Positions 1 to 64,000 of a DNA stretch of 64,000 nucleotides are shown here, piece by piece. The position numbers were made by a program, and so were the translations under genes. The notes under the pieces are model-generated. The model had not been told where the DNA came from. It saw only the letters and a list, made by a program, of their open reading frames with translations, and did no database searches. The DNA lies in contig CBHTUR010000018.1 of assembly GCA_966096095.1 (NCBI GenBank), positions 20,271-84,270 on the forward strand, written 5' to 3'. This DNA comes from an uncultured Gemmatimonadaceae bacterium. Its GTDB lineage: Bacteria; Gemmatimonadota; Gemmatimonadetes; Gemmatimonadales; Gemmatimonadaceae. Position 1 is the first letter of the stretch; every line of letters starts with the position of its first letter.

Positions 1-811
1 GCAGCAATCGCACCGGACATCCGAGGTGCAGTGTGCTGAGCAGCGAGGCCTCCAGCGCATCGGTCAGCGTCTGCATTCCGTCGACAAACGAAATCAGTCG
101 AGTGCCCGCCGCAGGCGCTTCGCCGTCTGCGTTTGCCGCCACTGATCCATCGGGCGCGCGTGCCGAACGGCGCTGCACCATCAACCCCTTCGACAGCGAA
201 CCGAACTCACGCTCCAGCGCGTACACGCGCGGAAAGGCGTGCGCCATTGAGAGCATTTCCGTATCGCCCGCGAAGATCCCTGAAATGAACGGGTCCACCG
301 CGTAGTCCAGCACTTCGTGTCCAAGACGACGGCGAACGAAAGCGGCGATCGATTCATCGGTCCCGTCCACGCCGCGGCGAACCAGCGGTTCAAGCAGCAC
401 CCGCAGCTTTGCCTTGAACGAGAAGAGTCGCGTGCCGAGCATACTCGGCGGCGTGAGCGGAAACGGCATCAGCTGTCCGTCGCGCACGACGAACCGGCGA
501 TTGGCCGACGGATTGGCTTCCACGACGTCGTCGTGCAGATCCAACTGCGTGAGCAACTGCTCCACTGCCGCCGATGTCACGAAGGAGTTGGGGCCATGCT
601 CCGCCAAAAAGCCGCGCTCGTGTGACGTACGAATCGCGCCGCCGGTATGATCGCTCGACTCGAACAGCATGACGTTGAGTCCACGCCGCCGCAGTTCGTA
701 CGCGGCCACCAGTCCCGTTACACCAGCACCTACCACGGCTACCGAGCGGCTGCCGCTCCGATCGGGTTCAGCGTCGGCCGAACTGTCGCGACGATCGGAC
801 ATGACCCGCAT
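1..811 (-). CDS. hemY: Protoporphyrinogen oxidase (HemY/HemG, FAD-dependent), 5' part; runs off the left edge
   Basis: Missing from the ORF track; translated by hand. MRVMSDRR...SVAVVGAGVTGLVAAYELRRRG (dinucleotide-binding motif), GGAIRT..E.GPNSF, ESIAAFVRRRLGHEVLDYAVDPFISGIFAGD. Start is ATG 811 or 802, just after the hemF stop. Confidence 0.9.
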   Translation of the reverse strand, partial: MRVMSDRRDSSADAEPDRSGSRSVAVVGAGVTGLVAAYELRRRGLNVMLFESSDHTGGAIRTSHERGFLAEHGPNSFVTSAAVEQLLTQLDLHDDVVEANPSANRRFVVRDGQLMPFPLTPPSMLGTRLFSFKAKLRVLLEPLVRRGVDGTDESIAAFVRRRLGHEVLDYAVDPFISGIFAGDTEMLSMAHAFPRVYALEREFGSLSKGLMVQRRSARAPDGSVAANADGEAPAAGTRLISFVDGMQTLTDALEASLLSTLHLGCPVRLL

Positions 812-814
812 GAC

Positions 815-1816
815 TCACACTCCGGCGCCTACCGACGCCCAGTCGCGGGGAACGAGCATCCCGATCAGTTTCGCTTCAAACGAACCGGGTGCGTAGCGCG
901 GGGCATAGTGCCACGCTGCCAATGGGGGAAGACTCATCAACACGCTTTCGACGCGCGCGTTCGTTTGCAAGCCGAAAATCGTGCCGCGATCGTGCACGAG
1001 ATTGAATTCCACGTAGCGACCGCGACGAACCAGTTGGAATTCACGTTCGGCAGCGCTGAAGCTCTCCTCGCGACGACGATCTACGATCGGCTCATACGCG
1101 TGCCGCAGCACGCGCGCGACATCGGTGACGAACGCCGCGACCTGCTCGTGCGTGAGGTCGTCGCGCGAATCGTCGGAGCGCAGGTGATCAAAAAAGATGC
1201 CGCCGATGCCGCGTGCTTCGTTTTCGCGGTGCGTGTTCACGAAGTATTCGTCGCACCACCGCTTGAAGTCGGGATAGAATCGCGCGTGATGCTTGTCGCA
1301 CATCGCCTTGAGCGCGTGATGAAACCCGGCGGCGTCGTCCTCGTGCGGGTAGAACGGCGTGAGATCGGTGCCGCCGCCGAACCAACTGTCGGTCAGATTC
1401 CCGGCTTCATCCGTCAGTTCGAAGTAGCGCACGTTGAGGTGAACCGTTGGCACCTTCGGGCTGCGCGGATGCACCACGAGACTCACGCCGGTCGCGAAAA
1501 AATGCGTCGCCCCGGCCGCTGCACCTCGTCCGCCAAGGCGGCGCGCCGCGAGCTCCGGCAGTTCGCCCATCACGGCCGAGCGATTAATGCCGGCCTTTTC
1601 GAAGGTGATGCCATCCGTCATCACGCGCGCCACGCCACCACCGCCGCCCGGACGTTCCCACCGGTCCTCGATGAAGGTGCCGCCGCGGTCGAGCCGCCCG
1701 AAGAACGATGTGAGCTCGTCATGCAGGCCGGCGATCCAGCGGGTCGCTTCCGCGCGACGAGAGATCTGGGAGGTCAATGGGGCGGGGCGATCGAGGGGAA
1801 ATACGGCGGCGCTCAT
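815..1816 (-). CDS. hemF: Oxygen-dependent coproporphyrinogen III oxidase
   Basis: W.RPGGGGG, FEKAG, VHLNVRYF, WFGGGTDLTP, RGIGGIFFD, RRGRYVEFNL.HDRGT.FGL, ESVLMSLPP motifs; TGATG overlap with hemE. Confidence 0.95.
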   Translation of the reverse strand: MSAAVFPLDRPAPLTSQISRRAEATRWIAGLHDELTSFFGRLDRGGTFIEDRWERPGGGGGVARVMTDGITFEKAGINRSAVMGELPELAARRLGGRGAAAGATHFFATGVSLVVHPRSPKVPTVHLNVRYFELTDEAGNLTDSWFGGGTDLTPFYPHEDDAAGFHHALKAMCDKHHARFYPDFKRWCDEYFVNTHRENEARGIGGIFFDHLRSDDSRDDLTHEQVAAFVTDVARVLRHAYEPIVDRRREESFSAAEREFQLVRRGRYVEFNLVHDRGTIFGLQTNARVESVLMSLPPLAAWHYAPRYAPGSFEAKLIGMLVPRDWASVGAGV

Positions 1817-2964
1817 CAGACCCCCACAAGTTGAGTGCGTGCAGCAGAACCGGAAGACATTCCGGCTGAAGTCGTGGCCGCAAACTCAGCCGCGCGACGC
1901 TGTGAATCCGCCACGCGTTCCTCTGTCCAGCGCCATTCTTTCACGGCGTCCACAAACGCGCGCGCGTGTGCCGGCTTCACGTCGGGCAGGATGCCGTGAC
2001 CGAGGTTCGCGATGTGTCCCTTGGGTCCGAAGTCGGCAATCATAGTGTGCGTGCGCCGGCGAATTTCATCGGGCGACGCGTATAACGCGCACGGATCCAG
2101 ATTGCCCTGCATGGCCACCTTCTGGCCGGCGCACATGTGCCGCGCCGCCAAGGCTGACGAGTGCCAATCGACACCAACGCACGCCGCTTGCGTGGCCTCG
2201 GCGATCTCCCGCAACGCCCATCCCGCACCCGGGGCGAAGACAATCAGCGGCACGCCGGACGGACGGACGCGCGCAGCGATGCGCGCGAGGTAGGGCAGTG
2301 AATAGGTGCGGAACTCTTCTGGCCCCAGCGAGCCGCCCCACGACTCAAAGAGTTGCACGACCTGCGCGCCGGCCGCGATCTGCGCGAGCAGAAAATCGCC
2401 CACCGCCGTCGCGAGTTTGTCGAGCAGCGAGTGCGCGAGTGTCGGCTGTTCAAATAGCATGCGCTTGGCCAGCGCGAACTGTTTGGTGCCTTTCCCTTCA
2501 ATCATGTACGCGGCCAGCGTCCACGGCGCACCCGCAAAGCCAATCAGTGGCACCCGATTGTTGAGTTCTCGACGCGCCAGACGAATGGCGTTGAGCATGT
2601 ACGCCAGGCTCTCCTCGGGATCGACGGCGCGCAGCGTTTCCAAGTCGGCTGCCGAGCGGATCGGCGACGGGAACTGCGGACCGACTCCCTCATCGAGCGT
2701 CAGGTGCATCCCCATCGCCTCGGGAATGACCAGAATGTCACTGAAAATGATCGCCGCGTCGACTCCAACGAGATCGATCGGCTGCAGTGTCACTTCGACC
2801 GCCAGCTCCGGCGTGCGGCACATGGTGAGGAAGTCGGACTTCGCGCGCACAGCGCGGTACTCAGGCAAGTAACGACCGGCCTGCCGCATCATCCATACCG
2901 GCGGCCGATCAACAGTCTCGCCGCGCAGGGCACGTAACAGCAGGTCGTTTACAGGGGTGTTCAC
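1816..2964 (-). CDS. hemE: Uroporphyrinogen decarboxylase
   Basis: PPVWMMRQAGRYLPEY, DAAIIFSDIL, LIGFAGAPWTL, QGNLDP, NLGHGILP. Confidence 0.96.
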   Translation of the reverse strand: MNTPVNDLLLRALRGETVDRPPVWMMRQAGRYLPEYRAVRAKSDFLTMCRTPELAVEVTLQPIDLVGVDAAIIFSDILVIPEAMGMHLTLDEGVGPQFPSPIRSAADLETLRAVDPEESLAYMLNAIRLARRELNNRVPLIGFAGAPWTLAAYMIEGKGTKQFALAKRMLFEQPTLAHSLLDKLATAVGDFLLAQIAAGAQVVQLFESWGGSLGPEEFRTYSLPYLARIAARVRPSGVPLIVFAPGAGWALREIAEATQAACVGVDWHSSALAARHMCAGQKVAMQGNLDPCALYASPDEIRRRTHTMIADFGPKGHIANLGHGILPDVKPAHARAFVDAVKEWRWTEERVADSQRRAAEFAATTSAGMSSGSAARTQLVGV

Positions 2965-3005
2965 AGAAACCGTCGTCAGAATGCCCCGAAACGGGGCGGA
3001 GATAA

Positions 3006-4463
3006 TCAGGAGAACTGCTCGCGCAGCGTTCCGAGTCCGGGTGCGCTTTCACGAGTAGCCGCGGGCCGCAGCGGACGATCGGCAAGTGTCCGGTCGGGCG
3101 TCGTGCGTTCCACCACGCGCTCCGTCGGTCGATCCGTCGTCCGCTCACCTGAACGATCTACTACCCGTGCACCCGCTCGTCCACCTCGCGTCCCGCGTCC
3201 GCCTTCGGATACGGTCGGCGCGAACATCTCAAACAGCATCATCGCTTGGGCATCGAGCGGTTCACCACGCTGGACAGCTTTGCGCAGTGCCGCCATTGGT
3301 CCCGCCAAGAGCTTGGCCACGATTCGCGACGCCGCGCGCTCGGCGACCTGTTCGTCCCCCGCCGCAAACGCAACCTCACGACGCGCCACGCCCTGAAGCG
3401 CGTCGCGCAACGGCTTGATCGCGTGGCGGGCGGGCATCGTTGCCAGCCATTCCATGAAGGCCGCGATTTCGTCTTCGCAAATGCGACTCGCCACCGGAAT
3501 CGCGTCGCGACGCATCTCCTCCGCGTCGAGAACTGGCTGATGCAACGTGTCCAGATCAATCAGCGTCACACCAGTTTGATGCTGGACGCGCGGATCGATA
3601 TTGCGCGGTACTCCCAAATCCATCAGCAGCAACGCATATCCGGACGACGCGCACGCCTCGCGTGCATGGCGTAGCGCGGCGTCGGTGAGTACGGGCGCTT
3701 CGCTCGCGGTGGCGATGATTACGACGTCGGCCATGGCCGATTCGATATGCACCGCGTCCATCGGCGCCGCGCGACCGCCCACATACTTCGCCAGCTGCTG
3801 CGCACGTTCAAATGTGCGATTCACGATCACCAAATCGCGCGCGCCAAGCTTGTGCAACTGCTTCGCCGCGCGCGTTCCCGTCTTTCCGGCACCGACCACC
3901 ACGCAGCGGGCGTTCTGCAGGTTGCCAAATCGTTGCGACGCCGTGACCGCGGCCTCGGCACCCACCGAATTGCGCCCGGCCGAGAGCGACGTTTCTGTCG
4001 TCACCCGTTTGCCGGCCCGCAACGCCGTCTCAAACAGACGGTGCAGCACTGGCCCGGCCGCGTGGCCATGCGAGGCGCGCTTGTAGGCGGTGCGGAGCTG
4101 TCCGAGAATTTGTCCGTCGCCCAACACCTGCGATTCCAGTCCGGACGCGATGCGCACCACATGACGCGCCGCGTGTTCGCCAAAGCGTTGTGTGGCGGTG
4201 TGCAGCAGTGCGTCACCCTCGGCGCGGGTGCGCATCCAGCGTCGCGCCAGCGAGTGCACCGCGCGCTCCACCACCTTCATGTCATCGCTGTCGACCCAGG
4301 CGTAGAGCTCGGTGCGATTGCACGTGGCAATCAGCGCCGCCTCGGTCACGATTTCACTGCGTGCCGTGCGGTACAGCTGCGCGAGGCGTTCATCAGACAG
4401 ATGAAAGCGCTCCCGCGTCGCGACGTCGGCGAGCCGGAAATCGATCGCAATCGAGATCAGCAT
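3006..4463 (-). CDS. hemA: Glutamyl-tRNA reductase with a low-complexity C-terminal tail
   Basis: TCNRTE catalytic motif, ASGLESQVLGDGQILGQ, VVGAGKTG NADPH site, NRT.ERA, DLGVPRNIDP. Confidence 0.92.
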   Translation of the reverse strand: MLISIAIDFRLADVATRERFHLSDERLAQLYRTARSEIVTEAALIATCNRTELYAWVDSDDMKVVERAVHSLARRWMRTRAEGDALLHTATQRFGEHAARHVVRIASGLESQVLGDGQILGQLRTAYKRASHGHAAGPVLHRLFETALRAGKRVTTETSLSAGRNSVGAEAAVTASQRFGNLQNARCVVVGAGKTGTRAAKQLHKLGARDLVIVNRTFERAQQLAKYVGGRAAPMDAVHIESAMADVVIIATASEAPVLTDAALRHAREACASSGYALLLMDLGVPRNIDPRVQHQTGVTLIDLDTLHQPVLDAEEMRRDAIPVASRICEDEIAAFMEWLATMPARHAIKPLRDALQGVARREVAFAAGDEQVAERAASRIVAKLLAGPMAALRKAVQRGEPLDAQAMMLFEMFAPTVSEGGRGTRGGRAGARVVDRSGERTTDRPTERVVERTTPDRTLADRPLRPAATRESAPGLGTLREQFS

Positions 4464-4488
4464 GTGCGGTCGGACTGAGACAAAAGGC

Positions 4489-5742
4489 TCACGCGGTCGC
4501 CAGACCGGTGAGATGCGCGAGATTCTTGAAGAAGATGCGGACGTGCGCCAACGGTTTCGCCTTCACCAGCTGCTTGTTCATGTATCCGTCGAACGTGAGC
4601 TGCTGAACATCCTTGTCGCGACAGATCGCAACGAAGCGCTCACGCCGGTTGTCGTTGCTGTACCAGAAGTTCTGCATGATGTCGAGCACGGCGAACACTT
4701 GGCCGTGCGCTTTCATGAATTTCTTGCGTGCCGTGCGCAGCTGACGCGCATCACCGCTCAGCAATGCTTCGCGGACCGCTTGCGCCGCAAACCGGCCGCC
4801 CGTCATCGCGTAAAAAATTCCCTCTCCGCTCGCTGGCGCGACGACACCCGCCGCATCGCCAGCGACAACTACATCGCGGCCGTTGTCCCACGTCGGCAAC
4901 GGCTTGATCGGAATCGGCGCACCTTCGCGCCGCAGTGTCTCAACCCGATCCAATCCCGTATCGTGACGCAACTTTGCCACCGCCTCTTTGAGTCCAAAAC
5001 CTTTCTGCAACGTGCCGGTACCTATACTTGTAGTCGCGCCGTGCGGAAAAACCCATGCGTAGAAATCCGGAGAGAGCGGCGCTTGGTAATAGACGTCGCA
5101 TCTCGCTGCACCGAAGTCCGCCTGTTCGTCAACCGGCGATTTCACTACCTCGTGGTAGGCGAATACATGACGCGCTTTGTGTGCGCCTGGAATGCACTGC
5201 CGTGCGACAGGCGAAAGCGCACCGTCGGCACCGATCACCATACGCGCGCGCAACGTGCGCGTGCTTCCCGAGCGCGACTTGCCATCGGTGTAGGTGATGA
5301 CCGGCGTTCCCGACGCATCGCGATCGAACTGAGTGAACGTTCCGGTGCGACGCTCCGCGCCCGCCGATGCGGCGCGCTGGCGCAGCCACTCGTCGAACAC
5401 ATCGCGATCGACCATGCCCACAAAACCGTCGCCCACCGGAATGTCAACGCGACGCCATTTCGGTGAGATGATGCGTGCGGTGTCGATGTGAGCCACCAGC
5501 ATCGACTCCGGAACGGCGAAATCACGCAGTAGTTGCGGTGGCACCGCACCACCGCATGGTTTGGTGCGGCCAGCACGGTCCAACAACACCACACGGTGTC
5601 CCGCGAGCGCGAGTTCGTGGGCCGCGGTGGCGCCGGCCGGGCCGCCACCTATCACGGCGACGTCGTAGATCATCTGGTCTCGCAGTTCCACCGCGATCTC
5701 GCGCGGAGTTTCACGATCGCCTGGGGTACCCGACACACTCAT
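4489..5742 (-). CDS. bchP: Geranylgeranyl reductase
   Basis: YDVAVIGGGPAG, KPCGGAVP, GDAAGVVAPASGEGIFYAM, DKDVQQLTFDGYMNK. The ORF track extends to 6090; the likely start is ATG 5742 (or 5673). Confidence 0.94.
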   Translation of the reverse strand: MSVSGTPGDRETPREIAVELRDQMIYDVAVIGGGPAGATAAHELALAGHRVVLLDRAGRTKPCGGAVPPQLLRDFAVPESMLVAHIDTARIISPKWRRVDIPVGDGFVGMVDRDVFDEWLRQRAASAGAERRTGTFTQFDRDASGTPVITYTDGKSRSGSTRTLRARMVIGADGALSPVARQCIPGAHKARHVFAYHEVVKSPVDEQADFGAARCDVYYQAPLSPDFYAWVFPHGATTSIGTGTLQKGFGLKEAVAKLRHDTGLDRVETLRREGAPIPIKPLPTWDNGRDVVVAGDAAGVVAPASGEGIFYAMTGGRFAAQAVREALLSGDARQLRTARKKFMKAHGQVFAVLDIMQNFWYSNDNRRERFVAICRDKDVQQLTFDGYMNKQLVKAKPLAHVRIFFKNLAHLTGLATA

Positions 5743-5824
5743 GGCTGCCTCTCCACGAAAGTCGCCGCGGACAAACGCATCGCGGCAAGTGCACACGAAA
5801 GCACAACGCGAGAACGAGCGACGG

Positions 5825-7138
5825 TCATGACTGAAGCACCGCCGGCAACAAATCGGCGCGCGCGCGCAACACGACGCCGGCTCGATCAGCCGACGCACTG
5901 CGCAACGCATAAACCGCCGCGATGGCGAAAAGCACCGCCTCGACAGCGAACACGGCCAGGTATCCGCGCACCGGCGAATGCAACACCGCACGGGCGAGAT
6001 CCACACCGGCAGCACCAGACACAGTACCGAGTGCATACGCCGTCGCCTGTGCCGCGCCAAACACGCCCAGTCGCAATCCGGCGCGTCCATCTTTGCGGTC
6101 GCCAGTCAACGCCATCATTGAACCGATCGCACCGATGGCGAACACGCCATTCGCCACGCCGAGCAGTGGCACCGCCAAGCGGAACAGCCGAACATCGCCA
6201 AGCGCGGGCGTGAGCGTCAGCAACACGTACATCGCCGCCGAGGCCACACAGCCCGCCGCGGCCCAATGACGCAGTTGGCCGCTACGCGTCGCGATGATCG
6301 CGGTGAGCACCATGCCGACCAGCACTCCGCCGTGCTGGGTGCCGCTGAGACGCGTGCTTTCACCTGGCGTCATACCAAACGCGATGCCGGCGAAGGGTTC
6401 GAGAATCAGATCCTGCGCGCTGTAGGCGAGCATCGCGAGAAACACGAAGCCTGCAAAGCGACGCGCGGCTGGTTCTTGCCAGACGGCGCGAAGTGACGCG
6501 ACGAAGCTCGGCGATGTCCTCGCGTTCGCGGGCGGCGCGACAACGATCGCCGCTCTTTCGATGCCGAGCGTCGCGAGCACCGCTACCGCCACGCCCACCA
6601 CACCGACGCCCGCCGCAATCGCGATCAGGCGCGAGAAGGAGAACGGATCGAGCAAGGCGCCAGACACACCCGCGGTGATGATGATGCCGACGATCATCAG
6701 GATCCACGTGATCGCTGCCGCGCCCGCTCGCTGCGAAGACGCGGTGCGTTCACTCATGAGCGCCAGCAGCGGCGTGCCGGCTGCGCTGACGCCGGCGCCC
6801 AGCACCGTACTCGCCACCGCTGCACTCACGACCCCAAGCACGACGTTCGTGCGCATCAGCGGCAAACTGACGGCGACGCCGACGCCCGCGAACGCGCACA
6901 CCACCAATCCGCCCACGATCCAAGGCGTGCGTCGGCGACTCCGATCACTGTCGTGGCCCAGCCGAGGGCGCAGCACCAACTGCACGCCAAAGTGCAGCGC
7001 CACCAGCAGCCCGGGAATCGTCGCCGGCATGCCGAGTTCCACCACGATCACGCGATTGATGGTCGTGGTAAGCAACACCACCACGGCGCCGATGGCCGCC
7101 TGGACCAATCCCAATCGCGTGAGTTGCCACCAGTTCAT
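5825..7138 (-). CDS. pucC: PucC/BCD-family MFS protein (bch2-like)
   Basis: RLGLVQAAIG, NRVIVVELGMPA, SDRSRRRTPWI, QDLILEPFAG; lies between bchG and bchP. Confidence 0.88.
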   Translation of the reverse strand: MNWWQLTRLGLVQAAIGAVVVLLTTTINRVIVVELGMPATIPGLLVALHFGVQLVLRPRLGHDSDRSRRRTPWIVGGLVVCAFAGVGVAVSLPLMRTNVVLGVVSAAVASTVLGAGVSAAGTPLLALMSERTASSQRAGAAAITWILMIVGIIITAGVSGALLDPFSFSRLIAIAAGVGVVGVAVAVLATLGIERAAIVVAPPANARTSPSFVASLRAVWQEPAARRFAGFVFLAMLAYSAQDLILEPFAGIAFGMTPGESTRLSGTQHGGVLVGMVLTAIIATRSGQLRHWAAAGCVASAAMYVLLTLTPALGDVRLFRLAVPLLGVANGVFAIGAIGSMMALTGDRKDGRAGLRLGVFGAAQATAYALGTVSGAAGVDLARAVLHSPVRGYLAVFAVEAVLFAIAAVYALRSASADRAGVVLRARADLLPAVLQS

Positions 7139-8070
7139 TTGAGCGCCTCACGGAATAGGTCGACCATCGGTGTTGAACGCACAGCGAACGCGGCAATCAT
7201 CATCCCAGCGACATAGAAGGGAACACCGAGGGCGCTCAACCACAGGGCGCGTTCGCGCGGCGCCGCTAGGAAGCGCCACATCATCAGCGCTTGCACCACG
7301 GTCAGCGCACCAATCGCGATCGCGTGAGTGGGGCGTCCCCAATGCGTGAGCAGCGCGATCACCACGAATTGGGCGGCGAGCATGACCGCGGACGCGACAC
7401 GTGCGGCGGCGCGCGGTCCAAGCAACACTGGCAACGAGCGCACGCCCATGCGGCGATCACCGTCAATCGCCTTGAAGTCATTGAGCGTCAGAATGCCATG
7501 GGCACCGATGCTGTAGAGCGCCGCCAGAACAAGAATCGGCGTTGGCGGCACCCGGGCGCCGAGCATGAGGCCGGCCCCCGTGATCCAGGCCAGTCCTTCG
7601 TAGGTAATGCCGACCGCTGAGTTGCCGATCCAACCGTTCTGCTTGAATCGCAGTGGCGGCGCGCTGTAAGCCCAGGAGAAGGCCAGGGCGACGCCAACGG
7701 CGAGCACGCCAAAGACACCCAGCGGAATCGCGGCAACGAGCGAAAGCGCCGTCCAAAAAATCGCGATACCCAATCCCCATCGTCCTGGAATGCGGCCCGA
7801 GGGAATGGGACGGTGCGGTTCGTTGATCGCGTCAACGTGTCGATCGAACCAGTCATTAACAGCCTGACTGGAGGCGCAGACCAACGGACCTGTGATCAGG
7901 ATGCCAAGCGCCACCATGCTGAGCCGATCGGTCAGCGACACGCCGGCGGAGATCGCACCGCACGTGAACGCCCACATCGGCGGGAACCAGGTGACGGGCT
8001 TGAGCAGGGTCAAGACCGCACGCGGATCCGGACGGGTCGGCGAGGACTGTAAAACGGAGCTGACGCTCAT
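7135..8070 (-). CDS. bchG: Bacteriochlorophyll synthase
   Basis: LLKPVTWFPPMWAF, QAVNDWFDRHVDAINEPHRPIPSGR, YSAPPLRFKQNGW, LNDFKAIDGD. Confidence 0.96.
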   Translation of the reverse strand: MSVSSVLQSSPTRPDPRAVLTLLKPVTWFPPMWAFTCGAISAGVSLTDRLSMVALGILITGPLVCASSQAVNDWFDRHVDAINEPHRPIPSGRIPGRWGLGIAIFWTALSLVAAIPLGVFGVLAVGVALAFSWAYSAPPLRFKQNGWIGNSAVGITYEGLAWITGAGLMLGARVPPTPILVLAALYSIGAHGILTLNDFKAIDGDRRMGVRSLPVLLGPRAAARVASAVMLAAQFVVIALLTHWGRPTHAIAIGALTVVQALMMWRFLAAPRERALWLSALGVPFYVAGMMIAAFAVRSTPMVDLFREALK

Positions 8071-8091
8071 AGGCGTCTAGTTTAGTTTACA
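8048..8091. promoter_or_regulatory. Pair of degenerate PpsR boxes at the bchG start
   Basis: TGTAAAACGGAGCTGACG (8048-8065) and CGTCTAGTTTAGTTTACA (8074-8091), 8 bp apart, in an AT-rich patch. Confidence 0.65.
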
Positions 8092-8141
8092 GTACCAAAA
8101 TGCGACAGAGTAAATTTTTGTCGCGGGGCGAACCGGATCGA

Positions 8142-9581
8142 TCAGTTCGCGGGGAGGTCGTCCCGGTCCGAGCCCGGCGCCACCAGTCGGTGTCTACGGA
8201 GCTTGACATACAGGCTCTGGCGGCTCACGCCCAGCACTTCGGCAGCCGACGTCCGATTGTCGTCCGTCAGTTCGAGGGCGGCTTCAATAAAGTGCCGCTC
8301 CACCAGGTCGATCGTGTCGCGAACCAGATCGCGAAGCGACACGCGTCCGACCAGCGAGGTCAATTCTTCAACGGCCCGGGTCAGGTCCCGCGCGCCCTGT
8401 GGGCCATTGGCCAAGCGACGTCCGATGTCGCGCAGGGTGAACCCAATGCAGGGCTCCTCACCCTCCGGTACCCAAACGGCCGATACCTCAACCTCGGTTT
8501 GCGTGCCGTGCGAGCCGCGGGCGGACGTCGCAATGAGGCGAACCGCACCGTTCTTCCGGAGCATCGACAAAAACACCGGGAAGTCCGCACCCGGTCGGCC
8601 GATGTAGCTCGAAAGCAATGTGCCGCGCACCTGCTCCGAACTCGCCAGCTCGGTGATATCGAGAAACGCCCGGTTGGCCGACACGATATGACCTTCCAGA
8701 TCGGTGATCACGAACGCGTCGGGCGATCGCTCAATCAGGTCGGCCATGCGCAACGGCGATTCCGCCTGCCCATCAGACGTTCCACTATCGGTCGCACTGA
8801 AGCGCATCAGCAGCAGTGTCGCGGCTTCTTGTCTGAAGCAGGAAGCCGAGAGATGTAGTCGGCGCCGCGAGTCCTTCATGCTGACCGTGATATCGCCGGC
8901 GCGCCCCGCACTGCGCGCGCTCGCGATCAACTCTTCCACCGCGCTCACGCTCTCGGCGTCGAGGCCGAACGGAAACGTGCGACCGATGATCCGCTCCGAT
9001 GGCTCGCCAAACATTTGGGCCGACGCCGTATTGGCGTCGAGCACGCGCAGGTTCGACGCGTCGACCACCAGAATACCGTCGGAGGCGAGCTGGAAGAGCA
9101 GGCGATAGCGCGTTTCGACATGGCGCAGACGCCAGTAGTCGCGCTCCATCGATTGCTGTGCTTCAACGAGTCGCTGCTGTAACGCCGACACGTGCCGCAT
9201 GTCGCGCCCAACGGCAACGACGTTACCGCTCCGGCCAATACGCAGCGCCGTGTAGGCGACCGGTACATCTGCGCCATCGGTCAACGCATGGTTGACCTGC
9301 CGTCGCTTTGACATCCCACTGGCGGCCGCTTCCCTCAGCAGCGCTTCGACCTTCGGCCGCGTCTCCGACGTCACTGTATCGAGAAACGAGCGCCCGACCC
9401 AGTTGGACGAAGCCTCGAGCTGCGTCTCGCCCGGCTGCAGGGCGACGTCACGCACTATTCCGTTGGCATCAATGACAAGCGCGATATCTCCGCCAACCGC
9501 GAGCAGGGTGGCGGCAGTGCCGGCATCCAGCGAAGCGAACGCTGGTTCAGTCGCGTCGAACGGCTTCACGGAACTCGCCAT
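8142..9581 (-). CDS. ppsR: Transcriptional regulator PpsR/CrtJ (PAS domains plus Fis-type HTH)
   Basis: GGDIALVIDANGIVRDV, QQRLVEAQQSMERDYWRLR..ETRYRLLF, AAEVLGVSRQSLYVKLRRH. Confidence 0.95.
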   Translation of the reverse strand: MASSVKPFDATEPAFASLDAGTAATLLAVGGDIALVIDANGIVRDVALQPGETQLEASSNWVGRSFLDTVTSETRPKVEALLREAAASGMSKRRQVNHALTDGADVPVAYTALRIGRSGNVVAVGRDMRHVSALQQRLVEAQQSMERDYWRLRHVETRYRLLFQLASDGILVVDASNLRVLDANTASAQMFGEPSERIIGRTFPFGLDAESVSAVEELIASARSAGRAGDITVSMKDSRRRLHLSASCFRQEAATLLLMRFSATDSGTSDGQAESPLRMADLIERSPDAFVITDLEGHIVSANRAFLDITELASSEQVRGTLLSSYIGRPGADFPVFLSMLRKNGAVRLIATSARGSHGTQTEVEVSAVWVPEGEEPCIGFTLRDIGRRLANGPQGARDLTRAVEELTSLVGRVSLRDLVRDTIDLVERHFIEAALELTDDNRTSAAEVLGVSRQSLYVKLRRHRLVAPGSDRDDLPAN

Positions 9582-10413
9582 TGCCGCTTATCGCCTCCCG
9601 TCGCACGAGACGTGCGACATCGAGAGATGACAACAGCAGTGCACGGGCAATCCGTGGAGCTTCGCGGGCATCGAGGGCCGCCGCATCCGCGCCAACACGC
9701 GTGACGCTCTCCGGTTCGTCGGCGAAAATGCGTCCGCCGACCATGACTTTGATGTTGGGATTTCGAGACGCCGAGCGGAGTCGCCGAATCTCACGCTTGA
9801 GAACGGAGAGTCGACTGTCGCAACCAACCGAAAATCCGATGACGTCATACCACTCGCTGCTCACCATCTGCAAAAGGTCATGATCGGTCCACGGGGCCCC
9901 GACCAACACACGCCATCCGTCACGAATCAGAAACTCGCCCACCATGATGATGCCGAGCGTGTGCTGCTCGCCCGCCACGCACGTGAGCAAGATGTTGCCG
10001 ACCGTCTCCGTTCTCGCGGCATCGGCGAGAAACACCTGAGACAAATCGCGCAACAGTCGCTGCATACGCCCGAGTGCGACCGTCACATCCACGAAGTCGC
10101 ATTCGTCGCTCTCCCACATCTGACCGAATCGCCGCGCCGCGGGCGCCATCAGATCGACATAGATCGACTCTAATGAAACGCCATCCGCGATCAGCGAGGA
10201 CACCATTGTCACGGAGCGTTGGTCATCCAGCCCCCGCACCGCAGCGATGAATCCGCTGACGTCCGCCTCGTTCACCAAGCGACCGACGCCGGGTGGCGTG
10301 GAAGGGGTGAGGGGTCCCGCGCGATGGGGCACCGCCAACCGAGGCACGATCTCAGTCTGCATCGTGCGTTCCAGCCGCTCGGTCCGGTGTCCCGTGATGG
10401 GAGCGTCGTCCAT
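9547..10413 (-). CDS. ppaA: Cobalamin-binding antirepressor PpaA/AerR
   Basis: PAARRFGQMWESDECDFVDVT, GEQHTLG (ExHxxG), DVIGFS, VMVGG; overlaps the ppsR start by 35 nt. Confidence 0.9.
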   Translation of the reverse strand: MDDAPITGHRTERLERTMQTEIVPRLAVPHRAGPLTPSTPPGVGRLVNEADVSGFIAAVRGLDDQRSVTMVSSLIADGVSLESIYVDLMAPAARRFGQMWESDECDFVDVTVALGRMQRLLRDLSQVFLADAARTETVGNILLTCVAGEQHTLGIIMVGEFLIRDGWRVLVGAPWTDHDLLQMVSSEWYDVIGFSVGCDSRLSVLKREIRRLRSASRNPNIKVMVGGRIFADEPESVTRVGADAAALDAREAPRIARALLLSSLDVARLVRREAISGNGEFREAVRRD

Positions 10414-10558
10414 CGTCTCGTTACAGAGTGGAGGTCCAGATCGGACCGAAAGGACAGACTACGGACGCCGTGCGGAGCTGCAACACGAACATCGCGTCGG
10501 GGATATCCAGGCGCAAGAAGCTGCGGGCCTACGCGAGTATGCGGTTCACTGGAACGAA

Positions 10559-10615
10559 TGTCAATAAAAGCTTACGTCAATCTTGCTTGACAACTGCGCG
10601 CCCGGACCACACCAT
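10559..10615 (+). promoter_or_regulatory. bchF/ppaA divergent promoter with two overlapping PpsR-like boxes and a TTGACA -35
   Basis: TGTCAATAAAAGCTTACG (10559-10576) and CGTCAATCTTGCTTGACA (10575-10592); TTGACA at 10587-10592, then 17 bp, then CACCAT. Confidence 0.7.
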
Positions 10616-10654
10616 AGGGCCATCTGGGCACCGAACCCCCGGAGCGCAAACCTG

Positions 10655-12546
<1,892 letters not shown>

Positions 12547-12554
12547 CGCCGCCA

Positions 12555-14262
12555 ATGCAACTCACGCTCTGGACCTACGAAGGACCGCCGCATGTTGGCG
12601 CGATGCGCATCGCCACGTCGATGCAGGGCGTGCACTATGTGCTGCACGCGCCGCAAGGCGATACCTACGCTGATCTGCTGTTCACGATGATCGAGCGCCG
12701 CGATACGCGACCACCGGTCACCTATACAACTTTTCAGGCGCGTGACCTTGGCGGCGATACAGCGGAACTCGTAAAACAGTCCGTGCGGGATGCGTACGAA
12801 CGCTTTCGCCCCGACGCGTTGCTCGTGGGCGAATCGTGCACAGCGGAGCTGATTCAGGATCAGCCGGGATCGCTCGCGCTTGGCATGAATCTCCCCGTGC
12901 CCATCGTGCCGCTCGAGTTGCCGGCGTACTCCAAGAAAGAGAACTGGGGCGCCAGCGAAACGTTCTACCAGCTAGTGCGCACGCTGCTATCGCCGACAAT
13001 GCCAGCGCCGGGCACGCGCGTTGTTCGTGAGCCGGCGGTCGGACGGCGCCCGCGCGCCAATCTGCTCGGCCCAACGTCGCTCGGCTTCCGCAATCGCGAT
13101 GACGTCCGCGAGATCACCCGACTGCTGTCAGACTGCGGCATCGATGTCCACGTCGTCGCGCCACTCGGCGCAACTGTGGCGCAGATCCGCAGCATTCCCG
13201 AGGCCGACTTCAACATTTTGCTCTATCCGGAGGTTGGCGAGTCGACCGCGCGGTGGCTGCAGAAGTCCTTCGGCATGTCGTACGTGAAGACGGTACCGAT
13301 CGGCGTGCTGGCCACGCGCGAGTTTCTCCAGGAAGTGGGCACCGTCGCCGGAGTCGACGTTACCGCGGTGCTGGAACGTGAGCGCGCGGGCGAGGCACAG
13401 GCGAGCGCGAGTCGTTCGCTGTTGCCATGGTACTCTCGCTCGGTCGATTCCACCTATCTCACTGGCAAGCGCGTCTTCGTTTTTGGCGACGCCACGCACG
13501 TGCTGGCAGCCGCGCGTATCGCGCGCGACGAACTTGGTTTCAACGTCGTTGGTATCGGCACCTACGCGCGTGAGTACGCCCGTGCTGTGCGCGACGCCGC
13601 GGCCGCGATGGGCATCGAAGCGCTCATCAGCGACGACTATTTAGAAGTCGAGACGCGTGTATCTGAACTCGCGCCTGAGCTGGTACTCGGCACGCAGATG
13701 GAGCGGCACATCGCCAAACGCCTCGGGGTTCCGTGTGCGGTGATCTCTTCGCCAATCCACGTGCAGGACGTACCCGCCCGGCACTCGCCGCAGATGGGCT
13801 TCGAGGGCGCCAATGTCATTTTCGACGCGTGGGTGCACCCGCTCATGATGGGTCTCGAAGAGCATCTGCTGCACATGTTCCGCGACGACTTCGAGTTTGC
13901 CGATGGCGCCACGCCATCACATTTGCACGCGGCTGTGGTCGCACGCCGCGGCGTCGCGCCCGACACGTCGCTGCCACGCAGCGCGAAGTTGGCAGACGAG
14001 GCTTCACACTTCATGAGCGACGACGCGATGGAAGCGCCGGAAGGCGCGAGCGCGGTCGCGCTCACCGAGGAAGAGGGCGAGGACCTTGGCGCAATCGCCC
14101 TTTCACCGACGGCGACCGAGTGGCTCGTGGCCGCCGAAGCTGAGCTGAAGAAAATTCCGTTCTTTGTGCGCGGAAAAGCTCGGCGCAATACCGAACGCTA
14201 CGCGCTCGACCGCGGCATCGCGCAGATCTCGGTCGAGACACTCTACGAGGCCAAGGCGTTCT

Positions 14263-14273
<11 letters not shown>
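12555..14273 (+). CDS. bchB: Dark-operative protochlorophyllide reductase subunit B
   Basis: [42 protein letters not shown]-terminal [15 protein letters not shown] domain. Confidence 0.97.
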
Positions 14274-19012
<4,739 letters not shown>

Positions 19013-19013
<1 letters not shown>

Positions 19014-19804
19014 TGCTGGTTCCGTCAGAATCCGCCGTGGTGCCCACCGACAACGCGGTGACGCCGTATCTCGAGCGTCGCGCGTGGATTGGTGAATACT
19101 TCGATCGCACGGCGGCCGCCGCATGGAAGGCGCTGACGTCCGATGCGCCCGTCTCGCGCATCCGCGCGACTGTGCGCGCCGGTCGCGAAGCCATGCGACA
19201 TACGCTGCTCGCCTCGCTGCCGGGCGACCTCAACGGCGCGCGGATTCTCGACGCAGGCTGTGGCACCGGCGTACTGGCGATGGATTTGGCGCGACGGGGA
19301 GCCGATGTCGTCGCGATCGACTTGTCGCCGACGCTCGTGGACCACGCCCGCGAGCAAGCAGCTGCGGTGGGGCTCACCAGTATCGATTTTTGCGCCGGCG
19401 ACATGCTCGATGCGAATCTCGGCAGCTTCGACTACGCCATCGCGATGGACTCGCTCATTCACTACGAACTGCCGGAAATCCTCGGTGCGCTGGCCGGCCT
19501 CGCGCCTCGAATCCGCCAGCAGATGTCGATTACGGTAGCGCCGCGAACCACGATGCTGGCGGCGATGCACAATGTCGGGAAGCTGTTTCCGCGGCACGAC
19601 CGCGCTCCGTCGATAGTGCCAGTGAAAGAATCGGCGTTTCGACGGGGACTCGAACAGACGTCGCAGCTGTCGGCGTGGCGCGTCGCAAGCACCGTTCGAG
19701 TCGAGCGCGGATTCTATCGGTCACAGGCGCTGATTCTGGATCGAGTTGCTGACGGTCCGGAGGGCGCTCCGCCTCAAGGGCATCACGTTCACGGAGGTCG
19801 ATGA
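19013..19804 (+). CDS. bchM: Mg-protoporphyrin IX methyltransferase
   Basis: EYFDRTAAAAWKALTSDAPVSRIRATVRAGR, LDAGCGTG, MDSLIHY; TGATG overlap with bchL. Confidence 0.95.
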
Positions 19805-20136
19805 TGGGCGGATTGGGATGGGGCATTTCGGCGTCGCTCGCGGTCGTGGCGGGCGCGTGGTTCGTGATGCGACGTCAGGTGGTCGTGCCGTGCACGATCG
19901 ATCTTGAGGCGACGCACGATCACTTCCACGCGCACGTCGATCTCGACGGCGTCGAGGTCGATCCAGGTGACGCGGTGCTCGTGCACAACGCGCCCTCGCG
20001 CATTCCGTTCGGGACGCAGAAGCAGATCAGCTCACAGGCGACCGTCGAACGCGCGAGTTGGCTGCGCCGGCAGTTTGTGAAGCTCACTGGTGGCACCGAG
20101 CTCTATGAGTTGTACGACGTCGGATTTGAAGGCTGA
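19801..20136 (+). CDS. bciE: BciE-like accessory protein of the O2-dependent cyclase, with an N-terminal hydrophobic segment
   Basis: VPCTIDLEATHDHFHAHV...PGDAVLVHNAP...RASWL....KLTG..EL resembles recalled R. sphaeroides BciE (RSP_6110); immediately upstream of acsF. Confidence 0.72.
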   Translation: MMGGLGWGISASLAVVAGAWFVMRRQVVVPCTIDLEATHDHFHAHVDLDGVEVDPGDAVLVHNAPSRIPFGTQKQISSQATVERASWLRRQFVKLTGGTELYELYDVGFEG

Positions 20137-20145
20137 GGAGACCGT

Positions 20146-21231
20146 ATGTACGCAACGACGACAGAGCTTCCCACACGCGCGATTGAATCGGTCAACGAGT
20201 CGACCAAACTGGCGCAAAAGGACGCCATGCTCAATCCGCGCTTCTACACCACTGATTTTGCCGCGCTCGACGCTCTAAAAATCGCGCCGGAAAATCGACA
20301 GATGTGGGACGATATTCTCGCCGAGTTCCGACGTGACCCTAACAAGGATCATTTCAAGCGGAACGCCGAGTTCGACGCGGACTTTTCCAGCATGGATCCG
20401 GCACTCCGCGAACAGTTCATCGACTTCATGGTCTCCTCGGTGACCGCCGAGTTCAGCGGCTGCATTTTGTACGCGGAAGTGAAGAAGCGCATCAAGAACC
20501 CGGACGTGCGCGAACTGTTCGGTTTCATGAGCCGCGATGAGGGGCGACACGCGGGCTTCATCAATCACACGCTGAACGACTTCAACGTGGCGGTCGATCT
20601 CAGTTTCCTCACCAAGGCCAAGAAATACACGTTCTTCCAGCCGAAATTCATTTACTACGCAACCTACCTGTCGGAAAAGATCGGTTACGCCCGGTATATC
20701 ACGATCTATCGCAACTTCGAGAAGCAACCGGACAAACGTTTCCATCCGATCTTCAAGTGGTTCGAGAATTGGTGTCTCGACGAGTTCCGTCACGGCGAGG
20801 CGTTTGCCGTGCTCATGCGCTCGAACCCCGAGTTCCTCGAAGGGCGCAATCGCCTCTGGATCCGGTTCTTTCTTCTCGCGGTCTTTTGCACGATGTACGT
20901 GCGCGATCACGCGCGCGCGCCGTTCTTCGCGGCGATGGGCATGGATGTCGAAGACTTTGATCGTCGCGTCATCAAGCTCACGAATCTCATCAGCCGTCAG
21001 GTCTTTCCTCATACCATCGACACCGAGAGTGATGCATTCTGGGCGCTGATGGGCTCGATGTGGAAGAATACCGATGCGATGCGTCAGGCCGAGCAGCGTG
21101 GCGGCGCGTTCGCTTCGCTGAAGGTGGCGATGCTGAAGGCGAAGAACGTTGTGACGTTCGTGCGGCTGTTTCTCCGGGCGCCACACAAACAGGCGCTGCC
21201 GGCGGATGTCCGTCTGCAGCCAACGTGGTAA
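20146..21231 (+). CDS. acsF: Aerobic Mg-protoporphyrin IX monomethyl ester cyclase (di-iron)
   Basis: LNPRFYTTDF, D.NKDHFKR, AEFSGC.LY, DEGRHAGF, YLSEKIGYARYI, WCLDEFRHG. Confidence 0.96.
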   Translation: MYATTTELPTRAIESVNESTKLAQKDAMLNPRFYTTDFAALDALKIAPENRQMWDDILAEFRRDPNKDHFKRNAEFDADFSSMDPALREQFIDFMVSSVTAEFSGCILYAEVKKRIKNPDVRELFGFMSRDEGRHAGFINHTLNDFNVAVDLSFLTKAKKYTFFQPKFIYYATYLSEKIGYARYITIYRNFEKQPDKRFHPIFKWFENWCLDEFRHGEAFAVLMRSNPEFLEGRNRLWIRFFLLAVFCTMYVRDHARAPFFAAMGMDVEDFDRRVIKLTNLISRQVFPHTIDTESDAFWALMGSMWKNTDAMRQAEQRGGAFASLKVAMLKAKNVVTFVRLFLRAPHKQALPADVRLQPTW

Positions 21232-21234
21232 CGC

Positions 21235-22686
21235 ATGGGCACCTTCGCTGACGCCGCGGCGCGGACCACCGCGCGACTGGGCAAGAATTGGCTGCCGTTT
21301 GCCGACGTGGCAACGAACGACGTTTCGTTGTCACGCCTATTTCGCCTGGCGCTGTTCCAGCTGTCGGTCGGCATGGTTCAGACGCTCTTCGTCGGCACGC
21401 TCAATCGCGTGATGATTCTCGAGCTGTCGGTACCGGCTTCGTTGGTAGCCGTGATGCTCGCCATCCCGTTGATGGTCGCACCATTTCGCGCGCTCGTTGG
21501 ATTCAAGTCCGATTCATACCGGAGCTTTCTTGGCTGGAAGCGTGTGCCGTTTCTCTGGATGGGCACGCTGCTGCAGTTCTCGGGTCTTTCCATAATGCCG
21601 TTCGCGCTGCTCGTGCTTTCAGAGCACGGCGGACACGGTCCGGAGTGGCTTGGGTACGCGGGAACGGCCGTCAGCTTTCTGTTGGTTGGCGCGGGTGCTC
21701 ATACGACGCAGACCGCCGGACTCGCATTGGCCACCGACTTGGTCAATGAAGAGAAGCGGCCGCGCGTTGTTGCGTTGATGTACCTGATGATGTTGATCGG
21801 CACCCTGGTTAGCGCACTCGCACTCGAAGGCATGCTGCGCAACTTCAGTCCGCTGCGCTTGATCCAGGTCATCCAAGGGACGGCGGTGTTCACCGTCGTC
21901 TGCAATCTCGTGTCGCTCTGGAAGCAAGAGGCGCGCGTGTTGGGCACCACGCCGTATCAACCCGGCGAGCGTCGTCCGATTTTCCGCGAAGCCTGGCGCA
22001 CCTTTGCGGGCGGCGGGCAAGCAGTCCGATTGCTCGTGGCTTCCGGACTCGGCTTCTTTGCATACAACCTGCAGGATGTGCTGCTGGAGCCGTATGGCGG
22101 CGAAATCCTCGGCTTCACGGTTTCCCAGACCACGCAGCTCACGGCGTTCATGGCTCTTGGCGCGATGTTCTCGTTTCTCGTCGCAGCCGACATTTTGCGG
22201 CGCCGCTGGGATCCGATCCAGATGGCGGCAACGGGAGTGCTCATCGGGATCATTGCGTTTGCGATGGTCATTTTCGCCAGCGGCTTGCACTCGTCGCTGA
22301 TGTTCCGCGGCGGCGTGTTGCTTATCGGCTTCGGCGAGGGGCTCTTCGGAGTGGGCACCTTGTCGTTCGCGATGCGCATTAAAGATCCGTCGCAGCACGG
22401 CATCGCACTGGGTGCGTGGGGCGCCGTGTTCGCGTCCGCCGAAGGACTGTCTTTCGCCCTCAGTGGTGTGGCAAAAGACTGGCTCTCGCACTTGGTATCC
22501 CGCGGAGCGCTCGGCCCGGGACTAACCACACCAAGTGTGCCGTACTCCGTGGTCTACACCACGGAAATTGTTGTCTTGTTCGCGACCCTGATTGCTTTGG
22601 GGCCGCTGGTGGCGCGTCGCTCGTCGCGCTCGGAAAACACAGAGCGCACTGCAGGTTCGTTCGGCCTCGCTGATATCCCCGCCTGA
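21235..22686 (+). CDS. lhaA: LH1 assembly protein LhaA (PucC-family MFS)
   Basis: LPFADVAT..VSLSRLFRLALFQLSVGM, TLNRVMILEL, QDVLLEPYGGE, GIALGAWGAV.A; upstream of puhA. Confidence 0.92.
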   Translation: MGTFADAAARTTARLGKNWLPFADVATNDVSLSRLFRLALFQLSVGMVQTLFVGTLNRVMILELSVPASLVAVMLAIPLMVAPFRALVGFKSDSYRSFLGWKRVPFLWMGTLLQFSGLSIMPFALLVLSEHGGHGPEWLGYAGTAVSFLLVGAGAHTTQTAGLALATDLVNEEKRPRVVALMYLMMLIGTLVSALALEGMLRNFSPLRLIQVIQGTAVFTVVCNLVSLWKQEARVLGTTPYQPGERRPIFREAWRTFAGGGQAVRLLVASGLGFFAYNLQDVLLEPYGGEILGFTVSQTTQLTAFMALGAMFSFLVAADILRRRWDPIQMAATGVLIGIIAFAMVIFASGLHSSLMFRGGVLLIGFGEGLFGVGTLSFAMRIKDPSQHGIALGAWGAVFASAEGLSFALSGVAKDWLSHLVSRGALGPGLTTPSVPYSVVYTTEIVVLFATLIALGPLVARRSSRSENTERTAGSFGLADIPA

Positions 22687-22716
22687 CCTCGTTCACCTCC
22701 GCCGCGGAGTCGCCGT

Positions 22717-22911
22717 ATGATGGAGAAGATTGATGGTGCGCAGATCGCGCTGTATGCGTTTTGGTTGTTCTTCGCCGGGCTGATCATCTTTCTTCGCCGA
22801 GAAGACAAACGCGAAGGCTATCCGCTCGAGTCGCCCGATGGACCGCGTGAGGGCTGGCCGAAAGTGCCGGAGAAGAAAACGTACATCCATCGCGATGGAG
22901 GAGCGCACTGA
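22717..22911 (+). CDS. puhA: Reaction-centre H subunit, N-terminal transmembrane part
   Basis: [35 protein letters not shown] is the PuhA N-terminus; stops after 64 aa. Confidence 0.9.
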
Positions 22912-23453
22912 TGCCCGAGCTCAAGGCAGTACCTGTTGACGGCTACAACGGATCGCCGATGGTGCCGACCGGCAACCCGATGATTGATGGTGTCGGTCCC
23001 GCGTCGTGGGCCGATCGCGCCGATGTGCCCGACATGACCGCGCACGGTCAGCCAAAGGTCGTACCGATGCGCGTCGACTCGGCGTTCTTCGTGGCGAAGG
23101 GCGATCCGGATCCACGTGGATTGCCCGTGGTCGCCGCCGACAAGCAAGTCGCGGGTACGGTGACCGAGATTTGGGTTGATCGCGCCGAGCCGCAGGTGCG
23201 CTACTACGAAGTCAAACTTTCCGCCGTCGACAAAACGGTGATGTTGCCCGTTGGTTATGTGCAGTGGCCGAACTTCGGACTGTGGGGCAACGACAAGGTT
23301 ATCGTGAAAGCCATTACGGCCGCGCAGTTCGCCGACGTTCCCGCAATCAAGAGCGACGCGCAGATCACGATGTACGAAGAAGAACGCGTGATGGCGTACT
23401 ACGCGGGCGGGCATCTCTACGCCACCGAAAGCCGGAGCGAACCGATTATATGA
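22911..23453 (+). CDS. puhA: Reaction-centre H subunit, cytoplasmic PRC-barrel part
   Basis: PTGNPMIDGVGPASW..RAD.PD, DPDPRGLPV...D..VAG.V..IWVDR.E...RY.EV, FADVP, QIT..EEE...AYYAGG.LYA; TGATG overlap with the upstream part. Confidence 0.92.
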   Translation: MPELKAVPVDGYNGSPMVPTGNPMIDGVGPASWADRADVPDMTAHGQPKVVPMRVDSAFFVAKGDPDPRGLPVVAADKQVAGTVTEIWVDRAEPQVRYYEVKLSAVDKTVMLPVGYVQWPNFGLWGNDKVIVKAITAAQFADVPAIKSDAQITMYEEERVMAYYAGGHLYATESRSEPII

Positions 23454-24142
23454 GCGACGCCGATCGGGTGGGGACGTCAGCGCTCATTCGCGGCGTTCCC
23501 CATCCGCTGCCAACAGGTGAATCGGTGCTGTGGCAAGGGGCGCCGAACGTGCGCGCGGTTGCCACGCACGTATTTCACTGGCGCCTGTTTGCCCTCTACT
23601 TCGCCGCGATGCTGCTGTGGTGGGCGTTTGCGACATCAGCAGCGTTCGGCACGGGACAGTATTACTCACAAGGCGCCATTGTGCTGACGTTGAGCGCGAT
23701 GGTGCTGGGCATCGCGTGGGGGCTATCGGCGCTGGTCGCGAGCAGCACCTGGTACGCCATCACAACGCAGCGGCTCGTGCTGCGCATTGGTATGGTGTTT
23801 CCGATGTCCATTAACGTGCCATTTTCGGCCATCGAGAGCGCCGGCGTTGGCGAATTCAAGGACGGCACGGGGCAGGTGGCGCTGAGCCTATCCAAGGCAC
23901 AGAGAATCGCCTACATCGCGCTCTGGCCGCACTGTCGCGTGCTGAGATTCGCCAACCCCGAGCCCGTGCTGCGCGGGCTCACCGATCCGCAGCGCATTGG
24001 TCGGATTCTCGCGCAGGCCGTCGCCGAGAGCGGCGAAGGTGCTCGCCAGCTGTCTCGCCCGTCGATTCGCGCGAGCGCGCCGGAAGGTTCGCTCGATGGT
24101 GCCTCTGACGCGTTCGGACTTCCGCAGCCGGCCCGCGCATGA
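23450..24142 (+). CDS. puhB: Photosynthetic complex assembly protein PuhB
   Basis: PLPTGESVLWQGAP, YAITTQRLVLRIG, LWPHCR..R...PEPVLR; ATGA overlap. Confidence 0.9.
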   Translation: MSDADRVGTSALIRGVPHPLPTGESVLWQGAPNVRAVATHVFHWRLFALYFAAMLLWWAFATSAAFGTGQYYSQGAIVLTLSAMVLGIAWGLSALVASSTWYAITTQRLVLRIGMVFPMSINVPFSAIESAGVGEFKDGTGQVALSLSKAQRIAYIALWPHCRVLRFANPEPVLRGLTDPQRIGRILAQAVAESGEGARQLSRPSIRASAPEGSLDGASDAFGLPQPARA

Positions 24143-24630
24143 GCAGCCAAATTCACTTCGAAACGGAACCGGGCGCGCGACCCGACGCGCCACCGATGCA
24201 GGTGCCCAAGCCGGCGCTGTACATGGCGGCGGCGATGATTACGCTGACCCTGTCCCTAGCTGTTTCGGCGCGCGTGTTCGGCATCGGCGCCGCGCGAGAA
24301 GTGGCGACAACGGTGAAGGCGGAACGCGCACTGCGCTTCAGTGATGCGGCGGACGGCGGCATTGTCGTGACTGATGCAAGCACGAACACGCAGGCTGCGC
24401 TCCTCGAGCCGGGCACCAATGGGTTCCTGCGCGGCGCTCTGCGAGCACTCACGCGCGAGCGCGCGCTCGCCGGCATTGGTCGTGACGTGCCGTTTCGGTT
24501 GGTACGGTACACGGACGGACGTCTGGTGCTGAATGATCCGGCAACCAAGCAGCACATCACGATCACATCCTTCGGACCAACACAGGTGGCGTCGTTCGAT
24601 CGTCTGATGCCGGTCGACGCGCCACGCTGA
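24139..24630 (+). CDS. puhC: Photosynthetic complex assembly protein PuhC
   Basis: LRFSDAADGGIVV, GFLRGALRALTRER, GRLVLNDPAT...I....FG.TQ...F. Confidence 0.9.
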   Translation: MSSQIHFETEPGARPDAPPMQVPKPALYMAAAMITLTLSLAVSARVFGIGAAREVATTVKAERALRFSDAADGGIVVTDASTNTQAALLEPGTNGFLRGALRALTRERALAGIGRDVPFRLVRYTDGRLVLNDPATKQHITITSFGPTQVASFDRLMPVDAPR

Positions 24631-24699
24631 ACTTTCTCGTCAACGCCGTTGATATCGCGCACCTCGCGCAACGCTGAGCAACACCAGGCAGATACACGA

Positions 24700-24742
24700 A
24701 GCACGAAGCCCCCAGACTCAGCGAGTCTGGGGGCTTCGTGCT
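24700..24742. terminator. Perfect 20-bp hairpin between convergent puhC and pufC (probably bidirectional terminator)
   Basis: AGCACGAAGCCCCCAGACTC-agc-GAGTCTGGGGGCTTCGTGCT. Confidence 0.85.
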
Positions 24743-24762
24743 ACAGCGACTGCGATCGCGCG

Positions 24763-25800
24763 TTACGGCGTGCCCGTTGTCGCCGTGGTGGGCTTCGGCG
24801 CGGCAGCAGGTCCGGTTGAAAGCGCAGGGAACGGATTGCCATTCCAGTCGGTGCGACCCCAAAGCGCTGGATAGTCACGCGCCATTTTCGCGCCGAAGAG
24901 CGGCTTGTAGTTCCCGTTGTGACACGTCAGGCATTGGGCTTTGGGCGCATCGCCCATCGCACCGCGTCGCACAGCCGGAAACACCGATTGCAGCGGCGAG
25001 AGATAGTTCGAGTTGATGTCTCGCAGCATCATGATGCCCGCCATTGCGGTGACACGCGCTGGCGGTGCTTGGGTCCAACTCGCGAACTGCCGCGTGTTAT
25101 GACAGTACGTGCAGTTCACGCCCAACGACCGCGACTGACTGATCATCAGCGCGTGCGTCCACTCGGTTTGCTTCACGGAGCTGCGATTGGCGGCCGAGGG
25201 CGCCACCGTCTGCGAGACTACGCGCGCTCCATCACGATCGAGGTAGTGGCGCAGGTAGTCGGTTTGGCTCGTGTAGAACCAGAGGCCGTTCGGCAGCGGT
25301 TTGCCGAGGTGACAAGTGTAGCACGTAACACCGGTGGTCTTCACGTGCGAAGCGTACTGCCCGTTGATCTGGCGGGTCATCTGCAGCATGCGGCGTGCAA
25401 CAAGCTTCGTGTAGATCGGCTTGCCGTTGTTCATCGTGTCCGTCGCGAAGTTGCCCGCCGCCAGATTGTGGCAGTACGCGCAATTACCGGTGCCGGCCAC
25501 CCACGTGCTCATCGCAATCATCGTGCGGTTGAACTCCGCCACCGAGATGTCGTTGAGCACCTGCACGTTCTTCCAGGGGAGGGGGCCTGGAGGCGATTCG
25601 CCCGCGGGTGGCAGCGACACCGGTAACTTCACCTGCTGAAACCGCTTCCTGAGGTCGCCGCGCGTGTAGTTGTACTCGAGCGCAACGCCGCGATATCCAA
25701 TCTGCACGGTGTCGGTCTTCCGTTCGCCGACACAACCGATCACGCCCGTGGCGAGCAGCGTAGTTGCCACCACGGTGGTGGTGCGAAGCAAGCGCATCAC
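24763..25800 (-). CDS. pufC: Reaction-centre tetraheme cytochrome c (lipoprotein)
   Basis: Four CxxCH motifs (CAYCH, CYTCH, CTYCH, CLTCH); lipobox-like VIGC; WKNVQVL; SLGVNC. Confidence 0.96.
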
Positions 25801-26909
25801 GGCGTCCTCCGAGCGGAGTCAGAAGCGACCTTGGTGGAGTCGGCCTTCTTGGTGGTGTCGGCAGACATCGCCGCCGAGTCGCTCATTACCGGAGCGACTG
25901 CCGGCTTGTACGACGGGAACGAGTCTGGCGCCGTGCCCTGATAGCGTCCACGCAGCAACTGCTGCTGTTCCGGTGTCAGCGTATTCTGCGCGGGATACGG
26001 TGCAACCAAGCCATGCTTTACGCCCCACAAGAACCAGTTGTCGACGACCGTGCCGGTGAGCAGGATCCCGATGCCACCGGTAAAGGTGGTCAACACTGCA
26101 AACCACCACGCCCAGCGGTGAATCGATTCCATCGTGGCATTGAAGCCCATCGTCCAGCGCCAGAACAGCATCGAGCGCTCGGCCGCTGTGCCGCGATCGG
26201 TGATCTGTTCGATTTCGCGTTCGCCGCCAAGGCGGGACACCGCGAGAATGGTCGCCGCGTGCATCGCAAACAAGACCGCGCTGCCGTACAAGAACGCGAT
26301 CGAGAGCGCGTGAAACGGATTGTAGTACAAATTGCCGTAGCGAATCGAAAACGCCGACGTCCAGTCGAGATGCGGGAAGATGCCGAAGGGCACCATCTCG
26401 CTCCAGCTGCCTACCAGCAACGGCTGCAGGAAGAACGTGGAGTAGAGGAAGATCGCCGACGCAAAGGCCCAGGCGAGATGCGTTCCCATCTTCAGCGCGC
26501 GCGCGCGCCGATAGGTGCGCAGCCACCAGAGACCAATCGCTGCCGTGAGGAAAAATCCGGCCATCAGATACCAGCCGCCCTGATTGAGCGGCGGAATGTG
26601 CAGGCCGTACTGCGGTGGCGGCGGTTCGAGTGCGAGCCACGGGAGCTGTCGAATGAATTCCACCGGATCCCAATTCACCGACGCCCACATGTTGAGGCCG
26701 ATGATTTCGAACGCGATGAATCCGCACAACAGCGAGAGCGTGCCGAGCGTGCCGAGATAAATCGGCCCGATCTGCGCATCGCCCAATCGTCCGGCCAGCG
26801 AGAGGAAGAACCCTTTGCCGATTCGATTGTCACCGTGCTCGATCGTCAGCCCTGGATCGGGAACGGTGCGAACCTGAACGCGCGTGAAGAGGTTTTGATA
26901 TTCGAGCAT
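25797..26909 (-). CDS. pufM: Reaction-centre M subunit with a long C-terminal extension
   Basis: [57 protein letters not shown]. Confidence 0.98.
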
Positions 26910-26922
26910 CGTTGCCCGCGCC

Positions 26923-27747
26923 TCAGCGCCAGATCGGGAGATTGAGCCACCAGCCCCACCACTCGGGCCAGCCCTTCGTCCAGAAGGGACCGGAGATCAC
27001 AATGCAGATAGCACTCCAGATGGCCGCTCCCACTGCGAGGAACAAGCCAAGCCGGTGAATGCCCATCGCACCGATCGAGTAGCCGACCAGGTCGCGGAAG
27101 AAAACGTTCTCGGTTTCGCTCGTGCCGACGGGTGTGCCTTTCGGGGGATTCGTCACCGAGAGGATCAACGAGCCGTGCATGCCGAGCGCGAGACAGTTCG
27201 TGAAGAAGAACGTCACGGCGATCATGTGCGCCGGATTGTAGTGGAAGTGGAGGTACTGGTACCCCACGTTCGACACCCAATCGAGATGCGAGAAAATGCC
27301 GTACGGGAACCCGTGTCCCCACGCGCCTAACAAGACGGGGCGAATGACGACGAGCGTGGTGTAGGCGAAGACGGCGGCGCCGTACGCCCACGGAATGTGC
27401 ATGCCCATGCCGAGCTTGCGACTGATCTCGGCTTGACGCAGCGCCCAGCTGCCGAAGGCGCCCAGCGCGCACATGGTGATGATCTGCCAAAGGCCACCCT
27501 CGCGCATTGGCGCGAGCATCAAACCGTACTTGAGATCCGGTGGCGCAATCGAGATCTGCCACAGGTTCCACGTGGGTCCCATCGCGGCGCCCCACACACA
27601 CAACAGTGTGCCGAGCGCGACGAAGAAGATCGTCGTGACACCAAAAAAGCCCACGTAGAACGGACCGAACCAGAAATCGAACAGATCTCCGCCGATCAGC
27701 GTACCGCCGCGGACACGATATTTCTTTTCAAAACTCAGCATCGCCAT
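26923..27747 (-). CDS. pufL: Reaction-centre L subunit
   Basis: [55 protein letters not shown]; start ATG 27747 (or 27741). Confidence 0.98.
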
Positions 27748-27786
27748 GGGCGATTTCTCCGGACGCGCAGAGAAGAAACGGGGCTG

Positions 27787-27845
27787 GCGTCGGCCGGGGA
27801 TGGCGTCGCACCGACACGTGCGAAGCGCCATCCCGGCGACGACGC
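27787..27845 (-). other. Intercistronic stem-loop between pufA and pufL
   Basis: Imperfect inverted repeat: CCGGGGATGGCG-TCGCAC...GTGCGA-AG-CGCCATCCCGG. Confidence 0.7.
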
Positions 27846-27853
27846 GCGACGAA

Positions 27854-28069
27854 TTACTTGCCGGCGGGGAGCGGCGACATCTCTGCCGCGGCCGCCGGAG
27901 CCGACGCCCCGACGGGCGCCTGCGCAGCGGTCAGCGTCCCGTTTTCGATCCACGAGTAGCGCTGTGAGCTGAGCAGGATGAAGTGAATGACGAACGCAAG
28001 CACGCCAAGGAAGCCAACCATCGCTACCAGAACGCGTCGCGGGTCATACATCAGCCAAATTCGATACAT
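27854..28069 (-). CDS. pufA: LH1-type alpha polypeptide with an Ala/Pro-rich C-terminal extension
   Basis: [15 protein letters not shown]....[13 protein letters not shown] (His0, Trp+11). Confidence 0.95.
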
Positions 28070-28079
28070 GGCGTCTCCC

Positions 28080-28244
28080 CTACTTGGTAGCGGCGGCCGG
28101 CGACGCGTACTTCGCGATCGTAGAGCCTGGGTAATTCACCACGCGGAATGCGAAGAGGTGAATGACCAGCACCGTGCCGGCGACAAACGAGCCGACAAGG
28201 GACAGCACTATCTGCGGATCAAGCCCGATCCAAACGCGGTGCAT
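28080..28244 (-). CDS. pufA: Second LH alpha polypeptide (outer-ring LHh type), 54 aa
   Basis: Missing from the ORF track. MHRVWIGLDPQIVLSLVGSFVAGTVLVIHLFAFRVVNYPGSTIAKYASPAAATK, with an AGGAG RBS. Confidence 0.9.
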   Translation of the reverse strand: MHRVWIGLDPQIVLSLVGSFVAGTVLVIHLFAFRVVNYPGSTIAKYASPAAATK

Positions 28245-28289
28245 AACGAACTCCTGTAAGCGATGGTGAGGTGAAGAGGCGACTATGGC

Positions 28290-28424
28290 TCAAAGCCACG
28301 GACGCCAGCTCCACGCCAACAGGTGGGCGCCGACCGCGGTGAGCACGAACACCGCCGTGCCCGCGACGAAGAAGCCGTTAAATCGACGGGCATCTTCTTC
28401 GGTCATTCCGCCTTTGTCCGACAT
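28290..28424 (-). CDS. pufB: LH beta polypeptide, 44 aa
   Basis: Missing from the ORF track. MSDKGGMTEEDARRFNGFFVAGTAVFVLTAVGAHLLAWSWRPWL, with a GGAGG RBS. Confidence 0.94.
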   Translation of the reverse strand: MSDKGGMTEEDARRFNGFFVAGTAVFVLTAVGAHLLAWSWRPWL

Positions 28425-28519
28425 CGAGACCTCCGGAAAAATTGCGAAGCTACCGCGCTCATCCCGCGCGGCTGGGATGCCAACCCCCTCGGAGTGGCGA
28501 GAACCCTTTTTGACTGCGC

Positions 28520-28563
28520 TGTAAACTGGACCTTACAGTTCAATGCGTCAAGAATTATTTACG
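28520..28563. promoter_or_regulatory. PpsR box pair in the pufB/bchO divergent region
   Basis: TGTAAACTGGACCTTACA (28520-28537, exact TGT-N12-ACA), then 8 bp, then CGTCAAGAATTATTTACG (28546-28563). Confidence 0.8.
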
Positions 28564-28612
28564 CTTTATCAAGAAATTCCTCACGGATCGTGTTCCCAGA
28601 CCGTTTTCCCTC

Positions 28613-29479
28613 ATGTCACTCCCGCCCACGACGTGGCCTGGCTACAACCGATCGCAGTCCATCGAATCCGATGGCCTCTCGTGGCACATCGAGCGCGCGG
28701 GACACGGCCCGCTGGTACTCCTCCTCCACGGCACCGGCGGCTCTACCCACTCGTGGATGGATATCGTCGGCGAACTCATCCATACAAATGAGATCCTCGC
28801 CGTCGATCTGCCCGGGCACGGCTTCACCACGGTCAGCCTCGAACGCGCGCGCGATCGCGAGATCTTCACGATTCACGGCATGGCCAGCGCCCTGCACGCA
28901 CTGCTGATCGATTTGAGGATCGCGCCGACCATCGTCGTTGGACATTCAGCCGGCACGCCGGTGCTGTTGCAGATGTTGCTCAATGGGTTCATCGCGCCCG
29001 CACGTTGCATTGGTCTCAATCCCGCACTCGTCGCGCCTCCCACGTTCTACACGATGCTGATGGCGCCGCTCGTCGGCGCGATCGTAGAGCGCGACGTGAT
29101 TGCCGAATCGGGGGCAATGCTCGCGCGCGCGACCGGCATCATTGAACTCATGCTGCGCAGCAGTGGCACAGTGCTCACTGAGTCACAACTGGAGCGCTAT
29201 CGGCAGTTGTGCACGCGTCCAGCGCATGTGCATGCGGCGCTCACGATGATGTCGCGCTGGGATCTTCCACGACTCATGCGCGACGCCGCCGCACTCGCGC
29301 CGCCGCTCGAATTCTACGGCGGCCAGCGCGACCGCTGGGTGCCGCCGGAAGCACTGCGTCGCGCGGCCGAACGCCTGCCAACCGCGACGCTACAATTTCT
29401 TGACGCCGGTCACCTGCTCGCCGAGGAAGCGCCGACAACCGTGTTGGAAATCATCCGGGGCGCGGGCGCGAATCGTTAG
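28613..29479 (+). CDS. bchO: Alpha/beta hydrolase, BchO-like
   Basis: [44 protein letters not shown]; located in a PGC. Confidence 0.8.
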
Positions 29480-30930
29480 GCCGTGGCTCCGGTCAGTCCA
29501 CGCCGACTCGCGAGTACGTGATCACGCGAAACAATCTTGTCACCGAGCTCACGCGCATCCTTTTCTGCGAGATCGCGCAAACGCTTCGCCGCTGAAATTC
29601 GAATGAGCACGGGATACTGCTCCATGATCTCATCGAGCGTGCTCTTGGCGTCGTCGTCCCACGGCAGTTCTTCGTGGAGCCGCGATGGAGTGGCGTCGAT
29701 CTTGTCGAGCTCCGATCCCAACGGCAGGATGTGAAAGAGCGCGTCGAACAGCGCATTGCACACTTCTTGAATCAGATACGTTGCACCTGAGTAGCCCATG
29801 TACGGCGTGCCGGTGTGCCGCCGAATGATGGCCCCCGGAAAGCTCGCCGGGATGTACATCGCCCGCGCGCCCATCTCTGCGAGATACATGCGCTCGTTGT
29901 AGCTCCCGAACAGAATGAGCGGCGTTTTCGTCTTGACGGCTTCGCGCACCGCCGCGTTGTCCGGCTTCACGCCGGCCCGCCGTGAAAAGGCGAAGGTGCA
30001 GGGGAGCCCCATCTCCGTCTCGAGAAAATTGCGCACACCGCGCGCGTACGTCTCGTTCGCCACAATCGCGAAACTCGCCGTGCCGAAGAAATCTTGCGTC
30101 ACACTGCGCCACAGATCCCACACCGGCTTGATGGTCGTGTGTTTCTCTCGCTCGATGAACGGTTCCGGGTCGAGCCCGAGCATTTCGCCGAGCGTACGCA
30201 GGAACTTGGTTGTCGAATGCAAACCGATCGGTGCCTGCAAATACGGGCGATCGAGTGCCTCGCAGAGCATGCGGCCGAATTCGCGATAGAGGCACACGTT
30301 CACGTCGGCGTCGACCAGGCGTGGCACTTCCTCAAGATGGCTGCCAAGCGGGAAGACGAGATTGACCTCCGCCCCAATACCCTCAACGAGCCGGCGAATC
30401 TCCGCGAGATCACTGGCCGAATTGAAGTAGCCATAGATCGAGCCGATGATGTTCACTCGTGGCTTGTCGCCGGGCTGACGCTCTTGCCGTTTCGGCGCCA
30501 CACCACGCTTAAGGCCGTACTCGCTCCACAGCCAATACAGTGCGCGCTCCGCAGCCTGCCACTGGTCTTCGTCGATCGTTCTCGGCAGAAACCGCTGGAT
30601 GTTCGTGCCTTCGGGCGTAACACCGCCGCCGATCATTTCGGCGATACTCCCCGTTACCACAACGGCGGGAAGCTCCGGATCGAGCGTCCGATGCGCACGC
30701 CGCATGGCGCCTTCGGTTCCGTTGCGTCCGAGTTCTTCTTCGCCAAGGCCGGTAACGACAATCGGCAGCTCATGTGGTGGCAACGCGTCGGTATAGTGCA
30801 GCACCGATGTCACTGGAAGATTTTCGCACCCTACGGGTCCATCAATGACGACCTGCAGTCCTTTGATGGCGGTGAACACGTACACCGCGCCCCAGTAGCC
30901 GCCCGCACGATCATGATCGAGTACGAGCAT
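29476..30930 (-). CDS. bchZ: Chlorophyllide a reductase subunit Z
   Basis: [51 protein letters not shown]. Confidence 0.97.
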
Positions 30931-30947
30931 TCAGACGATCTCCGTCA

Positions 30948-32567
30948 TCATACCATCTCCTCTGCCTTTCGCGCGCGCGCGAGCTTGGCGAGATGACGTT
31001 TGTAATGTTCGCGAAATTCGGGGTGGTCGCGGGGCACATCTTCCCACACTCCGCCGGCGAAGCCGGTTCCGACACCCTCGAAGAACGACGTCATCGTATC
31101 AAAGCGCGCCTTATTGCCGAGCGCCGCGTTCACCACCGTGGCGAGTGAACCCGCACCAGCCGGACCCATGAGCGGGCGCGCAGATATCAGATTGGTGAAG
31201 TACAACGCGGGCGTCGACAGTTCTTTCGCTTTCTGCACGACGGGCGTCGTGCCGATGGCCAGGTCTGGCTTGAACTCGTGCATTGCTGCCAGATCCTGCT
31301 CAAGCGACGCGCGGTACTGGACGTGAATGCCGCGCGCCGTGAGCCACTGAAAATCGGATTCGCTGTACGGGGTTTTGGGACACGCGGTGCCGACATAGCG
31401 CACATCGGCGCCGCTTTCAACGAGAAGTCGCGCAACGAGTAGCTCCGATCCCTCGTATCCCGACATCGTAATGCGACCGTCAATCGGCTTCGCGGCCAAA
31501 GCCCCTTTGATCGCCGGCAAGAACTTGTTCTTGGCCGCATCGATCTGCTCGCGCTTCACGCCAGCCATCTGACCGATCGCCTCAAGCCACTGTTCGGTGC
31601 CGTCGAAACCAACTGGCGCCGATCCGACAATCGGGCGACCCGCGGCCGCAAACTCGCGGAAGGACGCGGTGTAAAACGGATGAATCGCCGCCACTCCAAC
31701 GCAGTCGAGCGCGGCGTAGAGTTCTCGCCACTCGCGTGTCGGAACAACCGGCCCCGCCGCGAGCCCCATGGGTTCGAGCATCATGCCGATGCCAACCGGG
31801 TCAACGGGGAACATCTCGCCAACGAGCGTGACGGTGGGGCGTTGACTGCGACCAGCGCGTGGTGCCGCCACCGGCCCCTGCTCGGCTTCAGTTCGCGCGT
31901 ATTTCAGCATCGCACCGGCGAGCACATCTTTCGCTTCCGCATGTGTTGGCACGCCAAATCCGGGCACGTCGATGCCAATAATGCGAACGCCGTTAATCGT
32001 GTCGGGTAGCAGTTGAAGCGGAACACCCGACGCCGTTGGCACGCACAGATTCGTAATTACGATGGCGTCGTACAACTCGGGATCGGCCATCTTGTGAACG
32101 GCGTCGCGAATGTCTTCGAACAACTGGCCGGTTACCAGTGTTTCCGAGTTGAATGGCACGTAGCCAACGGTGCGGCGAGCACCGTAGAAGTGCGAGGTAA
32201 AGGTCAGTCCGTAAACACAGCACGCCGATCCGGAGAGGATCGTGGCTGTGCGCCGCATGCGCAGTCCGACGCGCAGCGAACCAAAGGCAGGGCACATGCT
32301 CTGTGGCTGGTCGTGCGGTCCCGTCGGATAGTCGGCGGCATATCGATCAAGCGTTGCCGACTTTCCGGCCGCGTGGGCTGCCGCACGCATCTCGTTGGCG
32401 CCCGCGTGACAGCCGAGTCCATCGATGCCGCCGGCACTGGCGTGAGATCCGTCAATGACAGGCAGCACACGGTCCGTGCGATCAGCTGCGACGATGACGT
32501 CGTCGTTCGTGACGGGCGTGTCGCCGGCCCGATCGTAAACAACTTCGCCCGATTGGTTGACGCTCAC
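30948..32567 (-). CDS. bchY: Chlorophyllide a reductase subunit Y
   Basis: HDQPQSMCPAFGSLRVGLRMRR, SGSACCVYGL, YFTNLISARPLMG; GTG 32567 preceded by a GAGG RBS. Confidence 0.95.
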   Translation of the reverse strand: MSVNQSGEVVYDRAGDTPVTNDDVIVAADRTDRVLPVIDGSHASAGGIDGLGCHAGANEMRAAAHAAGKSATLDRYAADYPTGPHDQPQSMCPAFGSLRVGLRMRRTATILSGSACCVYGLTFTSHFYGARRTVGYVPFNSETLVTGQLFEDIRDAVHKMADPELYDAIVITNLCVPTASGVPLQLLPDTINGVRIIGIDVPGFGVPTHAEAKDVLAGAMLKYARTEAEQGPVAAPRAGRSQRPTVTLVGEMFPVDPVGIGMMLEPMGLAAGPVVPTREWRELYAALDCVGVAAIHPFYTASFREFAAAGRPIVGSAPVGFDGTEQWLEAIGQMAGVKREQIDAAKNKFLPAIKGALAAKPIDGRITMSGYEGSELLVARLLVESGADVRYVGTACPKTPYSESDFQWLTARGIHVQYRASLEQDLAAMHEFKPDLAIGTTPVVQKAKELSTPALYFTNLISARPLMGPAGAGSLATVVNAALGNKARFDTMTSFFEGVGTGFAGGVWEDVPRDHPEFREHYKRHLAKLARARKAEEMV

Positions 32568-32580
32568 ATGCGCCTCGCGA

Positions 32581-33609
32581 TCAAACGGTGTCGTATACAA
32601 CTTCCAGCGACGGCTTGGTCACGTCTTCACGTCCGACGAGATCAAACATCGTGGCCGGCTCGAGCACGATGTCGCCGCCGACTTGGCTCGCGGCAAACAG
32701 ACCAAGCAGCTGATCCTGCGTGAGCGGTTTCGGCCGAACCGGCGGCGCGTCGGCGACCGCGGTAGCGAGCTCTCCGAACAACGGTCCCCACTGACCGCCC
32801 GGGTATCCGATGATCTCGTAGTTCGCACTCTTGCGGCGAATGTCTTCGTGCGCCGGGACCTTCGCGAGAATCGGGATACCGGCGGCTGCAGCGAACGCTT
32901 CGGCTTCGCCGGTTCCATCATCCTTGTTGATGAGAATCCCAGCTACTCCCACGTTGCCACCGAGTTTGCGGAAGTACTCAACGGCAGAGCAGACATTGTT
33001 CGCGACATAGAGCGACTGCAGATCGTTGGAGCCAACCACGATGACCTTCTGGCACATGTCGCGCGCAATCGGCAATCCAAAGCCGCCGCACACGACGTCG
33101 CCGAGAAAGTCGAGCAGCACGAAATCGAAACCCCATTCATGGAAGCCGAGCTTCTCGAGAATCTCGAAGCCATGAATGATGCCGCGTCCGCCACATCCTC
33201 GTCCAACCTCCGGACCACCCAGCTCCATCGCGAACACGCCATCACGCTTAAAACACACGTCGCTGATCGAGACTTGCTGACCCGCGAGTTTGAGTCGCGA
33301 GGAGACTTCGATAATCGTGGGGCACGCACGACCTCCGAAGAGCAGCGATGTTGTGTCGCTTTTCGGATCGCAGCCAATCAGCAAGACTTTCTTGCCCTGC
33401 TGCGCCATCATGTACGACAGATTGGCGAGCGAAAAACTCTTGCCGATTCCGCCCTTGCCGTAGATCGCGATGATCTGCGTTTCTTTGGTGACCGGACCCG
33501 TTTGCACGGCACCCGGATCGCTGGCGGCTTCGTCACGGATGCGGGCATGCAACTGATGCAGCGCGCCGCCGCTATGGTCCCCGCTACGCTGCGTGGTCTG
33601 TTCGCTCAT
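32581..33609 (-). CDS. bchX: Chlorophyllide a reductase iron protein X
   Basis: [52 protein letters not shown]; ATGA overlap with bchC. Confidence 0.96.
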   Translation of the reverse strand: MSEQTTQRSGDHSGGALHQLHARIRDEAASDPGAVQTGPVTKETQIIAIYGKGGIGKSFSLANLSYMMAQQGKKVLLIGCDPKSDTTSLLFGGRACPTIIEVSSRLKLAGQQVSISDVCFKRDGVFAMELGGPEVGRGCGGRGIIHGFEILEKLGFHEWGFDFVLLDFLGDVVCGGFGLPIARDMCQKVIVVGSNDLQSLYVANNVCSAVEYFRKLGGNVGVAGILINKDDGTGEAEAFAAAAGIPILAKVPAHEDIRRKSANYEIIGYPGGQWGPLFGELATAVADAPPVRPKPLTQDQLLGLFAASQVGGDIVLEPATMFDLVGREDVTKPSLEVVYDTV

Positions 33610-34580
33610 GCCGCTCTTCTCCAGTCGAAGATCATCTTGACGCAATGGGGATCGCCGAATGCGGTCGCGTACGCGGCGGCCGCGTGCGAGACAGACTCGC
33701 GGTGAGTAATGAGCCCGTCGAGATCGAGTGTGCCGCGATTGGCAAAGTCGGCGACGGCGTGCAGATCGGATTCCTTCCACTGTGCGGCGATGCGTATGCG
33801 TGCTTCGCGCAGAAACGCAGGCGGGAAGGTGAACGCCACCGGCTCGCTGTAGAAGCCGCCGAGGCAGATCTCTCCGCCGGGCGCGAGTCGGGAGATCAGC
33901 GTGTCGAGCAATCCATTCGCGCCGCTCACATCGCAGATCACGCGATAGTCACGACGCGGATCATCATCGGGATGCATCACGGAGTACCCGTGCGCGCCGT
34001 CGTGCCGTACCGGATTGGTTTCCCACACGGTGGGCGTGCGGGTACCGGGGCCCTGATACATCGTCTGGTACAGCACGACGAGACGCGCGATGAGTCGGCC
34101 GAGTGCACCGTGCCCCACAATCAAATCGGGCATCTGCTCTGGTGTCTCGATCGGAGAGACGGGAAGCATGTGGTGCGCTGTTGCGGCGAGTGCGAGCAGC
34201 GTGCCGCGTTCACCAACCGACCGGTCGAGTAGGACCGTCTTGCTGCCATGCACCACAACGTGTGAGGCAGTGCCGCCAAAGAGTCCGCGAGCATCGACGA
34301 AGCCCCGGGATCCGGCGACATACACGCGCTGTCCAACCTCGCGTCCAGAGCTCGGACCAGCCACGATCACGTCGCCGACGCCTTCGTATCCCGGAACCAG
34401 TGGATAGCCGAGCCCGGGGAATGGGGGCATCCGTCCGGTGAAGAGCAGTTTTTCGGTGCCGGTGCTGATGCCGGACCACCGCATTGCCACCACGACGTCG
34501 GTGTCGGCGGCCTGCACCAACTCCAACGAGCGGACGCTCAACTGCTCCGGCTGCTCAAAGACAACGGCGAGGCTCTTCAC
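33606..34580 (-). CDS. bchC: Bacteriochlorophyllide a dehydrogenase
   Basis: SGISTGTEKL...GRMPPFPG.GYPLVPGYE, GHGALGRL, DPRRDY..I.DVSG, C.KMIFDWR; GTG 34580 chosen as start. Confidence 0.94.
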   Translation of the reverse strand: MKSLAVVFEQPEQLSVRSLELVQAADTDVVVAMRWSGISTGTEKLLFTGRMPPFPGLGYPLVPGYEGVGDVIVAGPSSGREVGQRVYVAGSRGFVDARGLFGGTASHVVVHGSKTVLLDRSVGERGTLLALAATAHHMLPVSPIETPEQMPDLIVGHGALGRLIARLVVLYQTMYQGPGTRTPTVWETNPVRHDGAHGYSVMHPDDDPRRDYRVICDVSGANGLLDTLISRLAPGGEICLGGFYSEPVAFTFPPAFLREARIRIAAQWKESDLHAVADFANRGTLDLDGLITHRESVSHAAAAYATAFGDPHCVKMIFDWRRAA

Positions 34581-34583
34581 AAG

Positions 34584-34627
34584 TGTAACGTGTAGTTGAC
34601 ACCACACACTGTCAATATTCTCCAAGC
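34584..34627. promoter_or_regulatory. PpsR box (plus half site) immediately upstream of bchC
   Basis: TGTAACGTGTAGTTGACA (34584-34601), then 8 bp, then TGTCAA (34610). Confidence 0.78.
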
Positions 34628-34670
34628 GCCTCGCTCGGGATTCCTTCCGAAACCCAATCCGGACCCGGAT

Positions 34671-35906
34671 TCAGACTTCGGCGACGATCAAACCGGTCTG
34701 GATGGGAAATCGGGTGGCGATCTCCCGGCTCTTTCGGAATCCGGCCGACTTGAGCATCTGATGCAGCTCGCTCGCTCGGCGAGCTCGGCCTTTACCCATC
34801 GCCAGCAGATAAAAGGAGAAGTAGGCGTCGCCCACCGTTTCCGCGCCCTTTGCGCCGGCCATCGCCTCTGCAATCAGCAGTGTGCCGCCGCTCGGCAGGG
34901 CGGCTCGAACACGGTGCAAGAGACGCATGACCGACGCATCGTCGTGATCGAGCAGAACGCGAACGAGGGTGCAGACGTCAGCGCCGGCGGGAAGCGGATC
35001 CGCGTGAAAATTTCCGCCCAGACACCGAGCGCGCTCACCAAGTCCGGCGGCGTCGAGACGCTGGCGAGCGCGCGCCGCGACGGCCGGCAAGTCAAACAGT
35101 CGAAGCTCGAGGTGCGAGTGTCGTTGGCCGACCAGCGAGAGGAAGACGCCTTCTCCTCCACCGATGTCGAGCAGGCACTCGTGTCGTGAAAGGTCGTATC
35201 CGTCGAGCACCTCGGCGGCGACTGGCGGCAGGGTGGCCGCCATGATTTCCGAGTATGCGGCAACCCGCGTGTCGTCGATCGACTGCGGACGCGGCGCGTC
35301 GGCGTACGACCAGTAGCGAGATAGCTCGGTGCGATAGTCGGCACCCGTGCGCAGCAGCTCGACGGGATCGACGAGATCCTGATACGCCAGCCGATGATGG
35401 CGCACGAGCGCCAGCACGCCGGTATTGCCAACGAGCGGCGCGCCAAGCGGCCCGATGGCGAAGCGACCATAGCGGCGACGTGCCAACAATCGCAGCGACA
35501 CCGCCGCGTTCAATAACCGCTCGGTGCTCGCCGGGGAGAGTGCGGTGTGCTCCGCAATCTCTTCGATAGTACGCGCGCCAGACGCCAGGAATTCAAAGAG
35601 CTCCAGTTCGACGCAGGCCGACAGCGTCTGGGTATAGACGAAGCCGGAGACGATATCGAAGAGCGCCCGCGAACGACGCATAGTGATGGGACGCGTCAGC
35701 GGGAACTTCGCGCTCCAGCGCTGGAAGTCGTCGGTCGCGACGAGGGCATTCCAGCGGTCACGCATGCGCTCAAACCACGTTGGTGCATGCACTTGCGTCA
35801 CCGAATCGCCGGCCGGTCTGGCGATCCCTGCGGCCGGTGCGGCCGTCGACGGGGTAAATCGCGCGGAGACGCCGCGCGTGGCAAAGGCCTGCTCGGGAGG
35901 ATTCAC
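34671..35906 (-). CDS. crtF: Carotenoid (hydroxyneurosporene-type) O-methyltransferase
   Basis: [58 protein letters not shown]; sits in the crtF-bchCXYZ position. Confidence 0.85.
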
Positions 35907-35935
35907 CCGGCGAGATTACGAGTTCTCGGACAAAG

Positions 35936-35979
35936 TGTCAAGAAACAAGTACACTTTAAGTGTAAACCCTCTTGCGACA
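35936..35979. promoter_or_regulatory. PpsR box(es) in the crtF/bchI divergent promoter
   Basis: TGTCAAGAAACAAGTACA (35936-35953, TGT-N12-ACA), then 7 bp, then TGTAAA...ACA with 13-bp spacing (35961-35979). Confidence 0.68.
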
Positions 35980-36008
35980 CCTTGGGCCCGATCCTAACGT
36001 GGCCTGAC

Positions 36009-37052
36009 ATGCGACCAGTCTTTCCGTTTAGTGCAATCGTCGGCCAGGACGAGATGAAACTGGCCCTGTTGCTGGTATCGATCGACCCCACCATCGGCGG
36101 GGTGATGGTATTTGGCGACCGGGGCACCGGAAAGTCGACGGCCGTTCGCGCGCTCACCGGGCTACTACCGGCGATGAGGGTCGTGGCGGGCTGCCGTTAC
36201 GGCTGCGATCCCTCGGCAAACGGCTCTCGATGCGACGAATGTCTGGCGAAAGAAGCCAAGGGGCTTCCCGCGAAGAGCATCTCGGCGCCGGTACCGATGG
36301 TCGACCTGCCACTCGGTGCCACCGAAGATCGGCTGGTGGGGGCGTTGGATCTGGAGCGCGCGCTCAGCTCGGGAGAAAAAGTATTCGAGCCCGGACTCCT
36401 CGCGCGCGCACATCGTGGATTCCTCTACGTCGACGAAGTGAACCTGCTGGAAGATCATCTCGTCGATTTGTTGCTCGACGCCGCGGCGACCGGTGAGAAC
36501 GTCGTTGAGCGCGAGGGCGTGAGTGTTCGTCATCCTTCGCGCTTTGTGCTTGTTGGCAGTGGCAATCCCGAAGAGGGAGAACTGCGACCGCAGTTACTCG
36601 ATCGTTTCGGGCTGGCCGTTGACGTTCGCACGCCCGAGTCGATTGCGGTGCGCATTGATGTCATCAAGCGCCGCGACGCATTTGATCGTGACGCGAGCGC
36701 GTTCATGAGTCACTGGGCAAAGGCTGACGCAAAGGTGCGTCGTTCTATCGAGAAGGGACGCGCCCGCCTCGAGTCAGTGGTTGTGCCGGATGCGATACTC
36801 GAACGCGCGGCAACGTTGTGCGCGCAGCTCGGCACCGACGGACTGCGTGGTGAACTCACGTTGCTGCGCGCTTCTCGCGCGCTGGCTGCGCTCGACGGCG
36901 ATACCGACGTGACGCTCACGCATCTCAGACGCATTGCCCCATTGGCGCTTCGCCATCGGTTGCGTCGCAACGTGCTCGACGAGGCCGACGCGACCACTCG
37001 CGTCGAGCGCGCCGTGGACGACTTGTGGGGAGCGACTACGAGCTCGCCGTGA
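36009..37052 (+). CDS. bchI: Magnesium chelatase subunit I
   Basis: [64 protein letters not shown]; start ATG 36009. Confidence 0.96.
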
Positions 37053-38863
37053 ACGCGCGCACGAAGGGCGACGACACGATTCCGACGGAACGATCAGCAC
37101 TGGCGTGCGTGCTGCTCGCGGTCGATCCGACCGGCCTGGGCGGTGTGCTGCTCGATCATCCGCTGCACGATGTCGTGCGTAACCTGTCCTCGGCCATCCA
37201 ACGTCTCTTGCCAGCCGGTGCGCCGCTGCGGAGACTTCCGGTCGGTGTGAGCGCCGACCGACTTATTGGTGGAATTGATCTCGCCGCCACACTGCATCGC
37301 GGTACGCTGGTCGCCGAGCGCGGCGTCTTGTCTGCCGCCGACGGAGGTGTGGTAATCGTGCCCATGGTCGAGCGTGCGACGGTTGCCGTTCGCACCACAC
37401 TGTGCGAAGTGCTCGATAGTGGCGCCGTGCACGTAGCCCGCGAGGGAATTGCGGATCGCCACGACGCACGCGTGGTTGCGGTCCTGCAGGACGAGTCTGT
37501 CGACGACGAATTCGTACATCCCGCCCTTGTTGATCGGGTCGCCTTTCGACTGGTGCCGGACGCCGAGCACATTGCCGCGTTGCATACCACGCTCTTCGCC
37601 ACCGGTGGCGCGTCCATGGCGCCGCTGCAGTGGCGTGTGCGCGAAGCGCGCCAGCGCGTACCAATGGTCACGCTCGACGATTCATGGATTATCGCGCTGT
37701 GTAACACGGCCGCGTTGTTTGGCGTCGACTCCGTGCGGGCCACGATGTTTGCGCTGCGCTGCGCACGTGCGCACGCGTCTCTGCACGGTCGTCTGGTCGT
37801 TAACAGCGACGACGCCGAGGTCGCGGCCCAACTGGTGTTGGCGCCGCGGGCGACTCGGTTGCCGCCGCCCGTCGATGAACAAGCGCCCGACGATCAACCG
37901 TCGGAGCACTCGCCGCCGCCATCGCCAAGCGATCGACCAGCGTCGGAGCATGAAGCGGAGCCGGAGCCGCCGCGCGAGGGCGGTGAGATTCTGCGCGAGG
38001 CCGTCGCAGCCGCGCTGCCGCAGGGGTTGCTGCAGCAACTGCTCGAGCGCGCCAATATCGGATCGACATCGGGACGCGCCGGTGCCGAAGAACAGAACAT
38101 GTTGCGCGGCCGTCCACGCGGAGCGCGGAGCGGATTGCCGCGCGGAGGCGCACGGTTGCATTTGCTCGAGACCCTGCGCGCGGCGGCTCCGTGGCAGCGC
38201 GCGCGAAAGTCGGCCGCATCGCGCGCGCGCGTGACGGTGCGTCGCGAAGACTTTCGGATTCGGCGGTTTATCGAGAAGACGGGAACTACCGTGCATTTCG
38301 TGGTCGATGCATCGGGAAGCGCGGCTGTCCATCGTCTCGGTGAGGCGAAGGGCGCCGTTGAATTGCTTCTGGCCGAAAGCTACGCGAGGCGGGATCGCGT
38401 GAGCCTTCTGGCATTCCGCGGCACTGCAACGGAAATCTTGCTCCCGCCCACGCGCGCACTCGCGCGCGCCCGTCGCGTGCTGGCTGCGCTGCCCGGCGGT
38501 GGCGGAACGCCCTTGGCCGCGGCAATCGACGCGGCCGCCCAGCAGGGCATCGAGACGCGGCGCGGAGGAAGCGCGCCGTTAGTGGTGTTTCTCACCGACG
38601 CGCGGGCCAACATCGCGCGCGATGGCACACCGGGACGCGCGCGGGCGGAGCAGGACGCATTGCAGTCGGCTCGCCAGTTTGCATCGCTCAAAATTCCGGC
38701 GATGTTCGTCGACACCTCACCGCGCGGCGAGCCGCTCGCACGTCGCGTGGCCGACGCAATGCACGCGCGATACGTATTTCTGCCGACGGCCGACGCGAAA
38801 GCACTCGGGGGCCTCGTCAGGACGGCCATTCAATTGGCCGATGGCGGTGCGTCACGCCCATGA
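37049..38863 (+). CDS. bchD: Magnesium chelatase subunit D
   Basis: Degenerate AAA domain, Pro/acidic linker, TLRAAAPWQ, VWA domain (FVVDASGS, GGGTPLA, TDARANI); GTGA overlap with bchI. Confidence 0.93.
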   Translation: MNARTKGDDTIPTERSALACVLLAVDPTGLGGVLLDHPLHDVVRNLSSAIQRLLPAGAPLRRLPVGVSADRLIGGIDLAATLHRGTLVAERGVLSAADGGVVIVPMVERATVAVRTTLCEVLDSGAVHVAREGIADRHDARVVAVLQDESVDDEFVHPALVDRVAFRLVPDAEHIAALHTTLFATGGASMAPLQWRVREARQRVPMVTLDDSWIIALCNTAALFGVDSVRATMFALRCARAHASLHGRLVVNSDDAEVAAQLVLAPRATRLPPPVDEQAPDDQPSEHSPPPSPSDRPASEHEAEPEPPREGGEILREAVAAALPQGLLQQLLERANIGSTSGRAGAEEQNMLRGRPRGARSGLPRGGARLHLLETLRAAAPWQRARKSAASRARVTVRREDFRIRRFIEKTGTTVHFVVDASGSAAVHRLGEAKGAVELLLAESYARRDRVSLLAFRGTATEILLPPTRALARARRVLAALPGGGGTPLAAAIDAAAQQGIETRRGGSAPLVVFLTDARANIARDGTPGRARAEQDALQSARQFASLKIPAMFVDTSPRGEPLARRVADAMHARYVFLPTADAKALGGLVRTAIQLADGGASRP

Positions 38864-39705
38864 CAAGCGCAACACTCGCTCTGTTGCGCGCTCGTCGCGC
38901 AACCGCTGCTCACGGAGTCGATATCGCGACGCGCGAAACGGCGGCGCGTGTGTTCATGCGCTCGGTGTTCGCTGTCGTGTTTTTCTGGTGGTCGGCAACT
39001 GGCGTGATCTTCGCCCTCGAACGCGGCGCGAGCACACGCACCGGTGGATTGGTTCTCGCCACCGTGCTCGCCGTGTGGGCGGCGTGGCTGCTGTACGCCG
39101 AACGAGATGTCGAGACGCCGTCGGGCGTTCGACGCGGATTTATCGGCGCCGCATTTCTCTGGACCTGGGTGCAAGTGCTGTTTTATGGCGGATGGCTAGT
39201 CGGTCCGCCCACGCTTGCAGTGTCAATTCCGGCCGAAATCCCCTCGCTATCGCTCGCTATTCGCGCGGTGCTCGCGATGTTGTGGTATCAGTTGGCGATG
39301 TTACTGGTACTCGGCGTGGCGGCCGTACTGGTCGCGCGCCGCGCCAATCGAATTGGTTGGTGGGCGTTGCTCGTATTCTGGTGCAGTCACCAGTTAGCAA
39401 GCATCAACATCTTCCTTGGCGTCGAGAATCCCGGTCGTGGATTCTTTCCCGACGGAGTCACCTTTCTCGAATCGTATTTCGGACCTCAGCGCAACTCGTG
39501 GTTGCTGCCGCTAAGCGTGGCGATTCTGCTCATGTTTACCCTGCGTGCGGGCGTACACGCGTTGCGGGACGCCACGCCGATGCGACGGCAAACGATGATG
39601 CTGTTGATGGTACTGGGCGCACTAGGCGCGCTGGAACTGGCTGTGCTCGGCACGCCGGTGAATCTGGCGCTCTGGGACTGGTTTCTCGCCTTGCGCGGAT
39701 ACTAG
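38860..39705 (+). CDS. puhE: Putative photosynthetic complex assembly protein PuhE (DUF3623-like)
   Basis: Multi-TM protein; FFWWSATGVI, SHQLASINIFLGV, FLESYF, LGALELAVL..P....LW.W; last gene of the PGC. Confidence 0.75.
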   Translation: MTSATLALLRARRATAAHGVDIATRETAARVFMRSVFAVVFFWWSATGVIFALERGASTRTGGLVLATVLAVWAAWLLYAERDVETPSGVRRGFIGAAFLWTWVQVLFYGGWLVGPPTLAVSIPAEIPSLSLAIRAVLAMLWYQLAMLLVLGVAAVLVARRANRIGWWALLVFWCSHQLASINIFLGVENPGRGFFPDGVTFLESYFGPQRNSWLLPLSVAILLMFTLRAGVHALRDATPMRRQTMMLLMVLGALGALELAVLGTPVNLALWDWFLALRGY

Positions 39706-39716
39706 ACGAGCGCACG

Positions 39717-40967
39717 CTACTCGTAGCGCAGCGCTTCGATCGGGTCGAGGTGCGCCGCACGGCGTGCCGGAATGAGACCGAATACAATTCCGATGCTCAC
39801 TGACACCACGACTGCAATCAAGGTCAGCGTGATGGGCACGGGCGCATCCACGCTGAGCGCCATTGACGCGACGCGACCGAACGCCAGCCCGACGGCGATG
39901 CCAATCGCGCCGCCGATGCCGGTCAATGTGGCGGCCTCAATCAGAAACTGCTGCAGAATGTCACGGCGCGTTGCGCCGAGCGCTTTGCGCACACCGATTT
40001 CGCGCGTGCGACTGGTGACCGACACGGTCATGATCGCCATCACTCCGATGCCGCCCACTAGCAGCGCGACTCCGGAGAGCACAATCATCACGAGAAAGAA
40101 CACGCCGGTCATGCTGTTGAATGTGTCGAGCACCTGGTCTTGCGTGACCAGGTCAAACGTGCTGCCGTCGGCTGGATGCAACCCGCGCATTTCGCGTAGC
40201 GCCATTGTTACCGCGCCCTCGGCGTCGGCCACGCTCACTCCGGTGCGCGGCTTCACTGGAATCCACAACGCGTTCGTCCGATCGATCTGGAATTGATGAT
40301 CCATCGTGCGATAGGGTAGGACCGCACCAACCTCTTGCCCCGGCGGCGCAAAGATGTTCGCCGGCTCCACCCAGATACCGATGACCGCGCACGGGCGTCC
40401 ACCAATTCTCACCCAGCGACCAAGCGCCTGCTCGCGGCCGAACAAACGGAACGCCGTCTTCTCCTGCAACACCACCACTGCGGCGCCGGAGAGTAGTTCG
40501 TTTCGCGTGAACCAGCGTCCGCTTTGTAATTCGCCGCCCTGAATTTCCGTAAAGCGATCGTCCGCACCGAAGACAGCCAACGGCTGTGAACGAACGCCGT
40601 CGGCGTCGATACGCGCGAGCGTTTGCGCCCACAGCGCCGCATAGCCGATCTCGGGGAGTCGGCGAATGCGATCGGCTTCCTGCTCGGTCAAATCGGGACG
40701 AATTCGAACGTCCTTTGGCAGGTTGTCCGGATTGAGCGGTGTTGTCGCGAACTTCTTCATCACGTAGAACGTTGTCGGCCCAGCGACCTCGATGGTATGT
40801 ACGATCTGATCGCGAATGCCTTGCACGATCGCGGCCATGGCCATGACAGTGGCAACTCCAATGACCACGCCGAGAATCGTGAGCGACGAGCGCAGCTTGC
40901 TCACGCGCAACGCGTCGATCGCAATGCGAACGTTTTCCGTTAACGCTTCAATCGCCGGCCTCGACAT
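39717..40967 (-). CDS. MacB/FtsX-family ABC permease P8 (B-type, divergent)
   Basis: RSSLTILGVVIGV, GGIGVMAIM.VSVTSRTREIGVRKALGA, ends LDPIEALRYE. Confidence 0.92.
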   Translation of the reverse strand: MSRPAIEALTENVRIAIDALRVSKLRSSLTILGVVIGVATVMAMAAIVQGIRDQIVHTIEVAGPTTFYVMKKFATTPLNPDNLPKDVRIRPDLTEQEADRIRRLPEIGYAALWAQTLARIDADGVRSQPLAVFGADDRFTEIQGGELQSGRWFTRNELLSGAAVVVLQEKTAFRLFGREQALGRWVRIGGRPCAVIGIWVEPANIFAPPGQEVGAVLPYRTMDHQFQIDRTNALWIPVKPRTGVSVADAEGAVTMALREMRGLHPADGSTFDLVTQDQVLDTFNSMTGVFFLVMIVLSGVALLVGGIGVMAIMTVSVTSRTREIGVRKALGATRRDILQQFLIEAATLTGIGGAIGIAVGLAFGRVASMALSVDAPVPITLTLIAVVVSVSIGIVFGLIPARRAAHLDPIEALRYE

Positions 40968-42212
40968 TCAGGTCTCGGCGCGCATGGCGGTGATCGGATC
41001 GAGCTTCGCCGCGCGCGACGCGGGATACACTCCAAAGAGAACGCCGATACCCGCACCAAGGCCGAGCGCGAGCGCGACGGACCACATCGTCACGCGCGCG
41101 GGAAGCGGCGACACCGTCGAGATGAGCAGGGCGAGCGACCATCCGGCCCCCACTCCAAGCAGTCCGCCAAGGGCGGCGAGTGCAACCGATTCGGCAAGGA
41201 ACTGTCGACGTACGTCGGCCGACGTCGCCCCGACAGCTTTACGCAGGCCGATCTCGTGCGTGCGTTCGGTGACGGCCATGAGCATGATGTTCATGATGAC
41301 GATGCCGCCCACGAGGATGCCGATGGCGACGACCGCTGGCACCACGGCAAAGAGCACGCGGGTGAGCTGCTTCCAGAAATCGACTAACGCATCGGCGGTA
41401 CCGACATCGAAGTTGTTGGGATCGCCCGGACGGAGACCACGGGCAATGCGCATAGCTTCTTCGGCACGCGCCATTGCGGGTGCAACCGCAGCGGCATCGT
41501 TCACCTTCACGGAAATCGTCGTCGCCTGACGCCGACCGTACAGCGCTTCGAACGCGGTGATCGGCATAAGCGCGAAGCCGTCGAACGACTGGCCCAACAC
41601 ACGTCCTTTGCGGGCGACAACGCCGATGATGGTGAAGCGTTGTCCCATTAAACGCACTTCCTGTTCGATCGGACTTACCCCGTCAAACAGCTTCGAGGCT
41701 ACATCGGCGCCAACCACAATCACATTGCGTCGTTCGCGAACTTCGACGTCGCTCAGCGGTCGGCCTGCGGTGAACTTGTAGTCCTGAACGATCTGGTACC
41801 CGGCAGTCACGCCGAACACCAGCACATCGCCGAGCGTGCGATTGCGCCAGACCATATCGGCCTGCGGTGTGGGCCAGCCTGACTGCAGGCTGATCGCTAC
41901 CGCATCGGGCAAGGCGTTTCGCACGGCTTCGGCGTCTTGCTCGTTGACGCGCGGCCGACGCTGCAGCGAGCGGAATTCATCGTCGTTGAAGAGTCCCAGA
42001 CTGATCGGAAGCCGGCGAACCTGAAACGTGTTCATACCGATCATCGCGTCGGCGATGTTCTCTTTGACGTACGCGTTCATGCCTTGAATGATGGCAACGA
42101 CCGCGACCAGAAAGCCGACCGATACAACAATGCCGAGCAACGTGAACGCCGTCCGCAGCGGATTGGTGCGCAACTGCAGCACGCTCAGACGAATCACGTC
42201 GATGAAACGCAT
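40968..42212 (-). CDS. MacB/FtsX-family ABC permease P7 (A-type, divergent)
   Basis: RTAFTLLGI, GGIVIMNIMLMAVTERTHEIGLRKAVGA, ends LDPITAMRAET. Confidence 0.92.
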   Translation of the reverse strand: MRFIDVIRLSVLQLRTNPLRTAFTLLGIVVSVGFLVAVVAIIQGMNAYVKENIADAMIGMNTFQVRRLPISLGLFNDDEFRSLQRRPRVNEQDAEAVRNALPDAVAISLQSGWPTPQADMVWRNRTLGDVLVFGVTAGYQIVQDYKFTAGRPLSDVEVRERRNVIVVGADVASKLFDGVSPIEQEVRLMGQRFTIIGVVARKGRVLGQSFDGFALMPITAFEALYGRRQATTISVKVNDAAAVAPAMARAEEAMRIARGLRPGDPNNFDVGTADALVDFWKQLTRVLFAVVPAVVAIGILVGGIVIMNIMLMAVTERTHEIGLRKAVGATSADVRRQFLAESVALAALGGLLGVGAGWSLALLISTVSPLPARVTMWSVALALGLGAGIGVLFGVYPASRAAKLDPITAMRAET

Positions 42213-42218
42213 AGACTC

Positions 42219-43475
42219 CTACTCGTACCGCAGCGCTTCGACCGGATCGAGATTGGACGCGCGAATCGCCGGGAGCATACCGAATGCCACGCCGGTGAGT
42301 GCGCTCGCACCGAGAGCCGTGATCACGATACTGGCCGGCAGGGCAGCCGGAATACTGGTGTTCGCGCGAATCACCCAAGCCAGCAGCGCGCCGATACCGA
42401 GGCCGATCATTGCGCCGATTGAAGTCAGTGTGGCGGCTTCGACCAGGAACTGCCAGCGAATCGTACCCGCCGTTGCGCCCAGCGCTTTCCGCACGCCGAT
42501 CTCACGAGTGCGCTCGGTGACGGAGATCATCATGATGGCCACCACGCCCACGCCGCCAACGAGCAGCGCAACAGCCGACAGCGCCAAGCCGACGGCAAAG
42601 ATCGCGCTGAACAACTGGTTGAAGGTGTCCATGATGCGGTCCTGCGTGACCAGATAAAACGTTGGCCGCATGCCCGGCTTGAGGCCGCGACGTGCCCGCA
42701 TTGCTGCCATGACTTCGTCCATGACTTCGCTCTGGGCGCCAGTCGCGAATGGACGGACCATCAGGGTGAGGCCGCCCTTCCATACGTCGAGCGTGCGAAT
42801 CGCGGTCTGCAGCGGAATGATCGCGCGCGGCGTGTCCGGCCCTTTTCCTTCGAGCGACTTGAGAAAACCGGCCTTCGGTTGGTAGACGCCAATCACGTGA
42901 AACTGATTGCCGTTGATCATGATGTCCTTGCCGATTGGCTCGGACTCACCGAAGAGCTGCGTTTTCAGGGTGTCGTTAATCAGAACCACCGGTGCGCCGG
43001 CGTCGTGCTCGGATTTGGTGAAGTTGCGTCCGGGCTGAATGTCCGACGCATCGACCTCTGGCCACTCCGTGCTGTACGCATCGTAGCCGACGTTGTCGAC
43101 CCGGCTGTTCTTGTAGGCGAAATTTCCGCTGCCCCCAAGCACGCCAATGGAGGATGCCACACCGGGAAGTCGCTTGATCATTTCCCATTCGTCAAACGAA
43201 ATGGGCGGATTGCGACGGTCGGGACATTTCTCGTCGGTGCCGTCGCACGAGCTCAGATCGGGACTGCGTCGCTGCACGATGAACGTCGTCGCGCCGATCT
43301 CCTCAAGATCCTGCTGAAACGACTGTCGGATACCGTTGACCACGGAGCCCATCGCCACCACGACAAAGACGCCGATCGCGACGCCGGCAATGGTCAACGC
43401 GGCACGCACTTTGTTGGTGCGTATGGCCTCGACCGCCATGCCGATGCCTTCAAACACGAGTAGTAGTCGGTTCAC
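42219..43475 (-). CDS. MacB/FtsX-family ABC permease P6 (B-type)
   Basis: NKVRAALTI.GVAIGVFVVV, CDGTDEKC, GGVGVVAIMMISVTERTREIG, ends LDPVEALRYE; GTG 43475. Confidence 0.92.
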   Translation of the reverse strand: MNRLLLVFEGIGMAVEAIRTNKVRAALTIAGVAIGVFVVVAMGSVVNGIRQSFQQDLEEIGATTFIVQRRSPDLSSCDGTDEKCPDRRNPPISFDEWEMIKRLPGVASSIGVLGGSGNFAYKNSRVDNVGYDAYSTEWPEVDASDIQPGRNFTKSEHDAGAPVVLINDTLKTQLFGESEPIGKDIMINGNQFHVIGVYQPKAGFLKSLEGKGPDTPRAIIPLQTAIRTLDVWKGGLTLMVRPFATGAQSEVMDEVMAAMRARRGLKPGMRPTFYLVTQDRIMDTFNQLFSAIFAVGLALSAVALLVGGVGVVAIMMISVTERTREIGVRKALGATAGTIRWQFLVEAATLTSIGAMIGLGIGALLAWVIRANTSIPAALPASIVITALGASALTGVAFGMLPAIRASNLDPVEALRYE

Positions 43476-43479
43476 GCGG

Positions 43480-44721
43480 TTACTCCTGGCGCAGGGCGGC
43501 GATGGGGTCGAGCTGCGAAGCGCGACTGGCCGGATACATCCCGGCGGCGATGCCCACCGTTGCCCCGGTGACGAGGGCTGCTGCAATCGACCATGGCGCC
43601 ACAGCGGCCGGCAGCGGCGTGAGCGTGGAGATCAGTTTCGCCAACGCGATTCCCAAGGTGATGCCGATGGCCGCACCGAGCGTACTGAGTGTCGCGGCTT
43701 CGACGAGAAACTGTGAGAGAATGTCTGAGCGCCTGGCGCCAAGAGCTTTTCGCACGCCGATTTCGCGGGTGCGTTCTGCGACCGCCACGAGCATGATGTT
43801 CATGATGACCATCGCGCCGACAACCAGGCTGATGGCTGGCAGCGCGGTGCCGAACAACACGAGTCGGCCTTTGAGCTGATTGATGAAGCCGAAGGCGGCA
43901 TCCTGAGTGATCAGTCCGAAGTTGTCCGGCTCGCCCGCCTTCAGTCCGCGAAGGGAGCGAAGCGCCGAACGTGCTGCCTCCATTCCTTCTGCCAGATCTT
44001 GCTGCCGCGGCGCTTGCACGATGAGCGAAGACACATCGCGTTGCGGGCGAATAATGCGCCCCATCGGCGAGGAATACGGCGCGATTGCCAGTCGGTCGAG
44101 CGAAAAACCAAAGACAGATCCTTGCTTTTCGATCACGCCGATGACGGTGAACGGCACGCCGGCAACACGAAGCTGGCGTCCTTCCGGATTCAGGCCCGGA
44201 AAGAAATGCTCCGCGACTTCAACACCGATTACCAGGACCGGTGAACCCGCGCGCACTTCCTGGTCGGTGAACGCGCGTCCTTGTGTGACGGCGAATTTCT
44301 TGATTTCGAAGTAGTTCGCATCGGTGGCCACCGACTGAACCTGACGCGGGCGAGCACCGGCGGCAGATGCGTACTTAAACGACTCGCTGGCGATGCTCGA
44401 CTTCATCGTGGCCGGAAGCGCCGCCCGAACGGCTTCAACGTCGGTCATTCGCAAGAGCGGTCGCCGGGCGGCCGCCCGCGCATCGAAGCCGCGATTGCCG
44501 CCTGGTCCGACGTTGTCAAAGCGGCGCAGCGTGAACGTGTTGGCACCAATCAGTCGCGCGGCGAAATCCTCTTCGACGTAGCGACTCATGCCTTCAACGA
44601 TCGAGACGACGGCGATCAGGAACATCACGCCGATCATCACGCCGAGGAGCGTAAAGAAGCTCTTTAGCTTCTGAACACGGAGCTGCGACAGGGCAAGGCC
44701 GAATGCATCACGGGTATTCAC
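43480..44721 (-). CDS. MacB/FtsX-family ABC permease P5 (A-type)
   Basis: RVQKLKSFFTLLGV, GAMVIMNIMLVAVAERTREIG, ends LDPIAALRQE. Confidence 0.92.
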   Translation of the reverse strand: MNTRDAFGLALSQLRVQKLKSFFTLLGVMIGVMFLIAVVSIVEGMSRYVEEDFAARLIGANTFTLRRFDNVGPGGNRGFDARAAARRPLLRMTDVEAVRAALPATMKSSIASESFKYASAAGARPRQVQSVATDANYFEIKKFAVTQGRAFTDQEVRAGSPVLVIGVEVAEHFFPGLNPEGRQLRVAGVPFTVIGVIEKQGSVFGFSLDRLAIAPYSSPMGRIIRPQRDVSSLIVQAPRQQDLAEGMEAARSALRSLRGLKAGEPDNFGLITQDAAFGFINQLKGRLVLFGTALPAISLVVGAMVIMNIMLVAVAERTREIGVRKALGARRSDILSQFLVEAATLSTLGAAIGITLGIALAKLISTLTPLPAAVAPWSIAAALVTGATVGIAAGMYPASRASQLDPIAALRQE

Positions 44722-44743
44722 CCTGCAAAGTTAACGCCCGGTC

Positions 44744-46009
44744 TTATTCGTGCCGTAGGGCTTCTACCGGATCCAGACGCGAGGCGCGCAGGGCGGGGAG
44801 CATGCCGAACACCACACCGGTCCCGATGCTCGCGATGAGGGCGGTCAGCACGGCAGACCCAGGTATCGAGGTGGGCACGGGTGTGTTGACGCGCACGACC
44901 CAGGCCAAAATCGCCCCGACGATCAGCCCAACGGACGCGCCAATGCTCGTCAGTGTGGCCGCCTCCACCAGGAACTGCCAGAGAATCGTGCCTCGCGTGG
45001 CGCCCAGCGCTTTGCGGACGCCGATTTCTCGGGTGCGCTCCGTTACCGAGATCATCATGATGGCCACGACGCCCACGCCGCCAACCATCAGCGCGACGGC
45101 CGACAGGGCGAGGCCGACCATGAAAATTGCGCCGAAGAGCTGGTCGAAAGTTTGAATCATGCGGTCGGACGCGACAAGCGCGAAGTTATTCGGCGCGCCT
45201 GGCTTGAGGCCGCGGCGGCCACGCAGGAGCTCCGTGACCGCATCCATCACTTCCGACTGCGGCACGCCATCGCGCGGCTTGGTCATGATCATCAGGCCGC
45301 GTCGCCAGACGTCGAGATGGCGATAGGCCGTCATCATTGGCAAAATGGCCCGTGGCTTATCCGGTCCGCGGCCGTCGAGCGTCTTCAGGAATCCGGCCTT
45401 GGTGTGGAAGACGCCGATCACGCTGAACTGCTTGCCCTCGATATCGATTTGCTTGCCGATCGGATCGGAATCGCCAAAGAGTCGCGCCTTCAGCGTGTCG
45501 TTGATGACGGCAACTTGCGCTCCGGCGTCGTGTTCTGACTGCGAAAAGCTGCGGCCCGGCGAAATGTCCGCGACGTCGGTCTTGATCCAGTCCGTGCTTT
45601 GCGCGTCGTAGCCGACGTTCTTCACATGCCGGTCTTTGTAGTCGAAGTCGGCCTGGCCGGACAACCACGCGGTCGCCGTTTCGACCGCCGGCAAGCGGCG
45701 AATCGAGGCCCATTCGTCGAGTGTAATCGCCGGATTCTTGCGGTCGGGGCAGGTGTCGTCGGTACCATCGCATGAGTTGAAGCCTACGCCGCGGCGTCGC
45801 ACCTGAAATGCGGTGGCTCCGAACTCGTCGAGATCAGACTGAAAACTGCGTTTGATGCCGTGCACTGTCGCGCCCATCGCGACCACGACGAACACGCCGA
45901 TGGCGACGCCGCCAATGGTGAGCAGCGCGCGTACCTTGTTGGCGCGCATGGCATCGACGGCCATCCCAATACCTTCGAGCGCCATCGCGAGCCGATCGAC
46001 GAGTCGCAT
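44744..46009 (-). CDS. MacB/FtsX-family ABC permease P4 (B-type)
   Basis: NKVRALLTIGGVAIGVFVVV, CDGTDDTC, ends LDPVEALRHE; ATG 46009. Confidence 0.92.
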   Translation of the reverse strand: MRLVDRLAMALEGIGMAVDAMRANKVRALLTIGGVAIGVFVVVAMGATVHGIKRSFQSDLDEFGATAFQVRRRGVGFNSCDGTDDTCPDRKNPAITLDEWASIRRLPAVETATAWLSGQADFDYKDRHVKNVGYDAQSTDWIKTDVADISPGRSFSQSEHDAGAQVAVINDTLKARLFGDSDPIGKQIDIEGKQFSVIGVFHTKAGFLKTLDGRGPDKPRAILPMMTAYRHLDVWRRGLMIMTKPRDGVPQSEVMDAVTELLRGRRGLKPGAPNNFALVASDRMIQTFDQLFGAIFMVGLALSAVALMVGGVGVVAIMMISVTERTREIGVRKALGATRGTILWQFLVEAATLTSIGASVGLIVGAILAWVVRVNTPVPTSIPGSAVLTALIASIGTGVVFGMLPALRASRLDPVEALRHE

Positions 46010-46013
46010 CGAG

Positions 46014-47249
46014 CTACTCCTGCCGCAGCGCGGCGATGGGATCCAAGCGCGCCGCGCGGCTGGCGGGATAGATACCGGCCGCGATACCAACGCCCGCGCC
46101 AACTACGAGCGCCGCGAGAATTGACCATGGTGCGACAGCCGCTGGTAGCGGCGTCGTTGCCGCGATGATCGCGGCGAGCGCGATGCCGAGGCCAATGCCG
46201 ACGGCGGCGCCAACCACGCTGAGCGTGGCCGACTCGACCAGGAACTGCGACATGATATCGCGGCGTCGCGCGCCCAAGGCCTTACGCACGCCGATTTCCG
46301 CCGTGCGTTCTGCCACGGCCACCAGCATGATGTTCATGATGACCATCGCGCCAACCACCAGTCCGATTGCCGGCAGCGCCGTACCAAACAGCACCATCTT
46401 GGACTTGAGCCCGGCGAAGAACGACATCGCTTCGTCTTGCGTTTCGAGCGCAAAGTTGTCGGGCCGACCGGGAGGAAGTTTGCGGTTGGCGCGCAGCACT
46501 TCCCGCGCCGCGTCCATGCCGTCGACCACCAGATCGGCCGTCGGCGCCTGCACGATCATGCTCTCGATGTCGCCCCTCGGTCGAATGACGCGGAGCAGGG
46601 GACTGGTGTACGGCGCGATGGCCAGCCGATCAAGCGAAAACCCAAATACCGTACCCTGCTTTTCAATGATGCCGATGACTTCGTAGGGCACTCCTCCAAT
46701 GCGCAACTCGCGACCGATCGGATCGAGCCCTTTGAAGAAGTGCGACGCGACCTCCACGCCGATCACGATGACACGTGAGCCGGCGTTCACTTCCTGAGGC
46801 CCGAACGCTCGCCCGCGCTCAAGATTGAACTTCTTAATCGTGAAGTACGAGGCTTCGGTGGCCACCGCCTGCACTTGACGCGGCCGATTGAACGGCGAGT
46901 TCGCGTTGACAAACGTCTCGCTCGTGATGGCGGACTGCGATCCGGGCGGGAGCGCCGTGCGCACCAGTTCGGCGTCGACCGGATAAAGCCGCGGACGGCG
47001 CATGATTTCGCGCCAGTCGAGATTGTCGTCGGTGTTGAAGTCGTTCCACCGACGTAGCGTAAACGTGTTCACGCCAAACAGTTTTCCGGCAAAATCGTTC
47101 TCGACGTAGCGGCTCATGCCTTCGACAATCGACACAACCGCGATGAGAAACATGACGCCGATGGTGACGCCGATGAGCGTAAAGAAGCTTTTAAGCTTCT
47201 GCACGCGCAGGGTGTTCAACGCCAGCCGGACCGCCTCGTAAAGGGGCAT
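46014..47249 (-). CDS. MacB/FtsX-family ABC permease P3 (A-type)
   Basis: RVQKLKSFFTLIGV, ends LDPIAALRQE; ATG 47249 overlaps the P2 stop (TAATG). Confidence 0.92.
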   Translation of the reverse strand: MPLYEAVRLALNTLRVQKLKSFFTLIGVTIGVMFLIAVVSIVEGMSRYVENDFAGKLFGVNTFTLRRWNDFNTDDNLDWREIMRRPRLYPVDAELVRTALPPGSQSAITSETFVNANSPFNRPRQVQAVATEASYFTIKKFNLERGRAFGPQEVNAGSRVIVIGVEVASHFFKGLDPIGRELRIGGVPYEVIGIIEKQGTVFGFSLDRLAIAPYTSPLLRVIRPRGDIESMIVQAPTADLVVDGMDAAREVLRANRKLPPGRPDNFALETQDEAMSFFAGLKSKMVLFGTALPAIGLVVGAMVIMNIMLVAVAERTAEIGVRKALGARRRDIMSQFLVESATLSVVGAAVGIGLGIALAAIIAATTPLPAAVAPWSILAALVVGAGVGIAAGIYPASRAARLDPIAALRQE

Positions 47250-48502
47250 TACTCGTACCTCAGGGCTTCGACAGGATCGAGTCGCGCCGCACGCGACGCC
47301 GGAAGCAATCCAAACAGAATGCCGGTGACCGCACTCGCGCCGAGCGCCACGACAACGGCGGTGGGCGGTATGCTCGCCTCGATCGGCGAGAACGAGCGAA
47401 TCGCGAGTGCCGCGAGCCACCCGATAAAGAGCCCGATCGCTCCACCGATGCCGGTGAGCGTTGCGGCCTCAACGAGAAACTGCCAGAGAATCGTTGCGCG
47501 TGTGGCGCCGAGCGCTTTGCGCACGCCAATCTCTCGGGTGCGCTCCGTAACGGAGATCATCATGATGGCGACTACGCCAACGCCGCCGACGATGAGACCC
47601 ACGCCGGAAAGCGCGATCATCACGAGGAAGAACATGCCGAAGACTTTGTTGTACGTCTCGAACAGTTTGTCTTGCGTAATGATCGCAAACGACGACTCTT
47701 CGCCGGGGCGCAATCCGCGCTGACCGCGCATTGTTGCCGTCACGTCGTCGAGCACTTGATCGCGCGTGTATTCCGCGCGCGGCTTCACAGCCAGCGCTAT
47801 GCCGCCGGGGCGCGCACCGAGGTAGCGCGTGAGCGCCTGCACGGGAACGACCGCTTTCGGACGCTCGCCGCCGCTCAGAAAACTGGCGTTGTCCTTGTAT
47901 ACGCCTATGACTTCGAAGGGCACGCCATTGAACGTGACCGTTTTGCCGATCGGATCGAGTTCACCGAGCAGGCGCTCCGCCATGAGCGTTGACAAGACGG
48001 CGACACGGGCACCTGTGCGCGCTTCGGCCGCGGTGAAGGCCCGTCCTGGAAACACGTCGGGCGCGCTGATGGACGGCCATTCTGCCGAGTAGCCTTCGAG
48101 CGGCGCCGCCGAGAGTGAGCGATCACGGAATTTCGCGGCCACGTTCCAATCGAGCCGCTCGCCAACGAACTCCACGCTGCTCAGGCGGCGTAGCGCATCG
48201 ATTTCGCTTGGTCGGATGGGCGGATTGCGCAGCCACACGCAGGTGCCGTCGGATCCGTCGCAGTTCTCAAACGAAATGGGATAGCGCACAACGAAGAACG
48301 TGTTGGGGCCCGTGGCCGCAAAGTCCCGCGCAACGCTCTGGTTGATACCGTGAATGGCGGCCGAGATGGCGACGACCACGAATACGCCCACGGCGATGCC
48401 AAGAATCGTGAGGCCAGCGCGCACTTTGTTTGAGCGGCAGGCGTCGATGGCAATACGAACCCCTTCCGCGATATTCGAGAGCCGTAAGGAAAGTTGACTC
48501 AT
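47249..48502 (-). CDS. MacB/FtsX-family ABC permease P2 (B-type)
   Basis: NKVRAGLTILGIAVGVFVVV, CDGSDGTC, ends LDPVEALRYE. Confidence 0.92.
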   Translation of the reverse strand: MSQLSLRLSNIAEGVRIAIDACRSNKVRAGLTILGIAVGVFVVVAISAAIHGINQSVARDFAATGPNTFFVVRYPISFENCDGSDGTCVWLRNPPIRPSEIDALRRLSSVEFVGERLDWNVAAKFRDRSLSAAPLEGYSAEWPSISAPDVFPGRAFTAAEARTGARVAVLSTLMAERLLGELDPIGKTVTFNGVPFEVIGVYKDNASFLSGGERPKAVVPVQALTRYLGARPGGIALAVKPRAEYTRDQVLDDVTATMRGQRGLRPGEESSFAIITQDKLFETYNKVFGMFFLVMIALSGVGLIVGGVGVVAIMMISVTERTREIGVRKALGATRATILWQFLVEAATLTGIGGAIGLFIGWLAALAIRSFSPIEASIPPTAVVVALGASAVTGILFGLLPASRAARLDPVEALRYE

Positions 48503-48505
48503 CGT

Positions 48506-49753
48506 CTATTCCTGTCGCAGCGCGGCGATCGGATCGAGTCGCGACGCACGACTGGCGGGATATACGCCCGAGATGATGCCCACCCCCGCCCCGAGGCCGA
48601 CGCCGACAATGATCGACCATGGCGCGACGCTTGCTGGCAGTGGCGTGGTGGCGGAAATGATTTTCGCCAACGCGATGCCGAGCGCGACACCAATCGCGGA
48701 ACCGACGGTGCCGAGCGTTGACGCTTCGATCAGGAATTGCGAGAGGATATCGAACCGACGCGCGCCAAGCGCTTTGCGAATGCCGATCTCGCGCGTGCGT
48801 TCGGCGACAGCAACGAGCATGATGTTCATGATGACGATCGCGCCCACCACGAGTCCAATGGCGGGCAGGGCAATGCCAGCCAGCACGAGGTAGCGCTTGA
48901 TCTTGTTCCAGAATTCCAGCGCCGAGTCGGCTGTCTGCAACGCGAAATCATCTTTCTGACCCGGACGCAACCGATGGACGCCGCGCATGGTCGCGCGCAC
49001 GATCTCCATTGTTTCCTTCATCGCCGGATCGGAGGGCGCTTGAATCGCGATGGCATCGACAATGTTCGGTCGCGAGTTCAGCAGACGGCGCGCAGGCGAC
49101 CGCCACGACGTGACCATGAAATTGTCGAACGAGATGCCGAAGGCTTTGCCCTGCGATTCTGCGATGCCGACGATCTTGTACGGCACGCCGCCCATCTTCA
49201 CGTCACGACCGATCGGATCGAGCCCGGGATAGAGCCGCTCGGCGGCGTCGGGACCGATAACGACCGACTTCTCGCCGCGCGCGAGCTCCTGTTCTGACAG
49301 TGCGCGACCGCTGCTGACACCGAGTTTCTTCACGTTGAAGTAGTCGCCGTCGACAGCGAATACCTGCACGCGGCGCGGTTTCGCGCTCACGGTTGAAGTG
49401 ACGGGCACCTGATCTTCGCTGATCAGGTACCAACGCACGTCGCCGGGCAGGTCGTGCACGACTGGCGCGACATCGGAAATTTCGAGGCGCGGACGCCGAC
49501 GGTATTCTTCCCAGGTCGCGTCATCCACGTCGCCGATGTTGATGTTCGGACGACTGCGAAGTTCGAAGGTGTTCACGCCGATCAGCTTGCCCACCAGGTC
49601 GTCCTGCATGTAGCGACCCATCCCTTCGACGATCGACACGACCGAGATCAGGAACATGACGCCAATGCAGACGCCCAAGAGCGTGAAGGCGCTCTTGAGC
49701 TTTTGGACGCGAATGGTGTTGAGAGCGAGGCGAATCGCTTCGAACAGTTGCAT
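48506..49753 (-). CDS. MacB/FtsX-family ABC permease P1 (A-type)
   Basis: RVQKLKSAFTLLGV, GAIVIMNIMLVAVAERTREIG, ends LDPIAALRQE. Confidence 0.92.
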   Translation of the reverse strand: MQLFEAIRLALNTIRVQKLKSAFTLLGVCIGVMFLISVVSIVEGMGRYMQDDLVGKLIGVNTFELRSRPNINIGDVDDATWEEYRRRPRLEISDVAPVVHDLPGDVRWYLISEDQVPVTSTVSAKPRRVQVFAVDGDYFNVKKLGVSSGRALSEQELARGEKSVVIGPDAAERLYPGLDPIGRDVKMGGVPYKIVGIAESQGKAFGISFDNFMVTSWRSPARRLLNSRPNIVDAIAIQAPSDPAMKETMEIVRATMRGVHRLRPGQKDDFALQTADSALEFWNKIKRYLVLAGIALPAIGLVVGAIVIMNIMLVAVAERTREIGIRKALGARRFDILSQFLIEASTLGTVGSAIGVALGIALAKIISATTPLPASVAPWSIIVGVGLGAGVGIISGVYPASRASRLDPIAALRQE

Positions 49754-49772
49754 CGGGGGCGCCTCTAACGCG

Positions 49773-49806
49773 GAAGGGGAACGTACCAGACGGTACGTTC
49801 CCCTTC
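49773..49806 (-). other. Perfect 15-bp intercistronic hairpin between the ATPase gene and the permease array
   Basis: GAAGGGGAACGTACC-agac-GGTACGTTCCCCTTC; no U-tract follows on the minus strand. Confidence 0.8.
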
Positions 49807-49843
49807 GCGAAGAGTTTCGCGGATCGCTCGCCGGGCGCGCGGT

Positions 49844-50650
49844 TTAGTGCACGCGCTCCGTGTGGATCTTGGCCGCGTATTGATCGCGCGACTCATCGCT
49901 CGAAATGACGCCGTCGCGTAGCACAATGACACGCCGGGCATGCACGGCGATGTCCGGTTCGTGCGTAACCATGACGACCGTCTGCCCCTGCGATGCGAGC
50001 TCCTCGAACACCCGCATGATTTCCTCGGAGGTGTGCGAATCGAGGTTACCAGTGGGTTCGTCGGCGAGCAGAATCGAGGGCTTGTTCACCAACGCCCGGG
50101 CGATCGCGACGCGCTGACGCTGACCGCCCGAGAGCTCGTTGGGACGGTGCCCCATACGTGCGCCTAGCTGCACGCGTTCGAGCGCTTCCGTAGCGCGACG
50201 CTTCCGTTCGTCGGCCGAAACGCCCGCGTACACGAGCGGCAGTTCGACGTTTTGCAGTGCCGAGGCGCGCGGCAACAGGTTGAACGTCTGAAAGACGAAT
50301 CCGATTTCCTTGTTGCGCACGCGCGCCAGCTGGTCGTCGGACATGGCCGAGACGAGCATGCCATTGAGCCAGTATTCGCCTTCGTTCGGCGTGTCGAGGC
50401 AACCGATGGTGTTCATCAGCGTCGACTTACCGGAGCCGGAGGGACCCATGATGGCTACGTACTCGTTCCGACGAATGGCCAGATCGACGCCGCGGAGCGC
50501 GCGGACGATTTCACCACCCATGTCGTACTGACGCTTGAGCTGACGGGTCACGATGACCCAGTCCTTATCAGGCGCCGCGCCGTTGGTGGTGGTGACTACC
50601 CGGCGTTCGCCGGTCGTGCTCAGGCCAATGTCGTCAAGCGTATCGGTCAC
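49844..50650 (-). CDS. ABC transporter ATP-binding protein (MacB/LolD-type)
   Basis: [46 protein letters not shown]. Confidence 0.96.
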
Positions 50651-51939
50651 GATTTCTTCCCGGTTGGCGGGGTCTTCTTGGTGTCTTCAGGCTTGGCGGT
50701 CTTGATCAGGGCCCCGTCTTTCAGCTCACGGATTGCCTGATACGTGCCCGCCACGATGGTCTCACCGGCCTTGAGCCCGTCGAGAACCTCGAAGTGGCGC
50801 TCGCCGGCAATACCAACTTTAACGGGGCGGAAGCTCACTTTGTTGTCCGTACCCACTACGAACACCCCTTCCACGTCGCGCTTGCCCACTTCTTTGGCCG
50901 GCTGTGACCGTCCGACGGTGACCGCCGTGTCGGCATTCGGCAGCTTCTCGTTCTCGCGGACCGTCAGCGCGATGATTGGAATCGAGAGGGCCTTGGTCCG
51001 GGTGGCCGTCACAACCTTGGCCGTCGCCGAGAAATCGGGGCGGGTTTCGCCCGGTGGATTGATGAGCCGGACCTTGACCTCGTAGTCGATGGCCTGGTCG
51101 CCCGTGTTGGAGCTCGCCGTCTTGGTGACGGAGCTGTTCGAAATCTCGACCACCTTGCCGATGAAGGTCGTGTCGGGGAAAGCGTCGATCTGGATCACGG
51201 CCGAATCGCCCACGCTGATGCGGGCCACGTCGGTCTCGTCAACCTTCACTTTCGTTTCAAGCACGCTCATGTCGCTGATGGTTAGCAGCGTCGCGGCGTC
51301 CTTGTTGAGGGTTCCCATGATGGCCGTTTCGCCCTCTTCGACATTGAGTCGCGTGACTTTGCCGCTCATCGGCGCGATGATCGTGGTGCGGCTCAACGCC
51401 TGCTTGGCATCGCGCACTGAAGCCTGCGCCTGCTCCACGTTGTAGTTGGCCGCCTCGAGGAGCGACTTGTTGACTTCGGCCTGCGTCTTCAGCTGCTCAA
51501 GCTGTTCGTCACTCACGAGCGCCGGCGACTGCGTTTTGATGTTCATGGTGCGCTCGTACGTCTTTTGCGCCTGCAACACGTTTGCGCGTGCCTGTGCCGC
51601 CTGCGCCTTGCTCGACGAGAGCTGCGCTTCGGCGCGCTGCAAGGCGGCCGTCACTTGCTCCGGATCGATCTGCAGGAGGAACTGACCCTTCTTCACCATG
51701 TCGCCTTCTTTCACGGCCAGCTTGACGATCTTGCCGGTGACGTCGGCCGACACGTTGACCTTGGTGCGCGGCTGGATCTGACCGCTGGCGGTCACCGATG
51801 CCACGAGATCGCGCGCTTCAACCTTTTCGGTTCGAACTTCGACCGGCTTGGTTTGGTTCTTGTTGATGCTGACGTATGTAAGGCCGCCGATCGCCGCAAT
51901 GGCGCCGACGCCGAGAAGAACCTTGACGGTTTTGGTCAT
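50647..51939 (-). CDS. MacA-like periplasmic adaptor (membrane fusion protein)
   Basis: N-terminal TM anchor, ASGQIQP, V.EGD.VKKGQ.L..ID, alpha-hairpin, [18 protein letters not shown]. Confidence 0.93.
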
Positions 51940-51951
51940 GAACGAATCCGG

Positions 51952-53445
51952 TTAACGAAGGGGACGGCCGACTGCGGCCTCGAGGGCCGTAAACGCCCGT
52001 TGCACGTCATATACAGCATTGATGCGATCCGATTCGGCGCGTTCAAAATCGCCCCGCGCCTGTTGCAGATCGACGATACTGGCCTGGCCCACGCGATAGC
52101 GTTCCTGCGCCAACGCAAGCGCCGAGCGCGCCGAGGCCACGTTCTGCTCCTGCAGTGCGACCGTCTGTTGGGCCGTTGTCAGTGACAAGAAGGCGGCTTG
52201 CACATCGGCCGTGACGCGCAGCTCCTGCGCGCGCAGATCGTTCTGCGTGTTCTTGCGCTGCACCTGCGCCTGCTCAATCTGCTGTTCGCGGCGGAACCCG
52301 TTGAAGATCGGCAGCGAGAAGGTGGCGGAGATGTTGTACGGGTTGCGCGTGAAGTCGAACGGATACTTGCCTTGACCGTCGCGAATGGCCTGTTCTTGCG
52401 CCGACGAGAAGGCGATGCTGTTGCACTGCGACAGCGTATTTGTAAGACCCAGGGCCGCGCGCACTTCCTGCGACGCGATGCAGCTGGCCTTGCCCGACGC
52501 GGTGCTGGCTTTGCCCTGCTCGATGAGCAGGTCGGTGTTGGTGTAGCGGTTGGTGAAGCCAGAGAGTCCGGCGCTTAAGGAGAACGACGGGTAGTAGCTG
52601 GCCTTGGCCGAGGCGATGTTGCGCACGCTGACTTCTTCACGCGCGCGCAGGGCTTCGATCTGCGGGTTCGATTTCTTCGCCATATCGAGAATGGCAGCCA
52701 TCTCGAGTGTTGGCGCGGCGGGGAGACTCGGATCGAGGCGTGCGCCCGTCACGGGAGGCACGCCGATTTGCTGAAAGAGGCGAATGATTTCAATCGCCGC
52801 CTGATTCCGCTGATTGATGGCCGCGACGCGCTGCTGACCGTCAGCCACCTCGGCGCGCTGAACGTCGAGTTGCGTTCCTGATCCGACCTGCAGGCGAGCG
52901 CGTGCGAGCTGCAATTGCACGGTAGTCGTAGCGACCAGCGAATCTTGCAGCGCGGCGCGGGTCTGCGCCTGCAGCGCCGTCAGATACTGCGTCGTGACCG
53001 CATTCCGAACGTTCTGCTCGGACGCTGCGATATCCGCTTCGGTTGCTTCCGCAGACGCGTGCGCGGCGCGGCGATCATTGAGCGTGGCGAACGACAGATT
53101 CAGCGACGCATTCGCGTTGATATCGGTCGACAGCTGATCGTTGGTCGAGCCGAAAGCCTGACCTTGGAAGAACGTCTGGCGTCCTTCGCGATAACCGGTA
53201 CCGAAGCTGGTATTGACGCTGGGCAGGAGCGCGCCGTTGGCCGCCCGAACCTGGGCCGCTGCCGTTCGACGGGCATTCAACGCCGACTGATAGGTGGGGT
53301 TGTTGCGGCGTGCGAGTGCGATGGCATCCGTCAGCGAAATGACGCCACCAGCGGCGGGCGCGGCGGGCGCCTGCGCGTGCAGTGGAGCGGAAGCCAGCAA
53401 GCCGGCTATCAGAGAGGCCCGGATTGCAGAACGGGGGATGCGCAT
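51952..53445 (-). CDS. TolC-family outer membrane factor
   Basis: Signal peptide ending LHA-Q, ISLTDAIALARRNNP, ASYYPSFSL, FSLPIFNG, ERYRVG; ATG 53445 chosen as start. Confidence 0.92.
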   Translation of the reverse strand: MRIPRSAIRASLIAGLLASAPLHAQAPAAPAAGGVISLTDAIALARRNNPTYQSALNARRTAAAQVRAANGALLPSVNTSFGTGYREGRQTFFQGQAFGSTNDQLSTDINANASLNLSFATLNDRRAAHASAEATEADIAASEQNVRNAVTTQYLTALQAQTRAALQDSLVATTTVQLQLARARLQVGSGTQLDVQRAEVADGQQRVAAINQRNQAAIEIIRLFQQIGVPPVTGARLDPSLPAAPTLEMAAILDMAKKSNPQIEALRAREEVSVRNIASAKASYYPSFSLSAGLSGFTNRYTNTDLLIEQGKASTASGKASCIASQEVRAALGLTNTLSQCNSIAFSSAQEQAIRDGQGKYPFDFTRNPYNISATFSLPIFNGFRREQQIEQAQVQRKNTQNDLRAQELRVTADVQAAFLSLTTAQQTVALQEQNVASARSALALAQERYRVGQASIVDLQQARGDFERAESDRINAVYDVQRAFTALEAAVGRPLR

Positions 53446-53553
53446 GACAAAAAGGGCGAAGGGGAGTTCGTAGACGGGGGGTCGTACGATCACATCAGCA
53501 GGGCGGTTTCAAACTCGGGAACTGCACGAGATCAGCGTGGGATCAGCGCCGGA

Positions 53554-54297
53554 TTAGCGCGGTACATCATCCCGCGTGGCGACATAGCCGCGCGCGGGGA
53601 TTGTGATGCGTAACAGTCGGCCTTCTGAGTCCGCCCAGATGAGCCGGGTTTCGTTGGCATCAGTCAGCAAATGCCAGCGTCGTGCAGCTCGTCTCGCGCC
53701 GGCCAAATCAACGGTATCGGCGACGCTCTCCAACACGACGCGAACCGCTCCTTGTCGATTGGCAATTGGCGTCAGCGATGGCACCCGGATGGTATCGCCG
53801 ATTGCGGGCAGCGGTCGTCGTACCACGAGGGCGTACTGCAGGATGCCGTCTTCCTCAATGACCAGCGCCCCCGGGGCGAGCAGGTATTCGCGCGCCGCCT
53901 CGCCGGTGGTGCTTCTCGATAGGGTCTGAAACCGGCCCCGAACGCGCTGGCCACCCAACCGGAGCGAGAATGCCGCGCCGGTGCGCTCTTCCACTGAATA
54001 CCGGACGGGCGTGCCCGCCGAGTCGGTGTCGAGGCGCACGGCGCTGCGCCGCTCGCCCAAGGCCGACTCCGCGCGTAGTTCGAAAGCCTCGCCATCGGCG
54101 CCGACCAGGCGCTGCAACGAGAACTGCTCCCGGCCGACCCGCGCGCCGTTGATGGCAATAGTGAAGCTGCCGACGTCGAGGCGCGCTGGTGGCGGTGGTT
54201 GCAAGACCATCGTCAGCGTACACGCGAGCGCCGCACCCGATGCGCGCGCGCGGTTCAAGACCGCAAGGCGGCCATGAGTGGGGCGGGTCCAGAACAT
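53554..54297 (-). CDS. Hypothetical beta-rich, probably exported protein
   Basis: Coherent ORF upstream of tolC with alternating polar/apolar strands (GSFTIAINGARVGREQF...RLIWADSEGRLLRITIP); start uncertain (54297 or 54210). Confidence 0.6.
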   Translation of the reverse strand: MFWTRPTHGRLAVLNRARASGAALACTLTMVLQPPPPARLDVGSFTIAINGARVGREQFSLQRLVGADGEAFELRAESALGERRSAVRLDTDSAGTPVRYSVEERTGAAFSLRLGGQRVRGRFQTLSRSTTGEAAREYLLAPGALVIEEDGILQYALVVRRPLPAIGDTIRVPSLTPIANRQGAVRVVLESVADTVDLAGARRAARRWHLLTDANETRLIWADSEGRLLRITIPARGYVATRDDVPR

Positions 54298-54364
54298 TCC
54301 TGAAAGATAGTCAGAATCAGCGAACCCTTCGCCTTCCGCCGTCTCGCGGGGTATTCTGGGGGCG

Positions 54365-57300
54365 ATGACGGAGCTTCCCGCCGGGTGGACCCCCGCCCAG
54401 ACCGATGAGCGACTTCCGCGAAGCACTCGTTGGCCTGTGCTATGGGTGGCGAGTGCGTCGATGGCGCTGCTGGCCATGGCGGCGTGGCAGCGACGCCCGG
54501 GATGGGTGGCGCTCGCTTTCGTGGCCGCGGGCACCCTTGGCTCGGTCGCCACCAATCGCTCAATTCGCGCGCCCCGTTGGATCGCCACAGGTGCCTCAGT
54601 GCTGTTGGCCATGGCGCTGACGCTGGCAGTGGGGGATACGCGCACGTTGGACACGGTCACGCGCGACTGGCGCGAATGGTCGTCTGCCGAGCGCGAGGCG
54701 CGTGCTACGCGCGTGGCGGCGAGCCTGACCTCGACGGCCAGTGCACTAACCGCCGCCGCCCAGCGCATCGCTCAGGACACAGCGCTGCTGTCGACGCTCG
54801 GCGCCGGCGTCCTCGACGCGACGACCGAAGCGTCGACGGCAACCGCGGTGCTCAGTCCACCGTTGGCCGGTCGGACGGAATCGGCAATTCTGGTGTTTCG
54901 TGGCTCGGCGCTGATGGCGCGCGCAGGGCAGTTACGCACCACGGTAGCGGCGCGCGGACAGCCAGGCATTCGCCTGGTCGATGAGCCGTTCTACTCCTCG
55001 CTCGAAGCGCGGGCGATTTCGCCGAATGGGGCCGATCAGGTTGTCACGGTCGCGCTGATCGCCGCGCGTCCGCCCGCCGATCATTTTGCCCGCGCACTGA
55101 TCGAGTCGACCGGACGAACCGATCTTTCCAGCACCATTGTCGAGTCGCCGGATTCGTCGCGTGTCGAAGAAGGCACGACGGTGATTGTCGTTCCGGACGG
55201 TCCGCGACGACTGGCGCGCGTACGCGCGCTTGCCCGTACCGATGGCGAGGCGCAACTGGAATTGCTGCAGCGCGCCCGTGCGCGCACGGCGGTACCCGTG
55301 GTGCTCGCGGCGTTGCTCGTGCTGGCTGTCAGCTGGCGGCGGCCGGCGCGCACTGTGCATCGCATGGCGGTGACGCTCGTTCTGTTGCTCGCGGTTGCCG
55401 TGGCGCCGCTGAGCGCACTCTCGAACGTGTCGCCGCTGTTCGATGCCTCGAGCTATTACGTTCGCATGGCCGGGCCACTCACGGCCAACGTTGCGGCGTT
55501 GTTGCTGACCGCAGCGCTCGGTCTGGCCATGCTGTTCCTGATTCTTCGAAGTGGCCGCGTCGTGCGCATCACGAGCGCCAAGGCATTGGCCTCGCTGATG
55601 GTGATCGTGAGCGCGACGCTCGGTCCGTTCGTGTTGCGCGATCTCTCGCGCGGCATCGCATTGCCGGCGGATGGCGTGAGCATTGAACTCTGGATCGCCT
55701 GGCAACTCGCGATTGCGCTGGCCGGCGCGTCGGTGCTGCACGTTGGCGCGGCCGCCGGGCAAACGATTCTCGGCGGTCGTCGCGGATTGCCAGGTGTGGC
55801 GGCGCCGTCGATGGCGATTGTCGCCGCGCTGCTGGCACCGAACCTCTGGCAGTCGCCGGGAGGATGGCCCGGTTGGTATCCGGTGCTTTGGGCGCTGGCG
55901 ATTCTCGCGCTGGCCTTCACTCGTCGAGGGGTGGCGCTGGTCACGGGGGCCGCGATCATTGCCGGCACTGGTGCGGTGACGTTGACCTGGGGCGCGACGG
56001 TGCGGGCGCGGATGAGCCTCGCGCAGCACGATTTGGCGCGACTCTCGGCCGTCGACGAAAATGCATATCGACTGCTTGAGCGCTTTGCGCTGACGATTGC
56101 CGGCGACCCGCGGGGCGTTGCACAGAGTGATGGACTGCTTCGGCGTTTCGCCGCGAGCGAGTTGGCGCAGGCCGGCTATCCGACGCGCATGGCACGCTGG
56201 GATTCTTTGCCGGCGCCAACACCCATGAGTGAGTTGCGACTGGCGCCGCTGACCGATTCGATCGGTGCGCAAAGCGTAATCGCGTCGATGGCGCGTGAAA
56301 GCGGCGCCGTGGAAATCCGCGCGGTCGAAGATGGGCCGACGACGGTGCTGATTGCGGCGATTCCGGCGCCCGATCATACCGTAACGACGGTGGCGGTTCC
56401 CCCACGCACGCGTTTGTTGCCGTCTGATCCGTTTGCGCTGCTGACTGGTCTCGCCGGAACGCGCGGCGGCGAGCCTCCGTATCGACTGACGTTGTCGGCG
56501 GCGACACCACTCGATTCCACGTCGCGTCCGCTGGTCTGGCGCCGTCGTGGCGACACCATGCATGGCGACGGTGTGGCGTCGGGCGGTCTCGAGTCTCGCC
56601 TGATCCACGTCGAAGTGGACCTGCGCAGTCTTGATGTACTCGCGCCGCGCGGGGCGCTTCTGGTGCTGCTCGATGTCGCCGTCGTTCTCGTGCTATGGGG
56701 CACGAGTGCGATGGCCGATGGAGCATTCGGCCGCTGGTTACGCGTGCGTCGGGCGCGACTGGCGCGATCGTATCGCGTGCGACTCAGCGCGGCTCTGCTT
56801 GCGTCGTTTCTTGCCCCGGCCGCGGTGTTCGCCGGATGGTCGTGGTATCGCTTGCAAGATGACGATCGTGCGTCGCGCGAACTGCTGGTGCGCGAAGCGC
56901 TCCGCACAGCGGCCAGCGATGTTGCTCGTCGCGATTTAGCGACCACGGCTTCGAGCGTCGGATCACCGCTCTTTCTCTATCGCTCGGGGCAGCTGCTCAC
57001 GGCGAGTGATACGTTGCTGTCATCGTTGGCACCGCTGGGTCGGCTCCTGCCGCTCACCAACGACGAAAGTGATTTCGCCAGCGACGATGTTTTCGCAACG
57101 CGACGCGTGCCGGTGGGTAACTCCCAAGCGCTGGTTGGCTTTCGTCGCGTTGCCGCGATCGCCGAGGGGTTAGTGGTCGTCACGCCGGCGCGCGGCGATG
57201 AATTTGCACTTGACGAACGACGGGCCGATCTCGGCGTGTTATTGCTGTTCACGGCGTCGCTGGGTGCATTGGCGGCGTTCTGGTTGAGCGGCGTCGCTGC

Positions 57301-58465
57301 ACGCTCACTGGCCCGGCCGGTTGGCGCACTGCGCGAAGCTGCGCTGAGCATCGCCGCGGGACGCGACGCCACGGCACTCGGCAGCGCTCCCGCGACGGAG
57401 TTCGCGCCAGTCTATCGCGCATTCGGTCGCATGTCGGAGGATTTGACGACCAGCCGCGCGGCTCTCGAGGCGGCCCAACGGCGCACCGCAGCCGTGCTAC
57501 AGCACGTGGCCAGCGGTGTGGTGGCGTTTGATCGAGACGGCGCGGTAACGATTGCCAATCCGCGCGCGGAAGAAATCCTCGCTGCCTCACTGCCGCCTGG
57601 AACGGCCTCACTTGATTCGCTGCCCGCCGAGTGCGCACCGATCGTGGTACGTTGCCGCACGTTCTTGGCGCACGACAACGATGAAGACGCATTCGATCAC
57701 CAATGGCGCGGGCGACAGCTGCGAGGCCGTCTGACCAGACTGCCAGGTGGCGCGGTTCTCACGCTCGATGACGTGACCGAGCTGGCGTCCGCGCAGCGCG
57801 TGCTGGCGTGGGGTGAGATGGCGCGTCAGGTCGCGCATGAGATCAAAAATCCGCTCACACCGATTCGCCTGGGTGTTCAGCATTTGCGTCGTGCCTATCG
57901 CGACGGGCGTCCGGAATTCGGCGATATCCTCGACACGAACGTGACCCGCGTCCTCTCGGAGATTGATCGACTGGACGAAATCGCGCGCGCCTTCAGCCGC
58001 TACGGAACAGCTCCCGATCAACGCGCACCGGCCGTGCAGGTCGATGTGCGCGCGGTCGCGCACGATGTGCTTGAACTCGAGCGTCTCGGCGAAAGCGGAG
58101 TTCAGTGGCAGTTCGACGCGCCGGACGATACCGAGAGCGTGTTCGCACTGGGGCAACGTGACGAACTCAAAGAGGTGCTGCTCAACCTGCTTGAGAACGC
58201 CCGACTTGCACACTCTCACGTGGTGCGCGTGTCGGTGCTCCGCGACGGAGAGACTGCGGTGATCGAAGTGCGGGACGACGGGCAGGGGATTGCACCCGAT
58301 GTGTTGCCGCACGTCTTTGAACCGCACTTCTCGACTCGTACCAGCGGCAGTGGTTTGGGGCTCGCCATCAGCCGGCGTCTGATTGAGGGTTGGGGCGGGC
58401 GCATTACGCTCGAAAGCGTGCCGGGTGCGGGAACGTGCGTTCGCGTGAGCCTGAAGATCGGTTAA
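54365..58465 (+). CDS. Very large multi-TM sensor histidine kinase (NtrY-like HAMP-PAS-HisKA-HATPase)
   Basis: AWGEMARQVAHEIKNPLTPI, NLLENA, DDGQGI, FEPHFSTR, GSGLGL. Confidence 0.92.
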   Translation: MTELPAGWTPAQTDERLPRSTRWPVLWVASASMALLAMAAWQRRPGWVALAFVAAGTLGSVATNRSIRAPRWIATGASVLLAMALTLAVGDTRTLDTVTRDWREWSSAEREARATRVAASLTSTASALTAAAQRIAQDTALLSTLGAGVLDATTEASTATAVLSPPLAGRTESAILVFRGSALMARAGQLRTTVAARGQPGIRLVDEPFYSSLEARAISPNGADQVVTVALIAARPPADHFARALIESTGRTDLSSTIVESPDSSRVEEGTTVIVVPDGPRRLARVRALARTDGEAQLELLQRARARTAVPVVLAALLVLAVSWRRPARTVHRMAVTLVLLLAVAVAPLSALSNVSPLFDASSYYVRMAGPLTANVAALLLTAALGLAMLFLILRSGRVVRITSAKALASLMVIVSATLGPFVLRDLSRGIALPADGVSIELWIAWQLAIALAGASVLHVGAAAGQTILGGRRGLPGVAAPSMAIVAALLAPNLWQSPGGWPGWYPVLWALAILALAFTRRGVALVTGAAIIAGTGAVTLTWGATVRARMSLAQHDLARLSAVDENAYRLLERFALTIAGDPRGVAQSDGLLRRFAASELAQAGYPTRMARWDSLPAPTPMSELRLAPLTDSIGAQSVIASMARESGAVEIRAVEDGPTTVLIAAIPAPDHTVTTVAVPPRTRLLPSDPFALLTGLAGTRGGEPPYRLTLSAATPLDSTSRPLVWRRRGDTMHGDGVASGGLESRLIHVEVDLRSLDVLAPRGALLVLLDVAVVLVLWGTSAMADGAFGRWLRVRRARLARSYRVRLSAALLASFLAPAAVFAGWSWYRLQDDDRASRELLVREALRTAASDVARRDLATTASSVGSPLFLYRSGQLLTASDTLLSSLAPLGRLLPLTNDESDFASDDVFATRRVPVGNSQALVGFRRVAAIAEGLVVVTPARGDEFALDERRADLGVLLLFTASLGALAAFWLSGVAARSLARPVGALREAALSIAAGRDATALGSAPATEFAPVYRAFGRMSEDLTTSRAALEAAQRRTAAVLQHVASGVVAFDRDGAVTIANPRAEEILAASLPPGTASLDSLPAECAPIVVRCRTFLAHDNDEDAFDHQWRGRQLRGRLTRLPGGAVLTLDDVTELASAQRVLAWGEMARQVAHEIKNPLTPIRLGVQHLRRAYRDGRPEFGDILDTNVTRVLSEIDRLDEIARAFSRYGTAPDQRAPAVQVDVRAVAHDVLELERLGESGVQWQFDAPDDTESVFALGQRDELKEVLLNLLENARLAHSHVVRVSVLRDGETAVIEVRDDGQGIAPDVLPHVFEPHFSTRTSGSGLGLAISRRLIEGWGGRITLESVPGAGTCVRVSLKIG

Positions 58466-58473
58466 ACTTGGGC

Positions 58474-60267
58474 ATGTCGACCGAGCTCACCCCGCCGCTC
58501 GAGCCTCCCGCTCACCGCGCCACTGCTTCGCCGCCGCCGCATCTTGAGGCGTGGACGCTGCCGCCGGGATGGGCATGGGGGAGCGAAGGATTGTTGCGCG
58601 AGCATCGCCACTATCAGGAAGTAGTCGATGCGCTCGGGCGCTCGTTGTCGTTGGTGAGTGCGCCGCGAGAGGAACACTCCGATTGGTTGAAGCGTGAGGC
58701 GCGTGCGCTGGCGCATCGTAATCATCCGTCGATTCCCACCACGTATCACTATTGGGCGTCGTACGCGGAGAGTCGGCGAGGGCCGGGTTATCTGCGACGC
58801 TGGATCAGCGGCGAGACGGTGCGTTCACGCGTCACCCGTCTTGGTCCCGAAGGTGTGCCGTTTGCCATGCAAGTGCTTCGCGAAGCCGGAAGCACGTTGG
58901 CCTATCTGCACGATACCGGTGCCGCGCACGGCGCGATTTCGCCGGAGACGGTCTGGCTTACGCCGGGTGGTCGATTGTGGTTGCTCGGCTGGGAGTGGGT
59001 GCTCCCGAAAGAACAGTTGCCGGCAGGTTTGTTTCCCGATCCGATGTTCACGGTGACCGCGCCGGAGTGGCGCGATCGCGGATGGCAGCCAACGGCGCAC
59101 TCGGATCAATGGCAACTGTCGGCGATGCTCTTTACGATGCTTACCGGCGAAACGCCACCGGACGTCGACTCGCCGCCGATGGCGCTGCTGCGCGCGGATT
59201 GCCCGCAGTCGTTGGCCACGGTGATTGAGCGTGGTCTCGCGAGCGATCCATCGCTGCGCTATCCGTCGGTGGGCGCGATGTTGCGCGATCTCGATCGGCA
59301 TGGGCCAGTGAGGCCGGTGTTCATTGCGCCGGAAGGCGATGAATTGCCGGCGACCGTGGAGTCGCCGGAAGATCGTCTGCGCTGGGCAACGGGCGATGAC
59401 TACGAGATTCTCGCGCCCCTTGGACGCGGAATGTTCGGCAGCGTGTGGCGCGCACGCGATTTGTCGTTGGCGCGCGAAGTTGCGATCAAAGTGTTGCATC
59501 CGCACATCGCGAAAGACGATGTCGCCGTAGCGCGCTTCCGTCGCGAAGCACGACTCGCGGCGCAACTCGCGCATCCGGCCATCGTGCCGATTTACGACAC
59601 CGATAGCCGCGGTGACATCGTGTGGTACACGATGGAGTTGGCGGAAGGCGGTTCGGTAGCGAGTCTCGTTTCGCGAAGCGGGCCGCGCCCGTTCGAAGAA
59701 ATCGCGGAGCCCGTGGACGATGTGCTCGAAGCGCTGATCGCGGCGCATTCCAGCGGCATCATTCACCGCGATCTCAAGCCGGAAAACATTCTCATCGATC
59801 GTTATCGTCGCTGGCGAATCGGTGACTTCGGTATCGCCTATGCGCTCGGCGAAGAGCGCGCCGGGACCTCTGGCACTCCCTCATTCGCGGCACCCGAGCA
59901 GTTGTTGGGCGAAGCGCAGGGGCCGGCTACGGATTGCTACGCGCTGGCGAGCATCGTGTACTTCGTGCTGACCGGCAAGCCGCCGTTTGGAGATGGGTCG
60001 GGCGAGTTTATTCTGGCGCAACAGCTTGCCGACAAACTCGGCGAGCGACTCGCTCAGGAAGGATTCGCCGATGGTCTCGCCGAATGGTTGCGGCATGGTC
60101 TGGCCACCAACGTCGAAGATCGATTTGGCGACGCCGAAGAAATGCGACTCGCGTGGCGACAGGTGGTGCGAATGCTGCGACGCGCCGAAGATCCACGGCC
60201 GTGGTGGCGGCGCCTTATTGAGGGCCCGTCTGAAGATGGCGAAGCCGCACCGTCTTCTGATTGGTGA
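58474..60267 (+). CDS. Ser/Thr protein kinase with an N-terminal pseudokinase domain
   Basis: C-terminal domain has GRGMFGSV, VAIK, HRDLKPEN, DFG, GTPSFAAPEQ; N-terminal domain has LKREARAL, YLH, HGAISPETV, APEW, SDQW. Start ATG 58474. Confidence 0.9.
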   Translation: MSTELTPPLEPPAHRATASPPPHLEAWTLPPGWAWGSEGLLREHRHYQEVVDALGRSLSLVSAPREEHSDWLKREARALAHRNHPSIPTTYHYWASYAESRRGPGYLRRWISGETVRSRVTRLGPEGVPFAMQVLREAGSTLAYLHDTGAAHGAISPETVWLTPGGRLWLLGWEWVLPKEQLPAGLFPDPMFTVTAPEWRDRGWQPTAHSDQWQLSAMLFTMLTGETPPDVDSPPMALLRADCPQSLATVIERGLASDPSLRYPSVGAMLRDLDRHGPVRPVFIAPEGDELPATVESPEDRLRWATGDDYEILAPLGRGMFGSVWRARDLSLAREVAIKVLHPHIAKDDVAVARFRREARLAAQLAHPAIVPIYDTDSRGDIVWYTMELAEGGSVASLVSRSGPRPFEEIAEPVDDVLEALIAAHSSGIIHRDLKPENILIDRYRRWRIGDFGIAYALGEERAGTSGTPSFAAPEQLLGEAQGPATDCYALASIVYFVLTGKPPFGDGSGEFILAQQLADKLGERLAQEGFADGLAEWLRHGLATNVEDRFGDAEEMRLAWRQVVRMLRRAEDPRPWWRRLIEGPSEDGEAAPSSDW

Positions 60268-61615
60268 ACTCACGAAAACCAATCGGGCCTAGCTCTCGTC
60301 CGAGTCCCGATCGCTTGATGCCTCCGAAAGGAAATCGCGCGTCGGACGCCACCATATCGTTGACGAAGACCATACCGGCGTCGAGCTGACGAACGCATCG
60401 CTCAGCGCGCTCGGCGCTTTGCGTCCAGACGCTGGCGCCGAGTCCAAACGGTGTGGCGTTGGCGAGGGCAATGGCTTCGCGCTCTCCGGCCACGCGAAAG
60501 ACTGCCGCGACTGGTCCGAACAGCTCTTCGCACGCGGCGGCGGAATCGGTGGGCACGTCGACGAGAATGGTGGGTGCCACAAAATACCCGGCCTCGCCGA
60601 TCGTGGAGCCACCTGCGATGACGCGCGCACCGCGCGCAACCGACGACGCGATTTGTGAGAGGAGTCCGTCGCGAACGGAGGCGGTCGCGATCGGGCCGAT
60701 TTGTGTGTTCTCATCGCGCGGATCACCAACGACCAACGCCGAGATTCCGGTCGCGAATCGCTCGAGAAATTCATCGTACACGTTACTGCACACGATGAAG
60801 CGCTTGGCCGCGATGCAGGACTGCCCGGAATTCACCGTACGGGCCGCAACAGCGGTACGGGCAGCGGTCTCGACGTCAGCGTCGTCGAGAACGATGAATG
60901 GATCACTCCCGCCGAGTTCGAGCACGACTTTCTTGAGTGCGCGTCCGGCCACTTCGGCGACATGACGTCCGGCGCGGTCGCTGCCGGTGAGGGTGACACC
61001 CGCAATGCGATCGTCAGCGATGAGTGCGTCGAGATCGGCGACGTCGATGAGACCGACCGCGCAGGGCGCGTTGTTCGCCGCCGCCATCGCCTTGGCCTCA
61101 TCGAAGCACGCTTGCAGCAAACGCGCGCTTCCCGGTACCGACGGGGCAGGCTTGATAATGACTCCATTGCCGGCGAGCAACGCAGGCACAGCGAAGCGCA
61201 GCGCTTGCCAGTACGGAAAATTCCATGGCATGATGGCCAGCACGGTGCCCAGCGCGTCGTAGCGCACGCTCACGTGCGCGCTCTCATCGTCGACCAACGT
61301 GTCACTCGCGAGTGCCGCGCGCGCCATCGACGGCGCCTGTTCACAGAGCAACGCGCACTTATCGACTTCCGCCCGCGCCGCTGTGATGGGTTTACCCATT
61401 TCCGTCGTGAGTGCCATCGCGAGTGCTTCGCGATGCCGACGGAGGGCGGACCCGAGGGCGAGTATGAAGGGTGAGCGATCGCTCAACTCGCTCGAGCGCC
61501 AGCTCCGTTGCGCGTCATGAACAGCGCGGACAAGGGATTCGCGTTCGTTTGCGGTCAGCGCGGGCACGGTATACAACGGCGCGCCGGTTGTCGGATCGAT
61601 TGCCACGAAGGTCAT
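60215..61615 (-). CDS. NAD(P)-dependent aldehyde dehydrogenase (succinate-semialdehyde dehydrogenase-like)
   Basis: IMPWNFP, LTGS, LELGGSDP, GQSCIA, EELFGP, PFGGIKRSG.GRE. Confidence 0.92.
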   Translation of the reverse strand: MTFVAIDPTTGAPLYTVPALTANERESLVRAVHDAQRSWRSSELSDRSPFILALGSALRRHREALAMALTTEMGKPITAARAEVDKCALLCEQAPSMARAALASDTLVDDESAHVSVRYDALGTVLAIMPWNFPYWQALRFAVPALLAGNGVIIKPAPSVPGSARLLQACFDEAKAMAAANNAPCAVGLIDVADLDALIADDRIAGVTLTGSDRAGRHVAEVAGRALKKVVLELGGSDPFIVLDDADVETAARTAVAARTVNSGQSCIAAKRFIVCSNVYDEFLERFATGISALVVGDPRDENTQIGPIATASVRDGLLSQIASSVARGARVIAGGSTIGEAGYFVAPTILVDVPTDSAAACEELFGPVAAVFRVAGEREAIALANATPFGLGASVWTQSAERAERCVRQLDAGMVFVNDMVASDARFPFGGIKRSGLGRELGPIGFREFTNQKTVRLRHLQTGPQ

Positions 61616-61622
61616 AAACGAA

Positions 61623-61658
61623 GGTCGGCGCCTGCTCGAAGTTGAGCAAGCGCCGACC
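61623..61658 (-). terminator. Hairpin after the GGDEF gene, ending 7 nt before the aldehyde dehydrogenase ATG
   Basis: Minus strand: GGTCGGCGCTTGCTC-aacttc-GAGCAGGCGCCGACC (one G-U pair), followed by TTCGTTT. Confidence 0.6.
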
Positions 61659-61690
61659 GGTCAAGCCAAAACGACTTCGACGCGCTGGTC

Positions 61691-63091
61691 CTACGATGCG
61701 CGGTTGACGCTATACGGTCGACCAACCGGTGCCTGCGGCAGACGAGCCGCCGCCGCGACTGCGGTCGCGCGGGCGATTGCCGCGACTTCCGGCGGAACGG
61801 GGAGCACTCCGTTGTTCAAGGATCGGGTGCCGATTGTAGGGCGAGGGCGCGAACGAGTGGCCGATCGCTGGGCCGCGCGTTCGGTAGTCGCAAGCGTGAG
61901 CTTTCGACGTTTCTTGCGCGCGTAGAGCAAGGAATCGGCCCGAGCGAGTAGTTCGGCGACGCCGGCGCTGTCCGTTGGGCGCACACGTGTGTGGCCGATC
62001 GTGAGCGACAGTGGGGCCGCGAGCTCGCCTGAGGCGTTGAGCAACGCGAGCCGTTCTTCGATGCGGCGCTGAATGATGCGAGCGGCAACGCGATCGGCAT
62101 CGAGTGCCATGATCGTGAACTCGTCACCACCCATTCGCCCGACGACATCACAATCGCGCACCGCCTTGCGCAGCAGCCGGCTGACGGCCGCCAGGGCGCG
62201 ATCCCCCTCGGCGTGACCGAACTGATCGTTCAGCGCCTTGAAGTCGTCCATGTCCACGTACAGCATGACGGCATCCTTCATCTGCCGGCGTGCGATCCGC
62301 AGTTGTTGATCGGCCAACATGAGGAAGCCGCGTCGATTGTACAGTCGCGTCAGTTCGTCCGTCAGTGATGCGCGCCGCAGCTGCAGTTCTTCGCGTTTGC
62401 GCGCCGAGGTGTCGCGCAGCGTGACGGCCAAACCCTCGCCGGTCGGCACGACTTGATGGCCAAGCCAGCCGCCCGCGAACATCCGCCGGCTGACTCGAAC
62501 TTCCTCGGAGAGCGGCGCACGGGAGTTGAGCACCGCGCTGTAGCGCGAGATTGCCGGTTCGTAGATGCTGACAGGGAAATCGCGACGCAGCCGCTTACCC
62601 AAGAGGGCCGAGCGTTCGGACCGAACGAGTGCGGCACCCGCCGGATTTACATCTGCGATTTCGAAGTCGTTCGCGTCGCCCTGAGCATCTTTCACTGGCC
62701 GAAGCAGGAAGATGCCATCCGCGCTCGCAAACATGGCGTCGTGCATCTGCTGTTGCCGCGCACGGTCCGACTCGCCTACCGCAGTGGCATTATCGTCGCC
62801 GTCGGCCAGTACGCGGCGGAGCAGTACGAGTCCTACCAGCGCCATCATGAAGGCGGCCAGCGAGATCAGCGGCGCAACGTCCGTGAAAGACGGCAGCCCC
62901 GAGCCCATGAGCCGCGGGAGCCCGAGACCGAAAGCGGTCGTGGCGCTGAAGTGCGATGAGGTGCCCACGGACAGGAGTCCGCCGGCACTGGCGCAGATCG
63001 CAAGCACTCCCCAAAAGAGCGAGCGCGTGGCGAGACGTTCGAACATAAGAGTTTGAGGTTGGTGCCAGGCGTCGCCGAGAGACATCGACAT
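61691..63091 (-). CDS. Membrane-anchored PAS-GGDEF diguanylate cyclase
   Basis: Two TM segments, PAS-like region, DELTRLYNRR, D.DDFKALNDQFGH..GD, RDCD I-site, GGDEF; start 63091 or 63046. Confidence 0.9.
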   Translation of the reverse strand: MSMSLGDAWHQPQTLMFERLATRSLFWGVLAICASAGGLLSVGTSSHFSATTAFGLGLPRLMGSGLPSFTDVAPLISLAAFMMALVGLVLLRRVLADGDDNATAVGESDRARQQQMHDAMFASADGIFLLRPVKDAQGDANDFEIADVNPAGAALVRSERSALLGKRLRRDFPVSIYEPAISRYSAVLNSRAPLSEEVRVSRRMFAGGWLGHQVVPTGEGLAVTLRDTSARKREELQLRRASLTDELTRLYNRRGFLMLADQQLRIARRQMKDAVMLYVDMDDFKALNDQFGHAEGDRALAAVSRLLRKAVRDCDVVGRMGGDEFTIMALDADRVAARIIQRRIEERLALLNASGELAAPLSLTIGHTRVRPTDSAGVAELLARADSLLYARKKRRKLTLATTERAAQRSATRSRPRPTIGTRSLNNGVLPVPPEVAAIARATAVAAAARLPQAPVGRPYSVNRAS

Positions 63092-63144
63092 CGAAATCGC
63101 GGGGCTGCCCGCTGCGGCACCGACGGCGGGCAGACAACGGCTAG

Positions 63145-63161
63145 CGCACGGGTTGTGCCAA
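63145..63161 (-). promoter_or_regulatory. Putative sigma54 (-24/-12) promoter of the GGDEF gene
   Basis: Minus strand TTGGCACAACCCGTGCG with correct GG-to-GC spacing; AT-rich tract upstream. Confidence 0.5.
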
Positions 63162-63363
63162 CCGTGACACATTCGTTGGAATCGACGAATTTACTTCATT
63201 GAAAAAGTCGTAAAGTCTTAATATGCATGAATTTAACGACAGGCAAAATATGTGAAAAACCCGCGGCTTCGGCGCGTTGAGGGACGAACTCGGCTTCGAC
63301 CGACGGAGGTCATTTCGTCCCAATATTCGCTGTCCCCGGCAAGAAATGCCGGGAGTTTCCTGA

Positions 63364-64000
63364 CTAGTCAGCGCCCAGGAGCAGGCGTGACTCAATGGCC
63401 GCGTAACGGGCTTCGGACTCGCGATCTGGCACGAGCAGCGACACCAGAATGCCGACCGTGAATGACAACGGAATCGTGACGAGCGCCGGATTCTTGAGTG
63501 GGAACACAGCGGTGGCGTGATGCAGCAGGTCGATCTGTACGGCTGGCGAGAGCGCGATCAGCGTGAGCGTGGCAACTGCGCCCGTAATCATGCTGGCGGA
63601 CGCGCCAACCGTGCTGGTACGGCGCCAGAAGATGCTGAGGACGAGCGCCGGGAAGTTCGCGCTGGCGGCGATGGCGAACGCGAGGCCGACCATGAACGCG
63701 ACGTTCTGCCCTTTGAATGCAATGCCGAGCAGCATGGCGACGGCGGCAAGCGCGATGGTCGCAATGCGAGCCACTTTGAGCTCTTCGCCCGCTTTCGCGT
63801 GTCCCTTGCGAATCACGCTGGCCCAGAGATCGTGTGAGATGGTTGCTGCGCCGGAGAGCGCGAGGCCAGCCACGACCGCGAGAATGGTGGCAAAGGCAAC
63901 GGCCGCGATGAATCCGAGGAAGGGACGTCCACCGAGCAATTCCGCCAGCATCGGCGCCGCCATGTTGCCGCCGGCATCGACGCCCTTGATTGCGGCGGGA
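63364..64000 (-). CDS. actP: Cation/acetate symporter (SSS family), 3' part; runs off the right edge
   Basis: NMAAPMLAE.LGG, AVAFATILAVVAGL, GQNVAFMVGLAFAIAASANFP, FPLKNPALVTIPL. Confidence 0.9.
   Translation of the reverse strand, partial: PAAIKGVDAGGNMAAPMLAELLGGRPFLGFIAAVAFATILAVVAGLALSGAATISHDLWASVIRKGHAKAGEELKVARIATIALAAVAMLLGIAFKGQNVAFMVGLAFAIAASANFPALVLSIFWRRTSTVGASASMITGAVATLTLIALSPAVQIDLLHHATAVFPLKNPALVTIPLSFTVGILVSLLVPDRESEARYAAIESRLLLGAD

Follow-up and report, generated by a model that had tools for sequence, protein, structure and literature searches.

A putative MacAB-TolC-type efflux operon with four pairs of two permease classes in an uncultured Gemmatimonadaceae bacterium

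Pumps of the MacB type carry antibiotics, peptides, siderophores and glycolipids out of the cell and have so far been understood as single-permease homodimers. MacAB-TolC of E. coli, A. baumannii and A. actinomycetemcomitans (PDB 5NIK, 5GKO and 5LIL) is among the closest known systems. All characterised duct-forming MacB homologues are homodimers, and in the MacB dimer TMH1 and TMH2 make a four-helix bundle (PMC5985334). The only named heterodimer of the superfamily is LolC/LolE (PMC5985334, PMC8277102). YbbP carries two additional linking helices and has TesA as its partner in place of an adaptor and duct (PMC12646458). Our search of the literature on heterodimeric or multi-permease MacB-type pumps and on Gemmatimonas MacB returned nothing beyond LolCE, YbbP and BceB, and no published description of a one-chassis, four-pair layout was found.

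The locus analysed here lies within a stretch of 64,000 nucleotides from an uncultured Gemmatimonadaceae bacterium (the window; contig CBHTUR010000018.1). Eight contiguous permease genes, P1 to P8, were confirmed on its minus strand at 39717-49753, and the genes between 54297 and 39717 (Table 1) appear to form a tripartite efflux operon of the MacAB-TolC (type VII ABC) kind in which the membrane part is multiplied. The adaptor scored 158 bits against TIGR01730, above the cut-off, and 2e-43 against the MacA model. The top NCBIfam models for the ATPase were the MacB nucleotide-binding domain (4.8e-78) and LolD (3.6e-68), and its gene is the only ATPase gene adjoining the eight permeases. The protein encoded at the probable head of the operon matched no family in a Pfam search; its C-terminal ~210 aa are kept directly 5' of the duct gene in relatives (30-68% identity), with conservation reaching another family of the same order.

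Table 1. Features of the operon in transcription order, in window coordinates
Feature	Coordinates	Strand	Remarks
~247-aa protein, probable first operon gene	53554-54297	-	Hydrophobic N-terminus; start at 54297 inferred
TolC-like outer-membrane factor (OEP family)	51952-53493	-	PF02321, 1.7e-54; syntenic in relatives
MacA-like periplasmic adaptor (membrane fusion protein)	50647-51939	-	HlyD_D23, HlyD_3, Biotin_lipoyl_2
ABC ATPase, MacB-NBD / LolD type, sole one in operon	49844-50650	-	ABC_tran, 4.7e-34
Strong hairpin between ATPase gene and P1 (gap of 90 nt)	49769-49809	-	Gap fold -49.3 kcal/mol
P1, class A, pair 1, 415 aa	48506-49753	-	MacB_PCD + FtsX; A clade
P2, class B, pair 1, 417 aa	47249-48502	-	CxxxxxxC motif in periplasmic domain
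P3, class A, pair 2, 411 aa	46014-47249	-	ATG overlaps P2 stop by 1 nt
P4, class B, pair 2, 421 aa	44744-46009	-	MacB_PCD + FtsX
P5, class A, pair 3, 413 aa	43480-44721	-	GTG start
P6, class B, pair 3, 418 aa	42219-43475	-	GTG start, 4 nt past P5 stop
P7, class A, pair 4, 414 aa	40968-42212	-	Orthologues in another family of the order
P8, class B, pair 4, 416 aa	39717-40967	-	ATG abuts P7 TGA stop, in frame

The class A genes start at 49753, 47249, 44721 and 42212, giving periods of 2504, 2528 and 2509 nt, and the gaps from P1 to P8 range from -1 to +22 nt, which suggests coupled translation. Two features of the surroundings were considered and set aside. The hairpin between the ATPase gene and P1 was rejected as part of a general mechanism because it is not conserved: the corresponding gap measures 0-90 nt in relatives, only some of which carry a hairpin. 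A functional link to the adjacent photosynthesis genes was likewise rejected, since not all relatives show the adjacency and the array is also found without it.

All eight permeases carry PF12704 (1e-32 to 1e-39) and PF02687 (1e-21 to 1e-24) and no ATPase domain. Both classes align full-length to the membrane and periplasmic part of MacB (1e-41 to 1e-45); in the same PDB search LolC matched them in the C-terminal FtsX domain only (1e-6 to 1e-9). Of their four TM helices, TMH1 and TMH2 flank a periplasmic domain of ~200 aa, and TMH2 is followed by the major coupling helix and then TMH3. Their operon partners are a MacA-type adaptor and a TolC-type duct, a synteny found in 20 relatives. In an AF2 model of P7 and P8 joined by read-through of the intervening stop codon (TGA read as W), the secondary structure of each half follows the MacB topology, in which a long TMH1 leads into a mixed alpha/beta domain and a long TMH2, and a short coupling helix precedes TMH3 and TMH4. 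The best Foldseek E-values for this model were to MacB chains and to the fused two-unit permease YbbP, which matched along the entire length of the model (TM 0.55).

None of the narrower protein models claimed the permeases. They scored 150-192 bits against NF007826 (MacB equivalog, >966 bits), at model positions ~251-648 only; 28-58 bits against TIGR02212 (lolCE equivalog, cut-off 362 bits), in the C-terminal region only; and 18-25 bits against TIGR01185 (DevC equivalog, cut-off 290 bits). Against TIGR03434 (cut-off 622 bits), the ADOP family, with two permease units fused in one ~800-aa chain, they scored 94-155 bits, with matches confined to the model's second half. ADOP genes are not known to have an adjacent ATPase gene. 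By these matches the permeases belong with MacB and not with the Lol proteins. The term LolC/LolE-like, used in a preliminary description of this DNA, is apt for the organisation; it does not extend to sequence and fold, which are those of full-length MacB relatives.

Identity is 39-69% within class A and 37-66% within class B, and 30-35% between them. The odd-numbered genes (A) and the even-numbered genes (B) form reciprocally monophyletic clades (SH-aLRT 98/99), a result obtained in trees of 104 and 191 sequences. The branching order is mirrored in the two clades, with P7 and P8 deepest in their respective classes, then P1 and P2, and then P3 with P5 and P4 with P6; the mirrored topology holds at every major node, relatives included. 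The preliminary description had proposed exactly this: a strict A-B alternation with a period of ~2.5 kb, a gene pair as the duplicated unit, P7-P8 as the most diverged pair, and a tree of the eight proteins with two mirrored clades. The A-gene starts and the N- and C-terminal motifs that it quoted are all present, and both the identities and the tree make P7 and P8 the most divergent members of their own classes. P7-P8 is also the oldest pair, occurring in a second family of the order as well.

In a single array, four A and four B genes would alternate strictly by chance with a probability of 1/70. Among relatives the pattern recurs in all 20 related arrays examined, each of which runs duct-adaptor-ATPase and then (A-B)n with n = 1-4, as well as in ~60 further loci with A- or B-clade genes from Gemmatimonadota, Acidobacteriota and Eisenbacteria. 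Odd positions hold 64 of the 66 A-clade genes of the 191-sequence tree, and even positions hold 60 of the 63 B-clade genes; the five apparent exceptions all trace to truncated contigs or to a scaffold gap of 100 N. The one genuine exception is a lone A gene on an Acidobacteriaceae contig. No lone B gene was found in the intact loci examined, and the order A then B holds across ~150 genes of several phyla. Neither the 20 arrays nor the further A/B-clade loci include an array with unequal numbers of A and B genes.

Across the 20 arrays, orthologous pairs are present or missing as whole units, and in Acidobacteriota pairs have been duplicated independently at two loci (L061 and L073). Single-copy paralogues of the same genome fall outside both clades, as do cyanobacterial DevC-type genes, which form an outgroup clade to A and B. 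The A/B split is older than the separation of Gemmatimonadota and Acidobacteriota, each later duplication or loss involved a whole A-B pair, so that the duplicated unit was a gene pair, and the split is an origin of heteropairing independent of LolCE, because LolCE belongs to a different clade. Of 20 A-B loci from Acidobacteriota with good flanking sequence, 15 have no ATPase gene in the vicinity, so an ATPase supplied in trans is normal for this family. In one relative (L009), the P1 orthologue is broken into two ORFs.

The motif ERTxEIGxRKAxGA of the ATPase-coupling helix, which aligns with E. coli MacB, is at least 90% conserved in class A (n=78), in class B (n=75) and in the other sequences (n=38); the helix is equally conserved in A, B and single-copy relatives. 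The GGxG motif of TMH2 separates the classes. Its second glycine is replaced by Val307 in 78 of 78 class A proteins; the corresponding residue (309 in class B) is Gly in all 75 class B proteins, in all 38 others and in E. coli MacB. Val307 is assigned to the dimer interface from the published description of TMH2, and the A-specific change from Gly to Val may disfavour A-A dimers and thus enforce A-B pairing.

We infer from these comparisons that an A-B heterodimer is the best reading of the conserved pairs. The preliminary description had called such heterodimers obligate; this is a reasonable inference from the conserved adjacency of A and B across phyla and from the A-specific TMH2 substitution, although it is not supported as worded. 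The locus as a whole is probably best explained by four A-B heterodimeric modules behind one duct, one adaptor and one ATPase. Each A would join its neighbouring B in a heterodimer that makes up the transmembrane half of the pump, as LolC does with LolE, the valine of TMH2 in A perhaps discouraging A-A dimers and so favouring A-B. Two copies of the single ATPase would dock onto whichever A-B pair had assembled, and the adaptor and duct would be common to all four pairs, which would provide four different periplasmic heads for handling substrates. Array size would change by unequal recombination between like genes, necessarily in units of a pair.

That last step has a cost for the argument. That pairs come and go as units says less about co-function than it seems to, because unequal crossing-over between like genes gives the same outcome without selection. 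The genes could encode eight independent homodimers (A2 or B2) on a shared ATPase, the alternation being the trace of an old A/B tandem duplication spread in 2.5-kb units. The homodimeric state of every characterised duct-forming homologue is in keeping with this, as is the retention of all shared motifs, coupling helix included, in both classes. The AF2 chain, built from an alignment of 39 paired read-through rows only, can be cited for it as well: mean pLDDT is 77 and the halves fold well, but with a pTM of 0.51 the relative placement of P7 and P8 is not confidently predicted. (Adding unpaired A and B sequences to the read-through pairs gave an alignment that was discarded, as MAFFT had set B onto the A half.) Rates of cognate partners (A_i, B_i) did not covary in excess of those of non-cognate neighbours (B_i, A_i+1) in a comparison that was underpowered at 7-10 genomes and is given no weight, with residual correlations all weakly negative, and no natural A-B fusion ('Rosetta stone') was present in the loci examined, the long ORFs there being high-GC read-ins from upstream. 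Nevertheless, separate homodimers are unlikely. An order of A then B would be hard to keep over such phylogenetic distances if either gene worked alone, class A has lost the otherwise universal glycine of the TMH2 bundle motif, and the true single-copy relatives sit in clades of their own.

If A and B do pair, any A might combine with any B, the array serving as a combinatorial generator of specificity with up to 16 dimers, a purely speculative extension raised in the preliminary description. The TM regions are 72-82% identical among P1, P3 and P5 and 53-77% among P2, P4 and P6, so that the membrane interface may not discriminate among the three younger pairs. The periplasmic domains, which are also in contact in the ATP-bound MacB dimer, tell against such mixing, being only 24-38% identical between paralogues of the older pairs (TM2-TM4, 50-79%); the paralogues differ mainly in this domain. 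P7 and P8 differ from the other pairs in all regions, A and B numbers are equal in the arrays examined, and the mirrored trees show that each A has stood beside the same B lineage since each duplication. We regard a promiscuous pool as improbable.

Finally, a gene-dosage array of redundant or decaying paralogues without distinct roles, for which one might cite the 1-3 pairs with which relatives manage and the split P1 orthologue, is very hard to credit, since dN/dS is 0.05-0.18 across all eight genes (0.10 for P1), which are under purifying selection and look functional, the distinct periplasmic domain of each paralogue is 77-88% conserved in its orthologues, and the 2.5-kb units share 51-66% DNA identity with neither recent gene conversion nor long repeats between them (longest exact match, 29 nt), so that the copies are old and individually kept.

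Assembly from cognate A-B pairs on shared components, if it is borne out, would make the sharing of a type VII ABC motor among membrane modules testable, would offer a route to a wider substrate range without duplicating the whole pump, and would point to possible partners for the many orphan permeases encoded by soil bacteria. Of interest are the conserved pairing of two permease classes across phyla, the focus of divergence on the periplasmic head and the way in which the pair has multiplied repeatedly while ATPase, adaptor and duct stayed single; the Gly/Val asymmetry of TMH2 can be mutated and so gives concrete access to what enforces heteropairing. More tentatively, as a possibility on which we would not yet rely, a fixed chassis of ATPase dimer, adaptor hexamer and duct may take alternative A-B modules with their own specificity heads throughout Gemmatimonadota, Acidobacteriota and neighbouring phyla, with heteropairing enforced by the TMH2 asymmetry. 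Such modularity would explain the many ATPase-less 'orphan' permease pairs and ADOP genes, and would be an exporter counterpart to the shared-module logic of ECF importers. Group II ECF transporters, and sugar importers that share ATPases such as MsiK/MsmK, have a single ATPase module working with a choice of specificity components in the membrane; those systems are importers with unrelated folds, and the resemblance is one of function alone.

Among exporters, the locus resembles MacAB-TolC in its TolC-like duct, MacA-like adaptor and MacB-type ATPase, and its permeases resemble MacB in their four-TM topology, coupling-helix motif and GGxGxMN motif of TMH2. It differs in that the ATPase is a separate polypeptide, whereas in MacB it is fused to the N-terminus, in the valine that replaces the second glycine of the motif in class A, and in having two permease classes in four pairs where MacB has one permease gene and forms a homodimer. 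With LolCDE it shares two paralogous permease types and one separate ATPase gene; LolCDE, however, has neither the adaptor nor the duct found in this operon. Separate ATPase and permease genes together with an adaptor are also found in S. pneumoniae Spr0693-0695 (PDB 5XU1, which matches the array permeases at 1e-30 to 1e-41), Bacillus YknXYZ and cyanobacterial DevBCA, but each of these split pumps has a single permease gene and a homodimer. E. coli YbbAP (PDB 9GE6/9GE7) and ADOP are pseudo-heterodimers that combine two diverged MacB-type units with a separate ATPase, and many Acidobacteriota A-B pairs are like ADOP genes in having no adjacent ATPase; in YbbP and ADOP the two units are fused in one chain, whereas in the array they are separate genes.

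The operon lies on the minus strand, its genes tightly packed (Table). Downstream of the TolC-like duct, adaptor and ATPase genes come eight permease genes, P1 to P8 in transcription order, each encoding MacB_PCD and FtsX domains and none an ATPase domain. The preliminary description of their coordinates, gene starts, ~2.5-kb period and end motifs was fully confirmed on ORFs and translations. The gaps from P1 to P8 are, in order, 3, -1, 4, 22, 4, 6 and 0 nt, P8 starting directly after the P7 stop and in frame, and 90 nt separate the ATPase gene from P1. A strong hairpin occupies 49769–49809 within this 90-nt gap (gap fold -49 kcal/mol) and is not conserved, the gap in relatives measuring 0–90 nt and only some of them carrying a hairpin. 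The C-terminal ~210 aa of the ~247-aa ORF are kept immediately before the duct gene in relatives as distant as another family of the order, so the operon probably begins with this ORF.

Table. Genes of the permease operon, in transcription order (window positions).
Gene	Position	Strand	Remarks
Conserved ~247-aa ORF, no family	53554-54297	-	Hydrophobic N-terminus; no Pfam match
TolC-like outer-membrane factor (duct), 513 aa	51952-53493	-	OEP family
MacA-like adaptor, 430 aa	50647-51939	-	Above RND_mfp model cut-off; matches MacA
ABC ATPase, 268 aa	49844-50650	-	Nearest: MacB nucleotide-binding domain and LolD
P1, 415 aa	48506-49753	-	MacB_PCD + FtsX
P2, 417 aa	47249-48502	-	MacB_PCD + FtsX
P3, 411 aa	46014-47249	-	MacB_PCD + FtsX
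P4, 421 aa	44744-46009	-	MacB_PCD + FtsX
P5, 413 aa, GTG start	43480-44721	-	MacB_PCD + FtsX
P6, 418 aa, GTG start	42219-43475	-	MacB_PCD + FtsX
P7, 414 aa	40968-42212	-	MacB_PCD + FtsX
P8, 416 aa	39717-40967	-	MacB_PCD + FtsX

A 1366-aa HAMP/HisKA/HATPase sensor kinase (54365-58465, plus strand), divergent from the operon, is a candidate regulator; its synteny with the operon recurs in L001-L007, L010, L011, L014, L015, L026, L030 and L035 (fetched loci carry L numbers). At the other end, bchI, bchD and a DUF3623 (PuhE-like) gene (35547-39705, plus strand) converge on P8 across an 11-nt gap and mark one boundary of a photosynthesis gene cluster. This adjacency is present in L002, L004, L005, L008, L017 and L019 and absent from L001, L003 and L007.

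Pairwise identity separates the odd genes (class A, 39–69% within) from the even ones (class B, 37–66% within), with 30–35% between classes. Members rank alike in the two classes: P3-P5 (69%) and P4-P6 (66%) are closest, followed by P1 (~54%) and P2 (~49%) and then by P7 (~40%) and P8 (~39%). An IQ-TREE analysis of 104 sequences, with the five single-copy paralogs from the same genome as root, places A (49) and B (50) in reciprocal clades (SH-aLRT 98 and 99), with the odd–even split and mirrored topology that the earlier reading had predicted. Branching is identical in both clades, with P7|P8 deepest, then the pairs of other families, P1|P2, and P3|P4 with P5|P6. The P7|P8 clade is common to a second family, and an extra duplication in L020 is mirrored in A and B.

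All 20 arrays taken from relatives of the same genus and order show duct, adaptor and ATPase followed by strict A, B alternation, with one to four pairs, and orthology runs by pair. P3P4 is missing from L002-L005 and L008, and P5P6 from L006; L007 and L018 hold only P1P2 and P7P8, L017 P1P2 and P5P6, and L019 P5P6 and P7P8. At L009:4292-5750, the P1 ortholog is broken into two overlapping ORFs beside an intact P2, pointing to a frameshift error in a fragmented MAG or, alternatively, to loss of one pair member. P7P8-like pairs also occur away from the duct, adaptor and ATPase genes, in L034 convergent to a duct-adaptor-ATPase-A-B-A-B operon and in L027 with no ATPase within 10 kb.

Scanning one genome per species with the A-class alignment gave 80 loci spanning Gemmatimonadota, Acidobacteriota, Eisenbacteria, Myxococcota, Chlorobiota/Bacteroidota, Cyanobacteria and others. 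The A (78) and B (75) clades of a 191-sequence tree include Acidobacteriota and some Eisenbacteria pairs; DevC-type genes from Cyanobacteria fall outside both, as do this genome's own single-copy genes. Of 66 A genes 64 occupy odd positions, and of 63 B genes 60 occupy even ones, the five apparent exceptions being contig ends or a 100-N gap hiding an A gene. One lone A-clade gene proved genuine (L045:2579-3799, on an Acidobacteriaceae contig), with no B gene for 4.6 kb downstream; it was the only such case. Pairs duplicated independently in Acidobacteriota (L061, L073). Taken together, the cross-phylum clades, the alternation and these independent duplications indicate that the A-B pair is ancient and has been duplicated as a unit more than once; mirrored trees and pair-wise orthology likewise bear out the original proposal of a duplicated gene pair. 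Mirrored pairs of two permeases also make up another, separate family, seen in Myxococcota, Chlorobiota, Bacteroidota, KSB1 and others (L049, L052, L063, L080, L081, L085, L092, L094, L095, L098), with Ala often replacing the first TMH2-motif Gly in one partner (8/12).

Proteins of either class align from end to end with MacB chains (1e-41 to 1e-45) and with LolC in the C-terminal domain only (1e-6 to 1e-9), and score far under the cut-offs of the NCBIfam models lolCE, DevC, ADOP and fused-MacB. Because P8 follows the P7 stop in frame, the two were folded as one read-through chain using 39 paired read-through rows. The model (mean pLDDT 77, pTM 0.51) has MacB topology in both halves, and Foldseek ranked MacB chains and the fused two-unit permease YbbP top by E-value, YbbP covering the whole model (TM 0.55). 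The prediction confirms a MacB-type fold and is compatible with a MacB-type pseudo-dimer.

All eight permeases are under purifying-range dN/dS values of 0.05–0.18 against orthologs in L001 and L003, with the adaptor and duct similar. Among paralogs, the periplasmic domain shares only 24–38% identity (58–60% in the youngest pairs) and TM2-TM4 50–79%, whereas periplasmic domains of orthologs share 77–88%, so every pair has a conserved periplasmic head of its own. There is no sign of recent gene conversion between the 2.5-kb units, since their DNA identity is 51–66% and the longest exact match 29 nt. A CxxxxxxC motif (CDGxDxxC) lies in the periplasmic domains of P2, P4 and P6 (approximately 48230-48260, 45740-45770 and 43210-43240, estimated from protein positions) and is lacking in P8; within class B only the P2/P4/P6 clade carries it (12/75 B, 0/116 A and other sequences).

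Thirty-five positions carry the same residue in A and B at ≥90% conservation, including the coupling-helix motif ERTxEIGxRKAxGA, so both classes should dock an ATPase. A single position is fixed within each class but differs between them. It lies in the TMH2 motif VGGIGVMN and is Val in A (78/78), and Gly in B (75/75), in all other relatives (38/38) and in E. coli MacB. In the MacB dimer, each monomer contributes TMH1 and TMH2 to a four-helix bundle (PMC5985334), and we hypothesize that a bulky residue in one partner only, here the class A Val, may enforce heterodimer formation.

The best reading is of a MacAB-TolC-type pump whose membrane dimer would be an A-B heterodimer, with four alternative heterodimers served by a single ATPase, adaptor and duct. 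Such ATPase sharing is not unusual in this family: a single ATPase gene adjoins eight permeases here, and 15 of 20 Acidobacteriota A-B loci (among L041-L070, with flanks of ≥3 kb on the upstream and ≥1.5 kb on the downstream side) have no ABC ATPase gene, leaving orphan permease pairs. Pair-wise gain and loss would also be expected from unequal crossing-over between like genes, and rate covariation gave no excess for cognate over non-cognate neighbours in an underpowered set of 7–10 genomes. The up to 16 A-B combinations suggested in the earlier reading are speculative, and the mirrored trees and the lack of arrays with unequal A and B numbers favour cognate pairing.

In the literature searched, neither duct-forming heteropairs nor multi-pair arrays were described. 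Reviews name LolCE as the only separate-unit heterodimer of the superfamily (PMC5985334, PMC8277102); their fused examples are YbbP and BceB. LolCE is a heterodimer of separate units, as is proposed for A-B, but classes A and B resemble LolC in the C-terminal domain only. In YbbP, two units are fused in one chain, whereas P7 and P8 are separate genes. Finally, characterised duct-forming MacB homologs are homodimers (PMC5985334), a point against the heterodimer proposed for the two permease classes, A and B, of this operon.

Follow-up and report, generated by a model that had tools for sequence, protein, structure and literature searches.

According to the accessible text of two reviews, substrate recognition by MacB-type pumps is still poorly understood (PMC5985334; PMC8277102). 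The MacB permeases of E. coli, A. actinomycetemcomitans and A. baumannii (5nik, 5lil and 5gko) have four transmembrane (TM) helices, with the Porter and Sabre subdomains placed between TM1 and TM2, and a fused ATPase; in MacAB-TolC, genes for an adaptor and an outer-membrane factor lie alongside. In Spr0693-0695 of S. pneumoniae (5xu1), YknXYZ and DevBCA, the ATPase is separate from the permease, and the accessible text of PMC5985334 describes these pumps with a single permease type and mentions no natural cysteine pair in their beta1-alpha1 loop, which is the loop considered here. LolCDE combines a stand-alone ATPase, LolD, with two paralogous type VII ABC permeases encoded side by side, and the loops discussed in the accessible text of PMC9595528 are the TM3-TM4 loops, which have no bearing on the beta1-alpha1 loop. 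The latter was absent from the titles and abstracts of the open-access matches listed for Gemmatimonas MacB, for periplasmic disulfides in type VII ABC proteins and for tandem or heterodimeric MacB. YbjP-MacAB-TolC was considered as a further relevant system, and rejected because YbjP is a partner of TolC.

An efflux-type operon with four permease pairs

The window analyzed here is the whole 64,000-nucleotide stretch of DNA from an uncultured member of the Gemmatimonadaceae. It contains a minus-strand operon for an outer-membrane factor, a MacA-like adaptor, one stand-alone ATPase and, after these, eight permeases with MacB_PCD and FtsX domains, P1 to P8, which form four A-B pairs (Table 1). 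The adaptor and outer-membrane factor genes are located directly upstream of the transporter genes on the same strand, as expected for a tripartite system of the MacAB-TolC type. The ATG of P3 overlaps the P2 stop codon by one base, and the likely start of P6 is the GTG at 43475, 4 nt past the P5 stop codon.

Table 1. Genes of the operon, with the positions of permease loops and cysteine motifs in the window.
Feature	Positions	Strand	Domains (Pfam)	Loop or motif
TolC-like outer-membrane factor, encoded first in the operon	51952..53493	-	OEP (184.9 bits)	
MacA-like periplasmic adaptor, only adaptor gene of the operon	50647..51939	-	HlyD_D23, HlyD_3, Biotin_lipoyl_2	
Stand-alone ABC ATPase, only ATPase of the operon; GTG start uncertain	49844..50650	-	ABC_tran	
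P1, A-type permease	48506..49753	-	MacB_PCD + FtsX	RSRPNINIGDVDDATWEEYRRRPRL, 49484-49558
P2, B-type permease	47249..48502	-	MacB_PCD + FtsX	Loop residues 73-95, 48218-48286; CDGSDGTC (C81 to C88), 48239-48262
P3, A-type permease	46014..47249	-		RRWNDFNTDDNLDWREIMRRPRL, 46986-47054
P4, B-type permease	44744..46009	-		CDGTDDTC, 45749-45772
P5, A-type permease	43480..44721	-		RRFDNVGPGGNRGFDARAAARRPLL, 44452-44526
P6, B-type permease	42219..43475	-		CDGTDEKC, 43224-43247
P7, A-type permease, older pair	40968..42212	-		Loop 41946-42017
P8, B-type permease, older pair, without the cysteine pair	39717..40967	-		Loop 40689-40757

The adaptor exceeds the NCBIfam cut-off for RND_mfp (158 bits, cut-off 94.9) and falls below that for the MacA equivalog (149 bits, cut-off 342), and the outer-membrane factor remains below the cut-off of an NCBIfam TolC-family subfamily (156 bits, cut-off 225). 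In NCBIfam, the ATPase is closest to the NBD of MacB (263 bits) and then to LolD (229 bits), both below their cut-offs. The permeases score 151-192 bits against the MacB equivalog NF007826 (cut-off 966) and 44-58 bits against the LolCE equivalog TIGR02212 (cut-off 362). In P1, P2 and P8, the type VII ABC (MacB/FtsX) permease domains PF12704 and PF02687 were identified with 113-118 and 76-86 bits, respectively. All eight permeases are 411-421 amino acids long, lack an NBD and can be aligned end to end.

The predicted structures are consistent with the MacB fold. The AF2 models of P1 and P2 have mean confidences (pLDDT) of 82.6 and 91.6, and the order of their secondary-structure elements fits four TM helices with the Porter and Sabre subdomains between TM1 and TM2. 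Foldseek matched P2 to MacB (5gko, 5lil and 5nik) and to 5xu1 with a probability of 1.00, with E-values of 1e-23 to 4e-27 for the MacB and Spr0695 chains; the best structural match was 5xu1_M (TMq 0.76, rmsd 4.3 over 410 columns), whereas the E-values for LolC and LolE were about ten orders of magnitude weaker. The system shares the separate ATPase with Spr0693-0695, YknXYZ, DevBCA and LolCDE, and the paired permeases with LolCDE, but the adaptor and outer-membrane factor of the operon point to efflux. Unlike MacB, the permeases are of two types, in strict pairs, with four pairs in one operon.

The permease arrays have 2, 4, 6 or 8 members with A and B types strictly alternating, and the A subtree is congruent with the B subtree, which indicates that the A-B pairs evolve as units. 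We infer from these patterns that an A and a B permease would form a heterodimer, as in LolC/LolE. A complex prediction for P1 and P2 (alignments A3 and A2), run without controls, reached a score of 0.24, with the mark at 0.32, and counts neither for nor against such a dimer.

Position and conservation of the loop

The segment flagged in the preliminary description is the beta1-alpha1 loop of the Porter subdomain. It belongs to the first beta-alpha-beta motif there, which comes straight after the TM1 stalk according to the accessible text of PMC5985334. Its placement in the periplasm, just past TM1 and strand beta1, was borne out by the domain matches, the alignment, the AF2 models, the Foldseek matches and the topology of MacB. 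The strings and coordinates given for the P1, P3 and P5 loops and for the P2, P4 and P6 motifs were exact, and P8 has no CDGxDxxC-type motif, as had been claimed. The interval 43224..48262 extends from the P6 motif to the P2 motif, both included. In the P2 model the loop is a coil with pLDDT 75-79, and in the P1 model strand beta1 (residues 62-66) is followed by a coil (67-77), a short helix (78-86) and alpha1 (92-101), with a mean pLDDT of 64 over residues 71-80; in both models the lowest pLDDT of the periplasmic domain falls in the loop.

The phmmer alignment places Y75-W90 of P2 opposite Y315-Y327 of E. coli MacB, and in both loops an acidic stretch leads into an aromatic residue (Y-P-G-K-D-F-G-D-D-D-P-Q-Y in E. 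coli MacB, Y-P-I-S-F-E-N-C-D-G-S-D-G-T-C-V-W in P2). The P2 loop is 8 residues longer, its cysteine pair is absent from the three aligned MacB sequences, and the alignment has three gaps within the loop, so that a residue-for-residue match to Y315 and F320 is uncertain. The primary papers on the substrate patch of MacB and on the MacA-MacB contacts are reportedly those of Crow et al. (2017, PNAS) and Fitzpatrick et al. (2017, Nat Microbiol). For both subjects we rely here on the accessible text of PMC5985334, PMC8277102 and Okada et al., 2017 (PMC5673888). There, Y315, F320, F503 and M507 are described as the putative substrate site, located in the Porter subdomain on the side of the interdomain interface, and the candidate substrate patch includes the beta1-alpha1 loop (PMC8277102). 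By homology with E. coli MacB, the loops of the permeases studied here would therefore adjoin the likely substrate site.

The loops had also been described as hypervariable, which would imply that diversifying selection acts on them and that they keep readjusting specificity. Between paralogs they do differ in sequence and length, with gaps and an identity of 0.28-0.29, as compared to 0.34-0.36 for the remaining periplasmic domain and 0.63 for TM2-4. However, the most divergent 20-residue windows between paralogs lie elsewhere, starting at P2 residues 108-119 (identity 0.12-0.17, versus 0.20-0.26 in the loop windows), and the start of the Sabre subdomain is more divergent than the loop. Furthermore, within eight orthologous groups, each with 4-13 genomes of the genus, loop identity was 0.77-0.90 and that of the remaining periplasmic domain 0.70-0.85, and the loop dN/dS ratios were about 0.09-0.18, which are rough values since dS is near saturation (0.5-1.6). 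The P7 and P8 loops are even recognizable in the sister family of the same order, where the P8 pattern F-x-x-T-P-L-N-P-D-x-L-P-K-[DE]-V-R-I-R-P is kept. Hypervariability is thus highly improbable, and each loop is a stable paralog signature under purifying selection, at least as constrained as the remaining periplasmic domain.

The cysteine pair of P2, P4 and P6

The pattern CDG.D..C occurs three times in the 3.68 million residues of genome ORFs of at least 150 amino acids, as compared to 0.25 occurrences expected from composition, and all three are at the homologous position of three paralogs, which argues for common descent rather than for three independent events. The motif cysteines are the only two of P4 and P6, and P2 has cysteines solely at residues 22, 81 and 88. 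Both motif cysteines are present in 120 of 120 P2 orthologs (77-100% identity), spaced as C-x6-C in 119, one of which is N-terminally cut, and as C-x9-C after a GSD repeat in the remaining one. The pair was likewise found in all 26 P2, P4 and P6 proteins from 13 arrays of the genus and in 46/46 distinct proteins of these types from 31 genomes and 19 genera of the host's family (f1).

Outside the host's family, neither cysteine was present in any of 42 proteins, namely 31 from the sister family (f2) and 11 from families f4-f8. The P2 orthologs of the sister family belong to the same type of operon, with A-B pairs and a D-G-S-D-E turn followed by P-W, but 23/31 have Ser/Ser at the two positions and read S-DGSDE-x-S-P-W. 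Among 127 full-length representatives of clusters at 50% identity, 120 had no loop cysteine and 7 had two, and a loop with a single cysteine was seen neither there nor in the ortholog sets. Most likely, judging from this distribution, the pair was gained once in the host's family, in the lineage ancestral to P2, P4 and P6, where it replaced Ser/Ser, and it would then have been kept when entire A-B pairs were duplicated on two later occasions. With a single gain, the paired presence reflects one event and its retention, not many independent gains. The sister-family proteins without cysteines indicate that a staple between the two residues is dispensable for the basic function.

The genome encodes one VKOR homolog (76 bits) and three DsbA-like Thioredoxin_4 proteins, all above the cut-offs, whereas a search for DsbB gave no match, at a genome completeness of 99.95%. 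VKOR is present in 44/44 genomes of the host's family, 44/44 of the sister family and 12/12 of family f3. Absence of oxidation machinery as the cause of Ser/Ser in the sister family was rejected for this reason. Because the cysteines are always either both present or both absent, are the sole cysteines of P4 and P6 and are periplasmic in an organism with VKOR and DsbA-like genes, a disulfide-closed loop in P2, P4 and P6, as proposed in the preliminary description, is the best reading. The VKOR and DsbA-like enzymes would form the disulfide, which would close the predominantly acidic, eight-residue turn C-[DN]-G-[ST]-x-[DE]-x-C and stiffen this stretch of the loop. Paired cysteines would be predicted just as well if both residues remained reduced and served as soft-metal (Zn or Cu) ligands in a two-thiol site or as a thiol-disulfide redox switch. 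We consider this very unlikely, since the periplasm should be oxidizing in the presence of these enzymes, the Ser/Ser proteins of the sister family retain the turn yet would be unable to bind soft metals, and there is no conserved histidine or additional cysteine nearby.

A disulfide-closed acidic loop could potentially also bind Ca2+ or another hard cation, with the disulfide pre-organizing ligands from Asp, Asn, Ser and Thr. Asp, Glu, Ser, Thr and Gly are abundant in the loop, the sister family retains the acidic turn together with its serines in 23/31 proteins, and the corresponding stretch of E. coli MacB reads D-F-G-D-D-D-P-Q-Y. In the 46 C-x6-C loops of the host's family, position 1 is Asp in 37 and Asn in 7, an exchange that is common in Ca2+ loops, and position 5 is Asp or Glu in 38. 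Position 4, on the other hand, is Asp in 31/46 but Ala, Gly, Asn, Val or Thr in 13/46, and one acidic residue stands alone in 6/49 loops (for example CSGDAGSC and CNGSADSC). The loop sequence deviates from the D-x-D-x-D-G and EF-hand spacing. Nor is a Ca2+ site of MacB reported in the accessible text of the two reviews (PMC5985334; PMC8277102). Since the acidic positions vary, a Ca2+ site in the loop is weakly supported by the sequences, and we regard it as unlikely.

Substrate preference and significance

By homology with MacB, a role for the loop in substrate specificity is plausible. The loop would be located on the inner Porter face, close to the upper ends of the stalk helices, in the region where the substrate is thought to bind, and paralog-specific loops would help to give each A-B pair a substrate preference of its own. 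It has alternatively been suggested that the loops set partner specificity, by docking the MacA-like adaptor rather than lining the substrate path. However, the operon has a single adaptor gene for four pairs whose loops are only 28-29% identical between paralogs, whereas surfaces docking onto one common partner would be expected to remain similar, which makes this less likely. Furthermore, the accessible text of PMC8277102 assigns Y315 and F320, from the homologous loop in E. coli MacB, to the substrate patch and not to the MacA interface, and we find adaptor docking unlikely. Our overall interpretation, which we consider reasonably likely, is that the segment is a conserved, paralog-specific Porter loop that is probably stapled by a disulfide in P2, P4 and P6, and that may tune the preference of each permease pair near the substrate site.

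A more far-reaching and tentative hypothesis, to which we assign a low probability, is that a common ATPase, adaptor and exit duct work with up to four interchangeable A-B heterodimers, in which the paired loops form distinct asymmetric entry clefts and the staple, gained once in this family, is a selectivity element. One loop of each cleft would carry the stapled acidic turn, and the other would end in a basic W-x-x-[WY]-R-R-R-P helix. The staple could then act as a rigid, possibly cation-dependent selector for positively charged cargo, for instance cationic peptides. If true, a single pump chassis would export several classes of cargo.

The most striking property attributed to these loops, their hypervariability, fails, and the significance that remains is modest: the loop with its cysteine pair is a minor elaboration, specific to this lineage, of a fold already known. 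Even so, the four paralogous pairs, which share one chassis and have conserved loops that differ from pair to pair, represent a useful contrast for loop function, and the lineage-wide difference between Cys/Cys and Ser/Ser at two fixed positions provides a second one.

Organization of the permease operon

The array encodes a tripartite pump of the MacB type in which the ATPase is separate and the permeases are paired. The eight permeases, numbered P1 to P8 in operon order, align end to end and are of two alternating types, A (P1, P3, P5 and P7) and B (P2, P4, P6 and P8), and both MacB_PCD and FtsX domains were identified in each of the three that were scanned. The separate ATPase is a feature also of Spr0693-0695, YknXYZ and DevBCA, and the presence of two permease types resembles LolCDE. 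According to NCBIfam, the permeases are nearest to MacB and further from LolC/LolE, yet they score 151-192 bits against an equivalog cut-off of 966 and fall below the thresholds for both MacB and LolCE.

Features of the operon (window nucleotides) and of the AF2 model of P2 (residues)
Feature	Position	Strand
TolC-like outer-membrane factor	51952-53493	minus
MacA-like adaptor	50647-51939	minus
Stand-alone ABC ATPase, one copy	49844-50650	minus
Eight permeases, 411-421 aa	39717 to 49753	minus
P2 model: long TM1/stalk helix	up to residue 64	
P2 model: strand beta1	residues 69-72	
P2 model: coil	residues 73-88	
P2 model: short helix	residues 89-92	
P2 model: helix alpha1	residues 98-105	

The permease genes are tightly spaced, from a one-base overlap up to 22 nt. 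The ATG of P3 and the stop codon of P2 overlap by a single base (47249), and no base separates the P7 stop codon from the start of P8 (40967/40968); these two junctions suggest translational coupling within as well as between pairs. Divergent from the operon is an ORF of 1366 aa (54365-58465, plus strand) with many predicted membrane segments, the C-terminal end of which appears histidine-kinase-like by eye, and which could be the sensor of the operon.

Arrays fetched from 20 related genomes contain 2, 4, 6 or 8 permeases, and the A/B alternation is without exception. In a tree of 101 permeases from these arrays and the window, the A subtree is congruent with the B subtree; P7/P8 is an old pair that is also present in the sister family, and P1/P2, P3/P4 and P5/P6 stem from the duplication of whole pairs. 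The array size is unequal even within a single genus (the window's array and loci L031-L050), where A-B pairs come and go as whole units; of the 13 genus arrays examined, with the window's among them, only 4 include P3/P4. We infer the genus name from P2 orthologues at 79-85% identity, the public names of which are Gemmatimonas or Gemmatimonadaceae. In three relatives (G009:C7:201486-202730, G021:C87:324962-326212 and G023:C150:9549-10796, given as genome, contig and positions), the P8-type matches each contain a single in-frame TAA or TAG stop and may represent broken genes or mis-set boundaries.

Placement of the loop in the Porter subdomain

In the AF2 model of P2 (pLDDT 91.6), the elements follow the order expected for MacB, with the remaining periplasmic domain and three more TM helices located beyond alpha1. 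Foldseek matched the model to MacB chains and to Spr0695 of S. pneumoniae (E 1e-23 to 4e-27). Based on the element order and these matches, the model identifies the variable segment after TM1 as the beta1-alpha1 loop of the first motif of Porter, a subdomain of MacB's periplasmic domain. According to a review (PMC5985334), the first beta-alpha-beta motif of this subdomain follows immediately on the TM1 stalk. In the P1 model, the loop consists of a coil (residues 67-77) and a short helix (residues 78-86) that ends in a basic R-R-R-P anchor. The loop is the least confident periplasmic part in both models, with a pLDDT of 75-79 for P2 and 64 for P1.

The preliminary description had suggested that the variable loops set the specificity for substrates or partners. 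In a phmmer alignment with three gaps, Y75-W90 of P2 was aligned to Y315-Y327 of E. coli MacB (Y-P-G-K-D-F-G-D-D-D-P-Q-Y), the P2 loop being eight residues longer. Residues Y315, F320, F503 and M507 of MacB have been described as a plausible erythromycin-binding site, situated mostly in the Porter subdomain and facing the interdomain interface, with a validation that used bacitracin and colistin (PMC8277102). Furthermore, Okada et al. describe a loop with helix P-alpha-1, which we take to be the same loop, as the sole difference in the periplasmic domain among MacB structures (PMC5673888). The homology to Y315 and F320 favors a location of the loop near the putative substrate site, and by this homology a role in specificity is plausible. 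A role of the loop as a docking determinant for the adaptor is argued against by the finding that one adaptor gene serves four pairs with differing loops.

Conservation of the loops

Each loop type is nearly unchanged across its orthologues in the arrays of the related genomes. Within eight orthologous groups of 4-13 genomes each, the identity was 0.77-0.90 in the loop and 0.70-0.85 in the remaining periplasmic domain, and the Nei-Gojobori dN/dS ratios were 0.09-0.18 in the loop versus 0.08-0.18 in the remainder. With dS values of 0.5-1.6 these ratios are rough, but their direction is plain and clearly indicates purifying selection on the loop. Between paralogues, the identity was 0.28-0.29 in the loop versus 0.34-0.36 in the remaining periplasmic domain, and 20-residue windows beginning at residues 108-119 of P2 diverged even more than the loop did. 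The sequence comparisons thus portray the loops as stable signatures of the paralogues; the observation in the preliminary description was real at the sequence level, but the label “hypervariable” was wrong.

All strings quoted in that description are present, the stretch that it delimited runs from the outer boundary of the P6 motif to that of the P2 motif, and P8 is indeed without a motif of the CDGxDxxC type. Among genome ORFs of at least 150 aa, CDG.D..C was observed three times, against 0.25 expected from composition. Since the three matches share one alignment position in three paralogues (P2, P4 and P6), we attribute the repetition to common descent rather than chance.

The cysteine pair as a predicted disulfide

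The motif cysteines are the sole cysteines of P4 and P6. P2 carries a third, in its N-terminal helix (residue 22), and the A-type permeases each contain at most one cysteine. Both motif cysteines are kept in 120 of 120 P2 orthologues (77-100% identity), spaced as C-x6-C in 119, one of which is N-terminally cut, and as C-x9-C in the remaining one (P0110), where a three-residue repeat gives the closed loop CDGSDGSDDMC. Likewise, both are present in 26/26 P2, P4 and P6 proteins from 13 arrays of the genus. Some genus genomes also have an additional gene resembling P2 (55% identity), located well away from the main array (G005:C50:368599-369858, G009:C13:233591-234847 and G090:C1:4095952-4097214); the one that was examined, L091, has the pair as CDGTDETC.

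Across the phylum, 151 genomes were sampled and the best P2-type genes were cut from 89 loci, one of which (L129) yielded no P2-type protein, and one gene was cut out twice. Both cysteines were found in all 46 distinct proteins of the window's own family (31 genomes, 19 genera), versus a cysteine at either position in 0/31 proteins of the sister family and 0/11 of five other families (f4-f8). Serine occupies both positions in 23 of the 31 sister-family proteins, as S-DGSDE-x-S-P-W. Because the outgroups are without the cysteines, the most likely history is a single gain of the pair in the window's family and its retention through two pair duplications, rather than repeated gains. Among 127 full-length representatives of the 50%-identity clusters nearest P2, the loop had no cysteine in 120, exactly two in 7 and a single one in none.

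The genome encodes one VKOR homologue and three DsbA-like genes; DsbB was not found in it. VKOR is present in 44/44 genomes of the window's family, 44/44 of the sister family and 12/12 of a third family (f3), and the outcome is the same without the unpublished genomes G080 and G179 that these tallies include. Absent oxidation machinery is therefore ruled out as the origin of the Ser/Ser state in the sister family. The sole VKOR gene (G000:C18:85642-86019, in the window's own genome) is located ~1.4 kb past the window end and ~15 kb from the permease array, and a spacing of ~15-18 kb is also seen in G125, G090, G157, G011, G013 and G114 of the same genus, which may be plain synteny.

The acidic turn between the cysteines had also been put forward as a possible Ca2+ site. 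The turn is usually acidic, as is E. coli MacB at the same place, but the acidic positions vary within the window's family: of 46 loops, 37 have D and 7 have N at position 1, and 31 have D at position 4, while 6 of 49 loops have one acidic residue only. The two cysteines alone are invariant. We consider a Ca2+ site possible but unlikely. A disulfide between the two cysteines is the best reading, because the compartment is oxidizing, the loop has exactly two cysteines, their joint presence is strict and there is a natural Ser/Ser counterpart. As a prediction, the disulfide-closed loop is well supported by this comparative evidence.

Such a staple is a difference from the three MacB sequences aligned with P2, which have none in the Porter beta1-alpha1 loop, and no report of one was found in the open-access literature searched. 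The array is chiefly of value in offering a natural setting in which to test what this loop does in MacB-type pumps.
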